A stretch of DNA of 64,000 nt, taken from the NCBI GenBank assembly GCA_964525295.1, contig CAZGEO010000001.1, positions 504,662-568,661 on the forward strand, in the 5' to 3' direction. The translations under genes and the position numbers were made by a program. The notes beneath the pieces were generated by a model. That model was given only the letters and a program-made list of their open reading frames with translations, searched no databases and was not told where the DNA came from. The stretch comes from an uncultured Candidatus Saccharibacteria bacterium. Its GTDB lineage: Bacteria; Patescibacteriota; Dojkabacteria; GCA-002793355. Of this stretch, positions 1 through 64,000 are shown in pieces (within the stretch, counting starts at the first letter, position 1; the number at the start of each line of letters is the position of its first letter).

Positions 1-2009
1 TGATTCGACCTAATGGCAAACGTTGTAATATTTGAATCATTGCCAAGTTCGATAGTAAAATTTTTGACCAACTCAGCATCTGAAATACGCACAATACCAT
101 TGACACGATCATATTTACTATTACACTCACCTACTTTTGCAGTAACCTCCGACACGATGGCAGCTATTGACTGTTTTACTTTGTCAGTCTTGATCTTACC
201 AATAATCGCTTTTTCTTTATCAAATACCGGTTGAGCTTCTGCAGCACAAAGTTCCAATTGCTTTTCTGTGTCTTCTTTATCGATAGGAACGATATTTTGT
301 TCATAGAAACTAACAAACTTTGATTGAACCTGCTGAATCTCAGTCAACAATGACTTTTCTAACTTGTTCTGCGCATTAGTTGCACTAATGCGCCAAATAA
401 CAAACACCACAACTATCACAAAAATCAACCAGAAGCCTGGTGCAATTTTCTTTGGCCAAAGAACTGAAGGTTTACCTGAAAGATACATTTTTTGCGTGGT
501 GTCCGTAGACTTTTTGCCCACTAATGAAAGTATTTTTTCAATTAATAATCTGAACAGTCCACTAACCATTGCAATCGCAGATCTTACTGTTGGATGTCTC
601 GAAATCTTCGCCCACGGCGAATGCATTGATTTCAATTCTTGTACATAGTTGTTACTGCGCACATTTCCATTTGAAATTCTACCTATTGGCTGAGCTTTAA
701 CTGGTAGGGTTGATTCTTGCTTAATAATAGGAGCTGGCTCTTCTGAGATTGTTTCATCACCCCAATCTTGCGAAGTAAATTTTTTTAACTTCTCATCGGG
801 AGTTAAAACATCAGAAATCGATTCTACTTCTGACTTCTTCTCTTCTTCTTCTTTTACTGCATCATCAACGATTTCTTGGTACGTTCCTTTATCTAGAATC
901 ATTGCCGTCGTAACTTCTTCAGTAACTTCAAAATCATCAAAAGATACCGATCTATTTGCTACAGACTCAACTATCTCCTCTGACTCTTCTTCGGCAACCA
1001 CTTCAGAGTTTCGTGCCCTAATAACAGGGGGTGGAGCGACAAATCCTTGCACATTATTATTCTTTTCTAGCGGACTTTCTGCTACAGTTTCTTGTTCTTT
1101 GCCCTCAAACTCAAGTTCATCAATTTCTGGCGCAGGTTGTACTACTTCTTGAGGTTCAATGTTAGGCTCTATTGGCAAAGTAGCCTTCTCAGTAACAAGT
1201 TTTGGCTGAGAGACTTCAACAGGAACATCTTCCTCTTTTTTCTTCTTAAATCTGTCAAAGAAGGTGCCGACACTAGTAACAAATGATGAATATACTGCTT
1301 TTGCCCTGTCGATTGGCGAAGAAATTCCATTTTTTTGAACACTTGTTGTGCCAGCAACTTCCGCATCGCCAAGCGCAATGAGGAATAGTTTCTTGCTACC
1401 AAAAAGATTCTCTCTAAACGACTCAAGTGATTGCAGAAGAGCTTCAAGCGACGTCATTGCAAGCATATCAGCCTCGAAAGCATTACGAAGCAACGTTTTG
1501 TTGCCAAGCATTAAAACATCACCTCTATCGAGTTCTACTTCCAAGAACTTCAGGTCATATAACGATGCATTTGTTGGCACGAGCTTGCCCATATCTGCGA
1601 ACTTACTATTTCTAACGACGAAAATGTCAGCATCACCGAAACTAATGAGCTTTAGCATATACCCTTTTTCAGATGGAACTACATTGGCAAGTACAATATT
1701 TACATCAATACCTTCTTCTACGTTGAAGTTTCTAAGCAACTGAATAAACATCTTAATTGATGTTTTCAATGCTTGCTCAAAACCTACCGTGTAAAAATGA
1801 TCGTTAAAAGTTTCCCAAAAACGCTTTGTTATCTGTTCGTATACTGAATCGTCAACATCTCCCGAAAGAACCTCAAAGAACAATCCTATTCCACCGCTTT
1901 GCGCACGTAACGAATCGAGTGGATAATACCAGAAGATTCGAGAATAACTACCGCTCTCCAAATCATCTGAGAGGTATTGTTTTACTAAAAATGGGGCGTG
2001 TAAGCTCAT
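1..2009 (-). CDS. Large membrane protein, 5' part only (runs off window start): N-terminal PP2C/SpoIIE-like (possibly degenerate) domain, acidic low-complexity linker, one TM helix, extracytoplasmic C-terminal region
   Basis: Every codon of the minus-strand frame was checked and it is open from ATG at 2009-2007 to position 1 (669 codons, no TAA/TAG/TGA). Motifs ISFGDADIFVV and GDVLMLGNKTLL resemble PPM phosphatase motifs. The E/K-rich linker and the hydrophobic segment GFWLIFVIVVVFVIW are visible. The ORF track has no entry because the stop lies outside the window. Confidence 0.6.
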   Translation of the reverse strand, partial: MSLHAPFLVKQYLSDDLESGSYSRIFWYYPLDSLRAQSGGIGLFFEVLSGDVDDSVYEQITKRFWETFNDHFYTVGFEQALKTSIKMFIQLLRNFNVEEGIDVNIVLANVVPSEKGYMLKLISFGDADIFVVRNSKFADMGKLVPTNASLYDLKFLEVELDRGDVLMLGNKTLLRNAFEADMLAMTSLEALLQSLESFRENLFGSKKLFLIALGDAEVAGTTSVQKNGISSPIDRAKAVYSSFVTSVGTFFDRFKKKKEEDVPVEVSQPKLVTEKATLPIEPNIEPQEVVQPAPEIDELEFEGKEQETVAESPLEKNNNVQGFVAPPPVIRARNSEVVAEEESEEIVESVANRSVSFDDFEVTEEVTTAMILDKGTYQEIVDDAVKEEEEKKSEVESISDVLTPDEKLKKFTSQDWGDETISEEPAPIIKQESTLPVKAQPIGRISNGNVRSNNYVQELKSMHSPWAKISRHPTVRSAIAMVSGLFRLLIEKILSLVGKKSTDTTQKMYLSGKPSVLWPKKIAPGFWLIFVIVVVFVIWRISATNAQNKLEKSLLTEIQQVQSKFVSFYEQNIVPIDKEDTEKQLELCAAEAQPVFDKEKAIIGKIKTDKVKQSIAAIVSEVTAKVGECNSKYDRVNGIVRISDAELVKNFTIELGNDSNITTFAIRSN

Positions 2010-2012
2010 GTA

Positions 2013-2300
2013 CTAGAAGAGTAGCAAAAGTCCTAGGAAGATTGCAAGTCCCAGCACGGCAAAAAAATGAATTAACGCAATATATCGCATAACCCCCGAA
2101 CCTGGAGTAGAGAGGGTTAATGACAATATTCTGATTCGTAAATAAAGAAAAAGTGCGAAGAACACATACATTGCAATAACAATAATGATGAGGAACTTCA
2201 ACCCGTACGAGACAAATAACCCAGCTGTCTCACTCAAATCAAGATCCATTATACTAAAGTTCGTCGTCAGGGATGGCGCCATTTTGCTTCTCATTCTCAA
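2013..2300 (-). CDS. Small two-TM membrane protein (start probably at an internal Met near 2249)
   Basis: Hydrophobic 78-95 aa ORF packed between two minus-strand genes. Its stop TAG sits 3 nt before the next gene's ATG. Confidence 0.4.
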   Translation of the reverse strand: MRMRSKMAPSLTTNFSIMDLDLSETAGLFVSYGLKFLIIIVIAMYVFFALFLYLRIRILSLTLSTPGSGVMRYIALIHFFAVLGLAIFLGLLLLF

Positions 2301-2883
2301 CTAAGTCCATAATAATATCTTGAACATCTCTTGCCTTCGGCATATTTTTAAGTTCAAAATTTTCTTTGTGCGAGGCCGTCAAAATCACGAGATTTGCCAT
2401 GTCAAACAAGGTATTAATGAATCCTGGAGTCGAATACGACACATCTTGAACAGCACGTAACATGGTTGTGCTCCAACGTGATTCAGTAATCGAATCGAAA
2501 TCGAGATCTACAATACGACTAGAAGTGATTAAGGTTACAGTAAAATACCACTTGAAAAAATCATAAATCAGTGAGGTTAATGCAATACCTGAACCCCCAA
2601 CGAGTAATGCAAAAGAGATTCCAAGCAATTGCGTATACGATGCGAATGCGGTATTTAGTGCCCACACAATCAAGCCAATAAGAAAGAACGTTCCAATTCC
2701 TCTAAGGAAACCAGGGATCAAAACAATTGGATGTTGGCGTAAAAACAGAATAATCTGCTCTTCATTATCACGCCCATCGAAGTTGACATTTTCTGGATAC
2801 ACACGAACAGCATCAAGCAGACGTATTCGTGAAAGTTGTTGGACCTTTGAATACGAAGATTGACTAACTTTTATTTCAGCCAT
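2254..2883 (-). CDS. Membrane protein with bacterial PH-like (YdbS/YdbT-type) domain
   Basis: Two TM helices followed by a soluble domain. Its start overlaps the upstream SpoIID gene stop (2883). Confidence 0.55.
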   Translation of the reverse strand: MAEIKVSQSSYSKVQQLSRIRLLDAVRVYPENVNFDGRDNEEQIILFLRQHPIVLIPGFLRGIGTFFLIGLIVWALNTAFASYTQLLGISFALLVGGSGIALTSLIYDFFKWYFTVTLITSSRIVDLDFDSITESRWSTTMLRAVQDVSYSTPGFINTLFDMANLVILTASHKENFELKNMPKARDVQDIIMDLVENEKQNGAIPDDEL

Positions 2884-4913
2884 TAGTTGTACTCAATTTT
2901 TATCTCAGTATTTGCAGGAACTGTTTTTATAACTGAATTTCCATCAGAAATCTGGATTTCGGCCCTTGACGTTACCGTCATAACCCGAGAACCGACCTTT
3001 GATAGTGCAATTCTTACGTTTCTGCCTATATCGTATTGTACTACATTTGCCCCATTATAGTAATAGGAAAGTATCGACTTATAGGACTGCCCTGCTTGAG
3101 CTCGCCCCTGAGCACCGTACTGACTCATCCCAACGCGATGGCCATAACCACGTGACCACATTTGCCAATCTTCAGAAGAAACCTTTTTTATATCGTACAG
3201 GCTCGACCATAGCGAATTATTCCCAGGAGAACGAACATTATATGAGGTCTTAAACCCTACTCCCGAAATTCGCATCGTTCCTTTTGCTCCGGTTACTTCA
3301 ATAAATGAGGTCTGTTTTGTGTTCTCAACAATTGTTTTACCCCCCTGATCGTAAATTTGCTCAACCTTGTCTATTGCACCAATTTTATTTTGTATTGAAT
3401 TTGCACCAAGTGCCGAAGCTAACGCAGATGCAGACTGCTCTCCAGTAGTTTTAACCGTTTTGTGAATATCGTAATATATCGCGCCATTCAAGTAATCTGT
3501 CATAAGTGCCATCGTATTCGTATGAGTTTGTTTCAACCAATACGAGAGAGAGCCATTTCCATAAGGCTTCCAATTTCCTTCAGCATCTTGGTATCTATCT
3601 GGTTTTGCCTGCAAATAATCACGATATCCTCCAAAAGAAGGAGATTCATTAGAAGCTAAGGTGTGCCCACCAGTTTCTGCTGAATACAATGCTTGAATGA
3701 TAGAACCATTGTGAGAAGCTACTTCTTTAGTTGTGCTATCTACCGCTGATTTCCAATTATTTCCCGAGGCACCCTTAATTTTTGAAGTTCCTACGTAATC
3801 TTGATCACGAACTGAATCATAAAGATCAAATGCTCCATATCCGCCACGTTGCATTTTATATACTGCGTAACTTCTCCCCGCAACTGCTTGCACTTTCAAC
3901 GCTTCACTATGCCACGAGGATGGCATTTCACCGAGCCCATAAAGATATTGATCGAGAGGAAGTTCGTTAATTGCAAAAATTCCTGAATTTTTATTGAATT
4001 CGATAACACCAAAATATTCAGTAGTCCACGCTCCTTTAAGTGTTATTTCATTATTTGCCGACCTAACACGAACAATATTATTGGTTCTTTGCAATAAACT
4101 ACCTCCAACGAGTATAGAAATTGCTCCAGATGGATTCGGTGTTACCGCCGGAGGAGCAGTTGAGCCCCCACCCGCCCCAGAACCTGACCCGCCACTTGGA
4201 GGTTGAACTGAGTTTGCTTTTTGATTCAATATTGCCTGCGCAGCTTTTGAAAGATTTGATATATCTGAAACCAAACTATTTCTTTGTGCATAATTTTTCG
4301 CCAAAGCAGCTGCCAATTGAGCTTGTTGATTTTCTAAATCTGCAATTTTCTGATTAACATCTGAAAGTGACGCTTGTAACTGCTTTTGCTCATTTGCAAT
4401 AGAACTTTTACGTTCTGCTAAGGCAGTTTGCTGCGTTAAAAGATACTCTCGCTCGTTGCTAAGTAACTTCTCTTGAACATTATAAAAGAGTAACTTGTCT
4501 AACAAACGTGCCAAATCAGCAGTTTCAAACAATGTAATTAGCAGACTCTTTTGCGATTCTACGTAAAACAAAGCTTGTTGTAGTGAATGTTTTTTTGCCA
4601 AATCGGCCAATTGCGCTTCTTGGTCTTTTGAGGCACTCTCTAAAGATGATAAATCTGCATTCATTGAAGCTACAAGCGCTTCTAGCTTCTCTTTGTCTTT
4701 CTTTAATTCTGAAATTTTTGTGGAAATACTCTGCTTTGATGATGCAGTTGTTGAAATTTCTTTCATTATTGCATCGAGTTCACGTTGCTTTTGTGATTTT
4801 TGTTGCGCAATCTCTTCTTCTGTTTGAGCATATACTGAGGCGCCTTTAATAACAACCCCGCTAATTATGACAAATAATAAAAGAAGTAGGAGTAATGCGC
4901 GGGGAGTTCTCAT
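2883..4913 (-). CDS. SpoIID/LytB-domain protein with long N-terminal coiled-coil (EnvC-like) region and Gly/Ser/Pro linker
   Basis: Signal/TM at the N-terminus and a Q/K/E-rich coiled coil. A C-terminal SpoIID signature LYGLGEMPSSWHSEALKVQAVAGRSYAVYK is present. Confidence 0.8.
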   Translation of the reverse strand: MRTPRALLLLLLLFVIISGVVIKGASVYAQTEEEIAQQKSQKQRELDAIMKEISTTASSKQSISTKISELKKDKEKLEALVASMNADLSSLESASKDQEAQLADLAKKHSLQQALFYVESQKSLLITLFETADLARLLDKLLFYNVQEKLLSNEREYLLTQQTALAERKSSIANEQKQLQASLSDVNQKIADLENQQAQLAAALAKNYAQRNSLVSDISNLSKAAQAILNQKANSVQPPSGGSGSGAGGGSTAPPAVTPNPSGAISILVGGSLLQRTNNIVRVRSANNEITLKGAWTTEYFGVIEFNKNSGIFAINELPLDQYLYGLGEMPSSWHSEALKVQAVAGRSYAVYKMQRGGYGAFDLYDSVRDQDYVGTSKIKGASGNNWKSAVDSTTKEVASHNGSIIQALYSAETGGHTLASNESPSFGGYRDYLQAKPDRYQDAEGNWKPYGNGSLSYWLKQTHTNTMALMTDYLNGAIYYDIHKTVKTTGEQSASALASALGANSIQNKIGAIDKVEQIYDQGGKTIVENTKQTSFIEVTGAKGTMRISGVGFKTSYNVRSPGNNSLWSSLYDIKKVSSEDWQMWSRGYGHRVGMSQYGAQGRAQAGQSYKSILSYYYNGANVVQYDIGRNVRIALSKVGSRVMTVTSRAEIQISDGNSVIKTVPANTEIKIEYN

Positions 4914-4971
4914 TAATTATTATACCACGAACAAGATATTGACCTTTTTATCGTAGGTATTTGAAATCGAA

Positions 4972-5343
4972 CTAATTTGTAGGTAAGGTCAGCTTGAATA
5001 GCGACCCGACTCCACCGGTAAAATTGACGACACCTGTTGCAAGCCCAATAAGAAGAAAACCCACTAATGCGACAACATATCCAATAATTGCATAAAACAA
5101 AACTTGTGACGACTGCTTCACTGCCTGAGGATTATCCATTGCGAGCAAGCGCATACCGCCTGCATAAGCGATCATTATCACGAGAAGAACTAGAGCAACA
5201 GTAAACAGAAATGTATTAATTAGATTGACGCCAAGTGCCAAGACACTGGCGAGAGTTGGTGGCTCGTAAGTAGGAAAACCATTCTGCCCAGCATTCCCAA
5301 CATCTACACTAAACAAAAAATTTGCTAGTTTTGATAATGGCAT
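4972..5343 (-). CDS. T4SS pilin-like (TrbC/VirB2-family-like) small membrane protein
   Basis: 123 aa with two TM helices, in the same family as the five paralogs in this window. Confidence 0.6.
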   Translation of the reverse strand: MPLSKLANFLFSVDVGNAGQNGFPTYEPPTLASVLALGVNLINTFLFTVALVLLVIMIAYAGGMRLLAMDNPQAVKQSSQVLFYAIIGYVVALVGFLLIGLATGVVNFTGGVGSLFKLTLPTN

Positions 5344-5359
5344 CTGTATGTGTAATCAA

Positions 5360-5719
5360 TTACTGAGCTTCTGTTGGTAATGCAATTGCATCGCTATCAA
5401 CACCAAGTTGTCTCAAAATGAATGAAACTAAGAAGTATGCTGCAAATGCTACCAATAAACCTACAATTGCGTTAGTAATACTTGACATTGCAGTCTTTGC
5501 TTTTTGTGCATCACCTTGGCTGGTTACATATTGCAACCCTGCAAACATAATATAGACAACTGCTGCAATAACAACAACGATCAAAATTGTGTCAAGAATT
5601 TTCTTTACTAAATCGTTTGCATTACCGGTAACGCCAGTATCTGGAGCCCAGCTTGATGCCTGAACTGATGGAATTACGATGTCTTTAATGTACTCTATTG
5701 GGTTGATCATTTGTTGCAT
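5360..5719 (-). CDS. T4SS pilin-like small membrane protein
   Basis: 119 aa. Motif TSQGDAQKAKTAMSSITNAIVGLLVAFAAYFLV matches the GGDP/GDP-K-x-A-x-I-G-L core shared with the 11598-12602 paralogs. Confidence 0.65.
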   Translation of the reverse strand: MQQMINPIEYIKDIVIPSVQASSWAPDTGVTGNANDLVKKILDTILIVVVIAAVVYIMFAGLQYVTSQGDAQKAKTAMSSITNAIVGLLVAFAAYFLVSFILRQLGVDSDAIALPTEAQ

Positions 5720-5824
5720 AACTATGTTATTTCGCTATTTTAACAAGACTTAGCCCGCTCGTCAAATAATACCGCACAATTTTTCAGTATCGATTTGCGA
5801 CCTACGTTAATTAGAACTAAGTAA

Positions 5825-5854
5825 TTGTTAAATGGTTCGAACAGCTTGTATAAT
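5825..5854 (+). promoter_or_regulatory. Sigma70-like promoter of metG (TTGTTA -35, TGtATAAT extended -10), leaderless
   Basis: TTGTTA at 5825-5830, TG at 5847-5848, TATAAT at 5849-5854, and ATG at 5861 only 6 nt downstream. Confidence 0.5.
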
Positions 5855-5860
5855 ACTTTA

Positions 5861-7330
5861 ATGAGCAAGTTTTACATCACAACAACATTACCTTACGTTA
5901 ATGCACTGCCACATATTGGGCATACCCTCGAATTTTTGCAAGCAGATGTTATTGCTCGCTACATGCGTACTAGAGTTGGCGCTTCAGAAGTTTTCTTTAA
6001 CATAGGCACAGATGAACATGGGCAAAAAATATATACGAAAGCAATCGAAGAAGGGTTAACTCCCCAAGAATTTGTCGATAAATATGTATCAGGCTGGAAA
6101 GATTTTTGTGAGCTATATCAGATATCATATACAAACTTCTACCGTACAAGTGACCAGAGACATGTAGAGCTAGCAAAAAAGTTATGGCAGATACTCGTCG
6201 ATAAAGGGCAGATTTACAAAAAAAAATATGCAGGCCTCTATTGTGTAGGTTGCGAATCGTTCAAAATGGAGAAAGAATTGGTAGATGGCAAATGTCCCGA
6301 TCACGATAAAGCACCAATACCAATGGAAGAAGAGAACTATTTCTTAAAACTTTCAGAGCACACAGAGAAAATCCTTGATCATATCGAAAAAAACAAAGAA
6401 TTCGTAAAAAGTCCCGAGAAACAGAAACATCTCGTGAATTTTCTCAAAGAAGGATTGCAAGATATAAGCGTTTCTCGATTGAAAGAGAAGCTACCTTGGG
6501 GAATTGACATTCCAGGCGACGATAAGCAAGTAATGTATGTTTGGCTAGATGCGTTGAGTAACTATATTTTTGCAGTAGATTATCTGCAAAATGAGGAAAA
6601 TTACAAAAAATTATGGCCAGGTGTACAAATCTGTGGGCCTGACAATCTCAAATTTCAAGGCGCTATTTGGCAAGGAATCCTCGCAGCTCTTGAAGAGCCA
6701 TTTACCAAAAAGATTCTTGTACATGGGATGATCAACGATGAACATGGACGAAAAATGAGTAAAACACTCGGAAATGTAATATCTCCTTTTGAAATTCTTG
6801 AAAAATATGGGCTTAAAGCAGTTCGCTACTACCTAACAGTCGGCATTCCAACATACGATGATGCTGCATTTTCAGAAACACGCCTAGTGGATCTTTACAA
6901 TGATGGCTTGGCTGATAAATACGGTAACCTTCTAAACAGGGTAATTCACTTGGCTAATAAAAATTCCATTACGTTGGGGCTAGAAACTGAAAAAGACCCT
7001 GAAATTGTAGAAAAAGTTAATGCCACAATGAAACGCTATCATGAATTAATGGGAGAATATGAGCTATCCGAAGCTTTTCAGTGTATCTATGAACTATCAA
7101 GTTTCGGAAATGAATACATCTCTATCAAGCAACCTTGGGGAAAAGACAAATCAATTAATGAAATTACCGTAGTTCTCAATTCCCTTGCCTACATACTAGA
7201 AGCTGTAATTGCTGGATACGAACCAATATTATTGGAGACTACACAAATCGCAAAAGATGCGCTTAAATCACAATCTCCAGTAATTCTATTCGACAAAATA
7301 ACTGTTTCACCATCTGAACCAAAAGAATAA
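5861..7330 (+). CDS. metG: Methionyl-tRNA synthetase
   Basis: Class I HIGH motif PHIGH and KMSKS (KMSKTLGN) are present. The start is placed at Met13 (5861) because the track start 5825 coincides with the -35 box. Confidence 0.9.
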   Translation: MSKFYITTTLPYVNALPHIGHTLEFLQADVIARYMRTRVGASEVFFNIGTDEHGQKIYTKAIEEGLTPQEFVDKYVSGWKDFCELYQISYTNFYRTSDQRHVELAKKLWQILVDKGQIYKKKYAGLYCVGCESFKMEKELVDGKCPDHDKAPIPMEEENYFLKLSEHTEKILDHIEKNKEFVKSPEKQKHLVNFLKEGLQDISVSRLKEKLPWGIDIPGDDKQVMYVWLDALSNYIFAVDYLQNEENYKKLWPGVQICGPDNLKFQGAIWQGILAALEEPFTKKILVHGMINDEHGRKMSKTLGNVISPFEILEKYGLKAVRYYLTVGIPTYDDAAFSETRLVDLYNDGLADKYGNLLNRVIHLANKNSITLGLETEKDPEIVEKVNATMKRYHELMGEYELSEAFQCIYELSSFGNEYISIKQPWGKDKSINEITVVLNSLAYILEAVIAGYEPILLETTQIAKDALKSQSPVILFDKITVSPSEPKE

Positions 7331-7780
7331 TATCGCTCTTACTGTCAATCAGAACGATTTGAGAGATTGATTCACAGACGCAGAGATATACTGCCTGTGG
7401 AATTTTCAGAACAAAATGAGTGATGTGGACAACTTGCCCGAGAGAATATTTATGATGCGGAAAACAAGAAATTATTTTGTCTCTCTTCGAATTTGCACAT
7501 AAATCCTCACAATTTCAATAGAAAATGCGACTTCTATAAATATATACCCACAACTAACCAATTATGACTGAGTTCAATTTCCACAGAATGCGAAGAACGC
7601 GAAAAGTAATCCACGAGATATCCACACGCAAAAAACAGATAATTAATTCCAATATATCAGATGGAATTGAAACAACACCACAAATCCACACTCCCTACTA
7701 CCACTTCTATAAATATAAATAGAGTAAGAAAACAAACAGTTCTGTGATAAAATCAGAATAATAATTTATTCGGAGAAGTT
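7331..7780. other. Candidate chromosomal replication origin (oriC): AT-rich 450-bp non-coding region with about 8 DnaA-box-like TCCACA-core 9-mers, immediately upstream of dnaN
   Basis: Sites include atgtggaca (7423), atatccaca (7618), taatccacg (7608), aaatccaca (7682), tttccacag (7580), tacccacaa (7547) and ctgtggaat (7396). Gene orientation switches from minus to plus around 5.7-7.8 kb. Confidence 0.5.
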
Positions 7781-8935
7781 ATGGAGTTTAAGATCGGGGC
7801 TGAAGTCCTTTCAAGTTACGTCAATATCGTAAGTCGCGTAGTGAATGCAAAAGCAAACCTGCCTCTTCTTAATAATATCCTTATTGATGTCTCTAAAGAC
7901 ACCATCCTTCTTTCGGGTACTGACCTAGAAGTGCAAATTACTGCAGCTGCACAATTAAACACAAAAGAAGCCGGTAAAACATCTGTTAATGCAAGAATGT
8001 TTGCCCAGTATGTGAATACTATTCCAAAAAGCGAAACATTAACTATTTCTCAAGAAAAAGGATTACTGAAAGTATCTTCTGGTGTGGGCTCAGCTGAGTT
8101 TGCAACTCGTGAAGTTGAAGACTTCCCTCTCTTTGAAGATACTGAAATGCTTCAATTATTTGAGATCCCTGCAGAATCTTTTGCTACAATGGTCGACAAA
8201 ACGATTGTTGCTTGTGCTAAAAATGATATCCGCCCAATTTTGACAGGTGTTAATGTAGAAATAGATGGTGATTCAGTAACCTTCGTCGCTCTAGATACTT
8301 TTAGACTTTCAAAGATTTCGACCACGTCACAATCTAAATATGTTGGAAAAAAACAGGTTGCAATTCCAGCAGCTGCAATGGAGAATATGGTAAGAATCGT
8401 TCGCGACTCGTTTATTTCTTCTCTTGCTGACTCTCCTATTGTGTCTTGTAAACTTGCTTCTTCTGGTAATTTCGTGTTGTTGCAGTATGGTGAAGTAAAG
8501 TTGTATGCACGCTTGATAGAAGGCGAATACCCTGAATATAAAGCAGTAATTCCAGTAGCTCATCAAATGGAAGCAACTGTTAATCGTGTCGCTTGGTTGG
8601 AATCATTGAAGCGTGTTGGTGTTTTCGCTCAATCTGCAATTAACCAGAAAGTTATCTTGTCATTTGATTCAGGAAAGATTGTAATGGAATCTCAGGTGCC
8701 TGAAATTGGTAATATTCGTGAAGAATTGGAGGCGACAATTGATGGCGCGACACTTCGTGTCGCCTTCCAAATTAAGTATCTCACTGATATTTTGACACTT
8801 GTTTCTGATGAAGCTGTTATATTTAGGGCATCGATTACAGGAACTGCTCCGCAAGAATTCATCAAAGGTTCATTCTTAGAACCATCTCAGGAGACCTTCC
8901 TGCATATTTTAATGCCTCTTAAGTTAGACGAGTAA
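7781..8935 (+). CDS. dnaN: DNA polymerase III beta sliding clamp
   Basis: 384 aa with a typical DnaN N-terminus (MEFKIGAEVLSSYVNIVSRVV...LLSGTDLEVQI). An SD GGAG lies 6 nt upstream. Confidence 0.9.
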   Translation: MEFKIGAEVLSSYVNIVSRVVNAKANLPLLNNILIDVSKDTILLSGTDLEVQITAAAQLNTKEAGKTSVNARMFAQYVNTIPKSETLTISQEKGLLKVSSGVGSAEFATREVEDFPLFEDTEMLQLFEIPAESFATMVDKTIVACAKNDIRPILTGVNVEIDGDSVTFVALDTFRLSKISTTSQSKYVGKKQVAIPAAAMENMVRIVRDSFISSLADSPIVSCKLASSGNFVLLQYGEVKLYARLIEGEYPEYKAVIPVAHQMEATVNRVAWLESLKRVGVFAQSAINQKVILSFDSGKIVMESQVPEIGNIREELEATIDGATLRVAFQIKYLTDILTLVSDEAVIFRASITGTAPQEFIKGSFLEPSQETFLHILMPLKLDE

Positions 8936-9409
8936 TTGCGCATGCAATCCAAGCAGGGTGAGAACCCGCAACTAACATTGGCAGTTAAAGTTAATCCATT
9001 TCAATCGTGGTTAATTTCAACGAAAAAGGCAATTCGCCATATTAAGTATTCACCAGTTTTATTACTGATAAGAAACTTCCTTTTTTGGGTTCAACTCGGC
9101 ATAGTTTTTATGTCGTTTCTTGTGAGAATTCTTTTTGCTGAAAAATTACAGGTAAGTTTTGCAGTTTTAAATATGGCTGCGTCAACCGTTCAAGGATTTG
9201 TATCTAAATCAGTTCGTTCACTTGCGCAGGTTGATGAACTTCTTTTGCTTATTTCTGGTGTGACCGTACTGTCGTGGATCGTTGCGGTCGCCTTTTACTC
9301 TTTTGGCAAGCAAGGTATTGTTCCGTATGTTTTAGTTTCAGCAATATTAATTATTTTATTGTTGGTCAAAATAATTGTGACTCCAATCTTACTTTTAGGA
9401 ATTAACTAA
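8936..9409 (+). CDS. Hypothetical polytopic membrane protein (TTG start abutting dnaN stop)
   Basis: Hydrophobic 157-aa ORF in the operon context. Confidence 0.4.
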   Translation: MRMQSKQGENPQLTLAVKVNPFQSWLISTKKAIRHIKYSPVLLLIRNFLFWVQLGIVFMSFLVRILFAEKLQVSFAVLNMAASTVQGFVSKSVRSLAQVDELLLLISGVTVLSWIVAVAFYSFGKQGIVPYVLVSAILIILLLVKIIVTPILLLGIN

Positions 9410-9411
9410 TT

Positions 9412-10587
9412 ATGGATATTCTTACCTTTGCAATTGCCTTTGTCGTCGCTTTAGTACTGGCTTTACTAATAACGCCATGGATTGCAGTTTTGGCAAAAAA
9501 GTTTGGAGCTATGCAACTTCCACCTGCGCAGGTATTACAAAAGATTCAAGAACAGCGAGAAAGAGGATTGCTTTCTGATGCAGAATATGAAGCAAAATTG
9601 CAAGCAGCGCGAAGAAGGCTTGATAAACCACCACTAATTATGTGGGGTGGTATTGCCTATGTTGTACCCTTTTTGTTAGTTTCTGGGGTGATTTTACTCA
9701 CCTCAAAGGTTATTAATTTACCTGTTCCCGAGTTTACCAATTATCTACTTTGGTTTGCGACGATAGGGGTACTCTTTGTTATGGGGATTTTAGATGATGT
9801 TTTTGAATTTCCCGGAAAAGTTCAATTGATTTTTCACCTCCTTGCAACGTTACTTTTTGTACTTTCACCGATAGATTTTGATGGTTTTAGAAATCCACTA
9901 TCAAATACTTTTGTGAATCTTGATTGGTGGCATTTGGTTGCTGGCTCTTTTCCTTGGCAAATAAGTCTAGTATTCCCTGGTGATTTCGTTTTGTTCTTTT
10001 GGATTTGGCCGATGATTATGGCTCTCAAGATGCAAGCAGGTAGCGATGGCCTTATGGAAGGTAATGTCGCAATCGGTGCATTTATGCTCTTTTTGGTAAG
10101 TTTCTTTTACGGGCAACCAGCCTCGGCTCTTTTCTCAATTACCTTATCAGGGGCAATGTTAGGATTTTTGTATTTCAATTTTTACCCAACTAAGATTCTT
10201 TCAGGCTCAGCAGGTAAAAGTGTGGTAGGTTTCATATTGGCAGGATTGTCAGTAATTAGTAACTCAAAATTCGCAATCAGTCTTGTTATTTTTGCACTTC
10301 CGTTGTTTGATATGTTTTGGGTATATTTACGAAGAATTCTTTACTATCGTCCACGTTCAATTAAACAACTTTTATTGATTAGTGACAGATTCCATTTTCA
10401 CCATAGTTTAATGAAGTTAGGATTTTCTGAAACAAAAATAGCATTGATTGAGTATGGTATTACCCTGGGGCTTGGTCTTTTAGCAGTATTTGCGCCACCA
10501 CAATTCAAACCAATGATTATCATTGGCTCCTGGGGTTTTGTTGCCAGTTTAATAATTTTTGTCACCAGTAAAGCTAATGCCGTCTAA
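9412..10587 (+). CDS. Glycosyltransferase family 4 polyprenyl-phosphate sugar-1-phosphate transferase (MraY/WecA-like)
   Basis: About 10 TM helices and a GILDDVFEF aspartate-rich motif. A SHOCT-like EYEAKLQAARRRL motif follows TM1. Confidence 0.7.
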   Translation: MDILTFAIAFVVALVLALLITPWIAVLAKKFGAMQLPPAQVLQKIQEQRERGLLSDAEYEAKLQAARRRLDKPPLIMWGGIAYVVPFLLVSGVILLTSKVINLPVPEFTNYLLWFATIGVLFVMGILDDVFEFPGKVQLIFHLLATLLFVLSPIDFDGFRNPLSNTFVNLDWWHLVAGSFPWQISLVFPGDFVLFFWIWPMIMALKMQAGSDGLMEGNVAIGAFMLFLVSFFYGQPASALFSITLSGAMLGFLYFNFYPTKILSGSAGKSVVGFILAGLSVISNSKFAISLVIFALPLFDMFWVYLRRILYYRPRSIKQLLLISDRFHFHHSLMKLGFSETKIALIEYGITLGLGLLAVFAPPQFKPMIIIGSWGFVASLIIFVTSKANAV

Positions 10588-11566
10588 TATTGATGCGAAA
10601 GATTTTGTTGCAAATTATGAACTAAATGACTATCGTTATAGTGCTTTTTGGGTCGGTCGTGAATATGAACATGAATCTGAGGTTTTACTTCTCAATCGAT
10701 TAATTGCGCAATACTTACCCGATCTCAAAGAACGTAGAATTATTGACCTCGGAGGTGCTTATGGTCGTTTAGCCCCAATTTACTCACACGCAAAAGAAAT
10801 AGTTTTAGCAGATTACTCTACCGGTGAATTGAAAGATGGTCAAAAAAGACTTCAAAAAGTGTCGTATGCTAGTAAATTGAAATATGTTGCGCTTAATGCA
10901 TATCGCCTTCCATTTGCAGAAAACAGTATTGATGCGTTGTTAAGTGTTCGAGTAATGCATCACTTGAAAGACGCGAATATATTCCTACAACAACTAGCTA
11001 CTGCCCTAGTTCCAGGCGGAGTTGCAATAATTGAATTCGCACATAAAAATCACCTACTTTCGTTATTAAAAAATCTTTTTAGAGGAAAATTGCGAAGCTT
11101 TTTATCGCAACAGATACTTGAAGTGAATCATCGTGCAGATTCGCAAGGAGTTGCAACAGAGAAAGGACAGATTTCGATTATGTACAACTTCTCTTTTGAG
11201 TATTTTCGTGACAATGCAATTAAATCAGGTCTTCGCGTCGAAGGGGTTTACCCTTGCTCGTTTTTACGTTTAGGATTTTTGAAGAAGAGATTTAAGGTTG
11301 CAACACTATTAAAATTCGAAAATTTTTTACAGAGATTCCTCTCTTTTCTTCGGGTTACTCCAAGTCTGTTCATTGTGTTAAGTAAGAATGGTAGATTCGA
11401 ACCTAGCTCGTTATCTCTTGAGGAAACTTTGCAATGTCCCACGTGCTCTACTCAGGTTAAATCAGCGAAAGAGTCACTAAAATGCGTTAATGGTCATGAT
11501 TTTCCTCAGTCACAAAAAGATATAATCGATTTGCGTGATCCTCGCCCTGAAGAAGTCAACTTTTGA
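10577..11566 (+). CDS. Class I SAM-dependent methyltransferase with C-terminal zinc-ribbon
   Basis: Motif I IIDLGGAYGRL, LVPGGVAIIEF, and a C-terminal CPTCST...CVNGHDF. The alternative start 10559 overlaps the upstream gene. Confidence 0.7.
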   Translation: MPSNIDAKDFVANYELNDYRYSAFWVGREYEHESEVLLLNRLIAQYLPDLKERRIIDLGGAYGRLAPIYSHAKEIVLADYSTGELKDGQKRLQKVSYASKLKYVALNAYRLPFAENSIDALLSVRVMHHLKDANIFLQQLATALVPGGVAIIEFAHKNHLLSLLKNLFRGKLRSFLSQQILEVNHRADSQGVATEKGQISIMYNFSFEYFRDNAIKSGLRVEGVYPCSFLRLGFLKKRFKVATLLKFENFLQRFLSFLRVTPSLFIVLSKNGRFEPSSLSLEETLQCPTCSTQVKSAKESLKCVNGHDFPQSQKDIIDLRDPRPEEVNF

Positions 11567-11597
11567 ATCTCTTTGGGTATCCTGATATAATTCACCA

Positions 11598-11933
11598 ATG
11601 ACACCGTTTTTGGGGCAAATAACAACTTTACCATTCAGTGCGCAAACGATGCCTATTATTGATGGTGTTCTTGATTTATCTACTGAACCAGGAGCTTTTG
11701 TCACTTGGGGGCTTGCTGCTGGTGTCGGTCTTGGTAGTGGTATCGCCCTGATTCTAGTTACCCTTGGCGCATACAAAATTCTTACTAGTGGTGGAGATCC
11801 GTCAAAAGTAAAAGATGGCAAAGATCAAATACAAAATGCCATTATTGGGTTACTTCTCATTATTCTATCTTTTGCGATTGTTAGCACAATATTTAACCTT
11901 TTAGGGTTAGGCTCAATAATTAAATTTGGTTAA
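11598..11933 (+). CDS. T4SS pilin-like small membrane protein
   Basis: SGGDPSKVKDGKDQIQNAIIGLLLIILSFAIV core with two TM helices. Confidence 0.65.
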   Translation: MTPFLGQITTLPFSAQTMPIIDGVLDLSTEPGAFVTWGLAAGVGLGSGIALILVTLGAYKILTSGGDPSKVKDGKDQIQNAIIGLLLIILSFAIVSTIFNLLGLGSIIKFG

Positions 11934-11939
11934 AGAACA

Positions 11940-12248
11940 ATGAACGGATTTCTTGCGACCTCATATACAATTAAACCTCCTCCAGGAGTTCCTACTTCGA
12001 TTACGGTGTGGGGCGTTACAAATAATGCATTAACGGCGATATTAGCTCTCGCTGCTGTTGGCGTTGTAATCACATTTGTTTATGCAGGAATTTCATTCAT
12101 TATGAGTCATTCTGACCCTGGTAAGATTAAGGGAGCTCAAGCAATGATGACTAATGCAGCAATTGGATTTGTAATTATCGTCGCTGCATTCTTTATTCTG
12201 CAATTAATCAACTTCGCCATTACTGGTCAAACTATTGGCGGTATTTAA
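11940..12248 (+). CDS. T4SS pilin-like small membrane protein
   Basis: SHSDPGKIKGAQAMMTNAAIGFVIIVAAFFIL core, tandem paralog. Confidence 0.65.
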   Translation: MNGFLATSYTIKPPPGVPTSITVWGVTNNALTAILALAAVGVVITFVYAGISFIMSHSDPGKIKGAQAMMTNAAIGFVIIVAAFFILQLINFAITGQTIGGI

Positions 12249-12254
12249 TCTTTC

Positions 12255-12602
12255 ATGAAAACAATGATGCTATCAATTTTTCAAAAAGCCTTTGCTTTTG
12301 GGGTAAATGTTATCGGAAATCCTTCTGTGCCTTCAGGGTATATTAAATCTAATGAAGGGGCCGAAAGAATTAGTTCCGCTCTAAGCGTCATATTTGTATT
12401 AACTGCCATTACGGCCGTATTTACTATTATGTGGGCAGGTTTTGCCTATATAACGAGTACAGGTGATCCAGGTAAGATTAAGCAGGCAATGAGTACCCTG
12501 CAATGGGCTGTTGTAGGTTTGATCATCTCAGGTCTAGGTTATCTCATCGTTTCTATTATTGCCGGAATCATGGGAATCAATAGTCTTGAATTGCCGTTCT
12601 AG
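12255..12602 (+). CDS. T4SS pilin-like small membrane protein
   Basis: STGDPGKIKQAMSTLQWAVVGLIISGLGYLIV core, tandem paralog. Confidence 0.65.
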   Translation: MKTMMLSIFQKAFAFGVNVIGNPSVPSGYIKSNEGAERISSALSVIFVLTAITAVFTIMWAGFAYITSTGDPGKIKQAMSTLQWAVVGLIISGLGYLIVSIIAGIMGINSLELPF

Positions 12603-12676
12603 TTACTAATTACAATCTATCCAATCAATTTCTCTTTGTTTGAGCTTTTTTTTGGGGAAGATTGTGATCAGACACT

Positions 12677-12705
12677 TTGTTCAAAGTAAAAATTTAAGGT
12701 ATAAT
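12677..12705 (+). promoter_or_regulatory. Sigma70-like promoter TTGTTC-17-TATAAT upstream of the DUF4870 gene
   Basis: Exact 17-nt spacer. TATAAT lies at 12700-12705, 28 nt before the ATG at 12734. Confidence 0.5.
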
Positions 12706-12733
12706 GCACCATTAAGTTAAACTGTTCACTCAC

Positions 12734-13105
12734 ATGGCAGAAGTCGTCGAAACAAAGCCAGTTGCAACCGAATCAGCAGCATCAACTGTTGATAGCAACG
12801 CAAAATTAATGGCAGCAATTGCATGGTTCTTTGCACCAATTGCATCTGTCGTATTCATCGTTCTTGATAACTACAAGAAAGATAAATATGTTCAATTCCA
12901 TGCTTGGCAATCATTAGCATTCGGTATTGCAAACATCGTTGTTTCATTCGTTTTAGGTTGGACTTGTATTCTTCCACTTGCAATGTTTGTTGTTGCAATC
13001 GTTGGAATTATCAAGGCATTCCAAGGTGAAATGTGGAAGCTTCCAGTTATTGGTGACTGGGCAGAACAACAGGCAAATAGCACTGTTGCAAGCGCAAGCA
13101 AATAG
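12734..13105 (+). CDS. DUF4870-family small membrane protein
   Basis: Motif YVQFHAWQSLAFGI with two or three TM helices. Confidence 0.65.
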   Translation: MAEVVETKPVATESAASTVDSNAKLMAAIAWFFAPIASVVFIVLDNYKKDKYVQFHAWQSLAFGIANIVVSFVLGWTCILPLAMFVVAIVGIIKAFQGEMWKLPVIGDWAEQQANSTVASASK

Positions 13106-13139
13106 GGTTAGCACTATTGCCACGTGAGTGGTTTTGCGT

Positions 13140-14756
13140 TTATTGTTGGTTGCGCTGCGTAGCAGCGCAACTTTCTATGGAGAGGTGGCCGAGTGGCTGA
13201 AGGCACCTCACTGCTAACGAGGCAAGGATGAAAATCCTTCCCGGGTTCGAATCCCGGCCTCTCCGCCAGTTGTTTGTTATTCGGACTTCCCGAATCTTTA
13301 TTAGTTGAGCAACCACAGGGTTGTATTCAACTCGCACAATTTGTTTATTATCAACGTAAATTCCTTCAAAAAACATTCTCAAATACTTTCTTTTTAGTGT
13401 TGCATCGGCTTTTATATAGCTTGAGAAGATATTTTCAGATAATGACAGTATGCTATCGAGAATCTTTACTTTGTCGGTATGGTCATTCTGAATACTCGCC
13501 AAATCACTCATAGCAACGGATAGCTCATCTTTTAACCTCATATAAATATCCGTAAATTCATCGCTAGATACAATCCTATCCATTCTGTCATCTTCGGCGT
13601 TTTTCATGCGTGTTTTAATCTTCGCAATCCTGTTCTTAATGATTTTTTCTTCTTCTGATTCAGTTTCTCGTACTTCTGCAAGGATTGATTTTGCGGTTTT
13701 AATAACATCTTTCTTAAAGTCTTCCGTAAACTCAATCTTCTTGAATTCTTCGGATACTAACTGCTCTAGTACTTCCATACGGACATAGTTTTTTGAGCAG
13801 TTTTTGCTCTTTTTTCTGCTTTTGCATCCAAAGTAAAAGAATTCCTGTTGTTTTCCGTTTAGGTATTTCTTGATTTTCTGCTCTCCAACAAGTCTTGAAC
13901 CACAGTTACAATAAACATGACCTCTAAGCATGAAATTATGCGTTCTATCACGAGTTCCTTTCACCTTGCGAATATCGAGTAATTGCTGAACAGTATCAAA
14001 TAACTGCTTTGTTATGATTGGTTCATGCTTTCCTTTGTGTAGTTCGCCTTTCCAGTCAAAATCTCCATAATAAATGGGGTTTCTTAACATTCGTGATACT
14101 GCACTTCTTGATATTGGTTTACTCTCTGTTGAAAGCATACCTTTCTTTTGGAGTGTTTCCGTTAAAGAGGTTATAGAATGATCACCACTTGCAAAGAGCT
14201 GAAAGGCGTATAAAACGAGTTTTGCTACATCGGGTACTGGTCTTATATATCTTTTGTGTTTCTCTCCATAATTTTCATATCCGATGGGTGCAAATGTTGG
14301 CCACCAACCATTCTTTATCTTTTGAGAAACACCTTTTTTGACTTCAAAACCGAGATTAGCAGAATAAAACTGTGCTTGAGCCGACATTATTCCCATTAAG
14401 AATTGGTCTGCTGGGTTATCATCGTTGAAATTCTCCGATACTGACATGAGTTTTACTTTTTTGTCATTGAGAATCTTCTTGATAGTCCAAAAATCAGCCA
14501 TATCACGAGATAACCTATCAGACTTATGGATAATAAGTCCATCTACTTCATGTTCTGATATAAAAGAGATCATTTCAAGAAGTGCAGGTCTATCTGCTGT
14601 TCGTGCTGATTTCCCTGCATCTTCAAATTCTTTTACGACTACATATCCGTTAGCTTTCGCAAATTCGTTACATTTTTCACGCTGAAAAGGTAGCGATAAA
14701 TCATGCTTTGCCTGTTCATCTGTGGATACTCTCGTGTATATGACTGCTGTTTTCAT
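13140..14756 (-). CDS. Large serine recombinase (resolvase/invertase N-domain + recombinase domain + zinc-ribbon); the frame continues antisense across the whole tRNA-Ser gene
   Basis: N-terminal YTRVSTDEQ with the catalytic Ser, and DRLSRD. Cys pairs lie in the C-terminal region. The last ~43 codons are the reverse complement of the tRNA. Confidence 0.8.
   Translation of the reverse strand: MKTAVIYTRVSTDEQAKHDLSLPFQREKCNEFAKANGYVVVKEFEDAGKSARTADRPALLEMISFISEHEVDGLIIHKSDRLSRDMADFWTIKKILNDKKVKLMSVSENFNDDNPADQFLMGIMSAQAQFYSANLGFEVKKGVSQKIKNGWWPTFAPIGYENYGEKHKRYIRPVPDVAKLVLYAFQLFASGDHSITSLTETLQKKGMLSTESKPISRSAVSRMLRNPIYYGDFDWKGELHKGKHEPIITKQLFDTVQQLLDIRKVKGTRDRTHNFMLRGHVYCNCGSRLVGEQKIKKYLNGKQQEFFYFGCKSRKKSKNCSKNYVRMEVLEQLVSEEFKKIEFTEDFKKDVIKTAKSILAEVRETESEEEKIIKNRIAKIKTRMKNAEDDRMDRIVSSDEFTDIYMRLKDELSVAMSDLASIQNDHTDKVKILDSILSLSENIFSSYIKADATLKRKYLRMFFEGIYVDNKQIVRVEYNPVVAQLIKIREVRITNNWRRGRDSNPGRIFILASLAVRCLQPLGHLSIESCAATQRNQQ
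13150..13176 (+). terminator. Perfect 9-bp inverted repeat TTGCGCTGC-gta-GCAGCGCAA followed by CTTTCT; possible intrinsic terminator between the DUF4870 gene and tRNA-Ser
   Basis: The palindrome is read directly in the sequence. The U tract is weak, and the hairpin also lies inside the 3' tail of the recombinase reading frame. Confidence 0.35.
13179..13268 (+). tRNA. tRNA-Ser (anticodon GCU) with long variable arm and encoded CCA
   Basis: Acceptor GGAGAGG/CCTCTCC, anticodon loop CUGCUAA (U33, GCU, A37), variable-arm hairpin AAGGATGAAAATCCTT, T-arm CCGGGTTCGAATCCCGG, discriminator G + CCA. Confidence 0.85.
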
Positions 14757-14913
14757 TTTAGGCTTTATTAGGTTTCAATTTAGCTTTTCGCATAGCTTTC
14801 ATTTCCCTTATCATGGCGTAGTAATAATCCTTTTGTGCGTTCACAAAATTTTGGATAAATAAATCGACTGGTTTTAATTTCTTTTTCATATTGTATTAGT
14901 GTTAATAAATAAA

Positions 14914-15023
14914 AAAGGGCGACTCGTTGGACACAACTCTGTATCACAGAATTGTACGAATCGCCCTTTACATCATTTAAACCTAAATGACTAAGGTCTG
15001 TGATACGATTAAGTTGTGTCCAG
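14914..15023. repeat. Two interleaved imperfect inverted repeats upstream of the recombinase gene: AAAGGGCGA/TCGCCCTTT and TTGGACACAAC..GTATCACAGA/TCTGTGATAC..GTTGTGTCCAG
   Basis: Read directly in the sequence. Candidate recombinase-binding or att-like or operator site. The 85-aa track ORF 14780..15037 here is probably spurious. Confidence 0.5.
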
Positions 15024-16001
15024 TTATATCTTACCATAGTTTTGTTTTTCTGTTAATTTTTCTACCTCCTTTTTTATAAAATTAAGTAAATTGAAGTTTT
15101 CGGCGTTCATATTGAGAAATTCTGTACTAAATCCGTTTTGCTCAAAGGTCGCATAATCAATAAAAAGAAATCTATCCTTTTGCAAAAAGTCATCTACAAC
15201 ATAATCAGACATACTGCGAATATCATCTGCCATTGTTACCCCCTTTAAAACAACATTTTTGAAGTTCATACTAGCATGACTCCAACTCCACTGACCTGTA
15301 TATTCAGGCTCAAATACAACAAGGTTTTTAAGCCTTTCTCTTGTGCTTTCGGTGATAAACAGGATATTCGGGTAAGTGTTTACTTTTTGTTGTTTGAGTT
15401 GATCAAAATATTCAAAGTATTTCATGTACTTAACCGCAACATCTTTTGAATACTCTGTTCCTCTGTCGTATTCAATCCAAAATGAAAAGACAATGTTTTC
15501 TATTTGAATTTCAACTTCTGCATCAGGCATTACATATCTTTTGATAATCCTGCCCGATGATGTGTTGCGAAACTGATATTCATACCTTGTAAAATGGTCA
15601 CCTGTAAACTTTCTTAATATTAGGTTGTGTTTTTGGCACTCCCGAAGCAAAAGCAAATACAAATTAGCGACTTTTACTGTATGCTCTAAAGCAAAGAAAT
15701 TCACACCAGTTAGCCTTTCAGGACAATTAATAGAATCCTCACTCACACCTGTACCAGTAGCCAGTTGTTTTGCCCCAAGTCGTGATAAAAATATGATTTT
15801 GGCATTGTTGGTATAGTAGGTCGTTCTAATTAATCCATGCTCCCTTAATCTGTTTACTGTTCTACTAACTGCTTGATAACTTCCGTATAACTTCTTCTCC
15901 AATAAAATCTTAGTCAAAACTTGAAGCGGTAAAAATCTAAAACTATTAACTATCCCTAATATCTGAATATCATTGTACTTTGCAATATAACTTTCTTTCA
16001 T
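15024..16001 (-). CDS. Replication-relaxation family protein (plasmid-type, wHTH N-terminus)
   Basis: N-terminal wHTH (LTKILLEKKLYGSYQAVSRTVNRLREHGLIRT) and a PDAEVEI...FWIEYDRGTE motif typical of the Replication-relaxation family. Confidence 0.55.
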   Translation of the reverse strand: MKESYIAKYNDIQILGIVNSFRFLPLQVLTKILLEKKLYGSYQAVSRTVNRLREHGLIRTTYYTNNAKIIFLSRLGAKQLATGTGVSEDSINCPERLTGVNFFALEHTVKVANLYLLLLRECQKHNLILRKFTGDHFTRYEYQFRNTSSGRIIKRYVMPDAEVEIQIENIVFSFWIEYDRGTEYSKDVAVKYMKYFEYFDQLKQQKVNTYPNILFITESTRERLKNLVVFEPEYTGQWSWSHASMNFKNVVLKGVTMADDIRSMSDYVVDDFLQKDRFLFIDYATFEQNGFSTEFLNMNAENFNLLNFIKKEVEKLTEKQNYGKI

Positions 16002-16033
16002 AATAAAAATAACTAAAAAATTAAATAAAAAAG

Positions 16034-16196
16034 TAAGGTCTGTCGATCACACACTTTTCACAGAACTTAATGTGTAACACACACACATTAATCGTTGTCG
16101 AGGGAGTGATTGGGTGGAAGGCATTAGGAAACGCAGTTTCGCCTTCCACCCAATCAGTCACGAGGTTCTGTAAAAGTGCGACAGACCGTAACTTTC
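16034..16196. repeat. Nested inverted-repeat (cruciform-capable) region: outer arms GGTCTGTCG..CACTTTTCACAGAAC / GTTCTGTAAAAGTGCGACAGACC, palindrome TTAATGTGT-aacac-ACACATTAA, inner perfect 13-bp IR TTGGGTGGAAGGC / GCCTTCCACCCAA
   Basis: Read directly in the sequence. It is located just downstream of the Rep-like gene inside the element. Candidate element origin, oriT or a structured RNA. Confidence 0.55.
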
Positions 16197-16286
16197 GTGT
16201 TTGACAACATGGTGAGAAACTGGATTCATAGAAACGCCCTTTTCGGTAGGATACATTCAACATTTAATCAATCATGGTTTTCATAG

Positions 16287-17075
16287 TTAAAATTTAGATT
16301 TTTCTAAGAATTTAGCTCTCATTGTTTCAAGTTTTGACAGTTGCTCTTTGCGTTTTCGTTTCTCCTGTAAATCTTTGAGAGTTTTAACAAACAACCCTGC
16401 TGGGTTTGAGAGTGGTTTTGTTCCATCAACTTGAGCAGTGCGAATTTGAGTTCTTGTGAAAATTAAAGCATCTGTAACATCATCGGAATTAACAATTCCT
16501 TTGTTCTTTTGGCTGATTAGCTTTTGGTAGTATTTAATGCTTTTAAGGTAGTTTAGCTCTTTAGCGATTTCTACTGCTTCTTCTGAAAAAGATTTAAAAT
16601 CATCGTTTAACGTTAACTTATTATTTTTAATCTTTTCTTCTTCAACTTTATATTCTTTGTAGGTCAAATTTGACTCACCTTGATGTGTCAATTCTGAAAC
16701 ATCTGGTTGTTGCAATTCTGACACATCCGCAAGACTATCGAGTTTTTCAGCATATATTTCTGATATTGGCTCAAGAATATACAAGTTTGTTTTATTAAGT
16801 CCTCTTGTTTTCCAAGACATAAGCCCACGACTTCTAAGCTCATCTAATCCTCTAAATATTGAACTTCTACTTTTACCGATTGTTTCTGCTAGTTTATTTT
16901 GTCCTGGAAAACAATAATTTTTGTTCATAGCGTATTTGAGAAGTGCCAAATATACTCTAACTGCAAGATCTGAAAGCAATCTATCTTCTGTTATTAAATG
17001 ACTAATTTGAGCAAATCCGTATTGCTTTTCAAAATCTCGAAATATTACTTTGTCTTGCTTATCGGTCATTTTCAT
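16287..17075 (-). CDS. HTH-domain replication-initiator-like protein (DnaD/replisome-organizer-like N-terminus)
   Basis: The N-terminal VYLALLKYAMNKN...NKLAETIGKSRSSIFRGLDELRSRGLM resembles Rep/DnaD-type wHTH. The C-terminus is charged. Confidence 0.45.
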   Translation of the reverse strand: MKMTDKQDKVIFRDFEKQYGFAQISHLITEDRLLSDLAVRVYLALLKYAMNKNYCFPGQNKLAETIGKSRSSIFRGLDELRSRGLMSWKTRGLNKTNLYILEPISEIYAEKLDSLADVSELQQPDVSELTHQGESNLTYKEYKVEEEKIKNNKLTLNDDFKSFSEEAVEIAKELNYLKSIKYYQKLISQKNKGIVNSDDVTDALIFTRTQIRTAQVDGTKPLSNPAGLFVKTLKDLQEKRKRKEQLSKLETMRAKFLEKSKF

Positions 17076-17254
17076 GTACTTTTCGTTTTTGTAAATAACT
17101 TGCTTTTTCGAAGTAGCTCAATTGCTGATTTAGACTTCTCCTGCTTTCCAATTAATCGGCTATAACCTAATTGTTCAAAACAAAGCAAAACCCATTCACG
17201 AATGAATAGTTCTCTTGCGGTCATAGGTTTTGTTTTTTGTTTCTCTTTTGCCAT
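17072..17254 (-). CDS. Small basic hypothetical protein (60 aa), translationally coupled (ATGA overlap) to the downstream Rep-like gene
   Basis: 4-nt start/stop overlap with 16287..17075. Confidence 0.4.
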   Translation of the reverse strand: MAKEKQKTKPMTARELFIREWVLLCFEQLGYSRLIGKQEKSKSAIELLRKSKLFTKTKST

Positions 17255-17257
17255 TTT

Positions 17258-17335
17258 TAAAACAAAAAAAGAGGTCTAAATCAAAAAGGCTGTAAGCGTT
17301 ACGCTTAACAAATGACCTTTAAGACTTAGACCTCT
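17258..17335 (-). terminator. Intrinsic terminator: 10-bp perfect stem AGAGGTCTAA/TTAGACCTCT (with inner GCGTAACGC hairpin) followed on the minus strand by U7-rich tract
   Basis: Plus-strand aacaaaaaaagaggtctaa...ttagacctct, downstream of gene 17384..17599. Confidence 0.5.
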
Positions 17336-17383
17336 CTACAACTCAACTAAGGGTAGCTGAGGGCTAATATCTAAATTATTTAC

Positions 17384-17599
17384 TTATTGTTTCGTTTTTC
17401 TTTTACCTGTTTTTATATGTAATATCGTGCTATCAATTCTTTTGTTTGATATTTTAATTTCGTAAGTTCCAAATTCAAATTTTACGAATTCTTCAATGAT
17501 TTTCTTGAGATCTTCCAAGTGGATATTATAGATTTCAGGGCTTTGTAATAGCTCAAGAAATTGTTTTTTGAGTTCAAGTGATATTTTAGATTGTGTCAT
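17384..17599 (-). CDS. Hypothetical small protein (71 aa)
   Basis: 14-nt overlap with the upstream ORF and the same orientation as the element genes. Confidence 0.4.
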   Translation of the reverse strand: MTQSKISLELKKQFLELLQSPEIYNIHLEDLKKIIEEFVKFEFGTYEIKISNKRIDSTILHIKTGKRKTKQ

Positions 17600-18365
17600 A
17601 TGAGATATTTTTGTCTAATAAATCTAAATAATCCGTACTATCGCTATCTGTTTTCATAGCGTAATTCTTGTAAATCATTAACGGCTCTAAATACTCAATA
17701 CTTGATACTCCATCAACTATTGAAACTCGTTTAAAACCCTCTTGTTTGAGGTACTCGTTATCAGTACGAAGTACTGAAAAGATATTTGCTTCTTGAGTTG
17801 TTAAGTTCTTTTTAGGGATTAAAACAACATAGAATGGGTCAAGTTTTGAGTGGTAATAGTCAAATATTGTAAGTTTCCAACATGGAATTGAGACTTTTTG
17901 AGTGTATACAGTCATTTCTTCAATAACTGGGAGGGCTACAAACAGCTTTTTATTAAGTCTGAGGTTGTATAGGACTCTTTCTTCCATTGGAGTATTTTCA
18001 ACTGGTTTTGGTGGCAATTGGCTTGAAAAATAGTTATATACATGGATTCGTATTTCATCATGTTTATATCCTCGTTTAAATAATTGGTGAATGTACCATA
18101 TCATCATTGGTACTTTAATTTTGTGATAGCCTACTGTACCACCAAGAGCAGAGGTTAAGCCCATTTTCTTTGCAGAGGGAAGAAAGCTATGTCGGGAGTA
18201 GTAAATGAGTTTCTTTCTATCACATTCAATGTTCCAAGAGCTTTTTATGATTAAATCGACAACTGTATCTGAGGATAGATCGTATCTATTTGTTGTATCG
18301 GAGACTAAACCCCATTCATACATTTGTTTTACGAAGTTACTAATTGTTTTATCTAAGATATTCAT
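17586..18365 (-). CDS. Hypothetical protein (259 aa), element-encoded
   Basis: Long ORF with no recognisable motif. Confidence 0.5.
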   Translation of the reverse strand: MNILDKTISNFVKQMYEWGLVSDTTNRYDLSSDTVVDLIIKSSWNIECDRKKLIYYSRHSFLPSAKKMGLTSALGGTVGYHKIKVPMMIWYIHQLFKRGYKHDEIRIHVYNYFSSQLPPKPVENTPMEERVLYNLRLNKKLFVALPVIEEMTVYTQKVSIPCWKLTIFDYYHSKLDPFYVVLIPKKNLTTQEANIFSVLRTDNEYLKQEGFKRVSIVDGVSSIEYLEPLMIYKNYAMKTDSDSTDYLDLLDKNISYDTI

Positions 18366-18580
18366 AGTATCGAGTTAAATATATCAATGTTTGTCACTAT
18401 ACTAATATATACCACTCAAAATAGTTTGTCAATAAATTTGCTATGTTTTACACTCAAGCTCAAAACTAAGAAACTAAGTATAAATTTAAAGCTTCGCTTT
18501 CTTATTATAATGTCGTTTCAGGTAAAATTGGGTAATGTATAAGCCGATTTAATACGGGAATAATTAATTATTAAAACAAA

Positions 18581-19657
18581 ATGAATGAAGCTGTAAATAA
18601 GTATCTTGAGGAAGTACAAAGCAAGTTTAAAACTGGACACGCTAGAGAACACGCCTATCACCCAGCGTTACAAAAACTTATTGAAGATATTAATAGCTCA
18701 ATCAATGCGGTAAATGACCCAAAACAACAAAAGGTCGGTGCTCCTGATTTTGTTTTACTAAAAAGTAAAACACCTATCGGCTATGTAGAAGCAAAAGACA
18801 TAGATATTGCACTTGATAAAGAATTTAAAACAAAGAATCAATTTAACAGATATAAAGCCTCACTCAATAACTTGTGTTTTACGAATTATCTCGACTTTCA
18901 CTTTTACCTAAATGGTGAAGAAGTAGCAAAAGTTGCTATCGGAAAACTGGAAAATAACAAAATCGAAGTTTTACCAGATAATATTCCACTGCTTGAAAGC
19001 TTACTCAAGAATTTTACAACACAGAAATCTATTTCTATCAGAAGCCCGAAAGAACTTGCTTCTCTTATGGCTGAAAAAGCAAAGATGCTTAAGAATGTTG
19101 TTTATTTGTCATTAAAAGAAGAATCAGAAGTTAAAGGACAAGTTGAACAACAATACCAAGTGTTTAAGCAAATGCTTATTCATGACTTATCACTTGAACA
19201 ATACGCTGATTTATACGCTCAGACTGTTGCTTACGGAATGTTTGCGACTAGATACTACGACCCTTCTTTGGAGAACTTTAATAGAGGTGAAGCAAACAAG
19301 CTTTTGCCAAAGTCAAACCTTTTTTTGCAGAACTTCTTGAAAACTATGGAAAAGATACAAAACGAAGTGATGTCATTGTTCCTTTTACGAAACTTTCTTG
19401 GCAGAATATGACCCTAAAATGCGTAAATCAAGAGGTGTTTACTATACTCCTGAACCAGTAGTTGATTTTATCGTAAGGGCTGTTGATGACATTTTGAAAA
19501 CCTAGTTTGGAATTACTGACGAATTAGCAGATATAAGCAAGATTGAAGTTGAAAAAGAGTTACAGGGTAATAAGAAGAAGCAGAAAGTAACGGAACACAG
19601 TATTCAAGTTCTTGATCCTGCGACTGGGACAGGTATATTCCGAAATCTTGCCACCCT
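18581..19657 (+). pseudogene. N-terminal remnant (~330 aa equivalent) of a Type IIG restriction-modification / BREX PglX-like N6-adenine DNA methyltransferase; frameshift near 19395-19411, in-frame TAG at 19507-19509, truncated right after motif I
   Basis: ORF 18581..19411, then in the +1 frame YDPKMRKSRGVYYTPEPVVDFIVRAV, then TAG, then ...HSIQVLDPATGTGIF (motif I). This runs in frame into the RibB-like/E1-alpha gene, and no catalytic NPPY/DPPY region follows. Confidence 0.6.
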
Positions 19658-19682
19658 ATCTGTGTTGAGTTATACTTATGTT

Positions 19683-21269
19683 ATGTCAGAACAGATAAAA
19701 CGTATTGTTAAATCAGGCAATCCCTTTCTTATTTATCATAATTCTGAAAATGAGACGGCGTTAGTGATTCCTGCAGAATTCATGACTGAAGCAAAATATA
19801 GATTATTTCGAGAATATGCAACCTCTGATGTCGCAATGATGTTTCCTGTAGACATTGCAGAAAGTCTTGGAATCGAGTACATCTCAGACGCACTATTTCT
19901 TAGTGCAGAATACGATTCAATTGTAGATAGTGCAGTAAGAAAATCTCACGCTGGACCAACCCTCGATTTAAAAAGTGTTGAAACAGGAAGTGCTGATGCG
20001 GACAAGGTCAAGACAATAACAAGATTTGCAGAAGTTATATCTTCTCAGAACTTCACAGATTTTTTCAATGAATTCTCAATACCAGGGCATGTTAGAACTT
20101 ATCTTGCCGACCAAGATTTATTAGATGGGCGTAGTGGTCACACTGAGTTAGGTGTATACTTGTCACTTTACACACAGCTTTCAGGTGTCGTATGTATGGT
20201 GACTATTAGAGATAAGGTAACTGGAAAACCATTCAACCTTATTGAGTCGGAGCGTTTTGCAGAAAAAAATAATTACACAATCTTCTATGAGAATGATATT
20301 TTAGACCTATATAGACGGGAGTTTTTACCTTACTGTAAAGCGTCGTTTGAGCAAAAGCAAAACAAGATTATTGAAGATTATAGAAAACTACTAGATATCA
20401 GAAAGTTTGAACAAACCTTAGAAAAGTTGTTTAAAAGTCAAAAAATTCGAGGTTCCTATCATTTAGCCATTGGACAAGAGGCAACAGGAGTGGCTTTAGG
20501 TAAAGTCATTAGCTTGAAAGAAGGAGATAGCGCATTTGTAACACATAGGGGACATCATATTGCTCTCGGTTTAGGGTTAAATAGTCGAGATTTTTTCTTT
20601 GAATGTATTGGAAGTGAACAAGGTCTAAACAACGGGAGATCTGGTCCTATGCACTTTTTTTACAAGCCTAATGGATTAATAAGCGCGAATGGTATTGTAG
20701 CTGCAAATGCACCTATTGCTGCAGGTCTTGCACTGTCAAACAAGCTTAAAAATAATAATAACGTAGTTGTTAATGTTGTAGGAGAAGGCTCCTTAGATGA
20801 AGGAGTCGTGCATGAAACATTGACAGATATGAAAATATGGGGAATTCCATTGATAATACTATGTGAAAATAATTTTTATTCTCAGTCTACGGTAATTGAA
20901 AAACATTTGCCATATGAGAGAGTCACAACAGCGATGCGACAGTTTTACGGCATCAAAGTAGAAAGAATCGAAAATGGTACCGATTTAATTCATTTACAAA
21001 AAAGGCTTAATCATATTGTAGGATGGGTAAGAAAAAATAAAATGCCGGTTTTTGTTGAAATTCAAACATATCGCCAATGTGGACATTCGATGAGTGATAC
21101 TGAGCAAAGTTATATGGATCCGAGTTTAGATTCTGCTTGGCTTAGAAAAGACCCGGTAAGCTTATTGAAACAGTATATTTTAAATCATAATCTTTCAAAT
21201 AACGCTGCTTTAGAAAAGATAGAATCAGAAGTTATAGAATTTTATATGAATCTAGAAACACAAGTATGA
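19683..21269 (+). CDS. Fusion protein: degenerate RibB-like (3,4-dihydroxy-2-butanone-4-phosphate synthase-like) N-domain + TPP-dependent 2-oxoacid dehydrogenase E1 alpha subunit
   Basis: The N-terminal ~200 aa align to RibB (PGHVRTYLADQDLLDGRSGHTE) but the acidic DDEDRENEGD motif is replaced by YHNSENETAL. The C-terminal E1-alpha has YHLAIGQEA, GSEQGLNNGRSGPMH and a TPP motif GEGSLDEG...ENNFY. The likely leaderless start is ATG 19683 (TATACT 6 nt upstream); the track start is 19662. Confidence 0.7.
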   Translation: MSEQIKRIVKSGNPFLIYHNSENETALVIPAEFMTEAKYRLFREYATSDVAMMFPVDIAESLGIEYISDALFLSAEYDSIVDSAVRKSHAGPTLDLKSVETGSADADKVKTITRFAEVISSQNFTDFFNEFSIPGHVRTYLADQDLLDGRSGHTELGVYLSLYTQLSGVVCMVTIRDKVTGKPFNLIESERFAEKNNYTIFYENDILDLYRREFLPYCKASFEQKQNKIIEDYRKLLDIRKFEQTLEKLFKSQKIRGSYHLAIGQEATGVALGKVISLKEGDSAFVTHRGHHIALGLGLNSRDFFFECIGSEQGLNNGRSGPMHFFYKPNGLISANGIVAANAPIAAGLALSNKLKNNNNVVVNVVGEGSLDEGVVHETLTDMKIWGIPLIILCENNFYSQSTVIEKHLPYERVTTAMRQFYGIKVERIENGTDLIHLQKRLNHIVGWVRKNKMPVFVEIQTYRQCGHSMSDTEQSYMDPSLDSAWLRKDPVSLLKQYILNHNLSNNAALEKIESEVIEFYMNLETQV

Positions 21270-22195
21270 AATATTTAGATGCTATCACGAGCTGTTTAAA
21301 GTTTGAACTATCAAAAGAGAATTTATATATTCTTGGACAGGATTTACTCAATTGGAAGGGGCGGGGTCGCTTCTTACATTCATTAATAACTGATTATAGT
21401 GACAAGATAATTGATACTCCAATTTCTGAATCCGCAACTTCAGGAATCGCAACCGGTTTAGCACTGGGAGGATTCAGAGTTATGGTGGAATATGCATTTT
21501 TAGATTTTATATTACATAGTACGGATCAAATAGTTAACAATTCGACTAAGCTTCAATTCTTTGCGGGTTCAAAACACGCCATAAATCTACCAATCGTCTA
21601 TTACTCAACGATTAATTCTGCTATGGGATATGGAGCAACTCATTCACAACCATTGGAGTATCTTTTCTGTAATATTCCTAATTTATTAACAGTTTATCCT
21701 TCCAATAGTACGGATGCTCAGTCTCTATTAAAGGAGGCTCTGAATGCCTCTTCGCCTACCCTTTTTATAAATCATAAACTACTCCACGATACTGAGGACG
21801 ATTTACCCGTAATAGATGCCGGTAAGGCACGAGTTTTTTCTCAAACTAATGATAAGTCGGAAAAGATTGTAATTGTAACTTATGGAAGATCTACTCAATT
21901 GGTTCGAGAAATTTTGACTCAACTTCCAGAACCAGTATATCATGTGGATTTAAGATATCTATCGAAATTTGATTATCAATCAATCCTTCATCCTGCAAGA
22001 AAAATAGTATTTGTAGAGGAAGGTTCTGGTGTGATTATGAAACAGCTTATTGCTGATTTAGTAACCTATTACAACTTAACCTCGAAAGATATCAGATTGA
22101 TAAGCTCAAAAGCTATGCAAATTGGTGCCGGAAGAGCACATGAAGAAATGGTCTTTGTTTCAAAGTCTGATATTTTAGATGCAATACAGTCCTAA
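21266..22195 (+). CDS. TPP-dependent dehydrogenase E1 beta subunit / transketolase-like pyrimidine-binding + C-terminal domains (divergent)
   Basis: 4-nt overlap with E1-alpha and an E1-beta-like layout (TPISESATSGIATGLALGGFRVMVEY). No E2/E3 is nearby. Confidence 0.65.
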   Translation: MKYLDAITSCLKFELSKENLYILGQDLLNWKGRGRFLHSLITDYSDKIIDTPISESATSGIATGLALGGFRVMVEYAFLDFILHSTDQIVNNSTKLQFFAGSKHAINLPIVYYSTINSAMGYGATHSQPLEYLFCNIPNLLTVYPSNSTDAQSLLKEALNASSPTLFINHKLLHDTEDDLPVIDAGKARVFSQTNDKSEKIVIVTYGRSTQLVREILTQLPEPVYHVDLRYLSKFDYQSILHPARKIVFVEEGSGVIMKQLIADLVTYYNLTSKDIRLISSKAMQIGAGRAHEEMVFVSKSDILDAIQS

Positions 22196-22399
22196 GAGGC
22201 TTTATTTTTGACGCTGTTTCAGAGCATTCGAACTTAATTAATCAACCCTAGAATAATGGCCACAGATCTACTTGTATTTAAGCTCGTCGATTAGCGTTAA
22301 TGTTTTGCCTTTTCCTGGGCCAAATTGCACAGGGGATGGAGGAATCTTCCTTAATAGTTCTACCAAGAATAAGAGTGCGAATAAGCGACCTCATCGTCC

Positions 22400-22514
22400 G
22401 TTTTTACAAAAATTCTCTCCTTCCTTACAAAAAAGAAAATTCTTTCTTTTTTGTTACAGTCAGGATCCGAATTTTGTAAAAATCGGTATTAAGGAGGGAG
22501 TTTTTGTAAAAAAG
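22400..22514. repeat. Array of four palindromic TTTTTGTAAAAA / TTTTTACAAAAA motifs inside a 520-bp non-coding region
   Basis: gtttttacaaaaa (22400), ttacaaaaaag (22425), attttgtaaaaa (22471), tttttgtaaaaaa (22501). Confidence 0.5.
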
Positions 22515-22713
22515 GAAAATGGTTGTTGGGATTTGAAACTTGAGGAGAACATGACCAACGTCATGTTTGACGAGAGCGGGGCTGCGCCTAACAACATTTA
22601 GAGTATATATGTGCATTTTCAGTGATGAAGAATGAATCCTGAAAATGTTGGGTAGCCGAATCCCGGCATGATGCATTCTTTGTTTCAATAAAACTGTAGT
22701 AAAATTCACTATT

Positions 22714-23214
22714 ATGCTACAAACCTCCGATGAACTTATAGATATAGTCAATGACAAAGACATTGTAATAGGTCAAGATTTCAAGGTAAATGTTCACGCA
22801 AAAAGTAGAGTTTTACACCGCGAAATTGGCGTACTTATCTGTGATGAAAAGGGAAGATTTTTACTGCAACAGCGAAGTTTTAAGAAGAAATTCTTTCCGG
22901 GCACCTGGAGTGTTAGTGCAGTTGGGCATGTGCCGGCAGGCATGACCCCCGAAGAAGCAGCGCACAAAGAATTATTTGAGGAGTTGGGGTTTGATACCGA
23001 ATTACAATTCATAGAAAAGCGCGTCTACGATTCGGGAGAACACTGTTCTTTTGGATATTTTTATAAAGGTCTTTGTTCAAGTGAGGTGAAAATCAAACTA
23101 GATCCAAACGAGGTTGAGCAGGCAAAATTTGTTACAAAAGAAGAATTACATCAAATGATGCACTGTGGAATCGTTGATTACCATACTGTTGAAACAATTA
23201 ACAAGTTCGGTTAA
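22714..23214 (+). CDS. NUDIX hydrolase, isopentenyl-diphosphate delta-isomerase (type 1)-like
   Basis: Nudix box GHVPAGMTPEEAAHKELFEELGF. HREIGVLICDEKGRFLLQQRSFKKKFFPGTWSVSAVGH parallels the IDI KK.WPG.W..S.CGH motif. Confidence 0.6.
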   Translation: MLQTSDELIDIVNDKDIVIGQDFKVNVHAKSRVLHREIGVLICDEKGRFLLQQRSFKKKFFPGTWSVSAVGHVPAGMTPEEAAHKELFEELGFDTELQFIEKRVYDSGEHCSFGYFYKGLCSSEVKIKLDPNEVEQAKFVTKEELHQMMHCGIVDYHTVETINKFG

Positions 23215-23933
23215 GCGTATTTTCGTGCCAAAAACATTAATCGTGTAGGGATCACAGAGTATTTATAAAAATTGGCTGGCTCGACTCTCCCCTGTTCTAG
23301 TGGTGTAGGTTCCCAAATATTTTCAATATACATCTCCGCTTTACGTAAAGAATGCAAATAATCACTAAATGTGTGTTGTTGAATAGTTAATTGAGTACCC
23401 CAGGGAGTTAGAATATTTCGTGATTGAGGAGCAAAATATGAGTATTTGCGATTATTTATCCAACGCATAGGATGGGCTGTGATTGCGAGCATGCAACCAT
23501 CTTGAACAAGGGAAGTGCTTATCTGTTGAAAAATTGAGATCAATTCTTCTGTTACAAAAAAATGCAACACATGAACAGAAATGCAAAGATCGAATTTTTC
23601 GGCTTTGAGCTCTTTGATCGTAGTAAAATTTTTCACATCACCAAGAAAAATATGTGAAGAGGGAAAATCGTTTTTTGCTTCTTGCAGGAAAGTTTCATCG
23701 ACATCGATGCCATAAATGTTCTCTTCTTTGAATCCTTTCTTAATTAAATATTCGAATATTTTACCGCTTCCGCAACCCAAATCGAGTACTTTGAGATCTT
23801 CGACTTTCTTAGCGCATGTTGAAAGATAAAGATCAAGAATTTCTAGAAATTTTGGTAAATCTACATATTTCCAGCTAAACAGATTATGTTCTTGTTGGGC
23901 ATATTTTTTTCCAAGTCCTTTGATTGCTACCAT
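23211..23933 (-). CDS. Class I SAM-dependent methyltransferase
   Basis: Motif I VLDLGCGSGKIFEYL, acidic residue after beta-2 (GIDVDE). Confidence 0.7.
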   Translation of the reverse strand: MVAIKGLGKKYAQQEHNLFSWKYVDLPKFLEILDLYLSTCAKKVEDLKVLDLGCGSGKIFEYLIKKGFKEENIYGIDVDETFLQEAKNDFPSSHIFLGDVKNFTTIKELKAEKFDLCISVHVLHFFVTEELISIFQQISTSLVQDGCMLAITAHPMRWINNRKYSYFAPQSRNILTPWGTQLTIQQHTFSDYLHSLRKAEMYIENIWEPTPLEQGRVEPANFYKYSVIPTRLMFLARKYA

Positions 23934-23987
23934 TTTCTAGAGTACTCCCGAAAATGGCTTTTGGCAATAGTTTGAGTATAATACCGT

Positions 23988-24314
23988 ATGAATGAAGATT
24001 TGATTTTGCAATATTATAGGAATCCAGAACATTATCGAATTATCGACGGAATTATTCCTATTGCAAGCCTAAATCCAACCTGTGGAGACGAATTGTTGTT
24101 CTACATAAAAAGAAATGATGCGGGCGAAATTGTAGACATGACTTATCAAGGAGCAGCATGCTCTGTTTGTCTTGCATCTGCCGAAATCGTTTGCGAATTC
24201 GCTGAGAAAAACAAGCGATTAATGACCAGTGATGAATTGTTGAAATTACTTGAGATGACACCAGATCATAAGCGTTTGCGCTGCGCAACCCTAGCGATAG
24301 TTAGCAATTCCTAG
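23988..24314 (+). CDS. SufU/IscU/NifU-like Fe-S cluster scaffold protein (N-terminal NifU domain)
   Basis: NPTCGD...YQGAACSVCLASAE with three conserved Cys. Confidence 0.6.
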   Translation: MNEDLILQYYRNPEHYRIIDGIIPIASLNPTCGDELLFYIKRNDAGEIVDMTYQGAACSVCLASAEIVCEFAEKNKRLMTSDELLKLLEMTPDHKRLRCATLAIVSNS

Positions 24315-24377
24315 TGCCCAATTTTTCAAGAACAATATTTCAATGCGCCAACTCAATTGGAAGTTGATAATTGGCAG

Positions 24378-25145
24378 TTATCTTCCAACTTCAGGAAGTG
24401 CTTTCATGAGGAAGGTGTCATTAACGGTCGTTGGAAGTTTACCATCCCATTTCTCGATAAACATTTTGCGAAGAGTGAATTCGTTGAGTGATTCAGCTTG
24501 CAATTTGTATTTTTCTACCTCTTTTTTAGCCTGATCAAGCTCGTATGATGCCTGTTTTGCTTTCTGCTCTGCAACTTGTTTAGCCTCGATTGCGTTAGAA
24601 AATTGAGCGCTAAATTGGAAGTTCGTAATTGCGACAGTCTCTAACGTAACATTGTAACCCTGCAATTTATCGGATAATTGTAGGTCAACTTCTTGTTTAA
24701 CTGCTTCTCTCTTGGTAATAAGTTCCTCTGCAGTGAATTTTGCAGTTGTTTGCTTTACTGCCTCTTGAATGATTGGTTGCAGAATAACATCTTTCACATT
24801 TTCATCAACACCAATTTGCGTATAGAGTTTTGTGACATCATTTTTATTGATTCGATAGACAACTGCGATAGTTGTGTTGACGTCTTGTAAGTCTTTTGTT
24901 GCTGCTTGAGCTTCAGCTTCGTATTTCTGTGATCGAAGATTGAAGACAATAACTTTATCAATGAAAGGGACTCTCCAGTTCAAACCAGGGTCGAGAATTC
25001 TTCCTGAAAGGCTACCAAATCTGGTTACAATACCAACTGAACCAGTATCGATGGTCTTTACTGGGTTCCCTGCTGCAGCCACTATGAGGGCAACTGCGAT
25101 CAATGCGATTGTTGTGAATAATTTTGTTGAATTTTGTTGTGTCAT
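24378..25145 (-). CDS. SPFH/band-7 (prohibitin/HflC-like) membrane protein
   Basis: N-terminal TM, then PVKTIDTGSVGIVTRFGSLSGRILDPGLNWRVPFIDKV and a coiled-coil tail. Confidence 0.75.
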   Translation of the reverse strand: MTQQNSTKLFTTIALIAVALIVAAAGNPVKTIDTGSVGIVTRFGSLSGRILDPGLNWRVPFIDKVIVFNLRSQKYEAEAQAATKDLQDVNTTIAVVYRINKNDVTKLYTQIGVDENVKDVILQPIIQEAVKQTTAKFTAEELITKREAVKQEVDLQLSDKLQGYNVTLETVAITNFQFSAQFSNAIEAKQVAEQKAKQASYELDQAKKEVEKYKLQAESLNEFTLRKMFIEKWDGKLPTTVNDTFLMKALPEVGR

Positions 25146-25229
25146 TGGTAAGTATATCGTGAAAAAGCTGTATAATACAATACTGCCAGAATTTTAAAAC
25201 ACTAGTAATACATTAGAAATTATACGTAG

Positions 25230-27083
25230 ATGGGCAATAATACCGACATTCAAGAAGTTAAGGCTCGTGCAGACATCGTTCAAGTCGTGTCTCGGTATGT
25301 CAATTTAAAGAAATCAAGCGCAAATTTTGTCGGCCTCTGCCCTTTTCATGGAGAGAAAACGCCATCATTTAACGTCAACCCAGCATTGGGTATTTATAAA
25401 TGTTTTGGGTGCGGAGTTACTGGAGATGTGATCAAGTTTATTCAAGAAATTGAACATATAGAATTTCCTCAGGCACTCGAAAAATTGGCAGATGAGTTTG
25501 GCGTGAAGTTACATAAAGCAGATGATCCTAACGTCAAGTTAGTTGGTAAGTTGCGGGAAATTAATAAGTTGGCGGCTGAATTCTTCCATTACATGCTGAC
25601 TAAGCACCCTTCGGGTGTTGATTGTTTGGAATACACGCTAAAAAAACGTAGACTATCAAAAGAGACTATCGTTGCAAATAAGATAGGTTTTGCTCCGAAA
25701 GATAGTTTTGTCTTACAAAATTTTCTTAAGAAAAAAGGGTTTACACTTCAAGAGATTCATGATGCAGGGTTAATAAATGAGAAAGGTTATGATAAATATA
25801 CCGACAGATTGATGTTTCCGGTATTTGATCTGAGTGGGCACGTCGTTGCGTTTAGCGGAAGGGTCTACAGAAAAGAAGATGAGCGACCAAAATATTTGAA
25901 CTCTCCTGAAACTTTAGTATTTAAAAAACGTTTTACGCTGTTTGGGCTTTATGGTGCCAAAGATCAAATAGCTAAACAGAATATTGCGATACTTTGTGAG
26001 GGCCAAATAGATGCCATCGTTTCGCAACAGGTTGGGGTTAAGCATACTGCCACACCACTTGGTACGGGGTTAACAGATACTCAACTCTCAATATTAAGTA
26101 GATTTACAAAAAATGTTGCCTTTTGTTTTGATAATGATGCTGCTGGGCAGAAATCAATAATGCGTGGCGTTCAGTTGGCGCTTGCGCAAGATATGAGGCC
26201 TTTTTTGATTCTCTTGCCAGAAGATGTCAAAGATATCGATGACTTAGTACAAAAAAGGCCAGACGATTGGATTGATAGAGCGACTCATCCACTAGATTTT
26301 TTTGAGTACCAGATTACGCAATTGAAACAGTTGATTAAAAAAGATATGGCGACATTTGAGAAACGTTTGCAAGAAGTTCTTGCAGTTGCCGGAGCAGCCA
26401 CAGAATTGAAGCAAGGGATTATTGCGAAGCAATTCGCGGAATCGTTAGGATTAGGTGAGCAGGGACTTTTAGCTGCAATGCGCAAATCGGCACCAGTGAG
26501 TCTCATTCGTGATGAAATGAAGCAAAAACAAGGGGCGCTAACTACTGCAGAATATGTTTTGAGCGTGGTTATCGCATTTCCTCTAGTGACTTTGGTCATG
26601 GGTAATATCGAAAAAGTATCGCTTTATTTTGTGACTGCAGATCAACAGCAATTGTTCAGAAAGTTGTATGAGTTCGCAAAATTGCACGAGAATATAGTTA
26701 CTAGCGTTCAAGATAAAAAGACAAAAGAATTGCAGGTTTCTTGGGAGATAGTCTATGGTAGATTTTTAAATGAATTAATGGCAGATTACTCACTATACTT
26801 AGGTAAAATTCAAGAAGAAGAGCCGTCATTGGCGACTCTTCTCGAGCGGGTTGGACTTGCGGAACAGACCTCGAATATTTCGATAACTGATGAAATCGTG
26901 ACCGATTTTTTCCAGGCCTGGATTCGCTTACAGCGCCAAATGGTTAATGCGCGACTCGAAATGTTAAGAAAAAAACTCGGTGCTGCAGAATTATCGCAAG
27001 ATGAGAAGACAATAGAACAACTGCAAGCAGAAACAATTGAATTGATGATCCTTTTACGTAAAATTGAGAAGAAGACAAAGTAA
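25230..27083 (+). CDS. dnaG: DNA primase
   Basis: CHC2 zinc finger CPFHGEKTPSF...CFGCG, TOPRIM EGQIDA / DNDAAG. Confidence 0.9.
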   Translation: MGNNTDIQEVKARADIVQVVSRYVNLKKSSANFVGLCPFHGEKTPSFNVNPALGIYKCFGCGVTGDVIKFIQEIEHIEFPQALEKLADEFGVKLHKADDPNVKLVGKLREINKLAAEFFHYMLTKHPSGVDCLEYTLKKRRLSKETIVANKIGFAPKDSFVLQNFLKKKGFTLQEIHDAGLINEKGYDKYTDRLMFPVFDLSGHVVAFSGRVYRKEDERPKYLNSPETLVFKKRFTLFGLYGAKDQIAKQNIAILCEGQIDAIVSQQVGVKHTATPLGTGLTDTQLSILSRFTKNVAFCFDNDAAGQKSIMRGVQLALAQDMRPFLILLPEDVKDIDDLVQKRPDDWIDRATHPLDFFEYQITQLKQLIKKDMATFEKRLQEVLAVAGAATELKQGIIAKQFAESLGLGEQGLLAAMRKSAPVSLIRDEMKQKQGALTTAEYVLSVVIAFPLVTLVMGNIEKVSLYFVTADQQQLFRKLYEFAKLHENIVTSVQDKKTKELQVSWEIVYGRFLNELMADYSLYLGKIQEEEPSLATLLERVGLAEQTSNISITDEIVTDFFQAWIRLQRQMVNARLEMLRKKLGAAELSQDEKTIEQLQAETIELMILLRKIEKKTK

Positions 27084-27097
27084 CAGTACAATAGGCT

Positions 27098-28333
27098 ATG
27101 ATTGTTAATCGTTATTCACTTTCACAAGCTCCAGTAAATCTGCGTAAAGCAGTACTTGTTTGTAATCCGAAGGAGTTGAGCGAATTATTCAAAATTGCAG
27201 AAGTATCTGTTAAAACACAATTATTTATTGAGAATGCAGGTGTGTCTGCAGTATGTTTGCAAATTCCAGCGAAGAAATTGCGATATCATGGCGAACAGGT
27301 CGTTTCCGAAGGGTATCTTTTTGTAAGACTTCCCCATTCGGCAGAAGAAAAGGAATATTTCGATAATCTAGCTGAGGCGGAAGTTTGGGAAGTTTCTGGT
27401 GAAGATGAAGGAATCTTGAGAGTCTCAGGCTCACATCTGTTAGAAATTAAAGAACATGCTGCTAATAAACGAGCAGAAGCACTATGGCGAACACTTCCAG
27501 AACAAGAGAAGCGATGGGGAGTGAATAAATTGCCGTTGTTTAGATCAAATTTCTTGTCGATATTTTGGAAAAGTAAAAAAGAAGCCCTTGAACTGCTGTT
27601 CGAGCGCTTGCGTATGCGTTATGAAGAAAACAGAACAATGGAAAAAATTGGTCCAGGCATTGTTGTTACTCCCAACTTAGACCATTTGCGCATGCTTTTC
27701 GAGGATAATAATGAAGCATTTCAACAAGTGTATGCAAACGCAATCTTGCAAACGCCAGATGGGTATCCTCCGTTGGTGAAATTTGCCAAACAGTCGATCG
27801 GATACCAAACGCAGGAGCAGATTACTGGCGTAGATATGTTTATGCAATTAATCAACACAATTGGCCGTGAATCGTTGCCGTATACGATATATTTAGTCGG
27901 GGGGTTTGGTAATGTACCATATCAGGCGCGTGATTTCTTTGTAAGTATTTACCCCAATTTAGCGTCGAACTTCGTAGGAATAAGCACTCCGCCGATAGGA
28001 TTTTTGAAAAATGAACAGATTATGACTGCGATAGTAGAAGATATTAATAAAAAGAAGCCTGATTTGATTTTTGCTGGAATGACTGCTCCCGTGCAGGAGC
28101 TTTTTATACAAGAGTTAATAAACCGAAAAGTAAATTTCGGTTTAGGCTTTGGTGTTGGTAGAGCAATCGAGATTCTAACCGGTTTTCAAAAAAAGGAGCC
28201 AGCAGTTTTTGAAAAATTGCACGTCAGTTGGATATACAGAGCATTCACCGGAAGCTCAAAAGATATTGTTAGGCGTAATTTTGATCGTGTGAAGAAAGAT
28301 CTGCTATTCGCTTTCAGAAGGTTGACTAAATAG
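27098..28333 (+). CDS. WecB/TagA/CpsF-family glycosyltransferase with ~190-aa unknown N-terminal extension
   Basis: The C-terminal half matches the WecB/TagA family (VTPNLDH..., LVGG..., IFAGMTAPVQE, GLGFGVG). Confidence 0.6.
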   Translation: MIVNRYSLSQAPVNLRKAVLVCNPKELSELFKIAEVSVKTQLFIENAGVSAVCLQIPAKKLRYHGEQVVSEGYLFVRLPHSAEEKEYFDNLAEAEVWEVSGEDEGILRVSGSHLLEIKEHAANKRAEALWRTLPEQEKRWGVNKLPLFRSNFLSIFWKSKKEALELLFERLRMRYEENRTMEKIGPGIVVTPNLDHLRMLFEDNNEAFQQVYANAILQTPDGYPPLVKFAKQSIGYQTQEQITGVDMFMQLINTIGRESLPYTIYLVGGFGNVPYQARDFFVSIYPNLASNFVGISTPPIGFLKNEQIMTAIVEDINKKKPDLIFAGMTAPVQELFIQELINRKVNFGLGFGVGRAIEILTGFQKKEPAVFEKLHVSWIYRAFTGSSKDIVRRNFDRVKKDLLFAFRRLTK

Positions 28334-28552
28334 TCTAATTCCATTGTTATTTAAGAAGGGTAAGTTACTACGCCTGTTTATCAACAACTCGGTACGTCTG
28401 TGAAACTGTTGTGGCGCAATCTTTGTTTGGAATATGTTATCCACTCCCGTGAAATAGCCGTGGAATGTATTCAAGCAGCGAAATATTGATAACTCAGTAA
28501 AAAAATCTCAACATAAGTGAGAAGAGAGATATGAATAGGAAGGAGGCTTACT

Positions 28553-29464
28553 CTACCCTTTTGAAGCAATGCTCTCTACAGCGATAGCAGCTTCAGCAGC
28601 AGCGGTAACAAGTTGAGCGAATTTGTTTGAAGCGGTGGTACTGTCGCCGGCTGCAAGTATTCCGGGTACTGAAGTTCGTTGCTCTTTATCGACAATTATG
28701 AAACCGTGGTCGTCGAGTTGTATCCCGAGGTCGGTAGTCAGTTCAGTTATTGGTTCGTGGCCAATTTCAATAAATACACCTTGAATTGATAATTCAGTGA
28801 TAGTGCCAGAAAGAATAAGTTTTTCTACAACTTGATTGCCCGTAATTTCTTGTATTTGCGTGCTGAAATGAACTTTGATGTTACTCTTTTCTTCAAGCTT
28901 TTTTATCCAATAAGGTTCGGCTCGCAGTTTGTCGCTTCTCACTAGTAAATGGACAGTTGTGCAAAGTTCAGATAAAAATAAGGCTGCAGTTACCGCGGAA
29001 TCACCGCCACCGACTACCGCAACTTCTTTTCCTTTGAAGAATGCGCCGTCGCAGGTAGCACAGTAAGTGACGCCTTTTCCGTAAAATTCTGCCTCTCCTG
29101 TAACATGTAGCTTTTTTCGTTTCATGCCGATTGTTAAGAGAATATTCTTCGCTTTGATTTGTTCGTTTTGCTCGGTTGTAAGGGTGAATGGATATTTTTC
29201 TTCGGAATTTTTCTCAATCTTTGCAACTTTACTGTAAATTTCTTCAACACCTAGTTTGATAGTCTGTTGTTGTACTTTTTGCATGAGTTCCATGCCGGTA
29301 ATTTCCTCGAAACCAGGATAATTCCCTATTATGTGTGCTTCTGCTGTTTGTCCGCCAAAATTATCGCCGAAAATTACAGTTTTCAAACCGTAACGGGCAG
29401 CATAAATTGCACCAGTATATCCAGCAAATCCCATGCCAACAATTGCAAGATCATAATTTTTCAT
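28553..29464 (-). CDS. trxB: Thioredoxin-disulfide reductase
   Basis: FAD site YDLAIVGMGFAGYTGAIYAA, redox CATCDG, NADPH site VAVVGGGDSA. The start was moved to MKNYDL (29464); the track start 29680 adds 72 non-conserved residues. Confidence 0.85.
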   Translation of the reverse strand: MKNYDLAIVGMGFAGYTGAIYAARYGLKTVIFGDNFGGQTAEAHIIGNYPGFEEITGMELMQKVQQQTIKLGVEEIYSKVAKIEKNSEEKYPFTLTTEQNEQIKAKNILLTIGMKRKKLHVTGEAEFYGKGVTYCATCDGAFFKGKEVAVVGGGDSAVTAALFLSELCTTVHLLVRSDKLRAEPYWIKKLEEKSNIKVHFSTQIQEITGNQVVEKLILSGTITELSIQGVFIEIGHEPITELTTDLGIQLDDHGFIIVDKEQRTSVPGILAAGDSTTASNKFAQLVTAAAEAAIAVESIASKG

Positions 29465-29492
29465 ATGAATAATTATAACATACCCCCGGGGG

Positions 29493-30131
29493 GTGTCGTG
29501 CGTGCTATACTCTTCTATGAAGGAATTGTTGTCAAAAGTTAGTATTATTTTGGTCGGAGTAATTGCACTTTTTGTCGGTTTTCTCGTTGGTAGATATCTA
29601 TTCCCTATGCAGAAATCTGACGTTCCTGAGGTAAGTACGCAAGCGATATTGCAAAGTGTTTCTGCGCAAGGTTTTCTCATTACGCAAACGGTAATTTCTA
29701 GTCAAGACGTTACCTATACTGTAGATCAAGGCTCAGATTGGTCTAACTTCTGGTGGGGGCATGAAATTACTGCGGAAGCGACAATGCAATCTCATATAGG
29801 TATTGACTTATCACAAATGAGTGAGAAAGATGTAGTTGCTGATTCTCGCACGAAAACAGTTTGTTTTAGATATCCAACTCCTGAAATTAAGGAGACTGTA
29901 ATTATCGGAGATATTGAAGTGATGACAAAAAGTGGAATTTTGAAAAAATTGCTTGCTTCAGACACCAATAATGATTACAACATTGCACTTGCACAGTTAA
30001 AAACGAATGCGCAAAAAGCTGCGGCAACTCTACCGAATATGTCTGGTGAAGCATTTGCTAACGCCGATAAGGTTTTGAGCTTTATTGTTTCCGAAACAGG
30101 TTATCGTGTCGCGCCAGAGTGCAGAAAATAG
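29493..30131 (+). CDS. Hypothetical membrane-anchored protein (N-terminal TM, extracytoplasmic domain; DUF4230-like?)
   Basis: ORF with a single TM and no clear motif. Confidence 0.45.
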   Translation: MSCVLYSSMKELLSKVSIILVGVIALFVGFLVGRYLFPMQKSDVPEVSTQAILQSVSAQGFLITQTVISSQDVTYTVDQGSDWSNFWWGHEITAEATMQSHIGIDLSQMSEKDVVADSRTKTVCFRYPTPEIKETVIIGDIEVMTKSGILKKLLASDTNNDYNIALAQLKTNAQKAAATLPNMSGEAFANADKVLSFIVSETGYRVAPECRK

Positions 30132-30225
30132 CTCAAGAATTGGCTTTTTTGTGATGTGTAGAAATGTTCTTCGCAAGGTAGATGATTTCACCATGCAGTG
30201 CTCATAATTTGGTGTATAATGACAA

Positions 30226-32580
30226 ATGGCGAAGAGAGGACGACCATCAAGATCAAAAGAATTGACAATAAAAAGTAGAGAAACACAGGTCTTTATGGGC
30301 TTTGTTTTTGTAGTTCTTGGCGTTTCATTATTTATTACGAATAGCCTGACTGGTGCAATTCCTTTATTTATTCAACTCAATTTTGGGCAGACGACTTACA
30401 TTTTAGGAGTTATCTCTATTGTGCTCGGGTTGCGTTTAATCGGGGTGAAATTGTATATAACGAGTGATCGCTTTCTTATTGGATTGATACTATTATTACT
30501 TGCGATGCTCCCCTTGTTTACGTCTATTGCAGTTGGGGGTGATCCACAATTGGCATATTCAGAGGCATTACAAGTTAAAGGCGGTGGTGCTATCGGGGCA
30601 ATGCTTCATCAATGGTTGGTTGGGTGGCTTGGGCATACGGCGGAAGTGGGTATTTTGTGGGCGATAGTTCTTCTTGCAGCCTCAATTATTAGTGGAATTT
30701 CACTAGAACAGGCAGGAGATATTTTGACTGCAATATTTGGATTTATCTGGAATGGTATCCTCGCTTTATTTGGTGCAGCTACGACAAAAGTACCAGATAG
30801 TGAAGCTAAACCAGAAATTGTGAATCGTCAAGCAGAACTTAAGAAAGTTCACGATGGTGTTGCTGGGCAAACTGACGAATCGAAAGAATTAGAAATTGAG
30901 AATACACTAAATCCTAGCATTAAAGAAGTTGATGTCGCCGATGTGGATCTGCCAGAGTTAGATGCAGACAAAGGGCCCACCAAACAAGATGCTGGACATA
31001 GAATATCAATGAGTTTTGGTCCAGATTTACGAGGTGGTGGTAAAACAGGTCTTGATGACGCAGAAAGTGACTCGTTGCAGGTTTCTGATTTAGAACAAGA
31101 TTTTTCTTCGCGATATGAGCCAAAATTTGTGACTTGGTCAAATGTTCCAATGAATCTGCTCGACCCTGCTGTTCCTGAAAATATGCAAGAAGACGATCTC
31201 CTTGAAAAGAGTAAATTGATCGAAAAAACTCTCTCTAGCTTTAAGATTCAAGCTCGGGTAGCAAAGGTTTTTGTTGGTCCGTCAGTAGTGCAATATGCGT
31301 TGAACCTTGCGGTTGGAACTAAAGTTTCAAAGGTAAAGAATCTTGCTAAAGATATCGGGTTAGCTCTTGCAGCTTCTTCAGATACAATTCGTATCGAAAC
31401 AATTGGTGGAACATCGTTAGTTGGTATAGAGGTCGCTCGAAAATCGGCACGTATGGTTCGTGCAAGAGAAATCATTGAATCGGGTGAAATGTCTCGACAA
31501 GTTAAGAAGTTACCACTTGCTCTTGGCGCCGATATTCGCAATGATATTGTTGCAATTGATCTTGATTCCATGCCACATATCCTGGTTGCCGGTTCGACTG
31601 GTACAGGTAAGTCAGTCGCGATAAACACCATCATTGTTGGGTTACTCTCGAAATTTACACCAGATGAGTTACGTTTGATCTTGGTTGATCCAAAGATGGT
31701 AGAAATGGCACTTTATAATGGCATGCCATACTTGATTACTCCAGTTATCACCGACATGGATAAAGTCATTGGTGCTTTAGACTGGGCAATTGATGAAATG
31801 ACTAAACGTTACAAGCTCTTCAAAGAGAAAATGGTGCGTAAATTAGAAGAATTCAATGAAAAGTCAGAATACAAGCTTCCGCACATTATTGTTGTGATCG
31901 ATGAGATGGCAGACCTTATGTTGACTAAAGGGAAAGAAGTTGAACAGAAGATAGTTAGATTGGCACAGCTCGCGCGTGCGACTGGAATTCACTTGATTTT
32001 GGCAACGCAGAGGCCTAGCGTTAATGTTATTACTGGGTTGATTAAAGCAAACATTCCTGCGCGAATTGCCTTGGCAGTAACAAGTGGTGTTGATTCGCGC
32101 GTTATTATCGATCAACAAGGTGCAGAAAGCCTTATTGGAAAAGGTGATATGTTAGTGAAATCGCCAGATAACTCGAAAATACGACGTGTTCAGGGTGCTT
32201 TTGTTTCAACAAAAGAAGTTCAAAAAGTTACTGATTATATTCGCGAACATGCTGAAAAACTTGATCCTGGTGGAGATTGGTATATGGCAGGATTTGAAGA
32301 ATTTATTGCTGGCAACGGCATGACTGCAGGTGGAATTGGTACAAATGTCGAAGATGCTGAATTAAATGACCCAGTTTTCCGCAAAGCTGTTGAGGTCGTC
32401 ATTAGTCAAGGGAAAGGTTCTGCCTCAACTCTACAACGATACCTGAAAATTGGTTTTAATAAAGCTGCACGCTACATCGATATGATGGAAAACTTGGGGA
32501 TTGTTGCTGCATCAAATGGGAGTAAGCCACGTGAAGTTTTGGTGAGTAGTATCTCTGAAGTTGAAGAACTGAACAATTAG
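30226..32580 (+). CDS. ftsK: DNA translocase FtsK/SpoIIIE
   Basis: Four N-terminal TM helices, Walker A VAGSTGTGKS, Walker B IIVVIDEMAD, and a C-terminal gamma (wHTH) domain. Confidence 0.9.
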   Translation: MAKRGRPSRSKELTIKSRETQVFMGFVFVVLGVSLFITNSLTGAIPLFIQLNFGQTTYILGVISIVLGLRLIGVKLYITSDRFLIGLILLLLAMLPLFTSIAVGGDPQLAYSEALQVKGGGAIGAMLHQWLVGWLGHTAEVGILWAIVLLAASIISGISLEQAGDILTAIFGFIWNGILALFGAATTKVPDSEAKPEIVNRQAELKKVHDGVAGQTDESKELEIENTLNPSIKEVDVADVDLPELDADKGPTKQDAGHRISMSFGPDLRGGGKTGLDDAESDSLQVSDLEQDFSSRYEPKFVTWSNVPMNLLDPAVPENMQEDDLLEKSKLIEKTLSSFKIQARVAKVFVGPSVVQYALNLAVGTKVSKVKNLAKDIGLALAASSDTIRIETIGGTSLVGIEVARKSARMVRAREIIESGEMSRQVKKLPLALGADIRNDIVAIDLDSMPHILVAGSTGTGKSVAINTIIVGLLSKFTPDELRLILVDPKMVEMALYNGMPYLITPVITDMDKVIGALDWAIDEMTKRYKLFKEKMVRKLEEFNEKSEYKLPHIIVVIDEMADLMLTKGKEVEQKIVRLAQLARATGIHLILATQRPSVNVITGLIKANIPARIALAVTSGVDSRVIIDQQGAESLIGKGDMLVKSPDNSKIRRVQGAFVSTKEVQKVTDYIREHAEKLDPGGDWYMAGFEEFIAGNGMTAGGIGTNVEDAELNDPVFRKAVEVVISQGKGSASTLQRYLKIGFNKAARYIDMMENLGIVAASNGSKPREVLVSSISEVEELNN

Positions 32581-32605
32581 CCTAAGGTTTTGTGTGTAGT
32601 GATTA

Positions 32606-33424
32606 TCACTCTATTTCTCCTGTTGCAATGAATGTGGCAATTCTATTTCGAAATGCTTCAATAACTAAAGCATCGGTTATTACCAAATCACCTTCTTTCT
32701 GTGAGATTTCTACTTCTTCGGGTAAAAGTTCTGCCAGACGTAAAATAGCAAAATGCTCATCGATAGCTGCAAGAGCATTTTTAATGGTTTGTTGGCGTGG
32801 GAAAGTAAGTTTTGCGGAATTCTCTGCGGTTGTAATTGTCAGTAATGAGTGTCGGAAGGCATGAAGAACTAAAGTTTCAATATTTGCAAATTCTTCAGGC
32901 AATTCAGTTTGAACGTTAAGCTCAAGATGATGCTGTATTTCATACTGAGCGTCTGATGTTCTTAATGTGCGCTGGCTTCTTGAATTTACACTCGGAGATG
33001 AGGGGCTTGGTTGTTCATCGGAGGATTGAATATTTCTGGAAATGGTAAGCAGTTCTGTTCCGATATAAAGGGTTGGTTCACCATTAAGAAATCGCGATCC
33101 GTTTGAATTTCCTTCTGCTTGAAAGGTAAAGCTTGTTGCACTATTTTGGTTTTCAACTAAGGCAGTATATTCATAGGTTGGTTGTTCATGTATTGGAGCT
33201 GCTTCTGTTAGGGTTAATGTTAAAGGAAGTTTCCTTGTTTGCGAAGAAATTACTTCATGAAGTATTACGGGTTGAGTACTAAGAAGTTCATTAAAACATC
33301 TAACTACGTGTTTGTGAATGGTGTAGGTATGTATAGGTGGAATTTCAATTTCAGCAGAATTAATGGTAGGAGCTTGCAGAGAAGGTTTGTTGTCTGACAT
33401 CGGAAGAAAGTTTGACATAATCAA
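32606..33424 (-). CDS. Hypothetical protein (272 aa)
   Basis: Long ORF with no recognisable motif. Confidence 0.45.
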   Translation of the reverse strand: MIMSNFLPMSDNKPSLQAPTINSAEIEIPPIHTYTIHKHVVRCFNELLSTQPVILHEVISSQTRKLPLTLTLTEAAPIHEQPTYEYTALVENQNSATSFTFQAEGNSNGSRFLNGEPTLYIGTELLTISRNIQSSDEQPSPSSPSVNSRSQRTLRTSDAQYEIQHHLELNVQTELPEEFANIETLVLHAFRHSLLTITTAENSAKLTFPRQQTIKNALAAIDEHFAILRLAELLPEEVEISQKEGDLVITDALVIEAFRNRIATFIATGEIE

Positions 33425-33513
33425 TAAATTTTTGTCTTATAGTGTAATTATACTCTTTTCACATGGTTGAGTAAATATGAGTTATAATTGTCTAGTAAAC
33501 TAATTGTTGAATT

Positions 33514-34662
33514 ATGAATGACTTCACTTTGTACAATCCTAATCGCTACATTTTTGGTAAGTCAGCTATATCTCACATTGCTGAACAAGTCGCCAAATTT
33601 GGTAAAAAAGTATTCCTCACGTACGGTGGTGGTAGCATAAAAAAGAACGGTACCTACGATAAAGTAATGGCTCAACTGAAAGATTGTGAAGTGCTGGAAT
33701 TCGGGGGAATAGAACCAAATCCACATGTTGAAACATTGCGAAAAGCAATTGAATTAGCGCGAGAATTTGAACCAGATATTATCCTTGCTGTTGGTGGCGG
33801 AAGTGTGATTGACGGATCAAAATTAATCGCAGGGGCAATTCACTACTCTGGCGATGCGTGGGATATCGTTGAAAAAAAGAATATAACTGGGCAGAAAATC
33901 GTTCCTTTGGGCTGTGTTTTGACGATGGCTGCTACTGGTACCGAAATGAATGGCAATGCAGTTATCACAAGATGGGAAACAAATGACAAAGATTATTTCT
34001 CTGGCGAAGAGTATATTCCGGCATTTTCAATTGTTGACCCCCAAGTAATGCAAAGTTTACCAGCTGATCAAACGGCATACGGCATTGTTGATGCCTATTC
34101 ACACGTGCTGGAGCAATATCTTACAATCGACATTTCTAGCCCAATTCAAGAGCGTTTCTCGGAAGGGATCTTGTGTACATTAATAGAATGGGGGCCAATG
34201 GCCGTTTCGAATCTAGAGAATTATGAAGCCCGTGCCAATATTGCCTTTGCAGCCACGATGGCGCTAAATGGGCTAATTGGAGTTGGCGTCTCTCAAGATT
34301 GGCTTACCCACGATTTAGAACACATGTATAGCGGCTTGTACAATATTCCACACGGAGCAGGGCTTGCGATTATTCATCCTCGATATTTAGCAACGATTGC
34401 GGTTCAGAAGAAACTAGCAAAAATGGTTCAATACGGTAAACGCGTCTTTGGCCTTACCGGTACTGATGCCGAGATTGCAAAGAACGCAGCGCAAAAGACT
34501 TTTGATTTCTTTGCATCGTTAGGAATAAAAATGACATTTACAGAGTGGGGATTGTCGCCTTCGGAAGTTAACAAAATCATTGAGAAGTTGCCGAATGCAC
34601 CTAGTAGTGACATTCCAGTTGCTGATGAAGAAATGGTAGCACTTTTACGAAACTGCTATTAA
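33514..34662 (+). CDS. Iron-containing (group III) alcohol dehydrogenase, YqhD/BdhA-like
   Basis: GGGSVIDGSKLIA nucleotide-binding motif and metal-binding His cluster (HDLEH, HG). Confidence 0.8.
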   Translation: MNDFTLYNPNRYIFGKSAISHIAEQVAKFGKKVFLTYGGGSIKKNGTYDKVMAQLKDCEVLEFGGIEPNPHVETLRKAIELAREFEPDIILAVGGGSVIDGSKLIAGAIHYSGDAWDIVEKKNITGQKIVPLGCVLTMAATGTEMNGNAVITRWETNDKDYFSGEEYIPAFSIVDPQVMQSLPADQTAYGIVDAYSHVLEQYLTIDISSPIQERFSEGILCTLIEWGPMAVSNLENYEARANIAFAATMALNGLIGVGVSQDWLTHDLEHMYSGLYNIPHGAGLAIIHPRYLATIAVQKKLAKMVQYGKRVFGLTGTDAEIAKNAAQKTFDFFASLGIKMTFTEWGLSPSEVNKIIEKLPNAPSSDIPVADEEMVALLRNCY

Positions 34663-36434
34663 TTCTTTGCAAAAAGCCTTTTAATTCCAGTCTTTTCGAG
34701 AATTTTCTCGAGAGTCATAAACTGTTCCCAAACAGATTTTGTTATGACGAGATAAAGAAGTCCTGATCCCAAGGCTGTCACTGTTGCCAGGATGAGAACA
34801 GAAATTGTTTTGGTTGTATCCATGGTGTAATCCATAAAGCGATATAAGGCATAACTTCCGGCAAAGGTGACGATACTTGCGAGTGCTAGTAAGCGTAACG
34901 ATGCGAATAGCTTGTTGCGAAGTCCATAAGCTAGAAGACCAATTTTCTTTGAAAGAAGGAAGAAGCTGACAGCAACTTCAATAAATAAGCCGGCTGATAT
35001 TCCGAATGCTAAGCCTGCGACTGCAGCAAATGAGCCATTTCGTGCGAAGAACCAAGAAAAGAGTGTCGGGATTGAAGAGAGCCATAATTCTGGTGCTTTT
35101 AGAATTGCGAGAATGTCATGGTAATGTGAAAAAAAGTTGGTAAATCCGATACTGAAGAGAATATTTAGTGTTACGCCAACGAAGCTGACGATTAGTGGCG
35201 TTCGTGTATTATGTATTGCGTAAAATGTACGAATATTTAGCGCTGCCATCGCCTGCAATAAGATAGCAGGGGTAAAAAACACCAGGGTAAAACTCGTCAC
35301 AATTGTGGCGGTCCAGGTAAATTGTCCGGCACCGAAGATTAATCGAACGATTGGAAGGCGGAGAACAATGAACAAAATCATTATTGGAATAGCCACAAAA
35401 CACAATAGCAAGAGTGCTTTCCAGTATAGTTTATTTAGAGATTCATAATTATCATTCTCATTTGCTTTATCATTTAAATGCGGAAATATGGCCTGCAAAA
35501 AACTTCCTGAGAGAATGTCTACTGGTACTGAATGAAGTGAGCTTGCAAACCAATATACTGAAAGGGCTCCAGCTCCGAGCGTAAAGCTCCAAAAGGTATT
35601 GAACATTATGGCAATCTGCTCTACTCCAAGCCCAAAAATTCGGGGGAGTGAAAGTTTTCCGATTTCTTTGACGTAGTTATTAATTTTAAAAGACCAGGAA
35701 TAATCATTATCATGTAGATTGAAAATGCCGATCAATTGGGTAACAAAATGTAATACTGTACCAAGTAGCACAGAATAGCTCAATGCATAAATACCGAATT
35801 CAGGTGCAAATTTTACGAACCCAATGATACCAATCACAATACCAATGTTGTACATTACTGGTGCCAATGCAGTCGTAATGAAGCGTTTATGAGCTTGTAA
35901 ATATGCGCCAAAAACGCTACTTACTGCGAGAAGTAGCGGTGACAAAAGCATTAATCGTGAAAGGTTGATAAACAGCGCCTCGTAATATTCTGCTGAACCT
36001 TTTGACAGTACCAAAGAAATGTTAACTGCTCGCATTACCTCCTTTGAGGAGAACAAGTAATGCGCAATCCATGGCATTGCGAAGTAAATTACTGCCAAAA
36101 TCGCAAACATTGCAACAAATAGAATGGTAATAACGGTATTGAGTGTTGTATGCAATTCTTTTTGCTCATTTTTACGAATCATCTTGATAAAAATTGGCAC
36201 CAATGCTGCATTTACGGTGCCAATAACAAGAAGTGCAAAAACAAGATCGGGTAATGCAAAAGCTGCGCGAAAAACGTCTAACTCTTGGCTGACACCGAAG
36301 ATTCTTGCCATGAAGTGCAGCTTTACAAAACCGATGACTTTACCTAAGAGTGTGGTCCCAACTAAGATAATTGACGCGCTTCCGATTTTGCTTTCAAAAA
36401 TCGACAATTTACTCTTAATATCTGACAATTTCAT
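34659..36434 (-). CDS. murJ: Lipid II flippase MurJ (MviN) with C-terminal extension
   Basis: 14+ TM helices and an N-terminal signature FGVSQELDVFRAAFALPDLVFALLVIGTVNAALVPIF. Confidence 0.8.
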   Translation of the reverse strand: MKLSDIKSKLSIFESKIGSASIILVGTTLLGKVIGFVKLHFMARIFGVSQELDVFRAAFALPDLVFALLVIGTVNAALVPIFIKMIRKNEQKELHTTLNTVITILFVAMFAILAVIYFAMPWIAHYLFSSKEVMRAVNISLVLSKGSAEYYEALFINLSRLMLLSPLLLAVSSVFGAYLQAHKRFITTALAPVMYNIGIVIGIIGFVKFAPEFGIYALSYSVLLGTVLHFVTQLIGIFNLHDNDYSWSFKINNYVKEIGKLSLPRIFGLGVEQIAIMFNTFWSFTLGAGALSVYWFASSLHSVPVDILSGSFLQAIFPHLNDKANENDNYESLNKLYWKALLLLCFVAIPIMILFIVLRLPIVRLIFGAGQFTWTATIVTSFTLVFFTPAILLQAMAALNIRTFYAIHNTRTPLIVSFVGVTLNILFSIGFTNFFSHYHDILAILKAPELWLSSIPTLFSWFFARNGSFAAVAGLAFGISAGLFIEVAVSFFLLSKKIGLLAYGLRNKLFASLRLLALASIVTFAGSYALYRFMDYTMDTTKTISVLILATVTALGSGLLYLVITKSVWEQFMTLEKILEKTGIKRLFAKN

Positions 36435-36436
36435 AG

Positions 36437-36625
36437 TTATTGCGGTGTTAAAATTTCAATGCCAGAAGGAGTTTGCAAATTGCTCCATAAATAGGTAAAT
36501 CCGCCGAAGCAAAAGATGCAAAATGCGATAAAAAGTATGTAAAACCAAATATTTTGAGGAGATTCTGTAATAGTTTTCTTCATGGCTGTGGTCATTATAC
36601 TAGAACGGAACAAACTCGGAAACAT
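36437..36625 (-). CDS. Small membrane protein (62 aa)
   Basis: Single TM, tightly packed upstream of murJ. Confidence 0.35.
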   Translation of the reverse strand: MFPSLFRSSIMTTAMKKTITESPQNIWFYILFIAFCIFCFGGFTYLWSNLQTPSGIEILTPQ

Positions 36626-36679
36626 AACAGGTCATTATTAATTTTGAATTGAAATTTAATAGTTAATAATTAATAAGTA

Positions 36680-37297
36680 TTATCTCCATAATCCCCTCTT
36701 CTCTTCTCTTGCGAGTTGTTGCGCAGCAAGAAATTTTGTTTGAAACATAACATTCGGTTGTATCGTGAGTATTGTTGCGTACCCCATTCTAATAATTGCG
36801 TAGTTAACCATAGTACCGTCTTCAAGATAAACATAACTTAATCGCCTGCCATATTTATCAAGTTCTGCGACATCTTGAAATAGGTATACGAACTTGTTGA
36901 GCACTAACATTTCATTTACTTTTGTTGCTTCTGGTCCGAACGGTTCATTTGTGCCGTTACCTTGATGCTGAATTTCTGGTGTATCTATGCCAATATAGCG
37001 AACAGTTATTGTTTCTTCATCTTTAGTTACTTTAATTGTGTCACCATCAACAATATCATGCACAAAGACCTTTGTACCTTTTTTCAGGTCGACATCAGCC
37101 TTTAAGAGTTGATTTTGCTCATTTAATTGAAGAAATTCAGTTTCATAATTGTTCGCCTCTGTCTTTTGTGTCGGATTAAGAAACACAACAAACAAACTAA
37201 TAATTGCAATGAATGTAATTACTAGATTAACCGTACTTCTTCCGAAAAGTTTCGAAAGAAGGCTCTTATTTACATTTATGCGAATTTCTTTTTGCAT
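36680..37297 (-). CDS. Membrane-anchored thermonuclease (staphylococcal nuclease/SNase-like)
   Basis: N-terminal TM and SNase motifs DGDTIKV, RYIGIDTPE, GRRLSYVY. Confidence 0.8.
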   Translation of the reverse strand: MQKEIRINVNKSLLSKLFGRSTVNLVITFIAIISLFVVFLNPTQKTEANNYETEFLQLNEQNQLLKADVDLKKGTKVFVHDIVDGDTIKVTKDEETITVRYIGIDTPEIQHQGNGTNEPFGPEATKVNEMLVLNKFVYLFQDVAELDKYGRRLSYVYLEDGTMVNYAIIRMGYATILTIQPNVMFQTKFLAAQQLAREEKRGLWR

Positions 37298-38502
37298 TCC
37301 TGTAATATTGTAAAGAAATAATCAATTTCAGTTATCGTATTGTAAAAACTAAGTGATGCTCTAATCGAGTGTTGCACGCCGAGAGCTTGATGTAATGGCT
37401 GCGCGCAGTGGTGCCCTGCTCTTACGGCTATTCCAGCGTTATCTAGAAAATCGGCAACATCATGGGGATGCAGTGATAAAGAAAGGCTAAAAAGTGGAAT
37501 ATCCAAGTTTTTTTCATCAGAAAGCAATTTAACTGATGGATCAAACTTTTTGTATTCAGCTAATTTCTGCAAAAAATGTTGGGTAAGAATTTTTTCTTTT
37601 GTAAGAATATCTTCTCTCCCGATTGTATCAATGTAGCGCAATGCAGCACGTAATCCTGCAATTCCTGCGGTATTTGGGGTCCCTGCTTCAAATTTTTCCT
37701 CATTCGTTTTGAATGTGTAGTCGGTAGTACTGACCTGTGAAATCATTCCTCCCCCAATATTTTGAGGTTCCATTTGTTGCAGTGTTTCTTTTGAAGCGAC
37801 TAGCATACCAACGCCTTCTGGCGCAAAAAGCTTGTGACCTGAAGCAACCAGAAAATCAATCTTATGTTGTCGAAGAGAAATCATTTTGTGTGGAAGTAGT
37901 TGCGTAGCATCAATAAGGACCTTACATGCATATTTCTGCGCAAGTTGACTGATTATTTCGAGGTCAGTACATAAGCCTGTAACATTTGAGCAGGCGGTAA
38001 TTGCAATATAGGCGCCGGGATGTTCAGAAACTAATAGAGCTAAGCTTTCGTAGTTGATTTCCCCGGTGTTTTTTACAGGTGCGATTTCTAGAGAAATTTG
38101 CTTGTTTTTGTGTAAACGTAACCAAGGTAAGAAATTAGCATGATGTTCTACCTGAGTCGTGATTACTGTTATTTTCTCACCTTTTCTCACTAAGTCTGCA
38201 AAGTAGTAGGCAATCATATTGAGCGATTCAGTCGCGTTTTTGGTAAAAACAGTTGAGTAATTTTCTGGGGCGTCGATAAATTGTAAAAATGAGGTTCGTG
38301 TATTTTCAATGATTTGCGATGCTGTAAGCGCTAAAGAATGTGTTCCTCTCCCTGGATTGCCGTTGTTTATTTGATAATGCTCGCTTAGCGCAGCTATCAC
38401 TGCCTTTGGTTTTGGTGTTGTTGCAGCATTATCGAAATATACCAACTCGTGGTCGTTAATTATCTTTGTAAGTAAAGGAAAATCGCCTGATAGGTTGTTC
38501 AT
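37276..38502 (-). CDS. Cysteine desulfurase (class V aminotransferase, SufS/NifS-like)
   Basis: PLP-lysine motif ASGHKLFAPEGVGML and a C-terminal active-site Cys region HHCAQPL. Confidence 0.8.
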   Translation of the reverse strand: MNNLSGDFPLLTKIINDHELVYFDNAATTPKPKAVIAALSEHYQINNGNPGRGTHSLALTASQIIENTRTSFLQFIDAPENYSTVFTKNATESLNMIAYYFADLVRKGEKITVITTQVEHHANFLPWLRLHKNKQISLEIAPVKNTGEINYESLALLVSEHPGAYIAITACSNVTGLCTDLEIISQLAQKYACKVLIDATQLLPHKMISLRQHKIDFLVASGHKLFAPEGVGMLVASKETLQQMEPQNIGGGMISQVSTTDYTFKTNEEKFEAGTPNTAGIAGLRAALRYIDTIGREDILTKEKILTQHFLQKLAEYKKFDPSVKLLSDEKNLDIPLFSLSLSLHPHDVADFLDNAGIAVRAGHHCAQPLHQALGVQHSIRASLSFYNTITEIDYFFTILQECKKKFA

Positions 38503-38553
38503 ATTTGCCCTGAAATACGATATAATTCAGTAATTCAATTATAGCACGAAAAT

Positions 38554-39231
38554 GTGAAACGAATACTTTGGCAATTACGCCTAAAAATAAGAGCTTTGGT
38601 TAGAAATGTGATAAGGCGTGTTCGAAGTGTCTTTTTTCCAATAAGTGTTAGTTCATTGAAGCAGGCAGAATATCAAAAGCTTCCAGCGCCAATAGCATGG
38701 GAGAAAATTGCACAAAACCGCGATTTGCACGTTGAAATTGGTTCAGGTCACGGCGAGGTGTTATTAGCGAATAATAAAGAGAAGTCAATCATTGTTGGGT
38801 ATGAAATTAAATCACGTTTCTTTAGACTTTCACAACGAAAAACTCGCAAGCGCCAAGACATTTTCATTTACAAAGGAAATGGCTATGAATCAACACTTTC
38901 CCATTATAAAAATGCAAGTATTTCAACAATCTTTATACTTTTCCCTGATCCCTGGCACAAAGCGAAGCATAACAAAAGAAGACCGTTGATAGCAGAATAC
39001 TTTTTAGCAGTAGCACAAAAGTTGAAAAATGATGGAAGAATTGTAATTGCGACTGACTGGCCAGATTATGCTGAATTCATTAAAAATGAGGTCGCAAAAA
39101 TCACAGAAGTTTATGAGGTAGCTGTTCGACCGTATAATCCGGAAGAATTCGACTTACCAATAACGCATTATCACCAGAAATGGGTACGAAAAGGTAGATC
39201 ATTTACTGCTTTCGTATTACAAAAAAGATAG
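38554..39231 (+). CDS. trmB: tRNA (guanine46-N7)-methyltransferase
   Basis: FPDPWHKAKHNKRR signature. Confidence 0.8.
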   Translation: MKRILWQLRLKIRALVRNVIRRVRSVFFPISVSSLKQAEYQKLPAPIAWEKIAQNRDLHVEIGSGHGEVLLANNKEKSIIVGYEIKSRFFRLSQRKTRKRQDIFIYKGNGYESTLSHYKNASISTIFILFPDPWHKAKHNKRRPLIAEYFLAVAQKLKNDGRIVIATDWPDYAEFIKNEVAKITEVYEVAVRPYNPEEFDLPITHYHQKWVRKGRSFTAFVLQKR

Positions 39232-39261
39232 TGATCACAATTGTCATGTCACAATTGATTT

Positions 39262-40101
39262 GTGAGAAGACAAGAAGTGCCTACTCCTGAACGGAAATTG
39301 TGTACAGAAAATTGGTGGGTTCGTAGTGTAGATAAATTGTGGCGTTTTCTGGGCTTCTATCGCTGTGCTGGATGCGATAAGTTTTCGTACACTCTTTGTA
39401 ACACATGTTGTGACAGATTGACCTTTGCTGTGCCTACTTGTTGTCGTTGCGGAAAATTTTCAAGGAATGGTACGATTCACCAAATCTGTGTACCTAATTC
39501 GCAATTCTATCAAAAAACAATATCATTTTTCTCATACACAAAAGTTGTAAAAAGTCTTTTTGCTGCCTATAAGTTTCGGCGACAATTTCAATATCAGCAG
39601 GTATTAGCCGAGTTAATCAAACAATACTTTTTGCTTGACCCTTTTCATTTATTGTCGTGTAACTTTAATTCTGGCGACAAAATTGCACTTATACCTGTGC
39701 CAATGCACAAAAGAAAGCAGAGTGACCGTGGATTTTCACCAGCATATGAACTCACTCTCCTACTCTACCGTGAATTCTTTCAGAATTTTAGCAACGAAAT
39801 TGAAATTTTTGGGCATACTATAACCAAAGTAACTGACAGTTCTGCTCAGTCTTCGCAGAAGCACCGTAATAGGATGCTTTCACTTCAGCGGTCTATACAA
39901 ATTTTGCCAGAAAATGTGTCGGAAGCTTCGCGACTTCTAAAATTCGCACCAACAAAACTTGTTATTGTCGATGACATTTTAACTACTGGCGCGACCGCAA
40001 CGGTTGTTATTGAATCTTTAGCAAAAAATTTACCAGAACTATGCAAAAACACAGAACGAATAGTAATAACGTTTGCTAGAAGCGATAAAAAGCTTTACTA
40101 G
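39262..40101 (+). CDS. ComF-family protein (N-terminal zinc-finger + phosphoribosyltransferase domain)
   Basis: CAGCDKFSY..CNTCC..CCRCGKF and PRPP-binding VIVDDILTTGATAT. Confidence 0.75.
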   Translation: MRRQEVPTPERKLCTENWWVRSVDKLWRFLGFYRCAGCDKFSYTLCNTCCDRLTFAVPTCCRCGKFSRNGTIHQICVPNSQFYQKTISFFSYTKVVKSLFAAYKFRRQFQYQQVLAELIKQYFLLDPFHLLSCNFNSGDKIALIPVPMHKRKQSDRGFSPAYELTLLLYREFFQNFSNEIEIFGHTITKVTDSSAQSSQKHRNRMLSLQRSIQILPENVSEASRLLKFAPTKLVIVDDILTTGATATVVIESLAKNLPELCKNTERIVITFARSDKKLY

Positions 40102-43100
40102 ACAACAATTTTCAGTTGTAGCGGTGTTTTTTCTGCGCCTACTTCAACAGTCGTAAAACCTGCGCCTTCAGGAGAAGTTGCTAGGATACTAACTTCACTT
40201 AAGAATGTCGTTGTTGCCAACTTTTCCTGATACTTGTTAATCATTTCATTGAGTTTTTTCTCTTCGCTGTAAACTTCAAGTTTTGCTCTTTGTCCAATTG
40301 CAAGGTTAGCATTCTTTCTAGCTGCCTGAACAGCACGAGAAATCTCGCGCAGTAGCCCCATCTCTGCAAGTTCTGGCGTAATCTCAGTTTCGAGCCCAAT
40401 AGTAACATCCTTTTCTGATTTGGTAACAATAGTAGTTGATTCTGGCATTACTTCAACCATTTCTACTGATTGCACATTGAGTTCTTCAGCGATTAAATCG
40501 AGATATTCCTGCTCAAGTTTCTTGTCAGCCTGATACATTACTTTTTGGAGAGGTTGCTTCAATGCTAATGCTTTTTCAACACGAATGTTCTGCCCGAGTG
40601 AGGCAACTTCACGAGTAAATTCCATTGTGGTTAACGCCTTTTCTTCTGCGGTTGTCAAAGCATTCACTTCTGGATACAACTCAAGATGCACAGATTCAAG
40701 CGTTAAGACAGTTGGTGCACCTTTTCTCAATTCTTGATAAATGTAATCGGCTATAAATGGCACTATGGGAGCAAAGATTTTTGCCACTGAAACAAGAACC
40801 GAAAAGAGCGTTTGTAACGCAGCTTTATCACCTGCAACGAATCTTTCTCGTGAACGACGAATGTACCACGTAGAAATGTCATCTATAAGAGGTTTTATCT
40901 CAGAAACAGCCTTTGGTACATGATAGGAACTTAGATGTTTATCAATATCAATGGCGGTCTTTTTAATTCGTGCAAGTACCCATTCATCGAGAACAGTTGG
41001 GGTAACTTTCGTTTCTGTAGCGTCAAAATTGTGTTGATTAGCGTATAGAGCGAAATATTTGTACACATTCATAAGTGGGAGTAAAACGTCTTTTATCGGC
41101 TGCGCAATTGCTTCTTCTGAAACGTTCAGATCTTCGCCAACCGGAAGAACGCTACCTGCGACATAAACTCTAAATGCATCTCCCCCATATTTTTCAATTA
41201 CTCCCTTTGGATCAGGATAATTCTTGAGACTCTTGCTCATCTTTCTGCCGTCAGTACCTTTGATAGTTCCTGTTACGATGACATTCTTAAACGCATTCGA
41301 TTTGAAAAGAATTGTTGAAACAACGTGCATGACATTGAACCACGCTCTTGTTTGTCCAACATATTCGATAACGAAATCTCCTGGGAAATTGTTTTCAAAT
41401 TTCTCTTTATTTTCGAAAGGATAGTGATATTGAGCAAAAGGCATTGATGCCGATTCAAACCAACAGTCTAAAACTTCTGGGACTCGTGTCATCGTACCTT
41501 TCTGGCATTCTTCACATTTCCACGTATGCGTATCAATGTATGGACGATGCAGGTTGTCTATTTTCTTTCCTGATTTTGCTTCAATTTCTGCAATTGAGCC
41601 CATGACTTCACGATGGTGACAGGTTGGTTCGGAACATTCCCAAATAGGCATAGGTGTCGCCCAGTAGCGGGTTCGTGAAAGTCCCCAATCAGGGAAGGTT
41701 TTGATCGCTTCGCTGAATCTACCGTATTTTAGATGTTCTGGAACCCAGTTGATGTTTTCGTTGTTTGCAAAAAGTTGCTCCTTTATCTGTTGAATATCGA
41801 CATACCAAGCGCCTTGAGCCTTGTAAACAAGTGGCGTTTTACAGCGATAACAGATTGGATAACTGTGAGTGATTCTCTCCTCTTTGTATAAAATACCTCG
41901 TTCCTTTAGATTCTCGGTTATTGCTGGATCAGCCTTTTTGAAATAAATGCCCGCATAATCGGCTACTTCTGAAATAAACTTTCCTTCATCATCAATGGTT
42001 TCGTGCATCGAAAGGCCAATTTCTTTTCCTAGTGCGGTATCATCTTCACCGAATCCTGGTGCCATGTGAATGATTCCCGTACCATCTTCAATACTGACGA
42101 AATCTGCGTGATAGATTTTGAAATCCTTGTCACCTGCTGGGAAGTAGTTGAACAGCGGTTTGTAGGTATTGCCAACTAATTCTTTACCTTTATAGGTATC
42201 AACTACCGTAAAGGGAGTTTCCTTTAACACTTTTTCTACTAAATTTGCAGCGAGAATGACATATTCCTCACCAATTTTGGCGGTAACGTAGTCTTGTTCT
42301 TTATCTACAACAAGTGCTGTATTGGCCGGCAGCGTCCATGGAGTCGTTGTCCAGGCCATTACAGAAACCTTAGGTTTGCTAATGTTAGGCTCTACTGTTT
42401 GCTCATTGATAATTGAAGATTGATAATTAACAATTGAGGGTTTGTTCTCTAGGATGTCTTTCAAGCAGTTCCTTGTTGGAATATGCATGTCGTTCCATGG
42501 AATATCGTTTTTGTCGAACCATTCAATGTTTTTATCAAGTCCCGCTTCGTCGGTAACTTTAATGTCACCTGTAACTTTCGCCTTAAAATGGTGAGTCTTG
42601 AACAATCTACCTTCGAAAATATCGATTGCGTAACCATAATATTCAAGAGCAGCAATATCGCAACCTATCTCCTCTTTAATCTCTCGGGCAACCGTGTTTT
42701 TTAAGTCGCCATTATCTTGCTCTTCATATTTTCCCCCGACGATTCCGTATACTCTATCTCGACCAGGTTCGTTTCTGCGAATCATCATTACTTGGCCCTT
42801 TTCATTTTCAATAACAACACCTGCGCCAACTCCGGTTTTGTAGTAATTCAATTCGAATTTAACAAAGACGGCTGGATCTTCCAGATCTGCATACGAGTTA
42901 TCCATTGCAATCTCGAAGTTAGAAAGTGGAGTTCCACATCGAGTGCAGTACAAAGAAACTCGTTTTCCTTGATAGACAAGCCCTTTTTCGAAGAATTGTT
43001 TGAAAACCCACATAACGGTTTCCATGTAATTCAAATCCATTGTTCGGTAGGGCTTTTTCATGTCAACCCAACGTGCAATTCTGTCGATATACCATTCCCA

Positions 43101-43505
43101 TTCACCAGAAACGTCGGTTACGTAGGAATAGCAAGAATCGATAAATTGTTGGATACCAATCTTAGTTTCGATCTCACGACGATTTTTAGTTTCGAATTTG
43201 CGTTCAACAATTTCTTCAATTGGCAAACCGTGACAGTCCCATCCCCAAACGCGTTTTACTCTCTTTCCTTTCATTGTTTGATAGCGAGGAACGATGTCTT
43301 TTATGATACTTCCGAGTAAGTGTCCGTAGTGAGGAAGTCCTGTAACGAATGGAGGCCCATCATAGAAAATGAAATGATCTTTTTCAGAACGGCTGGTAAT
43401 AGATTTCTCAAAAATGGAGTTTGATTTCCAATAATCAAGTATCGGTTGTTCCACCTCGTTGTAAAACGAGCGTACATTGGGAACTGAAAAAGAAGATTTA
43501 GTCAT
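40098..43505 (-). CDS. ileS: Isoleucyl-tRNA synthetase (type 2, eukaryote-like C-terminus) carrying a ~150-aa NUDIX-hydrolase insertion (about 42381-42833) between the catalytic-core Zn-knuckle region and the CP1 editing domain
   Basis: HIGH = PHYGHLLGS, KMSKS = KMSKSLKNYP, CP1 WTTTPWTLPAN. The insert holds a Nudix box GIVGGKYEEQDNGDLKNTVAREIKEEIGC. The gene is leaderless (TATAAT 5 nt before the ATG). Confidence 0.9.
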   Translation of the reverse strand: MTKSSFSVPNVRSFYNEVEQPILDYWKSNSIFEKSITSRSEKDHFIFYDGPPFVTGLPHYGHLLGSIIKDIVPRYQTMKGKRVKRVWGWDCHGLPIEEIVERKFETKNRREIETKIGIQQFIDSCYSYVTDVSGEWEWYIDRIARWVDMKKPYRTMDLNYMETVMWVFKQFFEKGLVYQGKRVSLYCTRCGTPLSNFEIAMDNSYADLEDPAVFVKFELNYYKTGVGAGVVIENEKGQVMMIRRNEPGRDRVYGIVGGKYEEQDNGDLKNTVAREIKEEIGCDIAALEYYGYAIDIFEGRLFKTHHFKAKVTGDIKVTDEAGLDKNIEWFDKNDIPWNDMHIPTRNCLKDILENKPSIVNYQSSIINEQTVEPNISKPKVSVMAWTTTPWTLPANTALVVDKEQDYVTAKIGEEYVILAANLVEKVLKETPFTVVDTYKGKELVGNTYKPLFNYFPAGDKDFKIYHADFVSIEDGTGIIHMAPGFGEDDTALGKEIGLSMHETIDDEGKFISEVADYAGIYFKKADPAITENLKERGILYKEERITHSYPICYRCKTPLVYKAQGAWYVDIQQIKEQLFANNENINWVPEHLKYGRFSEAIKTFPDWGLSRTRYWATPMPIWECSEPTCHHREVMGSIAEIEAKSGKKIDNLHRPYIDTHTWKCEECQKGTMTRVPEVLDCWFESASMPFAQYHYPFENKEKFENNFPGDFVIEYVGQTRAWFNVMHVVSTILFKSNAFKNVIVTGTIKGTDGRKMSKSLKNYPDPKGVIEKYGGDAFRVYVAGSVLPVGEDLNVSEEAIAQPIKDVLLPLMNVYKYFALYANQHNFDATETKVTPTVLDEWVLARIKKTAIDIDKHLSSYHVPKAVSEIKPLIDDISTWYIRRSRERFVAGDKAALQTLFSVLVSVAKIFAPIVPFIADYIYQELRKGAPTVLTLESVHLELYPEVNALTTAEEKALTTMEFTREVASLGQNIRVEKALALKQPLQKVMYQADKKLEQEYLDLIAEELNVQSVEMVEVMPESTTIVTKSEKDVTIGLETEITPELAEMGLLREISRAVQAARKNANLAIGQRAKLEVYSEEKKLNEMINKYQEKLATTTFLSEVSILATSPEGAGFTTVEVGAEKTPLQLKIVV

Positions 43506-43555
43506 TGGGTATTATAGCGATTAATGCGGTAAAGTGGTAGAGCTATTGAGATAAA

Positions 43556-44356
43556 TTAACGTGCGACTTGTCTCAATGTTTGCAGGAAGTTTAGTCCCTG
43601 AAAATAGATGAAAAGGTCTTTTTCGTAAAGTAATTTTTCAAAAGTCTTTTCTTCGCTATAAAGTGGCGCGGTGAAATAAAATATTACCGCTGAGAGCAAT
43701 TGAGCCTGTTTACGAGTGTAAAGGTCGGCAGAATTAAGAGGGTTAGGGTTTTCTGCAATATAAGGAAATGGAAAGTTTTTGATTAAAAAGTTTGCCGGCA
43801 TCTGTGGAAATTCCGAGACAATTACGGAGTGCAATTGGTTTAATACATGCGTCGAAAAAGTAGGATCAATTGTCTTCACAATATTCAACAATCGTTTTGC
43901 ATTTCGAAACTTCTCTGATTTGGGCATGCAAGAAAGAATTCCACGGGCAACTTTGAGTGCGTAAAATTCTGGAGGATATTCACTGGTCTGACAATTCGCA
44001 TCGCGAATATGCATTCCTATATATTCGAAAAACTGGTCGATATACTCTTCTGAATGTTTTCTGATCCAAGTATCTCTGTAGAAGTAAAGTGTTGGTAATT
44101 CATATAATTTTTTTGCGTTGAGTAAGTGCGCAGTAACCCGGGGGAGAAAGTATTCTTTATTACTGAGACCAACAACCGATGAAGGAGTATTAATCCACAT
44201 ACTAACGTTGTTGGGATTATCTACCTCTTTAACCTCGTTAAATATTCCTCGAAGAAACGGCCCTCCGTCAGTACTTACGTTAGCCAATTCAGTAACAACA
44301 AGAGCTTCAACACGTGAAATTGGGGAGGTCTTTGGCAGTTCAATCGTTTGAGCCAC
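43556..44356 (-). CDS. Hypothetical protein (266 aa)
   Basis: Long ORF divergent from the ligase gene. Confidence 0.45.
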   Translation of the reverse strand: MAQTIELPKTSPISRVEALVVTELANVSTDGGPFLRGIFNEVKEVDNPNNVSMWINTPSSVVGLSNKEYFLPRVTAHLLNAKKLYELPTLYFYRDTWIRKHSEEYIDQFFEYIGMHIRDANCQTSEYPPEFYALKVARGILSCMPKSEKFRNAKRLLNIVKTIDPTFSTHVLNQLHSVIVSEFPQMPANFLIKNFPFPYIAENPNPLNSADLYTRKQAQLLSAVIFYFTAPLYSEEKTFEKLLYEKDLFIYFQGLNFLQTLRQVAR

Positions 44357-44435
44357 TGCAGTAGTATAAAAGATTTGCTTATGAATCGCAAAATTATGAA
44401 ATTCGCTAATACTTACATTACTTGTATAATTGGTT

Positions 44436-46280
44436 ATGACAACAACTCAGCTTTCTACTCTTTTTTCTGCAATAGAAACGACTCCAAAAAGACTCGAAAT
44501 GCAGGCATTACTCACAGATTTTTACGCAAATGCTTCTTCTGAAGAGGCTGCAATAGTGTCGTATTTACTTATTGGCCGATTGGTGCCTGATTTTATTGCG
44601 GTTGAGTTCCAATTATCAGACAAAACATTGCGTGCAGTAGTTGAAGAACAACAAGATCAGGATATCTCAGAAAAATTGGCTAAATTGGGGGACATTGGTT
44701 CAGTTTGGGAAGCCTCGTCTACGACATCGGGTGAAATAACGGTAGAAGATTTGTATCAGAAACTCTGGGAAATTGCCCAAACAACCGGAACTGGCTCTCA
44801 GAAGAAAAAACAGGAATTGATTAAGAAATTGTTGCAACAAGTATCACCTCTTTCAGGAAAGTACGTATTGCGAATTATGAATAGTAAATTGCGATTAGGG
44901 GCGAGTGAACGAACTATTTTAGAAGCTCTGGGAAAATTACCAGGTGGAGAAATCGAGAAATTAAAGGAATTGTATGCTAATACGAGCGATATCGGTCACA
45001 CAGCATTTCTTTTCAAAAAATACGGAACTGAATGTTATAAACAAGCTTCGTTTCAGCCTGGTGTTCCTGTGTCAGCAAAGTTGGTTGAACGTGAAGATTC
45101 AATTGAATCGATATTTAAGCGAATTCCTGCTCCACTAGAAGAACCGAAATATGATGGCTTACGCATACAAATACACGTATTTCGAACCGATGCAGCAAAA
45201 GTTGCGTATGCAGAACGAGTGTGGGCAAATAATTATCAATTATCAATTACCAATGCTCAATTAAAAGACGAAAAGGCAGCGACATTGTCACTCTTTGCCG
45301 AGCCGGTCGAACTGAAAGAAGACGAATTTACTGTGCAATTGTTCTCTCGCAATCTTGAGAATATGACTGAAATGTTTCCTGAAGTGGTTGAAGCAGCAAA
45401 GAAGTTACCTGAGCAATATTCGAGAAAGTTCGGTGAAAAGGTAGATTCCATTGTCCTAGATGGTGAAGTTATTGGTTACAACGATGTAGTTCAAGAATAT
45501 CTTCCTTTTCAGCAGACAATGACTCGAAAGCGCAAACATGACGTTGGCAATGCCTCAGATGCCGTACCAGTCAAAGTTTTTTCCTTCGATATTTTGTTGC
45601 TAGGTGATCGCAATCTTATGGCTCTTCCATTGCGTGAGCGTAAGGCACTACTAACATTTCTTGATGAGAATGCTGATGTGCAGCAAACAATTGTTAAGAC
45701 ACCAATCCATGAGCCAAAGACTCTTGAAGAAGGTGAGAAAATCTTCGAAACATACATTGCGCAAGGATTAGAAGGCGTAATATTTAAAGATAGTGATTCT
45801 GTTTATACTCCAGGAACTAGGAATTTTGATTGGTTAAAATTCAAACGAGCAATGCGTAGCGATCTTGCGGATAGCGTTGATATTGTACTTTTAGGGTATT
45901 ATCGAGGCGAGGGAAAACTGGCAACTTTTGGTATTGGAGCTCTTCTTGCAGGTGTATACGACCGAAAAAGTGACAAATTCTTAACGGTGACAAAAATAGG
46001 AACAGGAATTACCCATGAACAGTGGCAATCGATCAAAATCGCTTGTGATGCCGTTAAAAGTGACCGCCATTTGGACAATGTTATCGTTCCAAAATCATTA
46101 GAGCCTGATGTTTGGCTTTTACCTTCATTGGTAGTTGAGGTCGAGGCAGATGAAATTACGAAAAGTCCGTTGCATACGTCAGGATATGCTTTGCGATTTC
46201 CAAGATTTAAGAAATTCCGTGAGAAAAAGGCTGAAGATGCAACAACAATTGAAGAACTCAAAGAAATAGCCAAGATCTAA
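44436..46280 (+). CDS. ATP-dependent DNA ligase (Lig1/LigB-type: DNA-binding, adenylation and OB domains)
   Basis: Motif I EPKYDGLRIQ (KxDGxR), later motifs IVLDGEV, EGVIFK, DIVLLGYYRG. The leaderless start is 44436 (TGTATAAT then 5 nt then ATG); the track start is 44430. Confidence 0.85.
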   Translation: MTTTQLSTLFSAIETTPKRLEMQALLTDFYANASSEEAAIVSYLLIGRLVPDFIAVEFQLSDKTLRAVVEEQQDQDISEKLAKLGDIGSVWEASSTTSGEITVEDLYQKLWEIAQTTGTGSQKKKQELIKKLLQQVSPLSGKYVLRIMNSKLRLGASERTILEALGKLPGGEIEKLKELYANTSDIGHTAFLFKKYGTECYKQASFQPGVPVSAKLVEREDSIESIFKRIPAPLEEPKYDGLRIQIHVFRTDAAKVAYAERVWANNYQLSITNAQLKDEKAATLSLFAEPVELKEDEFTVQLFSRNLENMTEMFPEVVEAAKKLPEQYSRKFGEKVDSIVLDGEVIGYNDVVQEYLPFQQTMTRKRKHDVGNASDAVPVKVFSFDILLLGDRNLMALPLRERKALLTFLDENADVQQTIVKTPIHEPKTLEEGEKIFETYIAQGLEGVIFKDSDSVYTPGTRNFDWLKFKRAMRSDLADSVDIVLLGYYRGEGKLATFGIGALLAGVYDRKSDKFLTVTKIGTGITHEQWQSIKIACDAVKSDRHLDNVIVPKSLEPDVWLLPSLVVEVEADEITKSPLHTSGYALRFPRFKKFREKKAEDATTIEELKEIAKI

Positions 46281-46432
46281 TTATTAATTATTGATCTTCA
46301 ATTCTCAGTGATAAGTGCGTTCTGCTAGATATTTTTGTATTGATAATTGAAAATTAATAATTATGAATTAATTATGGTATCCTACAGTATCGGCGTATTG
46401 TTACTATAAGTAATTTCTATCGTAAATAAAGA

Positions 46433-47137
46433 ATGGCAAGTTCATCTGAAATTGTCCCGCTTACTCATCTTGTAGTAATTCCTGATGGCAATCGTCGATG
46501 GGCAAAATCGCGTAATCTTCCCGCTTGGGAGGGGCATCGTCGAGGTGCAGAAAATACACGACAGGTACTTGATGCATGCAAAGAGAAAAATGTGAAATAT
46601 CTTACTTTGTGGGGATTTTCAACAGAAAACTGGAAACGCGATAAGCAGGAAGTTGATTTTTTGATGAAACTATTCAAAGAGTTTCTGGTAAAAGAACGTG
46701 ATGAAATGATTAAGTCAAAAGTGCGTTTTAGACACTTAGGGCGTAAAGATCGCCTAGATAGTGATTTGCTTCAGATGATAACATCGCTAGAAAATGAAAC
46801 AAATGACTTTTCTGATTGGCATTTGCAAATAGCCCTTGATTATGGTGGAAGAGATGAAATCGTACGTGCAACGCAAAAGATTTTGGCTTCGGGTTTGCAG
46901 CCTGCCGAGGTAACACTCGATGTTTTCGCAAACTATCTCGATACCGCAGGTATACCTGATCCTGATTTAATAGTGAGAACTTCTGGTGAGCAACGACTTT
47001 CGGGAATGATGCCATTTCAAGGAACATATGCAGAATTGACTTTCGTGCCATTGCTATTTCCCGATTTCACGAAAGACAAAGTACTTGCGGTAATTGATGA
47101 ATATTATCAGCGTCAGCGCCGTTTCGGAGGGAGTTAG
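46433..47137 (+). CDS. uppS: Undecaprenyl-diphosphate synthase (cis-isoprenyl transferase)
   Basis: VIPDGNRRWA, the RxG substrate motif and ERLSGMMPFQ. Confidence 0.85.
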   Translation: MASSSEIVPLTHLVVIPDGNRRWAKSRNLPAWEGHRRGAENTRQVLDACKEKNVKYLTLWGFSTENWKRDKQEVDFLMKLFKEFLVKERDEMIKSKVRFRHLGRKDRLDSDLLQMITSLENETNDFSDWHLQIALDYGGRDEIVRATQKILASGLQPAEVTLDVFANYLDTAGIPDPDLIVRTSGEQRLSGMMPFQGTYAELTFVPLLFPDFTKDKVLAVIDEYYQRQRRFGGS

Positions 47138-47193
47138 TCGTCTAAAAGCTTATTCATAACGACATTTCTTGAAATTTGCGCTAATATAGTCGT

Positions 47194-47493
47194 ATGAATC
47201 CGTACGGAAGGAAATTTCTGTTATTAGTTTTGGTTATTGGGGTTTGGTATGCTTTGTACGTACTTTTTCAAACTGGAATTGTTCAAACAGTTGGAAATTG
47301 CCCTACTCCATCTGGTTCTGCCCCAACTGGAGTAATTCCTGCGCCATTTATTTGTAACGGAATCAATGCATTCGGATTTATCTTCACTCCTCCTAATTGG
47401 TTGTTTCTTTCAATTATGCTACTGAAACAATTGATGCCCTTGGCGGTTGCGCTTTTTACTGGAGTTATCTTTCTGAAAAAAACAAAACAATGA
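47194..47493 (+). CDS. Small membrane protein (99 aa)
   Basis: Two TM helices, ATGA-coupled to the next ORF. Confidence 0.4.
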   Translation: MNPYGRKFLLLVLVIGVWYALYVLFQTGIVQTVGNCPTPSGSAPTGVIPAPFICNGINAFGFIFTPPNWLFLSIMLLKQLMPLAVALFTGVIFLKKTKQ

Positions 47494-47918
47494 ATGTCAT
47501 AATCCCACTTTTACTTATCGCGTTTATTTTACTTGTTGCCGTTGTTTTTCCTAAATTCGCTGATACCGAAGGAAAAGCTTTGCGACAACGCGCAAAGCAG
47601 CTATCAGATGAATATTTTTACGCACATTCAGAGCAAAACCTAGAGAAAAGAAGGTTGTTGTTTGAACGTTTAACGTTAGCGACAGATAGGGTACTTTCGC
47701 ATACTCTTTCACATTTTGGCATTAAAGAGCAAAGTGTTAAGCAACAGTTACGTCAAGCAATGCAGCAAAAAACAATAACGTATGACCAATTTCAGTTGGT
47801 TAAACGATTTCATCATTTCAGAAATGAAGTAGTTCACGAAGGATTGCAGGTTTCTGGGGAGAATGAGAAGTTTATTTACGAGGCAATTACGGTTATTCGA
47901 TCAATTCTAGGTGATTAA
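47489..47918 (+). CDS. Hypothetical membrane-anchored protein (143 aa from MNVIIPLLL)
   Basis: N-terminal TM and an ATGA overlap with the upstream ORF. The track start 47397 is inside the upstream gene. Confidence 0.45.
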
Positions 47919-48791
47919 ATTCTCGGCAAGTAATTTCCATTCGTTGAGCGATAATTCGTGTGCTCGTAAATGCAGTAGATGAGCAATTGTATCGGGTGCA
48001 TTGCTGTGTAGGTCTTTTTTGAATACTGAGGCAATGACTTTTCGTTTCGCTGTAAAGCCTGCTCTAATCACTTTTGCTAATGCAGTATCACATTCAGCAT
48101 CTTTAACCATAGATTTGCGATCTTTCCACGCAATTTCTAATATTGCGCTATCAACTTTTGGTGGTGGATAAAAAGCTCCTGGTGGCAGATTACGGGTAAT
48201 GCGACGTGTGGTCGCGTAGAGAGAGAGCTCCGTGCCAAGAAAAGCTGCGGTGGGCGGGTGGGAAATATAGTCATCAGCCACTTCTTTTTGAATAACAAAA
48301 CGAGAAGGAAGGGTGATGACCTCTTGAGAGATTTTCTGATAAATTTGACAATTCCACTTTACAATTTTCTTAGAAATATTGTAAGGCAACGATCCAAAAA
48401 TGTAACAAAATTCTTGTTTGCGGAAGAACTCGGGAAAGTACTTTAAAACATCGATATGCTCGAGGGAAAACGAAATTCTTTGAGGCAAATTTAAGGCTTC
48501 AACTCTTGTTTTTGTCGTCTGAATCGCTTCTAAATCAACATCTACAGCAGTATATGAAATTCGTAAGTGTGAAAAGGGAAGTAATTGTTGCAAAACGGCT
48601 TCTGTTACATTTCCGCTGCCTGGCCCGATTTCAACGATTCCGATAACAGCAGTTTTCTGCAGTGATTGTAATTTTTCTAATTCGTCGAGTGGAAACAATA
48701 GTTCCTTTGGAACTTGTCGTAAAAAGTGTTGTCCAAATTGTTTCTTATAGGTGAACGCCATGGTTGACTGTAGCATGTATGATAAAGTCAT
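47907..48791 (-). CDS. rsmA: 16S rRNA (adenine1518/1519-N6)-dimethyltransferase
   Basis: IVEIGPGSGNVTE motif I and the N6-MTase motif IV region FGSLPYNIS. Confidence 0.8.
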   Translation of the reverse strand: MTLSYMLQSTMAFTYKKQFGQHFLRQVPKELLFPLDELEKLQSLQKTAVIGIVEIGPGSGNVTEAVLQQLLPFSHLRISYTAVDVDLEAIQTTKTRVEALNLPQRISFSLEHIDVLKYFPEFFRKQEFCYIFGSLPYNISKKIVKWNCQIYQKISQEVITLPSRFVIQKEVADDYISHPPTAAFLGTELSLYATTRRITRNLPPGAFYPPPKVDSAILEIAWKDRKSMVKDAECDTALAKVIRAGFTAKRKVIASVFKKDLHSNAPDTIAHLLHLRAHELSLNEWKLLAENLIT

Positions 48792-48807
48792 GCTACTATA
48801 GAACTGT

Positions 48808-49494
48808 ATGAAGAGGGTGTTTCAATTTTTAGTAGTTATGGTAACAAGTTTATTGTTGCTTTCATTTCCTTCGGTTTCAGCGCAGTCAACAACGGCTACT
48901 TTGGTATTTTCACCAGGCTCTAAGAGTGCGCAGGTAAATGAATCATTTCCAGTTGATGTGATGCTTCGTGCAACTGGAGCAAAACGAGTAGGTTATACTC
49001 GTGCTGTCGTTACTTTTGACCCAACATTGCTTGAAGTTACGCAGGTTCAGCACAGTCAATTGTTTTGTAACTTTCCTACGGATGAAGCAAATTATGAAGT
49101 AGACAATACCGCGGGAACAATTATGATTACTGGTATTGCGACAGGAACTGAGCAGTGTCCTTTTCCTGAAATTACTGAACAAGCAACGATATTTGCAAGA
49201 ATTACCCTGAAAGCCAAATCAAGAGGTACTGCAACGCTAGAATTTCTTTATAACGGGCAAGCGGGTGAAACTGTATCAGGAATTACCGACACAAATAGCC
49301 CTTCACAGTTTATTATGACTGCTCCAGCAAAAGCGACGTATTCAATCGGCGCAATCGCAACAACAGCTGCGCCTCCTGGTGATTTAGGTGTTGATCCTCG
49401 CATTGTGATTGGTGGTGCGTTAATTGTTGTTGCCATTGGTTGGCTAACACGCCCCAAAAAGCAAGAACAACGAGTTGTATCAGTAAGTGAATAA
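48808..49494 (+). CDS. Cell-surface protein, cohesin-domain-like fold, signal peptide + C-terminal TM anchor
   Basis: Signal peptide, beta-rich domain (ATLVFSPGS...VDVMLRATG...VVTFDPTLLEV), C-terminal anchor IVIGGALIVVAIGWLTRPKK. Confidence 0.5.
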   Translation: MKRVFQFLVVMVTSLLLLSFPSVSAQSTTATLVFSPGSKSAQVNESFPVDVMLRATGAKRVGYTRAVVTFDPTLLEVTQVQHSQLFCNFPTDEANYEVDNTAGTIMITGIATGTEQCPFPEITEQATIFARITLKAKSRGTATLEFLYNGQAGETVSGITDTNSPSQFIMTAPAKATYSIGAIATTAAPPGDLGVDPRIVIGGALIVVAIGWLTRPKKQEQRVVSVSE

Positions 49495-49735
49495 AACTTC
49501 CCAGTCACTATTTCGAATTCATTTTATGGATATCTTTGGCCTTACCGCCTCATAACTACGTTGTGAAAATCACTTCGGGGTTTAGGGCTCGATATTTCGA
49601 CACTTTGAGTCCACTTTATGATTTTGCTTTCACCCACGCCCTAACGGACGTGGAATTCATGTTCCGAACTAGAATAATGCCCCAAGCCTTGCTTGCGTAG
49701 TATCAGCGTAACGTATTACGCCTTATGACAAATGA

Positions 49736-51244
49736 TTATTGTAATTTTACGAGTGTTAGTGCAGTGCTTCCCGCGGTTGCTTGTTGAACAGTTTTGGATA
49801 CTGCTTGATACCAAATGTCTCCGTTAGATGCGATGCAAATGGCGTTGCTTATGACAGTGTCTGTTGCACTCGGTGCAAAATATGCGTTCAATGATGAGTT
49901 TCTGATAGGAGCAAGATTAACCGCCCAATTTTTACCCGAAGTTGGCAATGTTGTTACTACCGACGAATACGTGTTGCCACGTTTCAGTTGGGTGCGAACG
50001 ACGCAATCTCCAATAGAATTTGTGATAGTTCCACTAATTACCGTTTGTGTCGTTGGAAGTGCGATTGGCGCAGGAGTAGAGAAGGATCGAACGACTGTTG
50101 AGTTTGCCGATTTGAAGAAATAGCCAGTATTTGAACTGAGTCCTGAAAGAGTCATGTGGTGTAATCTTCTGGGGGTGATATTTACGGCGTCTCGATCATC
50201 CTTCTTGGTGCTTGTTAGGGAGGTGCTTGATGTTCCGTAAGAAAGTGCCTCGGCTTCTGCCTCGCTACTAATCCACATAATGCTAATTAAGGCATCGGTT
50301 ACATTCGACATTGAAGGAGTTTCAAAGGAATTCAATATATCTGCCTTGCTAACGCTTGGTTGTGATGTCGTTACTGTTGGTGTGACTGCTCCTGTTACTG
50401 TAGTTGTAACGCCAATTGGTAAAAGTGGTACATCTTGTTTGCGGGTTACGCTAGGGGTTGCAGTTACTGTTGTTGTGGGTGTCGTGGTTGCCTGCAACAC
50501 AGCATTTATCGAATCTTGTGAGAATGACGGCATCAATTCAACTGTTACCGGTACTGATGCCGCAGTTTGTGTGGCAACGCTTCCAGCGTTGCCACCATCT
50601 GTAATTATGGCGACTTGTGTGTCTGTAGACACCTTCAAGTAGTCGCCATTTGTTAATGATCTTGCGCCATTTAGGTTGATTAGCCACGTGCCGTCATTGT
50701 TAGGTACTACTGCAAGGGGCATGCTCGTGGCGTAAGAACCAGAAGTGTTTACGTAAGCGTATATTATTGCATCGGTAGTAGTTGTTGCTACGTCACCATA
50801 AAGTGATACGGTTGCAGATTGCGTTGAAACAGGCGCAGACATGGTTCTGAAAGTCGCGGGAGCTTGGTCTAGGGCGGGGTAGGGGGTTGCTCCTACATAT
50901 AAACGATAGTAATAAACTTTATTTGGGAGCAAATTACTAATAGTAACTAAATGCGATCTGCGAGCCTTTGTTGTGCCATCGCGTTTGTCTCGAACATCTA
51001 TGGCAGTTGTTCCGAGAGATTCGGTTTCGCCGTATTGAATAGTACCAATCGAAGGAGCTCCAGCTGTTGCCCAGCCAATAGACATTGTTGTATCACTTCC
51101 GTTTGCAAAAGTGATTCTTTGTGGCAAGTTATTTGAGGCCTGTGGTGTAAAAATGTTGAATCGTTGCAAAGCGATTGCAAGTAGCGGAATGCTGACAGCA
51201 GCGAATATAAGTACCCATAAGGCAGTTGATTTCTTTCCATTCAT
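49736..51244 (-). CDS. Secreted protein with two purple-acid-phosphatase-N/fibronectin-III-like domains
   Basis: Signal peptide. Two copies of the FN3-like pattern (SIGWAT...TIQYGET...VTISNLLPNKVYYYRL; ISIMWIS...LSYGTS...MTLSGLSSNTGYFFK). Confidence 0.6.
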   Translation of the reverse strand: MNGKKSTALWVLIFAAVSIPLLAIALQRFNIFTPQASNNLPQRITFANGSDTTMSIGWATAGAPSIGTIQYGETESLGTTAIDVRDKRDGTTKARRSHLVTISNLLPNKVYYYRLYVGATPYPALDQAPATFRTMSAPVSTQSATVSLYGDVATTTTDAIIYAYVNTSGSYATSMPLAVVPNNDGTWLINLNGARSLTNGDYLKVSTDTQVAIITDGGNAGSVATQTAASVPVTVELMPSFSQDSINAVLQATTTPTTTVTATPSVTRKQDVPLLPIGVTTTVTGAVTPTVTTSQPSVSKADILNSFETPSMSNVTDALISIMWISSEAEAEALSYGTSSTSLTSTKKDDRDAVNITPRRLHHMTLSGLSSNTGYFFKSANSTVVRSFSTPAPIALPTTQTVISGTITNSIGDCVVRTQLKRGNTYSSVVTTLPTSGKNWAVNLAPIRNSSLNAYFAPSATDTVISNAICIASNGDIWYQAVSKTVQQATAGSTALTLVKLQ

Positions 51245-51396
51245 ACTAATTCATTATACCTTTTCGATACTAATTATCAATTGTTAATTTTCAATACTCA
51301 ATTTTAAGGAGTAAATAACGAAGTGTTAATTTGTAAAAGTCATCTATTAAAAACAAACTTCTTGCGAAAAATGTAAATACTCGATACACTGTTCCT

Positions 51397-52905
51397 ATGA
51401 AAGGATATATCTCACGACTAGTTCAGGAGCGTCTTGAACAATCAATTGCAAGTAATCTTATTACCATGATAATTGGCCCGCGACAGGTGGGGAAAAGTAC
51501 GTTAATGCAACATGCCCAAGAAATGGTAGAAAAGAAGCAGAGAACTGAGAAGAAAGATGGCGCAATGATAATTTCTCGTAACGTTTTCACGTATATTCTT
51601 GATGATATGCAATTGCGAAGTGCATTGAAAAAAGATGTTCGCTATATCCAAAAAGATATTGAACTTTCATTGGGCGAAATGCTTGAAAAAACAGAACAAA
51701 CAGTTCATATTTTTATTGACGAAGTACAAAAAATGCCTGCCTTGTTCGATTGGATGAAGCAGGTTTTTGATTCAAATAGTGAGCATGTCAAATTCATTCT
51801 CTCTGGTTCTTCTGCGGTATCGATCACGTCAGTCGCGAGCGAGACACTCGCAGGAAGAGTTGAATATATCAATGTCTATCCATTCGTTTATAACGAATTG
51901 CTTGGTGCAAAAGCTGGCATAGAACAATCATTTTTTGAAGACTTGATAAAAGAAATTGATTCTTACGCTGGTGGTGAAGCCTCGAGTGAAAGCGCAGATG
52001 ATATTTTGGCTCAACTAACAGCAGCCAGACCTGGTGCTGCTGATATTATGGCTTCTCTGATGGCATACTTTGATAAAAAACTTCCTGAATATCATAGTAA
52101 ACTGTCACCTGTCGTGCGTGAAGCTACGGCTTGTGTTGTAGAAACATTGTTTTATGGTGGTTTACCGAGAGTAATTACCGCTCCAATCGAAGAAAGAATA
52201 CGCATGATAAAAAACTATATTGATGTCTACATGGAAAAAGAGATCGGGACACTTGCAAGAAATCTCGATCTGGAGCTTTTTGGTTTGAGTTTGCAGTCAT
52301 TTGCACAGCAAAATGGGTCAACACTCAATATTAATCAAGTAAGTAAAGATGTTGGTATTTCTCGCCCAAGTTTATACAAGTATCTTGATTTATTGGAAAA
52401 TACCTATTTGATCAAGAAAATTCATCCATATGCAGCAGGCGGAGTATCAGAAGAAGCCACAAAAAGCGTGGTCATGTACTATCTAGATACTGGAATCCTG
52501 AACAATTTATCTTACGTTACGTCAATGCAAGAGATGATGCGTCCTGATGTCTTTTCTCGTATTTTAGGTACTTGGATGATGGGAAGTATGCTCGCCTCAT
52601 TTAGTATGTTGCCTCATGTGCCGGCGGTATCGTATTGGCAAAATTATGCTGGTCACAAATTAGACTTGGTGTTTGAACGTGGCGATATAGCATTTGCCTT
52701 TATGCTCCAGAAACCAAAAGATCCACGAAGAATTCGCTCAACTATTGAAAAATTTGCCGAAACTACGAGTCGTTCGAATGTTGTCATCTTCATGCCTTAT
52801 CTTGATGCTGTAGGTATGTCACTTGCGTATAAAATCGAGGTTAGCGAAGTTGAGGCAGGTAAACGAGTTCTAACGGTCGAAATTCCAGTACAGTTTCTTG
52901 GATAA
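51397..52905 (+). CDS. AAA-family ATPase (AAA_14 + DUF4143-like)
   Basis: Walker A IIGPRQVGKST, Walker B HIFIDEVQ. Confidence 0.65.
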   Translation: MKGYISRLVQERLEQSIASNLITMIIGPRQVGKSTLMQHAQEMVEKKQRTEKKDGAMIISRNVFTYILDDMQLRSALKKDVRYIQKDIELSLGEMLEKTEQTVHIFIDEVQKMPALFDWMKQVFDSNSEHVKFILSGSSAVSITSVASETLAGRVEYINVYPFVYNELLGAKAGIEQSFFEDLIKEIDSYAGGEASSESADDILAQLTAARPGAADIMASLMAYFDKKLPEYHSKLSPVVREATACVVETLFYGGLPRVITAPIEERIRMIKNYIDVYMEKEIGTLARNLDLELFGLSLQSFAQQNGSTLNINQVSKDVGISRPSLYKYLDLLENTYLIKKIHPYAAGGVSEEATKSVVMYYLDTGILNNLSYVTSMQEMMRPDVFSRILGTWMMGSMLASFSMLPHVPAVSYWQNYAGHKLDLVFERGDIAFAFMLQKPKDPRRIRSTIEKFAETTSRSNVVIFMPYLDAVGMSLAYKIEVSEVEAGKRVLTVEIPVQFLG

Positions 52906-52984
52906 TTTGCAATTCATAATTATCAATCGTCAATAGCAGTGATTCAGGCTTATTAAGAATTGAGTATTGAAAATTAATAATTAT

Positions 52985-53590
52985 TTATGGCAGCATTGCG
53001 CCTTGCGATAGAATCAAAAACCATCCTAGTCCGACTATCGCACCTAATCCAGCGCCAACGATAACGTCCATGATATAGTGAACACCTAATAATGGCCTGT
53101 TAAATACGTTTATGAATGCAAATGCGTAAATGACTTCTTTGTAAGGAAACGGTAAAAAGAACGTGGAAAAAAATATCAATCCAGAAGCAAAAGCGTGAGA
53201 CGATGGAAACGAAAAGCCTTTTTTTCTTCCAGCACTTAGTGGTCGCTGTCTTTTGAATATCCGCTTTATGGACAATTCATGAAAGAAAATGAAGAAAAGA
53301 ATGTACGCATCAAATGTTAATGGTGAGGGCTGTCGAGAAAAGCCATACCAAAAGAGAATTAAGGGAAGTGCTGGGCCATCCGAAATCCAGCCGATCGCTT
53401 TACTGAAAAACGAGAGTAGCGTATACTGTTGTGTAGTCTCGTAGAGGTAAGTTGAGTATTTATGGTCTAAATAATGGAGCTTCTGATAAAACTTCGTGAC
53501 ATATTCCAAGAACTTCGCTGGCAACAGTGGTGGAAAAATTTGTTTATCTTTTTGGTTCTCCTTTGGGCTCCTCATGTAACATATAGTCAA
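52985..53590 (-). CDS. PAP2-family lipid phosphatase (start uncertain; the 5' end overlaps the divergent UbiA gene)
   Basis: PAP2 motifs KRQRPLSAG, PSSHA, and H..D in GVHYIMDVIVG. Confidence 0.7.
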   Translation of the reverse strand: MTICYMRSPKENQKDKQIFPPLLPAKFLEYVTKFYQKLHYLDHKYSTYLYETTQQYTLLSFFSKAIGWISDGPALPLILFWYGFSRQPSPLTFDAYILFFIFFHELSIKRIFKRQRPLSAGRKKGFSFPSSHAFASGLIFFSTFFLPFPYKEVIYAFAFINVFNRPLLGVHYIMDVIVGAGLGAIVGLGWFLILSQGAMLP

Positions 53591-54346
53591 GTTAGTGCTT
53601 TAGGGGTCGGATTTATCGCCCTCTGCATTTCTAGTAGTATAGTTTATATATTCAACGATTTAAAGGATATCGAACTCGATAGAAAGCATCCTTTGAAAAA
53701 AGAACGCCCGATCGCAGCGGGAAAAATCACTGGAATTGAAGCATATTCGCTACTTCTGATTTTGACAGGCTTACTGTTTATTATTGTGGCACTACTGAAC
53801 AATGTGTGGTTTACTGGCTTGATTTTAGTTCAAATTATCGTCAATCTTGCTTACACTTTCGGGTTAAAACATGTTAGCTATGTTGATCTTTTCACGGTTG
53901 CGTCGCTTTTGATTTTGAGAGCGATTACAGGATTTATGTTGCTTGATGTTGCTATTCCGATTTTTATGATGATAGCGATTTTCTTCTTCTCGATGTTTAT
54001 TATGACAATGCAGCGAATTGCAGAATATGAAATCGTTAGATCAGCAGCACGACCAGCGCTTAAGGGCTACTCGTTGCAAATGCTTCATTTACTCTTAACA
54101 GTATCGATGATGATTACATCGGTTTTTTACTTTATTGCGTTTGCATTTGTATCACTACCACTTGCGTACACCGATATTTTGTACTTTCTTTCACTCGCAA
54201 CAATTAACGATTTTATGACATCTTCTACAACTAAGAAAGATTTGGCACAGAATGAACTTATGATTCTTTTCACCAATAAACGGGTGCTTACATATGTAGT
54301 TTTGTTTATTCTGGTAGTGATTACCATTCTTATTTGGTTTAGGTAA
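53474..54346 (+). CDS. UbiA-family prenyltransferase, decaprenyl-phosphate phosphoribosyltransferase (DPPR synthase)-like
   Basis: N-terminal LRWQQWWKNLFIFLVLL and NDLKDIELDRKHPLKKERPIAAGKI. This subfamily signature NDxxDxxxDxxHPxKxxRPxAxG is the one used by Rv3806c-type enzymes. Confidence 0.7.
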   Translation: MELLIKLRDIFQELRWQQWWKNLFIFLVLLWAPHVTYSQVSALGVGFIALCISSSIVYIFNDLKDIELDRKHPLKKERPIAAGKITGIEAYSLLLILTGLLFIIVALLNNVWFTGLILVQIIVNLAYTFGLKHVSYVDLFTVASLLILRAITGFMLLDVAIPIFMMIAIFFFSMFIMTMQRIAEYEIVRSAARPALKGYSLQMLHLLLTVSMMITSVFYFIAFAFVSLPLAYTDILYFLSLATINDFMTSSTTKKDLAQNELMILFTNKRVLTYVVLFILVVITILIWFR

Positions 54347-55200
54347 TGAATTTTAGGTTTTTTCTTTTATTGTTGAGGCAATGGCGAGTAGAGAGTTGGT
54401 ATAAACAGTGGCAAGTTTTTATTCCTTTAGTTTTTGTATTTAGTGTCGAAAATGCGATTCTTTTGGCTGGTGTAGCAGTAATCATGTGTTTTGCAAGTGG
54501 TATTGTTTACTCAATCAACGACGCAATTGATCTTAATTATGACTGCAAACATAATACCAAATCAAAGCGTCCGTTGGCTGCCGGAAATCTGACACTTTTT
54601 CAGGTGATTTGTGGGGTGATTTTTCTTGTCGTGGCAATTTTATTTTTATTGCTAATGTATAAAAATGTGTTTCTTTTGCTTGTCGTAATCTTATTTGTTC
54701 TCATGAATATATTTTATGCAAAAGTTGCCAAGAAACTGCCATATTTTGAGGTCCTATTCTACGGTATTGTGTTGCAATCATTTCGCTTTCTTGCCGGCTA
54801 TGCGGTATTTCCAATCATTGACTCACTATCTGTGTTGCTAGTGTTGGCTGCCTCAGGAATTTTTATGTTAAGTTTTTTGCGCTATACGGAAAAAGCCCTC
54901 TATGGTGATGAATCACGTGCAATATTACGAAAGTATTCATTGAGAGGTTTACGGAATTTTTCGATTTTAGCGCTATTGCTATTTGCCGCCTCGCATGTGC
55001 TCCTTCAGGCTGAAGTTTCTGCGCTTTTTGTGATTATTGTTGGTGGCAGGATGTACTCCGTTTTGTTGGATGAGAGAATTGATAAAGCGCAAAAAGATGA
55101 TTGGTTCAAGCTCTTCTTTGTTGATAGAGTGTTGAGAATTCTAGGATTTCTTTATGTTGCAACAATTCTTCTGTATATCGCAAGATTCCTGCTACAATAG
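54346..55200 (+). CDS. UbiA-family prenyltransferase, second tandem DPPR-synthase-like paralog
   Basis: NDAIDLNYDCKHNTKSKRPLAAGNL, about 8 TM helices. Its start abuts the upstream paralog's stop. Confidence 0.65.
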   Translation: MNFRFFLLLLRQWRVESWYKQWQVFIPLVFVFSVENAILLAGVAVIMCFASGIVYSINDAIDLNYDCKHNTKSKRPLAAGNLTLFQVICGVIFLVVAILFLLLMYKNVFLLLVVILFVLMNIFYAKVAKKLPYFEVLFYGIVLQSFRFLAGYAVFPIIDSLSVLLVLAASGIFMLSFLRYTEKALYGDESRAILRKYSLRGLRNFSILALLLFAASHVLLQAEVSALFVIIVGGRMYSVLLDERIDKAQKDDWFKLFFVDRVLRILGFLYVATILLYIARFLLQ

Positions 55201-55203
55201 GGC

Positions 55204-56583
55204 ATGGAACCAATGCAATTTTTTGAGAAAAACAAACAGCGCTTGCTTGAAGAGATTGTAGAGTTATTGAAAATTCCTTCGATTTCTACGAGAGATGAAA
55301 ATAAAAAGGATATCGCAGCAGCGGCAAATTGGGTTGAAAAGAAGTTGCAGCAGATGGGAATGGACAATGTTACGCAAGTAACCGTGAATGGGGGCAATCC
55401 TGTGATTGTTGCCGAAAAAATATTTGATAACAACCTACCAACCCTTCTTGTTTATGGACATTATGATGTGCAACCGGCTGAACCTCTAGAAGAATGGCAA
55501 AGCTCTCCTTTTGAGCCAGAAATTCGTGAAGGAGCGATTTATGGAAGAGGCACGACAGATAATAAAGCCCAATTTCTAACAAATTTTGCAGCATTGGAGT
55601 ATTATTTATCAGAACAAACTAATAAAACGTGGAATATCAAAGTAGCCATTGAAGGTGAAGAAGAGATTGGTGGGCCATCAATTGACGCCATGATTGTTGA
55701 TCCCCACTATAGCGAGCATTTTAAGGCTGACTATGCGTATATTTCTGATGGTCCATGGGTAAAAAATGATGTTCCTTCGATTGAATTTTCCTTGCGCGGA
55801 TTGGTGTATTTTGACCTAACACTGCGAACGTCACGTTCAGATATGCATTCTGGATTATTTGGTAACAGCGTTATGAATCCAGCTAATTTGGCTGGTTATG
55901 TGATCTATAAATTAAAGGATGTGTTGGCAAATCGCATAAAGGTAGCAAATATTTACAAACAGGTTCGTAAATTGTCGGAAGAGGAGATTGAATCGATTAA
56001 TACCGGTTCTATGAGCTGGGCTGATGTTAAGGAGCATTCTGGGGCATTTGTGATTACTCCAACCAGAAAAGACGGTAAATTGATGACTCCAGCGGTACTC
56101 ACAGGTACAAAACCAAGTCTTGATGTTCATGGTATTTCTACAGGTTTTACCGAAGTCGGTCGTATGAAAACGGTTATCCCTGCAACTGCTTTTGTGAAGT
56201 TCAGTATTCGTTTAGTTCCGTTTATGAATCCAGATGAAGTGGTAGCTTTGGTTGAAAAGTACGTAAAAAAGATTATGCCAAAAAATGTTGAATATGAACT
56301 AGTCTGTTTGTCGAAGGGCAAACCCTACTTGACTGATCCAAATGATGAACGGGTTCGTCACTTGATCGCTTCGTACGAAACTGCTTTCGGTAAATCACCA
56401 GTCCTGGCTCCAAGTGGCGGTTCCATTGGACTGGTGACAACGCTCGCAGAGGCTCATGGTGTCAAATCTCTGCTCGCCTCATACGGACTTCCAGATGATC
56501 GCCTGCACGGCCCTAACGAAAAGTACAATTTGAGCCAATTCGAGGGTGGATTTAGAACACTAGTGGAGTTTTTAAAACAATAG
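55204..56583 (+). CDS. M20-family metallopeptidase (dipeptidase/ArgE-DapE-like)
   Basis: LVYGHYDVQPAEPLEEWQSSPFEPEIREGAIYGRGTTDNKAQ, EGEEEIGG. Confidence 0.75.
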   Translation: MEPMQFFEKNKQRLLEEIVELLKIPSISTRDENKKDIAAAANWVEKKLQQMGMDNVTQVTVNGGNPVIVAEKIFDNNLPTLLVYGHYDVQPAEPLEEWQSSPFEPEIREGAIYGRGTTDNKAQFLTNFAALEYYLSEQTNKTWNIKVAIEGEEEIGGPSIDAMIVDPHYSEHFKADYAYISDGPWVKNDVPSIEFSLRGLVYFDLTLRTSRSDMHSGLFGNSVMNPANLAGYVIYKLKDVLANRIKVANIYKQVRKLSEEEIESINTGSMSWADVKEHSGAFVITPTRKDGKLMTPAVLTGTKPSLDVHGISTGFTEVGRMKTVIPATAFVKFSIRLVPFMNPDEVVALVEKYVKKIMPKNVEYELVCLSKGKPYLTDPNDERVRHLIASYETAFGKSPVLAPSGGSIGLVTTLAEAHGVKSLLASYGLPDDRLHGPNEKYNLSQFEGGFRTLVEFLKQ

Positions 56584-56586
56584 TGA

Positions 56587-56650
56587 ATTAAAGCGGTAAA
56601 GTAGTAAAGCACTAGCGCGCGAAAGCATTAAAGCGCTAAAGCAGTAATGC
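56587..56650. repeat. Octanucleotide tandem array (8 x NNTAAAGC-like units)
   Basis: attaaagc ggtaaagt agtaaagc actagcgc gcgaaagc attaaagc gctaaagc agtaatgc. Confidence 0.7.
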
Positions 56651-56675
56651 TTTAATATGGTGATTCCAAGTAAAT

Positions 56676-57689
56676 TCAACTTTTGTCATTCTCCATCAGC
56701 CATGCTGTGAATGAGTCTGGAGCAACGTTCAGTATTCGTAAGAATGGGTATTGAGGGCGTGCGACGTCTCTTGCAATGTAGGGAGCTTTGTGGAGATCGC
56801 GGGGAACAATTGTTGGATGTTCAGTATCTTTGAAGATTTTTATTACTGTTGGTCCGAGATTTTTGTGGAAAACTTCATGACGAATACCAGAATATTCTAG
56901 CCATACTTGGAGTGGTATTGCGAAGCTCAGTGGAAGTTCGTATTTTTTGATTATTTTTTGGAGGGTAAGATAATTGAATCCTGAGGCGCATAGCTCACTT
57001 AATTTCGTTGAGTGCACGATCTGCAACATTCTTTCTCGCCCAATTGAATAGCTTTCTGGCCATGAATAGCCAAATATCTTTCGAGTTAAGGCGAGGTGAG
57101 TCTCTTGTGTGGTATTGACGGGTAGAATGATGGGAATTTCGAAAAAAATTTCGGGACGATCAAAAGATGACAATAGAATGTATCCACCTGGCTTCGTTCT
57201 TTCCCACATGCGGTTAAGTATTTCGCCAGAATCAGTCATCGAAAAAAGTGCATTAAAAGAAGCCACAACGTCAAACTGTTCATTGTGCAGATAGCCTCCG
57301 TTGCCTAGGTCATGAGCATCGCAAATGAAGGGGCGAATTCGAGTATTTATATAATCTGGTGTGCTTCTCCATCTAGATTCAAATCGCTGAATAATATCTA
57401 AAGCTGTGTAACGAATTCTTTTTCTTGCTTGAAGTGCTAATGCAACAATTTCGCGTGCTATGTCAGATGATTGTGCACCAATTTCCAATATTTCACATTT
57501 CTCTGGTAAGTTCGGTATTTCTAATGCACGGAGAATCTCTGGCAAGTGATATTTTTCTGCCCATTCACGGTTATAGTCGGCATGAGAGTACCCATTATAG
57601 TGTTCTGTCGGTGCATTTAACTTTGCAACTAGGTCATAGTTGGCTTCCTTTCCGACTTTCGGCGCGGGCAGCAGATTGTGGTTCTGCAT
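56676..57689 (-). CDS. Putative SAM-dependent methyltransferase-like protein (337 aa)
   Basis: Weak motif I CEILEIGAQSSDIAREI. The gene is flanked on both sides by octamer arrays. Confidence 0.45.
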   Translation of the reverse strand: MQNHNLLPAPKVGKEANYDLVAKLNAPTEHYNGYSHADYNREWAEKYHLPEILRALEIPNLPEKCEILEIGAQSSDIAREIVALALQARKRIRYTALDIIQRFESRWRSTPDYINTRIRPFICDAHDLGNGGYLHNEQFDVVASFNALFSMTDSGEILNRMWERTKPGGYILLSSFDRPEIFFEIPIILPVNTTQETHLALTRKIFGYSWPESYSIGRERMLQIVHSTKLSELCASGFNYLTLQKIIKKYELPLSFAIPLQVWLEYSGIRHEVFHKNLGPTVIKIFKDTEHPTIVPRDLHKAPYIARDVARPQYPFLRILNVAPDSFTAWLMENDKS

Positions 57690-57726
57690 TGTTATGTATT
57701 ATCCCATAATGTTAAGCGGGACTCAA

Positions 57727-57846
57727 GATAAAGCATGAGGGAGGTAAAGAATTAAAGCAGTAAAACGGTAAAACACGGAAGCACTAGAGCATTAAAGCAT
57801 TAGAGTACTAAAGCGCTAAAGCAAGAAAGTAGGAAAGTTATAAAGC
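57727..57846. repeat. Octanucleotide tandem array (about 15 x NNTAAAGC-like units); its 3' end is the left boundary of the 5079-bp tandem duplication
   Basis: ...ggtaaaga attaaagc agtaaaac ggtaaaac acggaagc actagagc attaaagc attagagt actaaagc gctaaagc aagaaagt aggaaagt tataaagc. Confidence 0.7.
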
Positions 57847-57847
57847 G

Positions 57848-57876
57848 CAAAAAAATTAATGCTTTATCGCATTAAT
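57848..57876 (-). terminator. Intrinsic terminator of the nth-like gene: ATTAATGC-loop-GCATTAAT hairpin overlapping the stop codon, followed by U7 on the minus strand
   Basis: Plus strand gcgcAAAAAAATTAATGCtttatcGCATTAAT. An identical copy lies at 62927..62955. Confidence 0.5.
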
Positions 57877-58516
57877 CTGCTACCTTGTACTTGTTGAGAA
57901 TATTGTTTGGGTCTTTCATCTGAATGTGATTCGACAAGTGTTGTCCAACAAGCACGAGAATGCGGTTCGTTTTGATCCATAATTCTTTTGGAAGTTTCTT
58001 GCGTAAGGCAAATTCTGTTTGTTCAGGAGTTTTGGTTGTAACGTACCCAATATGATTCATGATGCGATGCACGTGAGTGTCAACACAAATTGCAGGAATG
58101 TCAAAAACTACCGATTGCACAAGATTTGCAGTTTTACGACCAACACCAGGGAGTTCGAGTAGCTGTTCCATTTCGCTAGGTACATTTCCTTGATATTTTT
58201 CGATGAGTATCGAAGAAAGTTCTTTGAGGTGCTTTGCTTTTGTCGTGTAAAAGTTGATAGGTCGGAGCAATTGTGCAAGCCTATCGATTGGTATTGCCAT
58301 CATTTTTTCGGGGGTACTTGCTTCTTGCCACAATCCAGGCATACGTGTATTCGTTAAGCTGTCTTTGGTTCTTGCAGAAAGTACTATCGAAACCAAGGTA
58401 AAAAAAGGTGATTTGTAGGTTTCATGAACTGCTTCTGCGAATGAAAGCGGCGCTTCAATCGATTGCAATTCTTTTTCAAGAGCTTCGTAAAATTCGGCTA
58501 TAGAAACAGTATTCAT
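57872..58516 (-). CDS. nth: Endonuclease III-like HhH-GPD DNA glycosylase/lyase lacking the C-terminal [4Fe-4S] Cys cluster (copy 1)
   Basis: HhH-GPD LLELPGVGRKTANLV with the catalytic Lys, VDTHVHRI with Asp, and no C-x6-C-x2-C-x5-C at the C-terminus. Confidence 0.75.
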   Translation of the reverse strand: MNTVSIAEFYEALEKELQSIEAPLSFAEAVHETYKSPFFTLVSIVLSARTKDSLTNTRMPGLWQEASTPEKMMAIPIDRLAQLLRPINFYTTKAKHLKELSSILIEKYQGNVPSEMEQLLELPGVGRKTANLVQSVVFDIPAICVDTHVHRIMNHIGYVTTKTPEQTEFALRKKLPKELWIKTNRILVLVGQHLSNHIQMKDPNNILNKYKVAD

Positions 58517-58548
58517 AAAATTCTTATTAACTTAATGTTACGTATCAC

Positions 58549-60204
58549 TTAGTAAATTGCGCACTTCACGTCAATGAAGTCGAAGTCGTTGATGCTGCTT
58601 AGTTTGTCGTTTGCTTGGCTTGCTACAGTAACGGTTGCCTGCGCTGCCTGGTATTCTGTGCAAGTTTTTTGTTCGGCGACCTCTGGTGGGTAGTAAACCA
58701 CAACAGGAATTAGGTTTTCTGCTAAACAGGCGTCTTTTCTGAAGAAGAGTATGCCATACCACATACAGCGATTGTATGACTCTTTTTTCTCATCAATTTC
58801 TGCTTGGGTTGGAAGGTTGAGGCTGGCAATTCCAGCTTTTCCGGTGACAGCACCTTGACCAACTACAATATAATCTGAATAATCGATTATTGAAGATATT
58901 GTTGAACCGACAAAAGCTCCTGTAAGAGGCATTATAACAAGTCCCGATTCTCCTTTCTCAGGTGATAGGATTTCCAATGCATTTGGTTCTGGAGCTGGAT
59001 TCGGTGTGGCTGTATTCGTTGGTGCATAAGTCGGGGTACTTGTTGCGGTTTGAGAGGGAGTATTAGTGGCAGTAGGTGTCGTTGTCTGTATTACTGTCAT
59101 TGAAGTACATTGACCATTAGATTCAATGTAGCCACTCGAACAGGTAGCATGTTCTGTGTCTGTAGCATCATAACAGGGGATCGAATTAGGTGTTCCTTTT
59201 TTAACAGTTCCGCTTTTTGGACATTGAGGTTCGCGTCTACATAAAACTCCAGATGCAGTAAATGGAGGCTTACACTCAAAGCGAGACGCATTTTGTTTAT
59301 CGTAACATTGTGTCGCATTTTTGACGTTGTTACCCACGGTTGGATAAGAACATTGTGGCGTTTTGAGGGTACTTGCAACACAAACCCCGTCTTTCAACAT
59401 ATATCCTGAATTGCATTCATTAAGCTCTTTATTGGTTTTATCGTAACAAGTATGTGAATAGAGTATAACTTTTGAGGTTGTTGCTCCAGAACATTGTGGC
59501 GTTTTGAGTATGATGGTTGGCGTCGGTGTGTGCCCTGTGCATTCACCTTCTTCGTGAGTGGATGTTGTTGTTGTGTATGCACAGCACTTCAAGGCATTGT
59601 TCCATTCTTCACCTGATCTACAGGTTGTTGGTGTTGTAGCAATGGTCGTTATTGCGGGGCATCGTGTTGTAGTTTTTGACAAAGCGGTTGCACCATTTGC
59701 TTTCTTTGCGCATCTATACATAAAGCCATCTCTACCACATCTATCGGGTGTGCCGAGATCACATTCATCCCCATCGTTTGCACTGCCAGTCGGCGCTACA
59801 GGTGTTGTTGTCGTTGGTACTGACGCTACTGAGACTCCACAGTCTTCTTCCATTTTGCCTGGACGATAACGATAATCTTTACCTTTAGGACTATCAGCAG
59901 GGCATCGTTCACCTAATTTTGTTTCGGGGCCGTAATATTCAACTGCTTTGGCTGGCGAAGTACATGAGCAGTTGCCCTGTTTGTTACAAACGGCAACTTT
60001 CTTGCTTCCGCAATCGAGGTCTGAAGGTTTTTTTGCTTTTTCAGCATTTTTGCTTTTTGCAAACGAACCAAACACAAATTCTTGCGTTTCAGTTCCTGAG
60101 ACAATAAACGTGGTTACCACAAGGAGCGAGAGCGCCGCGAATGCGATAATTACGTTCTTTACCGAGAAAACCTTAGCAATTGATGATTTTTTAACTTTTA
60201 CCAT
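58549..60204 (-). CDS. Secreted/membrane-anchored cysteine-rich modular protein: N-terminal signal-anchor, Cys-rich region, 3-4 tandem ~45-aa six-Cys modules (TPQCS..C.D...EC.SGY...G.C), Thr/Pro-rich linker, C-terminal domain
   Basis: Repeats KTPQCSGATT...CYDKTNKELNECNSGYMLKDGVCVA / KTPQCSYPT...CYDKQNASRFECKPPF..GVLC / PQCPKSGT...CYDATDTEHATCSSGYIESNGQCTS, then TTTPTATNTPSQTATSTPTYAPTNTATPNPAPEP. Confidence 0.7.
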   Translation of the reverse strand: MVKVKKSSIAKVFSVKNVIIAFAALSLLVVTTFIVSGTETQEFVFGSFAKSKNAEKAKKPSDLDCGSKKVAVCNKQGNCSCTSPAKAVEYYGPETKLGERCPADSPKGKDYRYRPGKMEEDCGVSVASVPTTTTPVAPTGSANDGDECDLGTPDRCGRDGFMYRCAKKANGATALSKTTTRCPAITTIATTPTTCRSGEEWNNALKCCAYTTTTSTHEEGECTGHTPTPTIILKTPQCSGATTSKVILYSHTCYDKTNKELNECNSGYMLKDGVCVASTLKTPQCSYPTVGNNVKNATQCYDKQNASRFECKPPFTASGVLCRREPQCPKSGTVKKGTPNSIPCYDATDTEHATCSSGYIESNGQCTSMTVIQTTTPTATNTPSQTATSTPTYAPTNTATPNPAPEPNALEILSPEKGESGLVIMPLTGAFVGSTISSIIDYSDYIVVGQGAVTGKAGIASLNLPTQAEIDEKKESYNRCMWYGILFFRKDACLAENLIPVVVYYPPEVAEQKTCTEYQAAQATVTVASQANDKLSSINDFDFIDVKCAIY

Positions 60205-60239
60205 AATTTCATAGTACCGAATCTATAAAACTTGTCAAG

Positions 60240-60947
60240 TCAATAGTCTTCGGCTTCTGCCACATCTTCAACGTATTCGAAAGGCATTTCTAAATATTCG
60301 TTTACAGTTTTTAGCGAAAAAGTGTCAAAGAGGTCTGTTCTTTGAGCAATTTCTTCTGCTGTATTCCAAATATTCTCTTGATGAGCGGTTTGTTGAATGA
60401 ATTCACCACCAATATCAGTAACTAAGTGACGGTAAAAAATTACATCTTGGACTGTTGATTCACCGTGCTTACGAATTTTATGATAAATATTGATCAGCTT
60501 AATATTTTTGGCAGTTAGGCCTGTTTCTTCAAAAAGCTCTCTGAGTACAGCATCTTTTAAAGTTTCGCCAAAGCGTACTTTGCCACCGAGAAAGCCAACT
60601 TTTCCATAATATGGTTGTCGAAGACGCTTTGAGAGTAAAAATTCATCGTGATTCGTGCCTGTACGTTTGCGTGTAACAATGAAGATAACGGAAGTCTTCG
60701 GCTGTTTTTCGATCTCTGTGATTGTGTCATCCATCAAATTTGCGTAATCTTTTCCGGTATCAGTTAATTCATAATGTCCATTTCTTCGGCGAACGAACTC
60801 AAGTTCCATCAATTTCTGTAGATGGTAATTCATGTGTTCGCTTTCAATTCCTTCGATTATTAGGTCGTTGAATCGAAGTGGATCTTTATGCAGAGTCAGC
60901 TTTCGCAAGAGCTCTTTTTGTAAATTGTGTAATTTTGTTTCTGTCAT
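60240..60947 (-). CDS. NUDIX hydrolase with N-terminal winged-helix domain (reverse domain order relative to NrtR)
   Basis: Nudix box GGKVRFGETLKDAVLRELFEETGL. N-terminal wHTH-like LQKELLRKLTL...FNDLI...YHLQKLMELEFV. Confidence 0.65.
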   Translation of the reverse strand: MTETKLHNLQKELLRKLTLHKDPLRFNDLIIEGIESEHMNYHLQKLMELEFVRRRNGHYELTDTGKDYANLMDDTITEIEKQPKTSVIFIVTRKRTGTNHDEFLLSKRLRQPYYGKVGFLGGKVRFGETLKDAVLRELFEETGLTAKNIKLINIYHKIRKHGESTVQDVIFYRHLVTDIGGEFIQQTAHQENIWNTAEEIAQRTDLFDTFSLKTVNEYLEMPFEYVEDVAEAEDY

Positions 60948-61083
60948 GATTGATTATTATGCGATTTTAGCATTGATTCAACTGAAAAATATTTTAGTAA
61001 GAGAAATAATCTGCGATATCGATTCTCCAAGTAATTGAGCATTAATGATTGATAATTAATAATTAAACAGGTTATAATCCTCA

Positions 61084-62883
61084 ATGCAGCGAACAATTTC
61101 ATCTCAACTCCTTCCTCTTGCAGGTCAAAAAGCACGCGTTGAAGGGTGGTTACATAACTTCAGGGAACTCGGAAAAATCGGTTTTTTGATACTTCGAGAT
61201 CGTGGTGGGTTGGTACAGGTAGTTGTTGATAACGCTGATTCGTTAAAGAAAATTAAGGATTTGCAACCAGGTTCAGTAATTCGAGCAATTGGTGAAGTAA
61301 AAGAAACAAAGGCAACAGACAATAAAGTGGAACTCGTGAATCCAGAAATTGAGGTGTTGGTTCCTATTCATGAAATTCCACCGGTCGCATATAACAAGAA
61401 GGGGCTTGATGTAAATATTGATACTGAGCTTGATTATCGTCCTTTGGTTATTCGCAACTTGAAGAAACAAGCGATATTTCGAGCGCAGGCAGTTATATTG
61501 CAAAAGTTCGCAGAATCACTACGGAATCAAGGGTTTACCGAATTTCGTTCCCCGGTTTTGATGAATGCGCCGTCTGAAAGTGGAGCAAGCGTTTTTGAAG
61601 TTAATTATTTTGAAGGAAAGGCATATCTTGCACAATCACCGCAAATATATAAGCAGATTATGGTTACTGCGTTTGAGCGCGCATTTTGCGTTGGTACGGT
61701 ATTTAGAGCAGAGAAACACAATACAACAAGGCACTTGATGGAGATTACTCAGATGGACGCAGAAATGGGCTTCATTGAGAATTATGATGAAGCAATGGAA
61801 GTAGCAGAAACCGTCATTCGTGACATTATGACTGCTGTTTCGTCACAATTCGAGAAAGAATTGGCAGAATATGGCGTAGATTTGCCCAAATTGCCGACAG
61901 AAAGATTTCCAAAAGTGAAAGTTAAAGAAGCATTGAAGATTATTGAAGAGCGCATCGGAAAAAGCGCAGCACGTGAAGAATTGGATCTTGATCCAGAAGA
62001 TGAGCGAGAATTAAGTAAATGGGCCCTAGAAAAGTTTAATTCAGACTTTTTGTGGGTACTGAACTTTAAAGGAAACAAGAACTTTTACACTTGGGATAAT
62101 CCAGAAGATGCAGAAGAATCATTGAGTTTTGACCTCGAGTTTCGAGGACTTGAAATGTTGTCTGGAACTCATCGTATTCATGATTATGAAAAACTACATG
62201 AAAGATTCTTGAAACAGGGGTTAACTGAAGCTTACTACGAACATTATTTTCAGGCCTTCAAATACGGTATGCCATCTGAAGCTGGATTTTCTTTCGGTCT
62301 AGAACGTTTGACCATGAAATTGTTCAACTTGCCGAATGTTCGAGAGGCTACATTGTTCCCTTCAGATTTGAAGCGAATAGCTGCAATGAACAGAATAAAG
62401 GAAGTTATCAAAGGTGAAAAAGAAGTTGTCGCTAAAATTAAGCAAATTCTCGATACTCGCGCGATGGAGTACACTTTCGAAGAACATGAAGCTGTACAAA
62501 CTAGTGAAGAAGCTGCAGCTTTGCGTGGCGTTCCTCTCTCTTCTGGAGCTAAAGCGCTCATTCTCAAGGGAAAAAAGAGCAGTAAGCATGTTATGGTTGT
62601 TGTTCCTGGAGATAAAAAACTCGATATGCGGGCAGTATCTGAAAAGGTCGGTGAAAAAGTTGAATTTGAAAAACCTGAAGCTATTCTCGATACTTACGGT
62701 ATTATGGTCGGTGGCGTGCCTCCATTCGGTAACGTTCTCGGAATGCGAGTGTTGCTAGATGAAAATGTTGCCAATAATCCAAAAGTTTCGTTTAATGCAG
62801 GAATGCGAACGTGCTCGATTTCGATGAATGGTGCAGATCTTGCCGAGGCAAATGAGGGAGAAATTGGGAAATTTAGTGCCTAG
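61084..62883 (+). CDS. Archaeal/eukaryotic-type aspartyl/asparaginyl-tRNA synthetase fused to a C-terminal YbaK/ProX-like aminoacyl-tRNA deacylase domain (about 62416-62883)
   Basis: N-terminal OB fold, class II motifs (QSPQIYKQ, FRAEKHNTTRHLMEITQMD, GLERL). C-terminal KALILKGKK..KHVMVVVPGDKKLDMRAVSEKVGEKVEF..PE....GIMVGGVPPFG....VLLDE....VSFNAG matches YbaK. Leaderless (TTATAAT 6 nt upstream). Confidence 0.8.
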   Translation: MQRTISSQLLPLAGQKARVEGWLHNFRELGKIGFLILRDRGGLVQVVVDNADSLKKIKDLQPGSVIRAIGEVKETKATDNKVELVNPEIEVLVPIHEIPPVAYNKKGLDVNIDTELDYRPLVIRNLKKQAIFRAQAVILQKFAESLRNQGFTEFRSPVLMNAPSESGASVFEVNYFEGKAYLAQSPQIYKQIMVTAFERAFCVGTVFRAEKHNTTRHLMEITQMDAEMGFIENYDEAMEVAETVIRDIMTAVSSQFEKELAEYGVDLPKLPTERFPKVKVKEALKIIEERIGKSAAREELDLDPEDERELSKWALEKFNSDFLWVLNFKGNKNFYTWDNPEDAEESLSFDLEFRGLEMLSGTHRIHDYEKLHERFLKQGLTEAYYEHYFQAFKYGMPSEAGFSFGLERLTMKLFNLPNVREATLFPSDLKRIAAMNRIKEVIKGEKEVVAKIKQILDTRAMEYTFEEHEAVQTSEEAAALRGVPLSSGAKALILKGKKSSKHVMVVVPGDKKLDMRAVSEKVGEKVEFEKPEAILDTYGIMVGGVPPFGNVLGMRVLLDENVANNPKVSFNAGMRTCSISMNGADLAEANEGEIGKFSA

Positions 62884-62885
62884 TA

Positions 62886-62925
62886 AGTAAAGCGCTAAAG
62901 CAAGAAAGTAGGAAAGTTATAAAGC
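62886..62925. repeat. Octanucleotide array (5 units), second copy at the duplication junction
   Basis: agtaaagc gctaaagc aagaaagt aggaaagt tataaagc, identical to 57807-57846 except for the first unit. Confidence 0.7.
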
Positions 62926-62950
62926 GCAAAAAAATTAATGCTTTATCGCA

Positions 62951-63595
62951 TTAATCTGCTACCTTGTACTTGTTGAGAATATTGTTTGGGTCTTTCATCT
63001 GAATGTGATTCGACAAGTGTTGTCCAACAAGCACGAGAATGCGGTTCGTTTTGATCCATAATTCTTTTGGAAGTTTCTTGCGTAAGGCAAATTCTGTTTG
63101 TTCAGGAGTTTTGGTTGTAACGTACCCAATATGATTCATGATGCGATGCACGTGAGTGTCAACACAAATTGCAGGAATGTCAAAAACTACCGATTGCACA
63201 AGATTTGCAGTTTTACGACCAACACCAGGGAGTTCGAGTAGCTGTTCCATTTCGCTAGGTACATTTCCTTGATATTTTTCGATGAGTATCGAAGAAAGTT
63301 CTTTGAGGTGCTTTGCTTTTGTCGTGTAAAAGTTGATAGGTCGGAGCAATTGTGCAAGCCTATCGATTGGTATTGCCATCATTTTTTCGGGGGTACTTGC
63401 TTCTTGCCACAATCCAGGCATACGTGTATTCGTTAAGCTGTCTTTGGTTCTTGCAGAAAGTACTATCGAAACCAAGGTAAAAAAAGGTGATTTGTAGGTT
63501 TCATGAACTGCTTCTGCGAATGAAAGCGGCGCTTCAATCGATTGCAATTCTTTTTCAAGAGCTTCGTAAAATTCGGCTATAGAAACAGTATTCAT
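62951..63595 (-). CDS. nth: Endonuclease III-like HhH-GPD glycosylase (copy 2, identical to 57872..58516)
   Basis: The 214-aa translation is identical. Confidence 0.75.
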   Translation of the reverse strand: MNTVSIAEFYEALEKELQSIEAPLSFAEAVHETYKSPFFTLVSIVLSARTKDSLTNTRMPGLWQEASTPEKMMAIPIDRLAQLLRPINFYTTKAKHLKELSSILIEKYQGNVPSEMEQLLELPGVGRKTANLVQSVVFDIPAICVDTHVHRIMNHIGYVTTKTPEQTEFALRKKLPKELWIKTNRILVLVGQHLSNHIQMKDPNNILNKYKVAD

Positions 63596-63627
63596 AAAAT
63601 TCTTATTAACTTAATGTTACGTATCAC

Positions 63628-64000
63628 TTAGTAAATTGCGCACTTCACGTCAATGAAGTCGAAGTCGTTGATGCTGCTTAGTTTGTCGTTTGCTTGGCTT
63701 GCTACAGTAACGGTTGCCTGCGCTGCCTGGTATTCTGTGCAAGTTTTTTGTTCGGCGACCTCTGGTGGGTAGTAAACCACAACAGGAATTAGGTTTTCTG
63801 CTAAACAGGCGTCTTTTCTGAAGAAGAGTATGCCATACCACATACAGCGATTGTATGACTCTTTTTTCTCATCAATTTCTGCTTGGGTTGGAAGGTTGAG
63901 GCTGGCAATTCCAGCTTTTCCGGTGACAGCACCTTGACCAACTACAATATAATCTGAATAATCGATTATTGAAGATATTGTTGAACCGACAAAAGCTCCT
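63628..64000 (-). CDS. 3' portion of a second copy of the cysteine-rich modular protein gene (truncated by window end)
   Basis: The C-terminal 71 aa are identical to the copy-1 C-terminus, and the frame stays open to the window edge. Confidence 0.6.
   Translation of the reverse strand, partial: GAFVGSTISSIIDYSDYIVVGQGAVTGKAGIASLNLPTQAEIDEKKESYNRCMWYGILFFRKDACLAENLIPVVVYYPPEVAEQKTCTEYQAAQATVTVASQANDKLSSINDFDFIDVKCAIY

Follow-up and report, generated by a model that had tools for sequence, protein, structure and literature searches.

Tandem duplications that arise independently of RecA, through microhomology or between short repeats, are known from Salmonella and Escherichia coli chromosomes, including cases with join points at REP/BIME intergenic repeats, and are typically unstable and heterogeneous. 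Unstable tandem gene amplifications also underlie dosage adaptation or heteroresistance. The locus described here lies at the end of a 64-kb stretch of a Dojkabacteria chromosome (hereafter the window) and resembles the short-repeat duplications of Salmonella and E. coli: a direct head-to-tail copy of a few kilobases, apparently joined within a few bases from short intergenic repeats, with intact genes, identical copies and an expectation of instability. It differs from them in its host, a reduced-genome member of the CPR, in its repeats, which are lineage-specific arrays of TAAAGCRN in 8-bp phase and not REP, IS, or rrn elements, and in its cargo, among which are an aminoacyl-tRNA synthetase that is essential and a surface protein that is hypervariable. 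As in heteroresistance amplifications, a recent and perfect duplication, maybe present in part of the population, would raise dosage; here, by comparison, there are two copies, seen in part and from sequence alone, with no known selective agent or phenotype.

Two further kinds of system invite comparison. Assembly artefacts caused by graph-loop traversal or circular overlap likewise present identical copies, the second reaching the end of the available sequence; unlike in such artefacts, the junction here is required by an independent k = 31 graph, and a period of 5,079 with a single TAAAGCG fits neither an edge-sized nor an arbitrary overlap. Integron cassettes are also gene blocks bounded by repeated intergenic elements, and the present locus includes a one-gene methyltransferase cassette that is present or absent between strains. 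Unlike an integron, the locus lacks an integrase and attC-like imperfect palindromes, its genes are distributed over both strands in conserved core synteny, and the breakpoints are plain direct repeats.

Results

Extent and gene content of the repeat

Self-comparison of the 64-kb window showed that positions 57809-58921 are identical, on the same strand, to 62888-64000 (1,113 bp, 0 mismatches, period 5,079), which bears out the perfect repeat reported in the initial annotation; no other large direct repeat was found anywhere in the window. Judged on the sequence, an exact match of 1.1 kb cannot be of chance origin. The copies are arranged head-to-tail, the period equals the unit length, and copy 2 is visible for 1,113 bp. 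Its left edge is sharp at 57809/62888, with 0 bp of exact extension leftward and ~25-30% identity per 20-bp block, and the right edge is cut off by the window end at 64000. The features of the two copies are as follows.

57809-62887: copy 1 of the unit, 5,079 bp, comprising the array tail, the nth terminator, nth, the Cys-rich surface protein, the wHTH-Nudix protein, and AsxRS-YbaK plus 4 bp
57849-57878, minus strand: nth intrinsic terminator, with a 10-bp A/U-rich stem, a 6-nt loop, and a U-run
57872-58516, minus strand: nth homolog, an endonuclease III-like HhH-GPD glycosylase (PF00730, 2.3e-22)
58549-60204, minus strand: Cys-rich protein of 551 aa, anchored at its N terminus by a hydrophobic segment and containing 30 Cys and Thr-rich linkers
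60240-60947, minus strand: wHTH (DUF7347)-NUDIX protein, by domain search
61084-62883, plus strand: AspRS/AsxRS of the non-discriminating type with a C-terminal YbaK-like tRNA_edit domain
62888-64000: first 1,113 bp of copy 2, comprising the array tail, the terminator, the whole of nth, and the 3' portion of the surface-protein gene
62951-63595, minus strand: nth of copy 2, complete
from 63628, minus strand: surface-protein gene of copy 2, 3' part, cut by the window end

By domain search, Cys counts and folding, the unit has the gene content first described for it, namely an nth homolog without a 4Fe-4S motif, a Cys-rich protein, a wHTH-Nudix protein, AsxRS-YbaK, and a terminator hairpin. The 4Fe-4S motif is absent from the nth homolog because the protein has only one Cys. 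No Pfam family was matched by the 551-aa Cys-rich protein, the central portion of which is hypervariable among strains, and homologs of AsxRS bear the name aspartate--tRNA(Asn) ligase in Ca. Dojkabacteria. The nth terminator, which folds at -15.6 kcal/mol (z = -2.15), recurs at 62928-62957 in copy 2.

Single-copy order in related genomes

In a 97%-identical strain, represented by Logan contigs of SRR32934939, as well as in five other species of Dojkabacteria, the segment occurs once, the order nth…Nudix–AsxRS being followed by a RodZ-like gene. For the 97% strain this was seen on two unbranched contigs, one reading M20–array–nth–surface (L003) and the other Nudix–AsxRS–array–RodZ-like gene (L002). 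The RodZ-like gene directly follows AsxRS in all five of the other species (L004-L007, L012), and nth is found at that position in none of the five. Because the relatives have a single copy, the second copy is taken to be derived. At the junction in the window, nth stands right behind AsxRS, and these observations together support the proposal that the whole unit from nth to AsxRS was duplicated in tandem.

The ancestral order is M20 peptidase – [methyltransferase] – octamer array – nth … AsxRS – octamer array – RodZ-like gene – RecD-like helicase. The RodZ-like protein (P0135) and the product of the next gene, a RecD-like helicase (P0159), are placed on a 659,080-bp NCBI contig yet outside the window, so the native flank appears to persist downstream; the window's own proteins are likewise recorded on a 659,080-bp NCBI contig. 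An exact 34-mer from the unit end had no match in genome, viral or metagenome contig collections, and a protein search of the genome collection did not return the species, the closest AsxRS having 78% identity.

The junction and the octamer arrays

The features that bear on the breakpoints are listed here.

56573-56652, plus strand: octamer array 1, with 10 units, separating the stop codons of the M20 peptidase and methyltransferase genes
56644-57808, minus strand: methyltransferase cassette, with the gene at 56676-57689 and its own 10-unit array
57729-57848, plus strand: octamer array 2, with 15 units, lying between the start of the methyltransferase gene and the nth terminator
57809-57815, plus strand: 7-bp microhomology TAAAGCG, also present at 62888-62894 and as the opening 7 bp of the native flank 3' of AsxRS
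62881-62895, plus strand: novel junction from unit end to unit start, reading AsxRS stop TAG, TAAG, TAAAGCGC, and on to nth

Both arrays keep an 8-bp phase with the consensus TAAAGCRN, and a pattern of three units was matched 15 times, where 0.16 matches were expected from shuffled sequence. The left breakpoint of the duplication falls on a unit boundary of array 2 (unit 11). Across the joint from unit to unit the sequence is …GTGCCTAGTAAG|TAAAGCGCTAAAGCAAG…, and the position equivalent to the junction in the 97% strain reads TAG AAG TAAAGCGG TAATGAGA…, continuing into the RodZ-like gene. The downstream flank of this relative begins with TAAAGCGG, of which the first 7 bp are TAAAGCG; this unit opens both the native post-AsxRS array and the duplicated portion of the array that lies 3' of nth. 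Identity at the breakpoints stops at 7 bp, with C against G as the flanking bases on either side; for the right side, the G is read from the relative and a base other than C in the window's strain is implied by the contig end described below.

It had been suggested that both copies begin in octamer arrays and that the arrays mediated unequal recombination. The arrays exist, but the "array" of copy 2 is merely the duplicated tail of the one at 57729-57848; the native array 3' of AsxRS lies beyond the window and was seen only in the related strain. A role of the arrays is supported in a more restricted sense: the crossover falls within the 7-bp TAAAGCG common to both arrays, a stretch too short for classical homologous unequal recombination, and microhomology-mediated or illegitimate recombination describes it better.

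No match to Rfam was obtained for the arrays, promoter or terminator consensus sites were not in excess in them, and folding gave no significant RNA structure besides the nth terminator. At the equivalent loci of other Dojkabacteria the arrays were not found; they are lineage-specific. When metagenomes were scanned for three units without mismatch, the matches were for the most part unrelated perfect 8-bp VNTRs, e.g. (TAAAGCCG)n.

The methyltransferase cassette is missing from the 97% strain, as judged from the gene order in contig L003 and from alignments; in the window, copies of the 15-bp direct repeat TAAAGCGCTAAAGCA lie on either side of it, at 56629-56643 and 57809-57823. The downstream copy of TAAAGCGCTAAAGCA begins at 57809, the same base as the left breakpoint of the duplication, and the cassette is a second structural variant, sharing the breakpoint unit TAAAGCG(C) with the duplication.

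The junction in an independent assembly graph

In the Logan assemblies, which use k = 31, each 31-mer is kept once and contigs terminate at branches (PMC12424806). One Logan contig, SRR11582163_19100 (L001), has 5,086 bp and corresponds to window positions 57809-62894 with 0 mismatches, running past the unit by precisely the 7 bp TAAAGCG; the 5,086-bp contig is on record in 2 samples. Sample SRR11582163 contains the genome of the window, as the retrieved part of a 36,270-bp contig showed 100% identity across 13.4 kb, and this contig passes array 1 unbranched.

Contig boundaries were then compared with simulations at k = 31, where U denotes the 5,079-bp unit, A the flank before it, and D the native downstream flank, simulated from the relative's sequence. 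The arrangement A-U-U-D yielded a unitig identical to the 5,086-bp Logan contig, A-U-D alone yielded a 14-kb unitig without a break, and A-U-U without D yielded 5,109 bp; A-U-D together with a free circle of U reproduced the Logan contig as well as A-U-U-D did. According to these simulations, contig ends at 57809 and 62894 would be obtained only if both the unit-to-unit and the unit-to-D junctions were present in the reads. The 7-bp overshoot and the sister strain point to a U-to-D edge in the window's strain. A methyltransferase-less haplotype was rejected as the cause of the break at 57809, because the 36,270-bp contig from the same sample crosses the other cassette boundary, at array 1, unbranched. 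That a graph built independently from reads contains the junction, as its contig boundaries indirectly indicate, shows that the junction is real and no invention of the assembler. A fixed two-copy duplication, a duplication carried by a subpopulation, and a single chromosomal copy accompanied by a free circle of 5,079 bp all give the same graph edges, A to U, U to U, and U to D; in each of these cases, an assembler obliged to include all edges would write U two times.

Discussion

The repeat probably reflects a genuine and very recent event in a Dojkabacteria chromosome, in which a core-genome segment of 5,079 bp was duplicated in tandem, head-to-tail, by way of microhomology. The type of event is well known, and the result is confirmatory, not surprising. 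The mechanism that we infer would begin with two arrays 5,079 bp apart, each with a TAAAGCG unit, and would involve misaligned exchange or a replication template switch between the 7-bp microhomologies on sister chromosomes, the product being the AsxRS end (stop plus TAAG) joined to the TAAAGCG unit 3' of nth. RecA-type homologous recombination would be an unlikely route, as seven bases are insufficient. Copy 2 is presumably complete. The junction interrupts no gene and each copy would retain its promoters and the nth terminator, so the dosage of all four genes would be doubled. Since the copies are identical, the event should be far younger than the divergence of 3% from the sister strain; with 0 differences between the copies, the observation is consistent with the initial view that perfect identity implies either a very recent event or heterogeneity. 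Tandem duplications of this sort are normally unstable, and this one may therefore be either selected or confined to part of the population.

The second of these options leads to the alternative with the best remaining prospects, although we consider it unlikely: most cells would have one copy, the unit-to-unit junction would come from a duplicated subpopulation or from a transient excised circle of 5,079 bp, and a single traversal of the resulting loop by the assembler would give two copies. The equal match of the simulated chromosomal copy plus free circle to the Logan contig fits this, as does the perfect identity of the two copies. Against it, the branch withstood Minia's removal of low-coverage connections in two samples, which suggests, from what is known of the assembler's heuristics, that the junction is not rare.

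A different extension of the favoured tandem duplication concerns the arrays themselves. The 5-kb duplication and the methyltransferase cassette, as two independent variants, break at one identical unit. The TAAAGCRN arrays could do more than supply passive microhomology and act as a specialised boundary element of this Dojkabacteria species, prone to recombination, through which neighbouring gene blocks are gained, lost and duplicated time and again, and the duplication might be kept for its doubled, fast-evolving host-interaction surface protein. We regard this as speculative and doubtful.

Very little speaks for a pure artefact, in which the unit-to-unit junction would occur in no read and would stem from a mis-join or from an untrimmed circular-contig overlap entering through a wrapped window. 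The window does stop inside copy 2 and the copies are identical, but the independent assembly from raw reads breaks exactly at 57809 and at 62887 plus 7, and the simulated unitig that lacks the U-to-U edge has no such break. If an overlap had arbitrary ends, these would not fall to the base on the branch points and the 7-bp microhomology, and an edge-sized overlap would be 5,086 bp rather than 5,079 bp and would leave TAAAGCG twice at the join, where it stands once; nor can short-read k-mers of 31 or more bridge 7 bp of identity. Untrimmed circular overlap was rejected as a source: copy 1 is preceded by 57.8 kb of uninterrupted sequence and so lies internally, and its boundaries match the branch points and the microhomology to the base.

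Least credible of all is that the unit and the methyltransferase cassette are moved, in integron-like fashion, by a site-specific recombinase recognising the arrays, the repeat being a tandem integration or a circular intermediate: the two structural variants do share a TAAAGCG(C) breakpoint unit at 57809, the lineage-specific arrays do mark gene boundaries much as cassette ends would, and the window does encode a large serine recombinase (13140-14756), but the recombinase gene is 44 kb away in its own AT-rich island beside tRNA-Ser, searches of the unit and of the preceding 14 kb gave no recombinase domain, both events are fully accounted for by short direct repeats (7 and 15 bp), and the order nth…Nudix–AsxRS–RodZ-like is core synteny in five other species without arrays, so the unit is not mobile cargo.

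For practical purposes, a duplication junction that is under suspicion can be validated without reads from the boundaries of public de Bruijn contigs such as those of Logan, and the region will distort single-copy-marker counts and read mapping for this genome. The genomes of CPR/Patescibacteria are small, streamlined, and almost free of repeats, and a fresh duplication in one of them, covering an essential tRNA synthetase along with a hypervariable surface protein, would thus offer a rare direct view of structural change.

Gene content of the duplicated unit

Self-comparison of the window showed 57809–58921 to be identical to 62888–64000 over 1,113 bp with 0 mismatches, confirming the exact repeat with a 5,079-bp period that had been proposed in the initial annotation. 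No other long direct repeat occurs in the 64 kb. The left edge is sharp, with no identity directly to the left of either copy, and the right edge is set by the window end at 64000, copy 2 (from 62888) being covered for its first 1,113 bp. Domain searches and cysteine counting of the unit (U; copy 1, 57809–62887) matched the gene content first assigned to it:

57849–57878, minus strand: predicted intrinsic terminator at the end of nth, a 10-bp stem followed by a U-run (folding; graded convincing)
57872–58516, minus strand: endonuclease III homolog (nth), HhH-GPD, with a single cysteine (domain search and Cys count)
58549–60204, minus strand: 551-aa protein containing 30 cysteines, Thr-rich linkers and, at the N terminus, a hydrophobic anchor (sequence composition)
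60240–60947, minus strand: DUF7347(wHTH)–NUDIX protein (domain search)
61084–62883, plus strand: class-II AspRS/AsxRS with a C-terminal YbaK-like tRNA_edit domain (domain search)

No Pfam family was found for the Cys-rich protein in the domain search of the unit. The great majority of AsxRS homologs retrieved by protein search came from the CPR/Patescibacteria lineage Candidatus Dojkabacteria, and an identical protein is recorded in Logan assemblies and on a 659,080-bp NCBI contig; an exact 34-mer from the end of U had no match in three DNA collections. Within the homolog list, the AsxRS–YbaK fusion (~600 aa) is a common form in Dojkabacteria and is also found in a few other CPR. It is lineage-restricted, since many close relatives (55–63% identity) are ~440 aa long and have no tRNA_edit domain. 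The window holds a second fusion of a synthetase with an accessory domain, a 1,135-aa IleRS (40098–43505, minus strand) with a NUDIX domain inserted at residues 224–336.

Ancestral single-copy order

The single-copy arrangement was found in a sister strain of ~97% DNA identity (Logan SRR32934939), two contigs of which run unbroken through the two duplication breakpoints. On L002 the order is Nudix (minus), AsxRS (plus), a RodZ-like HTH_25 gene (minus) and the start of a RecD-like helicase; on L003 it is surface protein, nth, M20 peptidase, UbiA, UbiA and onward. The RodZ-like gene lies directly 3′ of AsxRS in all five other Dojkabacteria species compared (L004–L007 and L012; 78–73% AsxRS identity), nth and Nudix lie upstream of AsxRS in those with that flank available, and nth follows AsxRS in 0 of the 5. 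The order A–U–D, where A is the upstream sequence (M20 peptidase, methyltransferase) and D the native downstream flank with the RodZ-like gene, is therefore ancestral, and the A–U–U… of the window derived. The RodZ-like gene and the helicase of the window genome itself (P0135 and P0159) are recorded on a 659,080-bp NCBI contig, equal in length to the source contig, and lie outside the window, which fits a position beyond copy 2 of U.

Octamer arrays and the junctions

Three runs of TAAAGCRN octamers were located in the window:

56573–56652, plus strand: array 1, 10 units in strict 8-bp phase
57729–57848, plus strand: array 2, 15 units in strict 8-bp phase
43522–43543, plus strand: 3-unit remnant (TAATGCGG TAAAGTGG TAGAGC) between the stop of a 266-aa gene and the IleRS start

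In the consensus, conservation is strong at positions 1–6 and position 8 is free to vary. The remnant, like the other arrays, is on the plus strand directly 3′ of a minus-strand gene. No such arrays are present at the equivalent loci of other Dojkabacteria. No Rfam family was found for the arrays, consensus promoters and terminators are not enriched in them, and they show no significant RNA fold besides the nth terminator. They are the least understood component of the locus. Perfect octanucleotide tandem repeats (TAAAGCCG) in 7–13 copies occur on many unrelated metagenome contigs (loci including L101, L121, L124, L135, L139, L142, L143, L171 and L201), as do further perfect 8-mers, e.g. TAAAGCGA and TAAAGCAA; these look like simple VNTRs, unlike the degenerate TAAAGCRN arrays.

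Both copies of U had been described as beginning inside arrays. This is correct for the start of U, which lies in array 2; the apparent array at copy 2 consists of five units of array 2 that were duplicated. After the AsxRS stop the window reads TAAG and then TAAAGCGC TAAAGCAA GAAAGTAG…, the start of U. At the same position the sister strain has TAG AAG TAAAGCGG TAATGAGA TAAAGCAG TGAAGCGT…, a separate, third array 3′ of AsxRS, beyond which comes the RodZ-like gene. The junctions, with a slash at the breakpoint, are:

A→U: …GAGTAC / TAAAGCGC
U→U: …CCTAGTAAG / TAAAGCGC
U→D, expected with D starting as in the sister strain: …CCTAGTAAG / TAAAGCGG

Comparison of the parental sequences, the U start preceded by …TAGAGTAC in copy 1 and the sister-strain D start, gave exactly 7 bp in common: TAAAGCG is the full identity between the two breakpoints, and the bases differ on either side.

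Other differences from the sister strain

The window has a methyltransferase gene (56676–57689; class-I SAM) and, belonging to it, a 10-unit array; both are missing from the sister strain, where one array bridges M20 and nth (L003 2033–2150). A perfect direct repeat of 15 bp, TAAAGCGCTAAAGCA, lies on either side of this cassette (56644–57808), at 56629–56643 and 57809–57823. The sister-strain sequence is the exact product expected of deletion between these repeats, and on this basis looks like a clean deletion of the cassette. Duplication and cassette variant, two independent rearrangements, share the array unit at 57809, supporting a role for the arrays in supplying breakpoints. They are not the sole source of strain variation, since a 69-bp intergenic insertion in the window (49662–49730; L003 ~8992), upstream of a Pur_ac_phosph_N gene, is not array-associated.

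Comparison of the two strains shows the Cys-rich surface protein to be hypervariable (58549–60204, minus strand, against L003 2–1354). Its C-terminal ~100 aa are about 95% identical and its middle about 35–55% identical as protein with no alignment at the DNA level; DNA identity in the flanking genes is 97%. The protein may interact with a host and be under diversifying selection.

Independent graph evidence for the junction

A Logan contig of 5,086 bp (SRR11582163_19100), on record in 2 samples, matches 57809–62894 without mismatch. Its first base is that of U, and it runs past the end of U into the following copy by 7 bases (TAAAGCG). Logan builds its assemblies as de Bruijn graphs at k=31, with unitigs from Cuttlefish2 and contigs from Minia3; each 31-mer is kept once per accession (PMC12424806), so that a duplicated unit is collapsed and ends at its branch points. 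In k=31 unitig simulations with D borrowed from the sister strain, A–U–U–D gave a unitig identical to this contig, A–U–D alone one unbroken 14-kb unitig, and A–U–U without D a unitig of 5,109 bp. The reads of SRR11582163 must then hold both the U→U and the U→D adjacency, and D in that sample must, judged from the contig end, begin TAAAGCG with a next base other than C.

A cassette-less haplotype as the cause of the branch at 57809 was rejected, since a 36,270-bp contig of SRR11582163, 100% identical to the window genome over the retrieved 13.4 kb, passes array 1 and enters the methyltransferase cassette without branching. That contig stops inside the methyltransferase gene at 56885, where the window has no repeat to explain it; another haplotype, or a 31-mer in common with another organism, are candidate causes.

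A single chromosomal copy together with U as a free circle is expected to give the same graph, and simulation of this state at k=31 reproduced it equally. A duplication carried by a subpopulation would likewise give all three edges (A→U, U→U, U→D). In penetrance, U may be a fixed duplication, a subpopulation variant or a circle. The repeat is unlikely to be a pure artefact, whether through an untrimmed circular overlap, a wrapped window or a mis-join: its boundaries coincide to the base with independent graph branch points, and an edge-sized overlap would give 5,086 bp and a doubled TAAAGCG, which is not found at the join. A mobile cassette is also unlikely, as the unit is conserved core synteny with no recombinase nearby, the window's only one, of the large serine type, being 44 kb off in an AT-rich island at a tRNA-Ser.

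Other features of the window

The AT-rich island coincides with a local GC-skew reversal and is probably an integrated mobile element:

13140–19500: AT-rich island, 33–35% GC, adjoining tRNA-Ser(GCT) at 13179–13268
13140–14756, minus strand: large serine recombinase
15024–16001, minus strand: Replic_Relax protein
16287–17075, minus strand: HTH_36 protein

An AT-rich motif of TTGATAATT / ATTAATA heptamers recurs in many intergenic regions in both orientations (window 36656–36676, 42405–42437, 45231–45263, 46278–46372, 51261–51305, 52903–52983 and 61032–61066; L002 988–1021, 2910–2940 and 3925–3950). The copy at 61049–61078 overlaps the best sigma-70-like promoter match upstream of AsxRS (TTGATA-18-TATAAT), and one copy sits within the IleRS reading frame. 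The motif is probably a promoter-associated element.

Mechanism and age

Junction anatomy, taken with general knowledge of bacterial duplications, suggests a microhomology-mediated (illegitimate) tandem duplication, which may have arisen by replication template switch or misaligned sister exchange. The arrays had been proposed to mediate unequal recombination; they do supply breakpoints, with two variants at 57809, but identity of only 7 bp favours the microhomology route over homologous unequal crossing-over. As the junction is intergenic, and each copy keeps the nth terminator as well as the divergent promoter region between Nudix and AsxRS, both copies of U should be functional. The absence of any difference in 1,113 bp, together with an unbranched collapsed 5,079-bp contig, set against ~3% divergence from the sister strain, points to a very recent event, as the perfect identity had been taken to imply. 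The repeat is thus confirmed and its initial interpretation supported; the duplication is a new example of a well-known type of event in an unusual host.

Follow-up and report, generated by a model that had tools for sequence, protein, structure and literature searches.

The window, i.e. the whole 64,000-nt stretch of DNA that was analysed, contains a single open reading frame at positions 61084–62883 of the plus strand, which encodes 599 amino acids plus stop codon and joins an aspartyl-tRNA synthetase (AspRS) to a tRNA-editing domain (aspS::edit). No internal stop was found in the translation of this ORF. Three Pfam domains were detected, all encoded on the plus strand. An OB-fold anticodon-binding domain (aa 18–92, 61135–61359; PF01336 tRNA_anti-codon, E 3e-17) is followed by the class IIb AspRS catalytic core (aa 112–427, 61417–62364; PF00152 tRNA-synt_2, E 4e-74), and a short linker (aa 433–444, AAMNRIKEVIKG, 62380–62415) leads from the synthetase core to an INS-superfamily deacylase domain of the YbaK/ProX fold, which is YeaK-like (aa 445–599, 62416–62880; PF04073). 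The tRNA_edit match at aa 468–588 covers 122 of the 123 profile positions (E 4e-27) and scores 95.1 bits, compared with a curated cutoff of 25.5. This bears out the C-terminal YbaK/ProX-family domain of about 155 amino acids that a first-pass annotation had read from the sequence, including the Pfam assignment expected there. The AF2 model of the full-length protein reached a mean pLDDT of 88.9 and a pTM of 0.79. The linker (pLDDT 76–86) represents the conservation minimum of the protein, with a mean top-residue frequency of 0.53 vs 0.71 for the core. The divergent upstream neighbour (60240–60947, minus strand) encodes a winged-helix (DUF7347) plus NUDIX protein according to Pfam, with the same gene call at locus L001; it sits within the repeat unit described below, and no functional link to the fusion gene was shown.

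The fusion gene lies between the starts of two copies of an exact direct repeat. Positions 57809–58921, the start of a 5079-bp unit that holds the gene, are identical to positions 62888–64000 over 1113 nt (period 5079). The second copy starts 4 nt past the fusion stop codon and reaches the end of the window, where the match runs off. The tandem duplication of a 5-kb unit noted in the first-pass annotation is only partly supported, by these 1113 identical nucleotides; the gene lies inside the unit, and a second copy of the gene is not visible in the window. With the gene ending only 4 nt from an exact repeat junction, one might suspect a misassembly, a frameshift that merged neighbouring genes or a side effect of the 5-kb repeat. 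We regard such an artefact as practically negligible and rejected it, since the same ORF was present in an independent assembly and hundreds of homologous fusions with 43–95% identity occur in unrelated samples. A Logan contig (5086 bp) from an independent assembly corresponds exactly to window positions 57809–62894, and the public protein P0001, found on the NCBI contig of 659,080 bp and in the independent Logan assembly, is identical to the 599-aa fusion. Moreover, AF2 modelled the junction with confidence. The gene is uninterrupted, and the fusion of an AspRS core with a tRNA_edit domain is confirmed as real.

The synthetase part scored 455.2 bits with the NCBIfam model NF003483 'aspartate--tRNA(Asn) ligase' (cutoff 353) and 356.8 bits with the second AspRS model TIGR00458, slightly under the cutoff of 368.4. 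The AsnRS models of NCBIfam gave 227 and 210 bits, far under their cutoffs. An Asp-type pocket motif QSPQIYK (QSPQ-x-x-K) is located at positions 184–190, class II motif 2 (FRAEKHNTTRH) at 207–217 and motif 3 (GFSFGLER) at 401–408; R208, E210, H217 and R408 were among the invariant core columns in an alignment of 44 fusions. No GAD domain was found in the fusion protein by the Pfam scan. Judged by these sequence features, the synthetase part is an archaeal-type AspRS. AsnRS identity is ruled out by the low AsnRS scores together with the QSPQ-x-x-K motif, so that of the label 'Asp/Asn-tRNA synthetase' given previously the archaeal-type class IIb AspRS stands and the AsnRS does not.

Among solved structures, the synthetase part is best matched by Thermus thermophilus AspRS2 (1n9w, E 2e-87). 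Alignments to 1n9w, 3nel and 1b8a were used to read two positions of the anticodon-binding region that reportedly bear on tRNA discrimination. His24 (61153–61155) falls on a His in the non-discriminating T. thermophilus AspRS2 and on Trp26 in T. kodakarensis AspRS; the position equivalent to Lys85 is occupied by Asp79 instead of Lys or Pro. The Trp26-equivalent position is said to decide tRNA discrimination by AspRS (work attributed to Feng et al. 2003), and non-discriminating enzymes reportedly have His or Gln in place of Trp26 and Pro in place of Lys85 (attributed to Feng et al. 2003 and Charron et al. 2003). The Thermus enzyme thus resembles the fusion protein in its synthetase core and in the His at the Trp26-equivalent position. 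Unlike the fusion protein, it has no appended domain and works with GatCAB in a transamidosome, into which archaeal-type AspRS2 assembles in Thermus (PMC4206432).

The isolated deacylase domain was modelled with a pLDDT of 91.8. In a Foldseek search against the PDB, all 37 matches at E ≤ 1e-3 have the YbaK/INS fold; they comprise free-standing proteins of the ProX/YbaK type, designs derived from 2cx5, INS domains of ProRS, and the larger 9qzk and 3mem, the closest fold being that of 1wdv (TM 0.83/0.91). The INS superfamily is characterized by a catalytic lysine and a GXXXP loop (PMC11286415), which correspond here to Lys490 (62551–62553) and to G543-G-V-P-P547 (62710–62724), both on the plus strand. 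The motifs cited in the first-pass annotation were all located, namely GAKALILKG with K490, GGVPPFG (543–549) and FNAG (570–573). Across the 44 fusions (43–78% identity), H468, K490, G543, P547, G549 and F570 are invariant, and G544 and P546 are conserved to at least 90%. K490, G543 and P547 are also invariant in free-standing homologues. Conservation of the deacylase domain about equals that of the OB domain, and the deacylase domain appears to be under purifying selection.

Profile comparisons placed E. coli YeaK (ProXp-ST1; 79.0 bits, hhalign probability 99%) and Legionella pneumophila lpg1207 (3op6; 79.2 bits) nearest to the domain, the latter being the closest solved structure by profile. 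YbaK obtained 51 bits, and the ProXp-ala representatives 5vxb, 1vjf and 8huz obtained 29.9, 30.4 and 24 bits. The YbaK equivalog models were not reached (TIGR00011, 66.6 bits vs 153; NF007951, 28.7 vs 243). On these scores, membership in the YbaK and in the ProXp-ala family is ruled out, and the YbaK/ProX kinship implied before has to give way to YeaK/ProXp-ST1 and lpg1207. The nearest characterized relative would hence be YeaK rather than YbaK or ProXp-ala. YeaK and the domain are about 25% identical over the full length, so its substrate specificity cannot be carried over. Both have the same fold and motif set (HE, RGT, GAKAL with the catalytic Lys, the PPF loop and FNAG). YeaK is a single-domain protein that removes Ser and Thr from tRNA, acting in trans on many tRNAs with broad specificity (PMC11295145), whereas the domain described here is covalently part of the AspRS protein and has close relatives whose genes are clustered with aspS, asnS and tRNA-Asn. 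YbaK, a Cys-tRNAPro deacylase, shares the Pfam family PF04073 and the fold; apart from the equivalog scores below cutoff, no ProRS link was seen for the domain described here. Previously, an INS domain of the free-standing type had been described as fused to a synthetase only in ProXp-ala::ProRS (PMC11295145, PMC11286415). In Plasmodium, Trypanosoma and other protists, ProXp-ala is likewise an INS-superfamily deacylase joined to a class II synthetase without internal editing domain, but there the partner is ProRS and the deacylase is N-terminal, whereas here the partner is AspRS and the deacylase C-terminal; subfamily and domain of life differ as well. The two structures that are most alike in profile or fold, lpg1207 (3op6) and Aeropyrum pernix APE2540 (1wdv), are free-standing structural-genomics proteins of uncharacterized function, and 3op6 was not mentioned in any paper found by a full-text literature search.

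A survey of the fusion, as the first-pass annotation had proposed, showed that it recurs in Dojkabacteria, other Patescibacteria and a large clade of environmental Chlamydiota. AspRS fusions made up 76 of the 80 best loci of the genome scan and came from Dojkabacteria/Patescibacteria as well as from about 32 MAGs labelled as Chlamydiota, and the fusion was present in all of 120 further chlamydial clusters. It is thus widespread, not rare, in uncultured Patescibacteria and Chlamydiota. Metagenomes were scanned for the domain with an 11-sequence profile. Most of the diversity of the domain family is free-standing. Among its best 150 representatives, AspRS was the only synthetase partner, and Pfam scans of 20 longer proteins showed AspRS fusions or their fragments in 16 cases. 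Three partner architectures were found: archaeal-type AspRS, bacterial-type AspRS without GAD (P0121, P0145, L012, L077) and bacterial-type AspRS with GAD (P0147, P0160). Two further proteins (P0220, P0238) join a member of the domain family to a D-Ala-D-Ala carboxypeptidase. Fused and unfused states interleave on the AspRS tree, with at least seven changes. The domain is, by this comparison of sequences, dispensable, because it is missing from close AspRS orthologues (about 60% identical), and no PF04073 gene lies within 6 kb of these.

Free-standing homologue genes often directly adjoin aspS, asnS or tRNA-Asn, in several gene orders. We found tRNA-Asn, edit, asnS (L092); aspS, edit, asnS (L139); edit, asnS (L090, with a gap of 1 nt, and L120); edit, aspS (L141); aspS, edit (L152, L114); and asnS, aspS, tRNA-Asn followed by a divergent edit gene (L078, L098). 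At 6 of 18 well-flanked free-standing metagenome loci an Asx neighbour was present, compared with a rough estimated chance rate of about 2%; it was absent at the other 12. In the related fusion-bearing genome L086 the order is aspS::edit, tRNA-Asn, asnS, and the tRNAAsn has U1-A72 and G73. The bacterial ProRS of the same genome already carries an INS domain, which weakens the idea that the domain stands in for a missing INS domain of ProRS. A true AsnRS gene adjoins the fusion gene in several related Dojkabacteria. Within the 64-kb window of the contig (about 659 kb), no gatCAB (ORF translations), asnS, second aspS, dtd or tRNAAsp was found. No gatCAB genes were seen around any of the roughly 150 loci examined, including 80 genome loci with 3-kb flanks and three 22-kb loci, and conserved synteny with gatCAB was rejected for want of a single instance in these 80 and three loci. 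The link to a non-discriminating Asp-tRNAAsn route considered in the first-pass annotation is therefore not a simple one, given the AsnRS genes next to the fusion in several Dojkabacteria. Chlamydial fusion loci had rpsO-pnp upstream in common.

These results are best explained, with a probability of about 0.62, by a functional archaeal-type AspRS whose C-terminal INS-superfamily deacylase, YeaK/ProXp-ST1-like and catalytically competent, would serve as an editing module dedicated to Asp/Asn charging. The domain architecture, the fold, the conservation of the catalytic residues and the repeated occurrence of such fusions and gene neighbourhoods are observed; from these we predict the deacylase activity, its coupling to AspRS in vivo, its substrate and the manner of tRNA discrimination. 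Editing would be tied to Asp/Asn charging because the same domain family has been fused independently to three AspRS architectures and because free-standing homologues adjoin aspS, asnS and tRNA-Asn. Probably, then, the earlier suggestion that mischarged tRNAAsp or tRNAAsn is edited was right, except for AsnRS as the fusion partner. AspRS would esterify the tRNA and the 3′ end of a wrong product would enter the deacylase pocket, within the same dimer or after release, where Lys490 and the GXXXP loop would place the ester for hydrolysis. The likeliest substrate would be Asp-tRNAAsn. It might arise if the anticodon-binding domain of AspRS does not exclude tRNAAsn or if AsnRS misuses Asp, and the U1-A72 pair of tRNAAsn could be the mark that separates Asp-tRNAAsn from Asp-tRNAAsp. 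For this reading we count the closeness of the synthetase to the non-discriminating AspRS2 and the His24 that replaces the Trp of the discriminating archaeal enzyme. Alternatively, the target might be tRNAAsp that carries a non-cognate or a D-amino acid. In its strongest form, which we put forward tentatively and would rather bet against, the domain would police tRNA identity and not amino-acid identity, hydrolysing Asp-tRNAAsn via U1-A72 and sparing Asp-tRNAAsp, and AspRS would become the eighth synthetase family that proofreads by hydrolysis, following a new logic. If so, an AspRS that is structurally non-discriminating would be made functionally discriminating in AsnRS-bearing Patescibacteria, and in Chlamydiota the domain would drain surplus transamidation intermediate.

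As a conceptual precedent, H. pylori GluRS2, an indirect-pathway synthetase, is reported to clear its own mischarged intermediate by hydrolysing excess Glu-tRNAGln (PMC3241645). GluRS2 differs from the AspRS fusion in having no separate editing domain and in belonging to another synthetase class and tRNA system. Several points count against an editing module dedicated to Asp/Asn charging. The domain is apparently dispensable, the linker of only about 12 residues makes the reach of the CCA end in cis putative, and an Asx neighbour is missing for 12 of the 18 well-flanked free-standing relatives. Chlamydiaceae are known to depend on Asp-tRNAAsn and GatCAB; hydrolysing Asp-tRNAAsn would be wasteful there unless kinetically gated. 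Finally, the nearest characterized relative, YeaK, removes Ser and Thr and not Asp (PMC11295145).

A variant of the editing reading with another substrate is that the domain strips a wrong amino acid from tRNAAsp, either D-aspartate, as chiral proofreading in small genomes that perhaps lack DTD, or the near-cognate Ser, Thr or Asn, without policing tRNA identity. E. coli AspRS does charge tRNAAsp with D-Asp, and deletion of dtd slowed growth with D-Asp more than 9-fold (PMC1807948); moreover, the characterized INS-superfamily members are all described by the amino acid they remove (PMC11295145). This variant would account for the fusion to AspRS of both the discriminating and the non-discriminating type, and the fusions to D-Ala-D-Ala carboxypeptidase are in line with it. 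It leaves the adjacency to asnS and tRNA-Asn unexplained, however, and we know of no INS-family member that is D-specific; we consider it rather doubtful. Also unlikely, in our view, is a general trans-editing factor, be it a Ser/Thr-tRNA deacylase of broad specificity as in ProXp-ST1 or a guard against ProRS errors of the YbaK/ProXp-ala type, that is tethered to AspRS for co-expression or tRNA affinity and bears no particular relation to what AspRS makes. Such a factor would fit the similarity to YeaK with its broad tRNA specificity, the mostly free-standing diversity of the family, the repeated loss or gain of the domain relative to AspRS and the 12 of 18 loci without Asx neighbour. It fits poorly with AspRS as sole synthetase partner in three independent architectures among the best 150 representatives, with the free-standing genes adjoining aspS, asnS or tRNA-Asn in several orders, with the INS-bearing ProRS already present in L086 and with the poor scores against the YbaK and ProXp-ala families. 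That the domain is non-catalytic and serves to bind tRNA or as a scaffold, for instance by holding tRNAAsn or by docking GatCAB as in a transamidosome, appears very improbable. Appended domains that raise affinity do exist, such as the C-terminal domain of plant ProXp-ala (PMC11295145), and the archaeal-type AspRS2 of Thermus acts in a transamidosome (PMC4206432), but neither the catalytic Lys nor the GXXXP loop varies even between deeply diverged members, and gatCAB was seen near none of the roughly 150 loci examined.

AspRS is regarded as a synthetase without need of editing. According to a 2024 review, editing domains occur in seven synthetase families, which do not include AspRS; the review treats INS-superfamily members other than the INS domain of ProRS as single-domain proteins, with ProXp-ala::ProRS of some protists as a special case, and leaves three INS clusters without assigned function. 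In a full-text literature search, no description of an AspRS–YbaK/INS fusion or of editing domains in CPR synthetases was found. A deacylase family with repeated AspRS fusions and with operon links to AsnRS and tRNA-Asn points to an unrecognized fidelity problem in Asp/Asn decoding and to a proofreading step not described before for AspRS. It offers a candidate, directly open to test, for the way in which cells keep Asp off Asn codons when their AspRS is relaxed, and a functional lead for the large set of 'YbaK/EbsC family' proteins with no known role. The carriers, CPR bacteria and Chlamydiota, are host-dependent bacteria whose translation quality control is poorly known. In public records these fusion proteins are named plain aspartate--tRNA(Asn) ligase, and many such entries would need re-annotation.

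The fusion gene aspS::edit (61084-62883, forward strand) is a single ORF of 599 codons ending in TAG. Pfam assigned an OB anticodon-binding domain to residues 18-92 (E 3e-17), a class II D/K/N catalytic core to residues 112-427 (E 4e-74) and a full-length tRNA_edit domain (PF04073, here the edit domain) to residues 468-588 (E 4e-27). The synthetase part reached 455 bits with the NCBIfam equivalog for the archaeal-type 'aspartate--tRNA(Asn) ligase' (NF003483, cutoff 353) but only 227 and 210 bits with the AsnRS models (cutoffs 414 and 343), and it bears the Asp-type QSPQIYK motif together with class II motifs 2 and 3. It is therefore an AspRS; an AsnRS is ruled out, and the archaeal-type Asp/AsnRS of the first-pass annotation is narrowed accordingly. 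Its nearest relative was the non-discriminating AspRS2 of T. thermophilus (E 2e-87). His24 aligns with a His in AspRS2 and a Trp in the T. kodakarensis enzyme, and at what we take to be the second position diagnostic of discriminating and non-discriminating enzymes the protein has Asp79, neither Lys nor Pro. The closest named homologues belong to Candidatus Dojkabacteria (WS6, Patescibacteria/CPR); GC content over the window is approximately 0.33-0.43. An identical protein is public on an NCBI contig of 659,080 bp and in an independent Logan assembly, which rules out a reading or assembly error as the source of the fusion and confirms one gene unbroken by a stop.

Positions 57809-58921 are identical to 62888-64000 (1113 nt, period 5079), and the match continues past the window end. 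The fusion gene, described earlier as part of a tandem 5-kb unit, lies between the two copy starts, with its stop codon 4 nt ahead of the junction; the window holds one copy of it. A Logan contig of 5086 bp (SRR11582163) is identical to positions 57809-62894, spanning one unit and the first 7 nt (TAAAGCG) of the following copy. Since this assembly-graph node breaks exactly at the unit ends, reads join unit end to unit start. Either a real tandem duplication with 7-nt microhomology or a circular copy would fit this. The unit (locus L001) encodes an endonuclease III-like protein, a 551-aa Thr/Cys-rich secreted protein, a NUDIX-wHTH protein and aspS::edit.

An AF2 model of residues 436-599 (pLDDT 91.8) matched only YbaK/INS-fold proteins in the PDB at E ≤ 1e-3, including 1wdv (TM 0.83/0.91), 2cx5 (ProXp-x), 1vki, 1dbu (YbaK), 3op6, 2dxa, 8huz and INS domains of ProRS. 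Among 44 fusion proteins (43-78% identity) the edit domain is about as conserved as the OB domain, with H468, K490, G543, P547, G549 and F570 invariant. In all characterised INS members a lysine and a GXXXP loop hold the substrate (PMC11286415). K490 and G543-x-x-x-P547 match these elements, and since they are invariant, the domain looks catalytically competent. With the edit-domain profile, Legionella lpg1207 (3op6) scored 79.2 bits and E. coli YeaK (ProXp-ST1) 79.0 bits, followed by APE2540 (1wdv, 55 bits), ProXp-x (2cx5, 52 bits), E. coli YbaK (2dxa, 51 bits) and ProXp-ala (5vxb, 30 bits). By hhalign, YeaK aligned over the full length (probability 99%, 25% identity), and both share HE, RGT, GAKAL, PPF and FNAG motifs. 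Together with YbaK equivalog models far under their cutoffs, these scores point to a YeaK-like INS member and exclude both YbaK and ProXp-ala. Of the YbaK/ProX deacylase proposed earlier, the family and fold thus hold, while the nearest characterised relative is YeaK, not YbaK.

According to a 2024 review, editing domains occur in seven synthetase families and INS members besides the ProRS INS domain are single-domain proteins, the special cases being ProXp-ala on the ProRS N-terminus in some protists and a plant-specific C-terminal domain; the functions of ProXp-7, -8 and -9 are given as unknown (PMC11295145). No AspRS-INS fusion was described in the literature searched in full text, a search mostly outside subscription literature, and AspRS-edit proteins are already deposited publicly, named simply as AspRS. 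We therefore see here a deacylase fold and a synthetase that are each known, in a combination that is undescribed, evidently selected and marked by a distinctive genomic signature.

Scanning one genome per GTDB species with a sequence pattern recovered 186 relatives. Among the best 80, which were inspected, 76 had the AspRS N-terminal part, in ORFs of approximately 600 aa. Carriers were Dojkabacteria and other Patescibacteria, about 32 MAGs labelled Chlamydiota (Parachlamydiales, Rhabdochlamydiaceae) and a few labelled Bdellovibrionota, Verrucomicrobiota or Pseudomonadota. A chlamydial-seeded search added 120 clusters (at least 76% identity, three domains in all), whose named members carry no annotation beyond 'aspartate--tRNA(Asn) ligase' or 'nondiscriminating aspartyl-tRNA synthetase'. 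An exhaustive search by profile through 1.84 billion cluster representatives returned 7050 matches, of which 119 were below 1e-30. The top matches are mostly free-standing proteins (150-170 aa). Pfam scans of 20 longer top matches revealed AspRS fusions or their fragments in 16, one edit domain fused to GmrSD_N, and no synthetase partner other than AspRS. The AspRS was archaeal-type, bacterial-type without GAD domain (P0121, P0145; in the genome scan also L012 and L077, NF001750, 560 bits) or bacterial-type with GAD (P0147, 748 aa; P0160, 744 aa; and fragments). The survey proposed in the first-pass annotation thus yields a fusion recurring in Patescibacteria and Chlamydiota; across all searches, three AspRS architectures carry the edit domain. 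AspRS orthologues approximately 60% identical lack the edit domain and also have no PF04073 gene within 6 kb, and in a neighbour-joining tree of AspRS cores fused and unfused enzymes interleave, with at least seven changes after allowing for two truncated fusions. Judged by these comparisons, the edit domain is dispensable.

Several further arrangements were seen. Among the longer matches of the profile search, P0127, P0154 and P0169 consist solely of two or three tandem edit domains. P0220 and P0238 are D-Ala-D-Ala carboxypeptidases (Peptidase_S11) to which the edit domain is fused N-terminally, which hints at a D-amino acid link for part of the family. A MAG labelled Pseudomonadota, chlamydia-like by sequence, has two AspRS genes in tandem (L018, 1693-3501 and 3899-5680), an archaeal-type aspS::edit followed immediately by a complete bacterial-type AspRS with GAD (765 bits). 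Directly upstream of the chlamydial fusion gene lies rpsO-pnp (ribosomal protein S15, polynucleotide phosphorylase; 25 of the 80 genome loci), at L085 with a 9-nt gap, so that the arrangement is conserved.

Free-standing edit genes also occur beside Asp/Asn genes. In the genome scan, one lies within 2 kb of aspS (L031), one is convergent with a GAD-less bacterial aspS (L040) and one is divergent from asnS, aspS and tRNA-Asn on one strand (L078). The gene for the free-standing representative P0125 lies 1 nt upstream of a gene whose sequence clearly marks it as asnS. A metagenome scan with a free-standing profile returned 69 loci, 26 with AspRS fused in the same ORF (22 archaeal-type, 4 bacterial-type) and 43 free-standing. 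Eighteen free-standing loci have flanks of at least 2.5 kb on either side, and in 6 of them an Asp/AsnRS gene directly adjoins the edit gene, all AsnRS and AspRS calls being above NCBIfam cutoffs. The orders are tRNA-Asn, edit, asnS (L092); bacterial aspS, edit, asnS (L139); edit, asnS (L120); edit, aspS (L141); aspS, edit (L152); and asnS, aspS, tRNA-Asn, then edit divergent (L098). With two such synthetase genes in a genome of approximately 700-1000 genes, we put chance adjacency within about eight genes at roughly 2%, an estimate of ours and not a computed test. In fusion-bearing Dojkabacteria, asnS adjoins the fusion gene at L007 (501 bits, cutoff 414), and L086 has the order aspS::edit, tRNA-Asn, asnS. 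The L086 tRNAAsn has U1-A72, the pair by which bacterial GatCAB tells tRNAAsn from tRNAAsp (PMC4206432; PMC9976931), and G73.

Three converging lines of evidence tie this putative deacylase family functionally to Asp/Asn-tRNA synthesis: its independent fusion to AspRS of three architectures, its operons with aspS and asnS in several different orders, and its adjacency to tRNA-Asn. Only one mischarged species, Asp-tRNAAsn, links AspRS with both AsnRS and tRNAAsn, and we therefore rank first an editing deacylase for Asx-tRNA synthesis that would most likely clear Asp-tRNAAsn, formed by an AspRS not excluding tRNAAsn or an AsnRS misusing Asp. We infer this mechanism from architecture, conservation and genomic association. 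The editing of mischarged tRNAAsp/Asn suggested earlier agrees with it, except that the partner enzyme is not AsnRS.

Several observations are problematic for Asp-tRNAAsn as the target. In Chlamydiaceae, GatCAB requires Asp-tRNAAsn, and hydrolysis would have to stop at the excess. A reported precedent is H. pylori GluRS2, which hydrolyses excess Glu-tRNAGln (PMC3241645). Moreover, gatCAB was near none of the loci examined (80 genome loci with 3-kb flanks and three 22-kb loci), YeaK removes Ser/Thr, and the apparent dispensability of the domain, with fused and unfused AspRS interleaved, has to be accommodated. Since AspRS charges D-Asp (PMC1807948), action on a wrong amino acid on tRNAAsp is a serious alternative to clearing Asp-tRNAAsn. 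Correction of ProRS errors is not supported, as the bacterial ProRS of the related fusion-bearing genome with L086 already has its own INS domain.

The source genome has a second unusual synthetase architecture, an IleRS of 1135 aa (40098-43505, reverse strand) with a NUDIX domain (residues 224-336, Pfam E 5e-13) inserted within the class I catalytic core, in what we take to be the usual place of the CP1 editing domain. A gene for a large serine recombinase with Resolvase, Recombinase and Zn-ribbon domains (13140-14756, reverse strand) overlaps tRNA-Ser(GCT) (13179-13268, forward strand); at L020 a similar recombinase abuts tRNA-Asn. The recombinase gene of the window is followed by a stretch of GC 0.33-0.35 (approximately 14-22 kb), with ORFs whose translations were not recognisable by inspection, and the two are probably an integrated mobile element. 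At 19662-21269 (forward strand) a 535-aa protein combines DHBP-synthase (RibB) and dehydrogenase E1-component domains, an unusual fusion, and the ORF after it (21266-22195) resembles an E1 beta or transketolase-type subunit.
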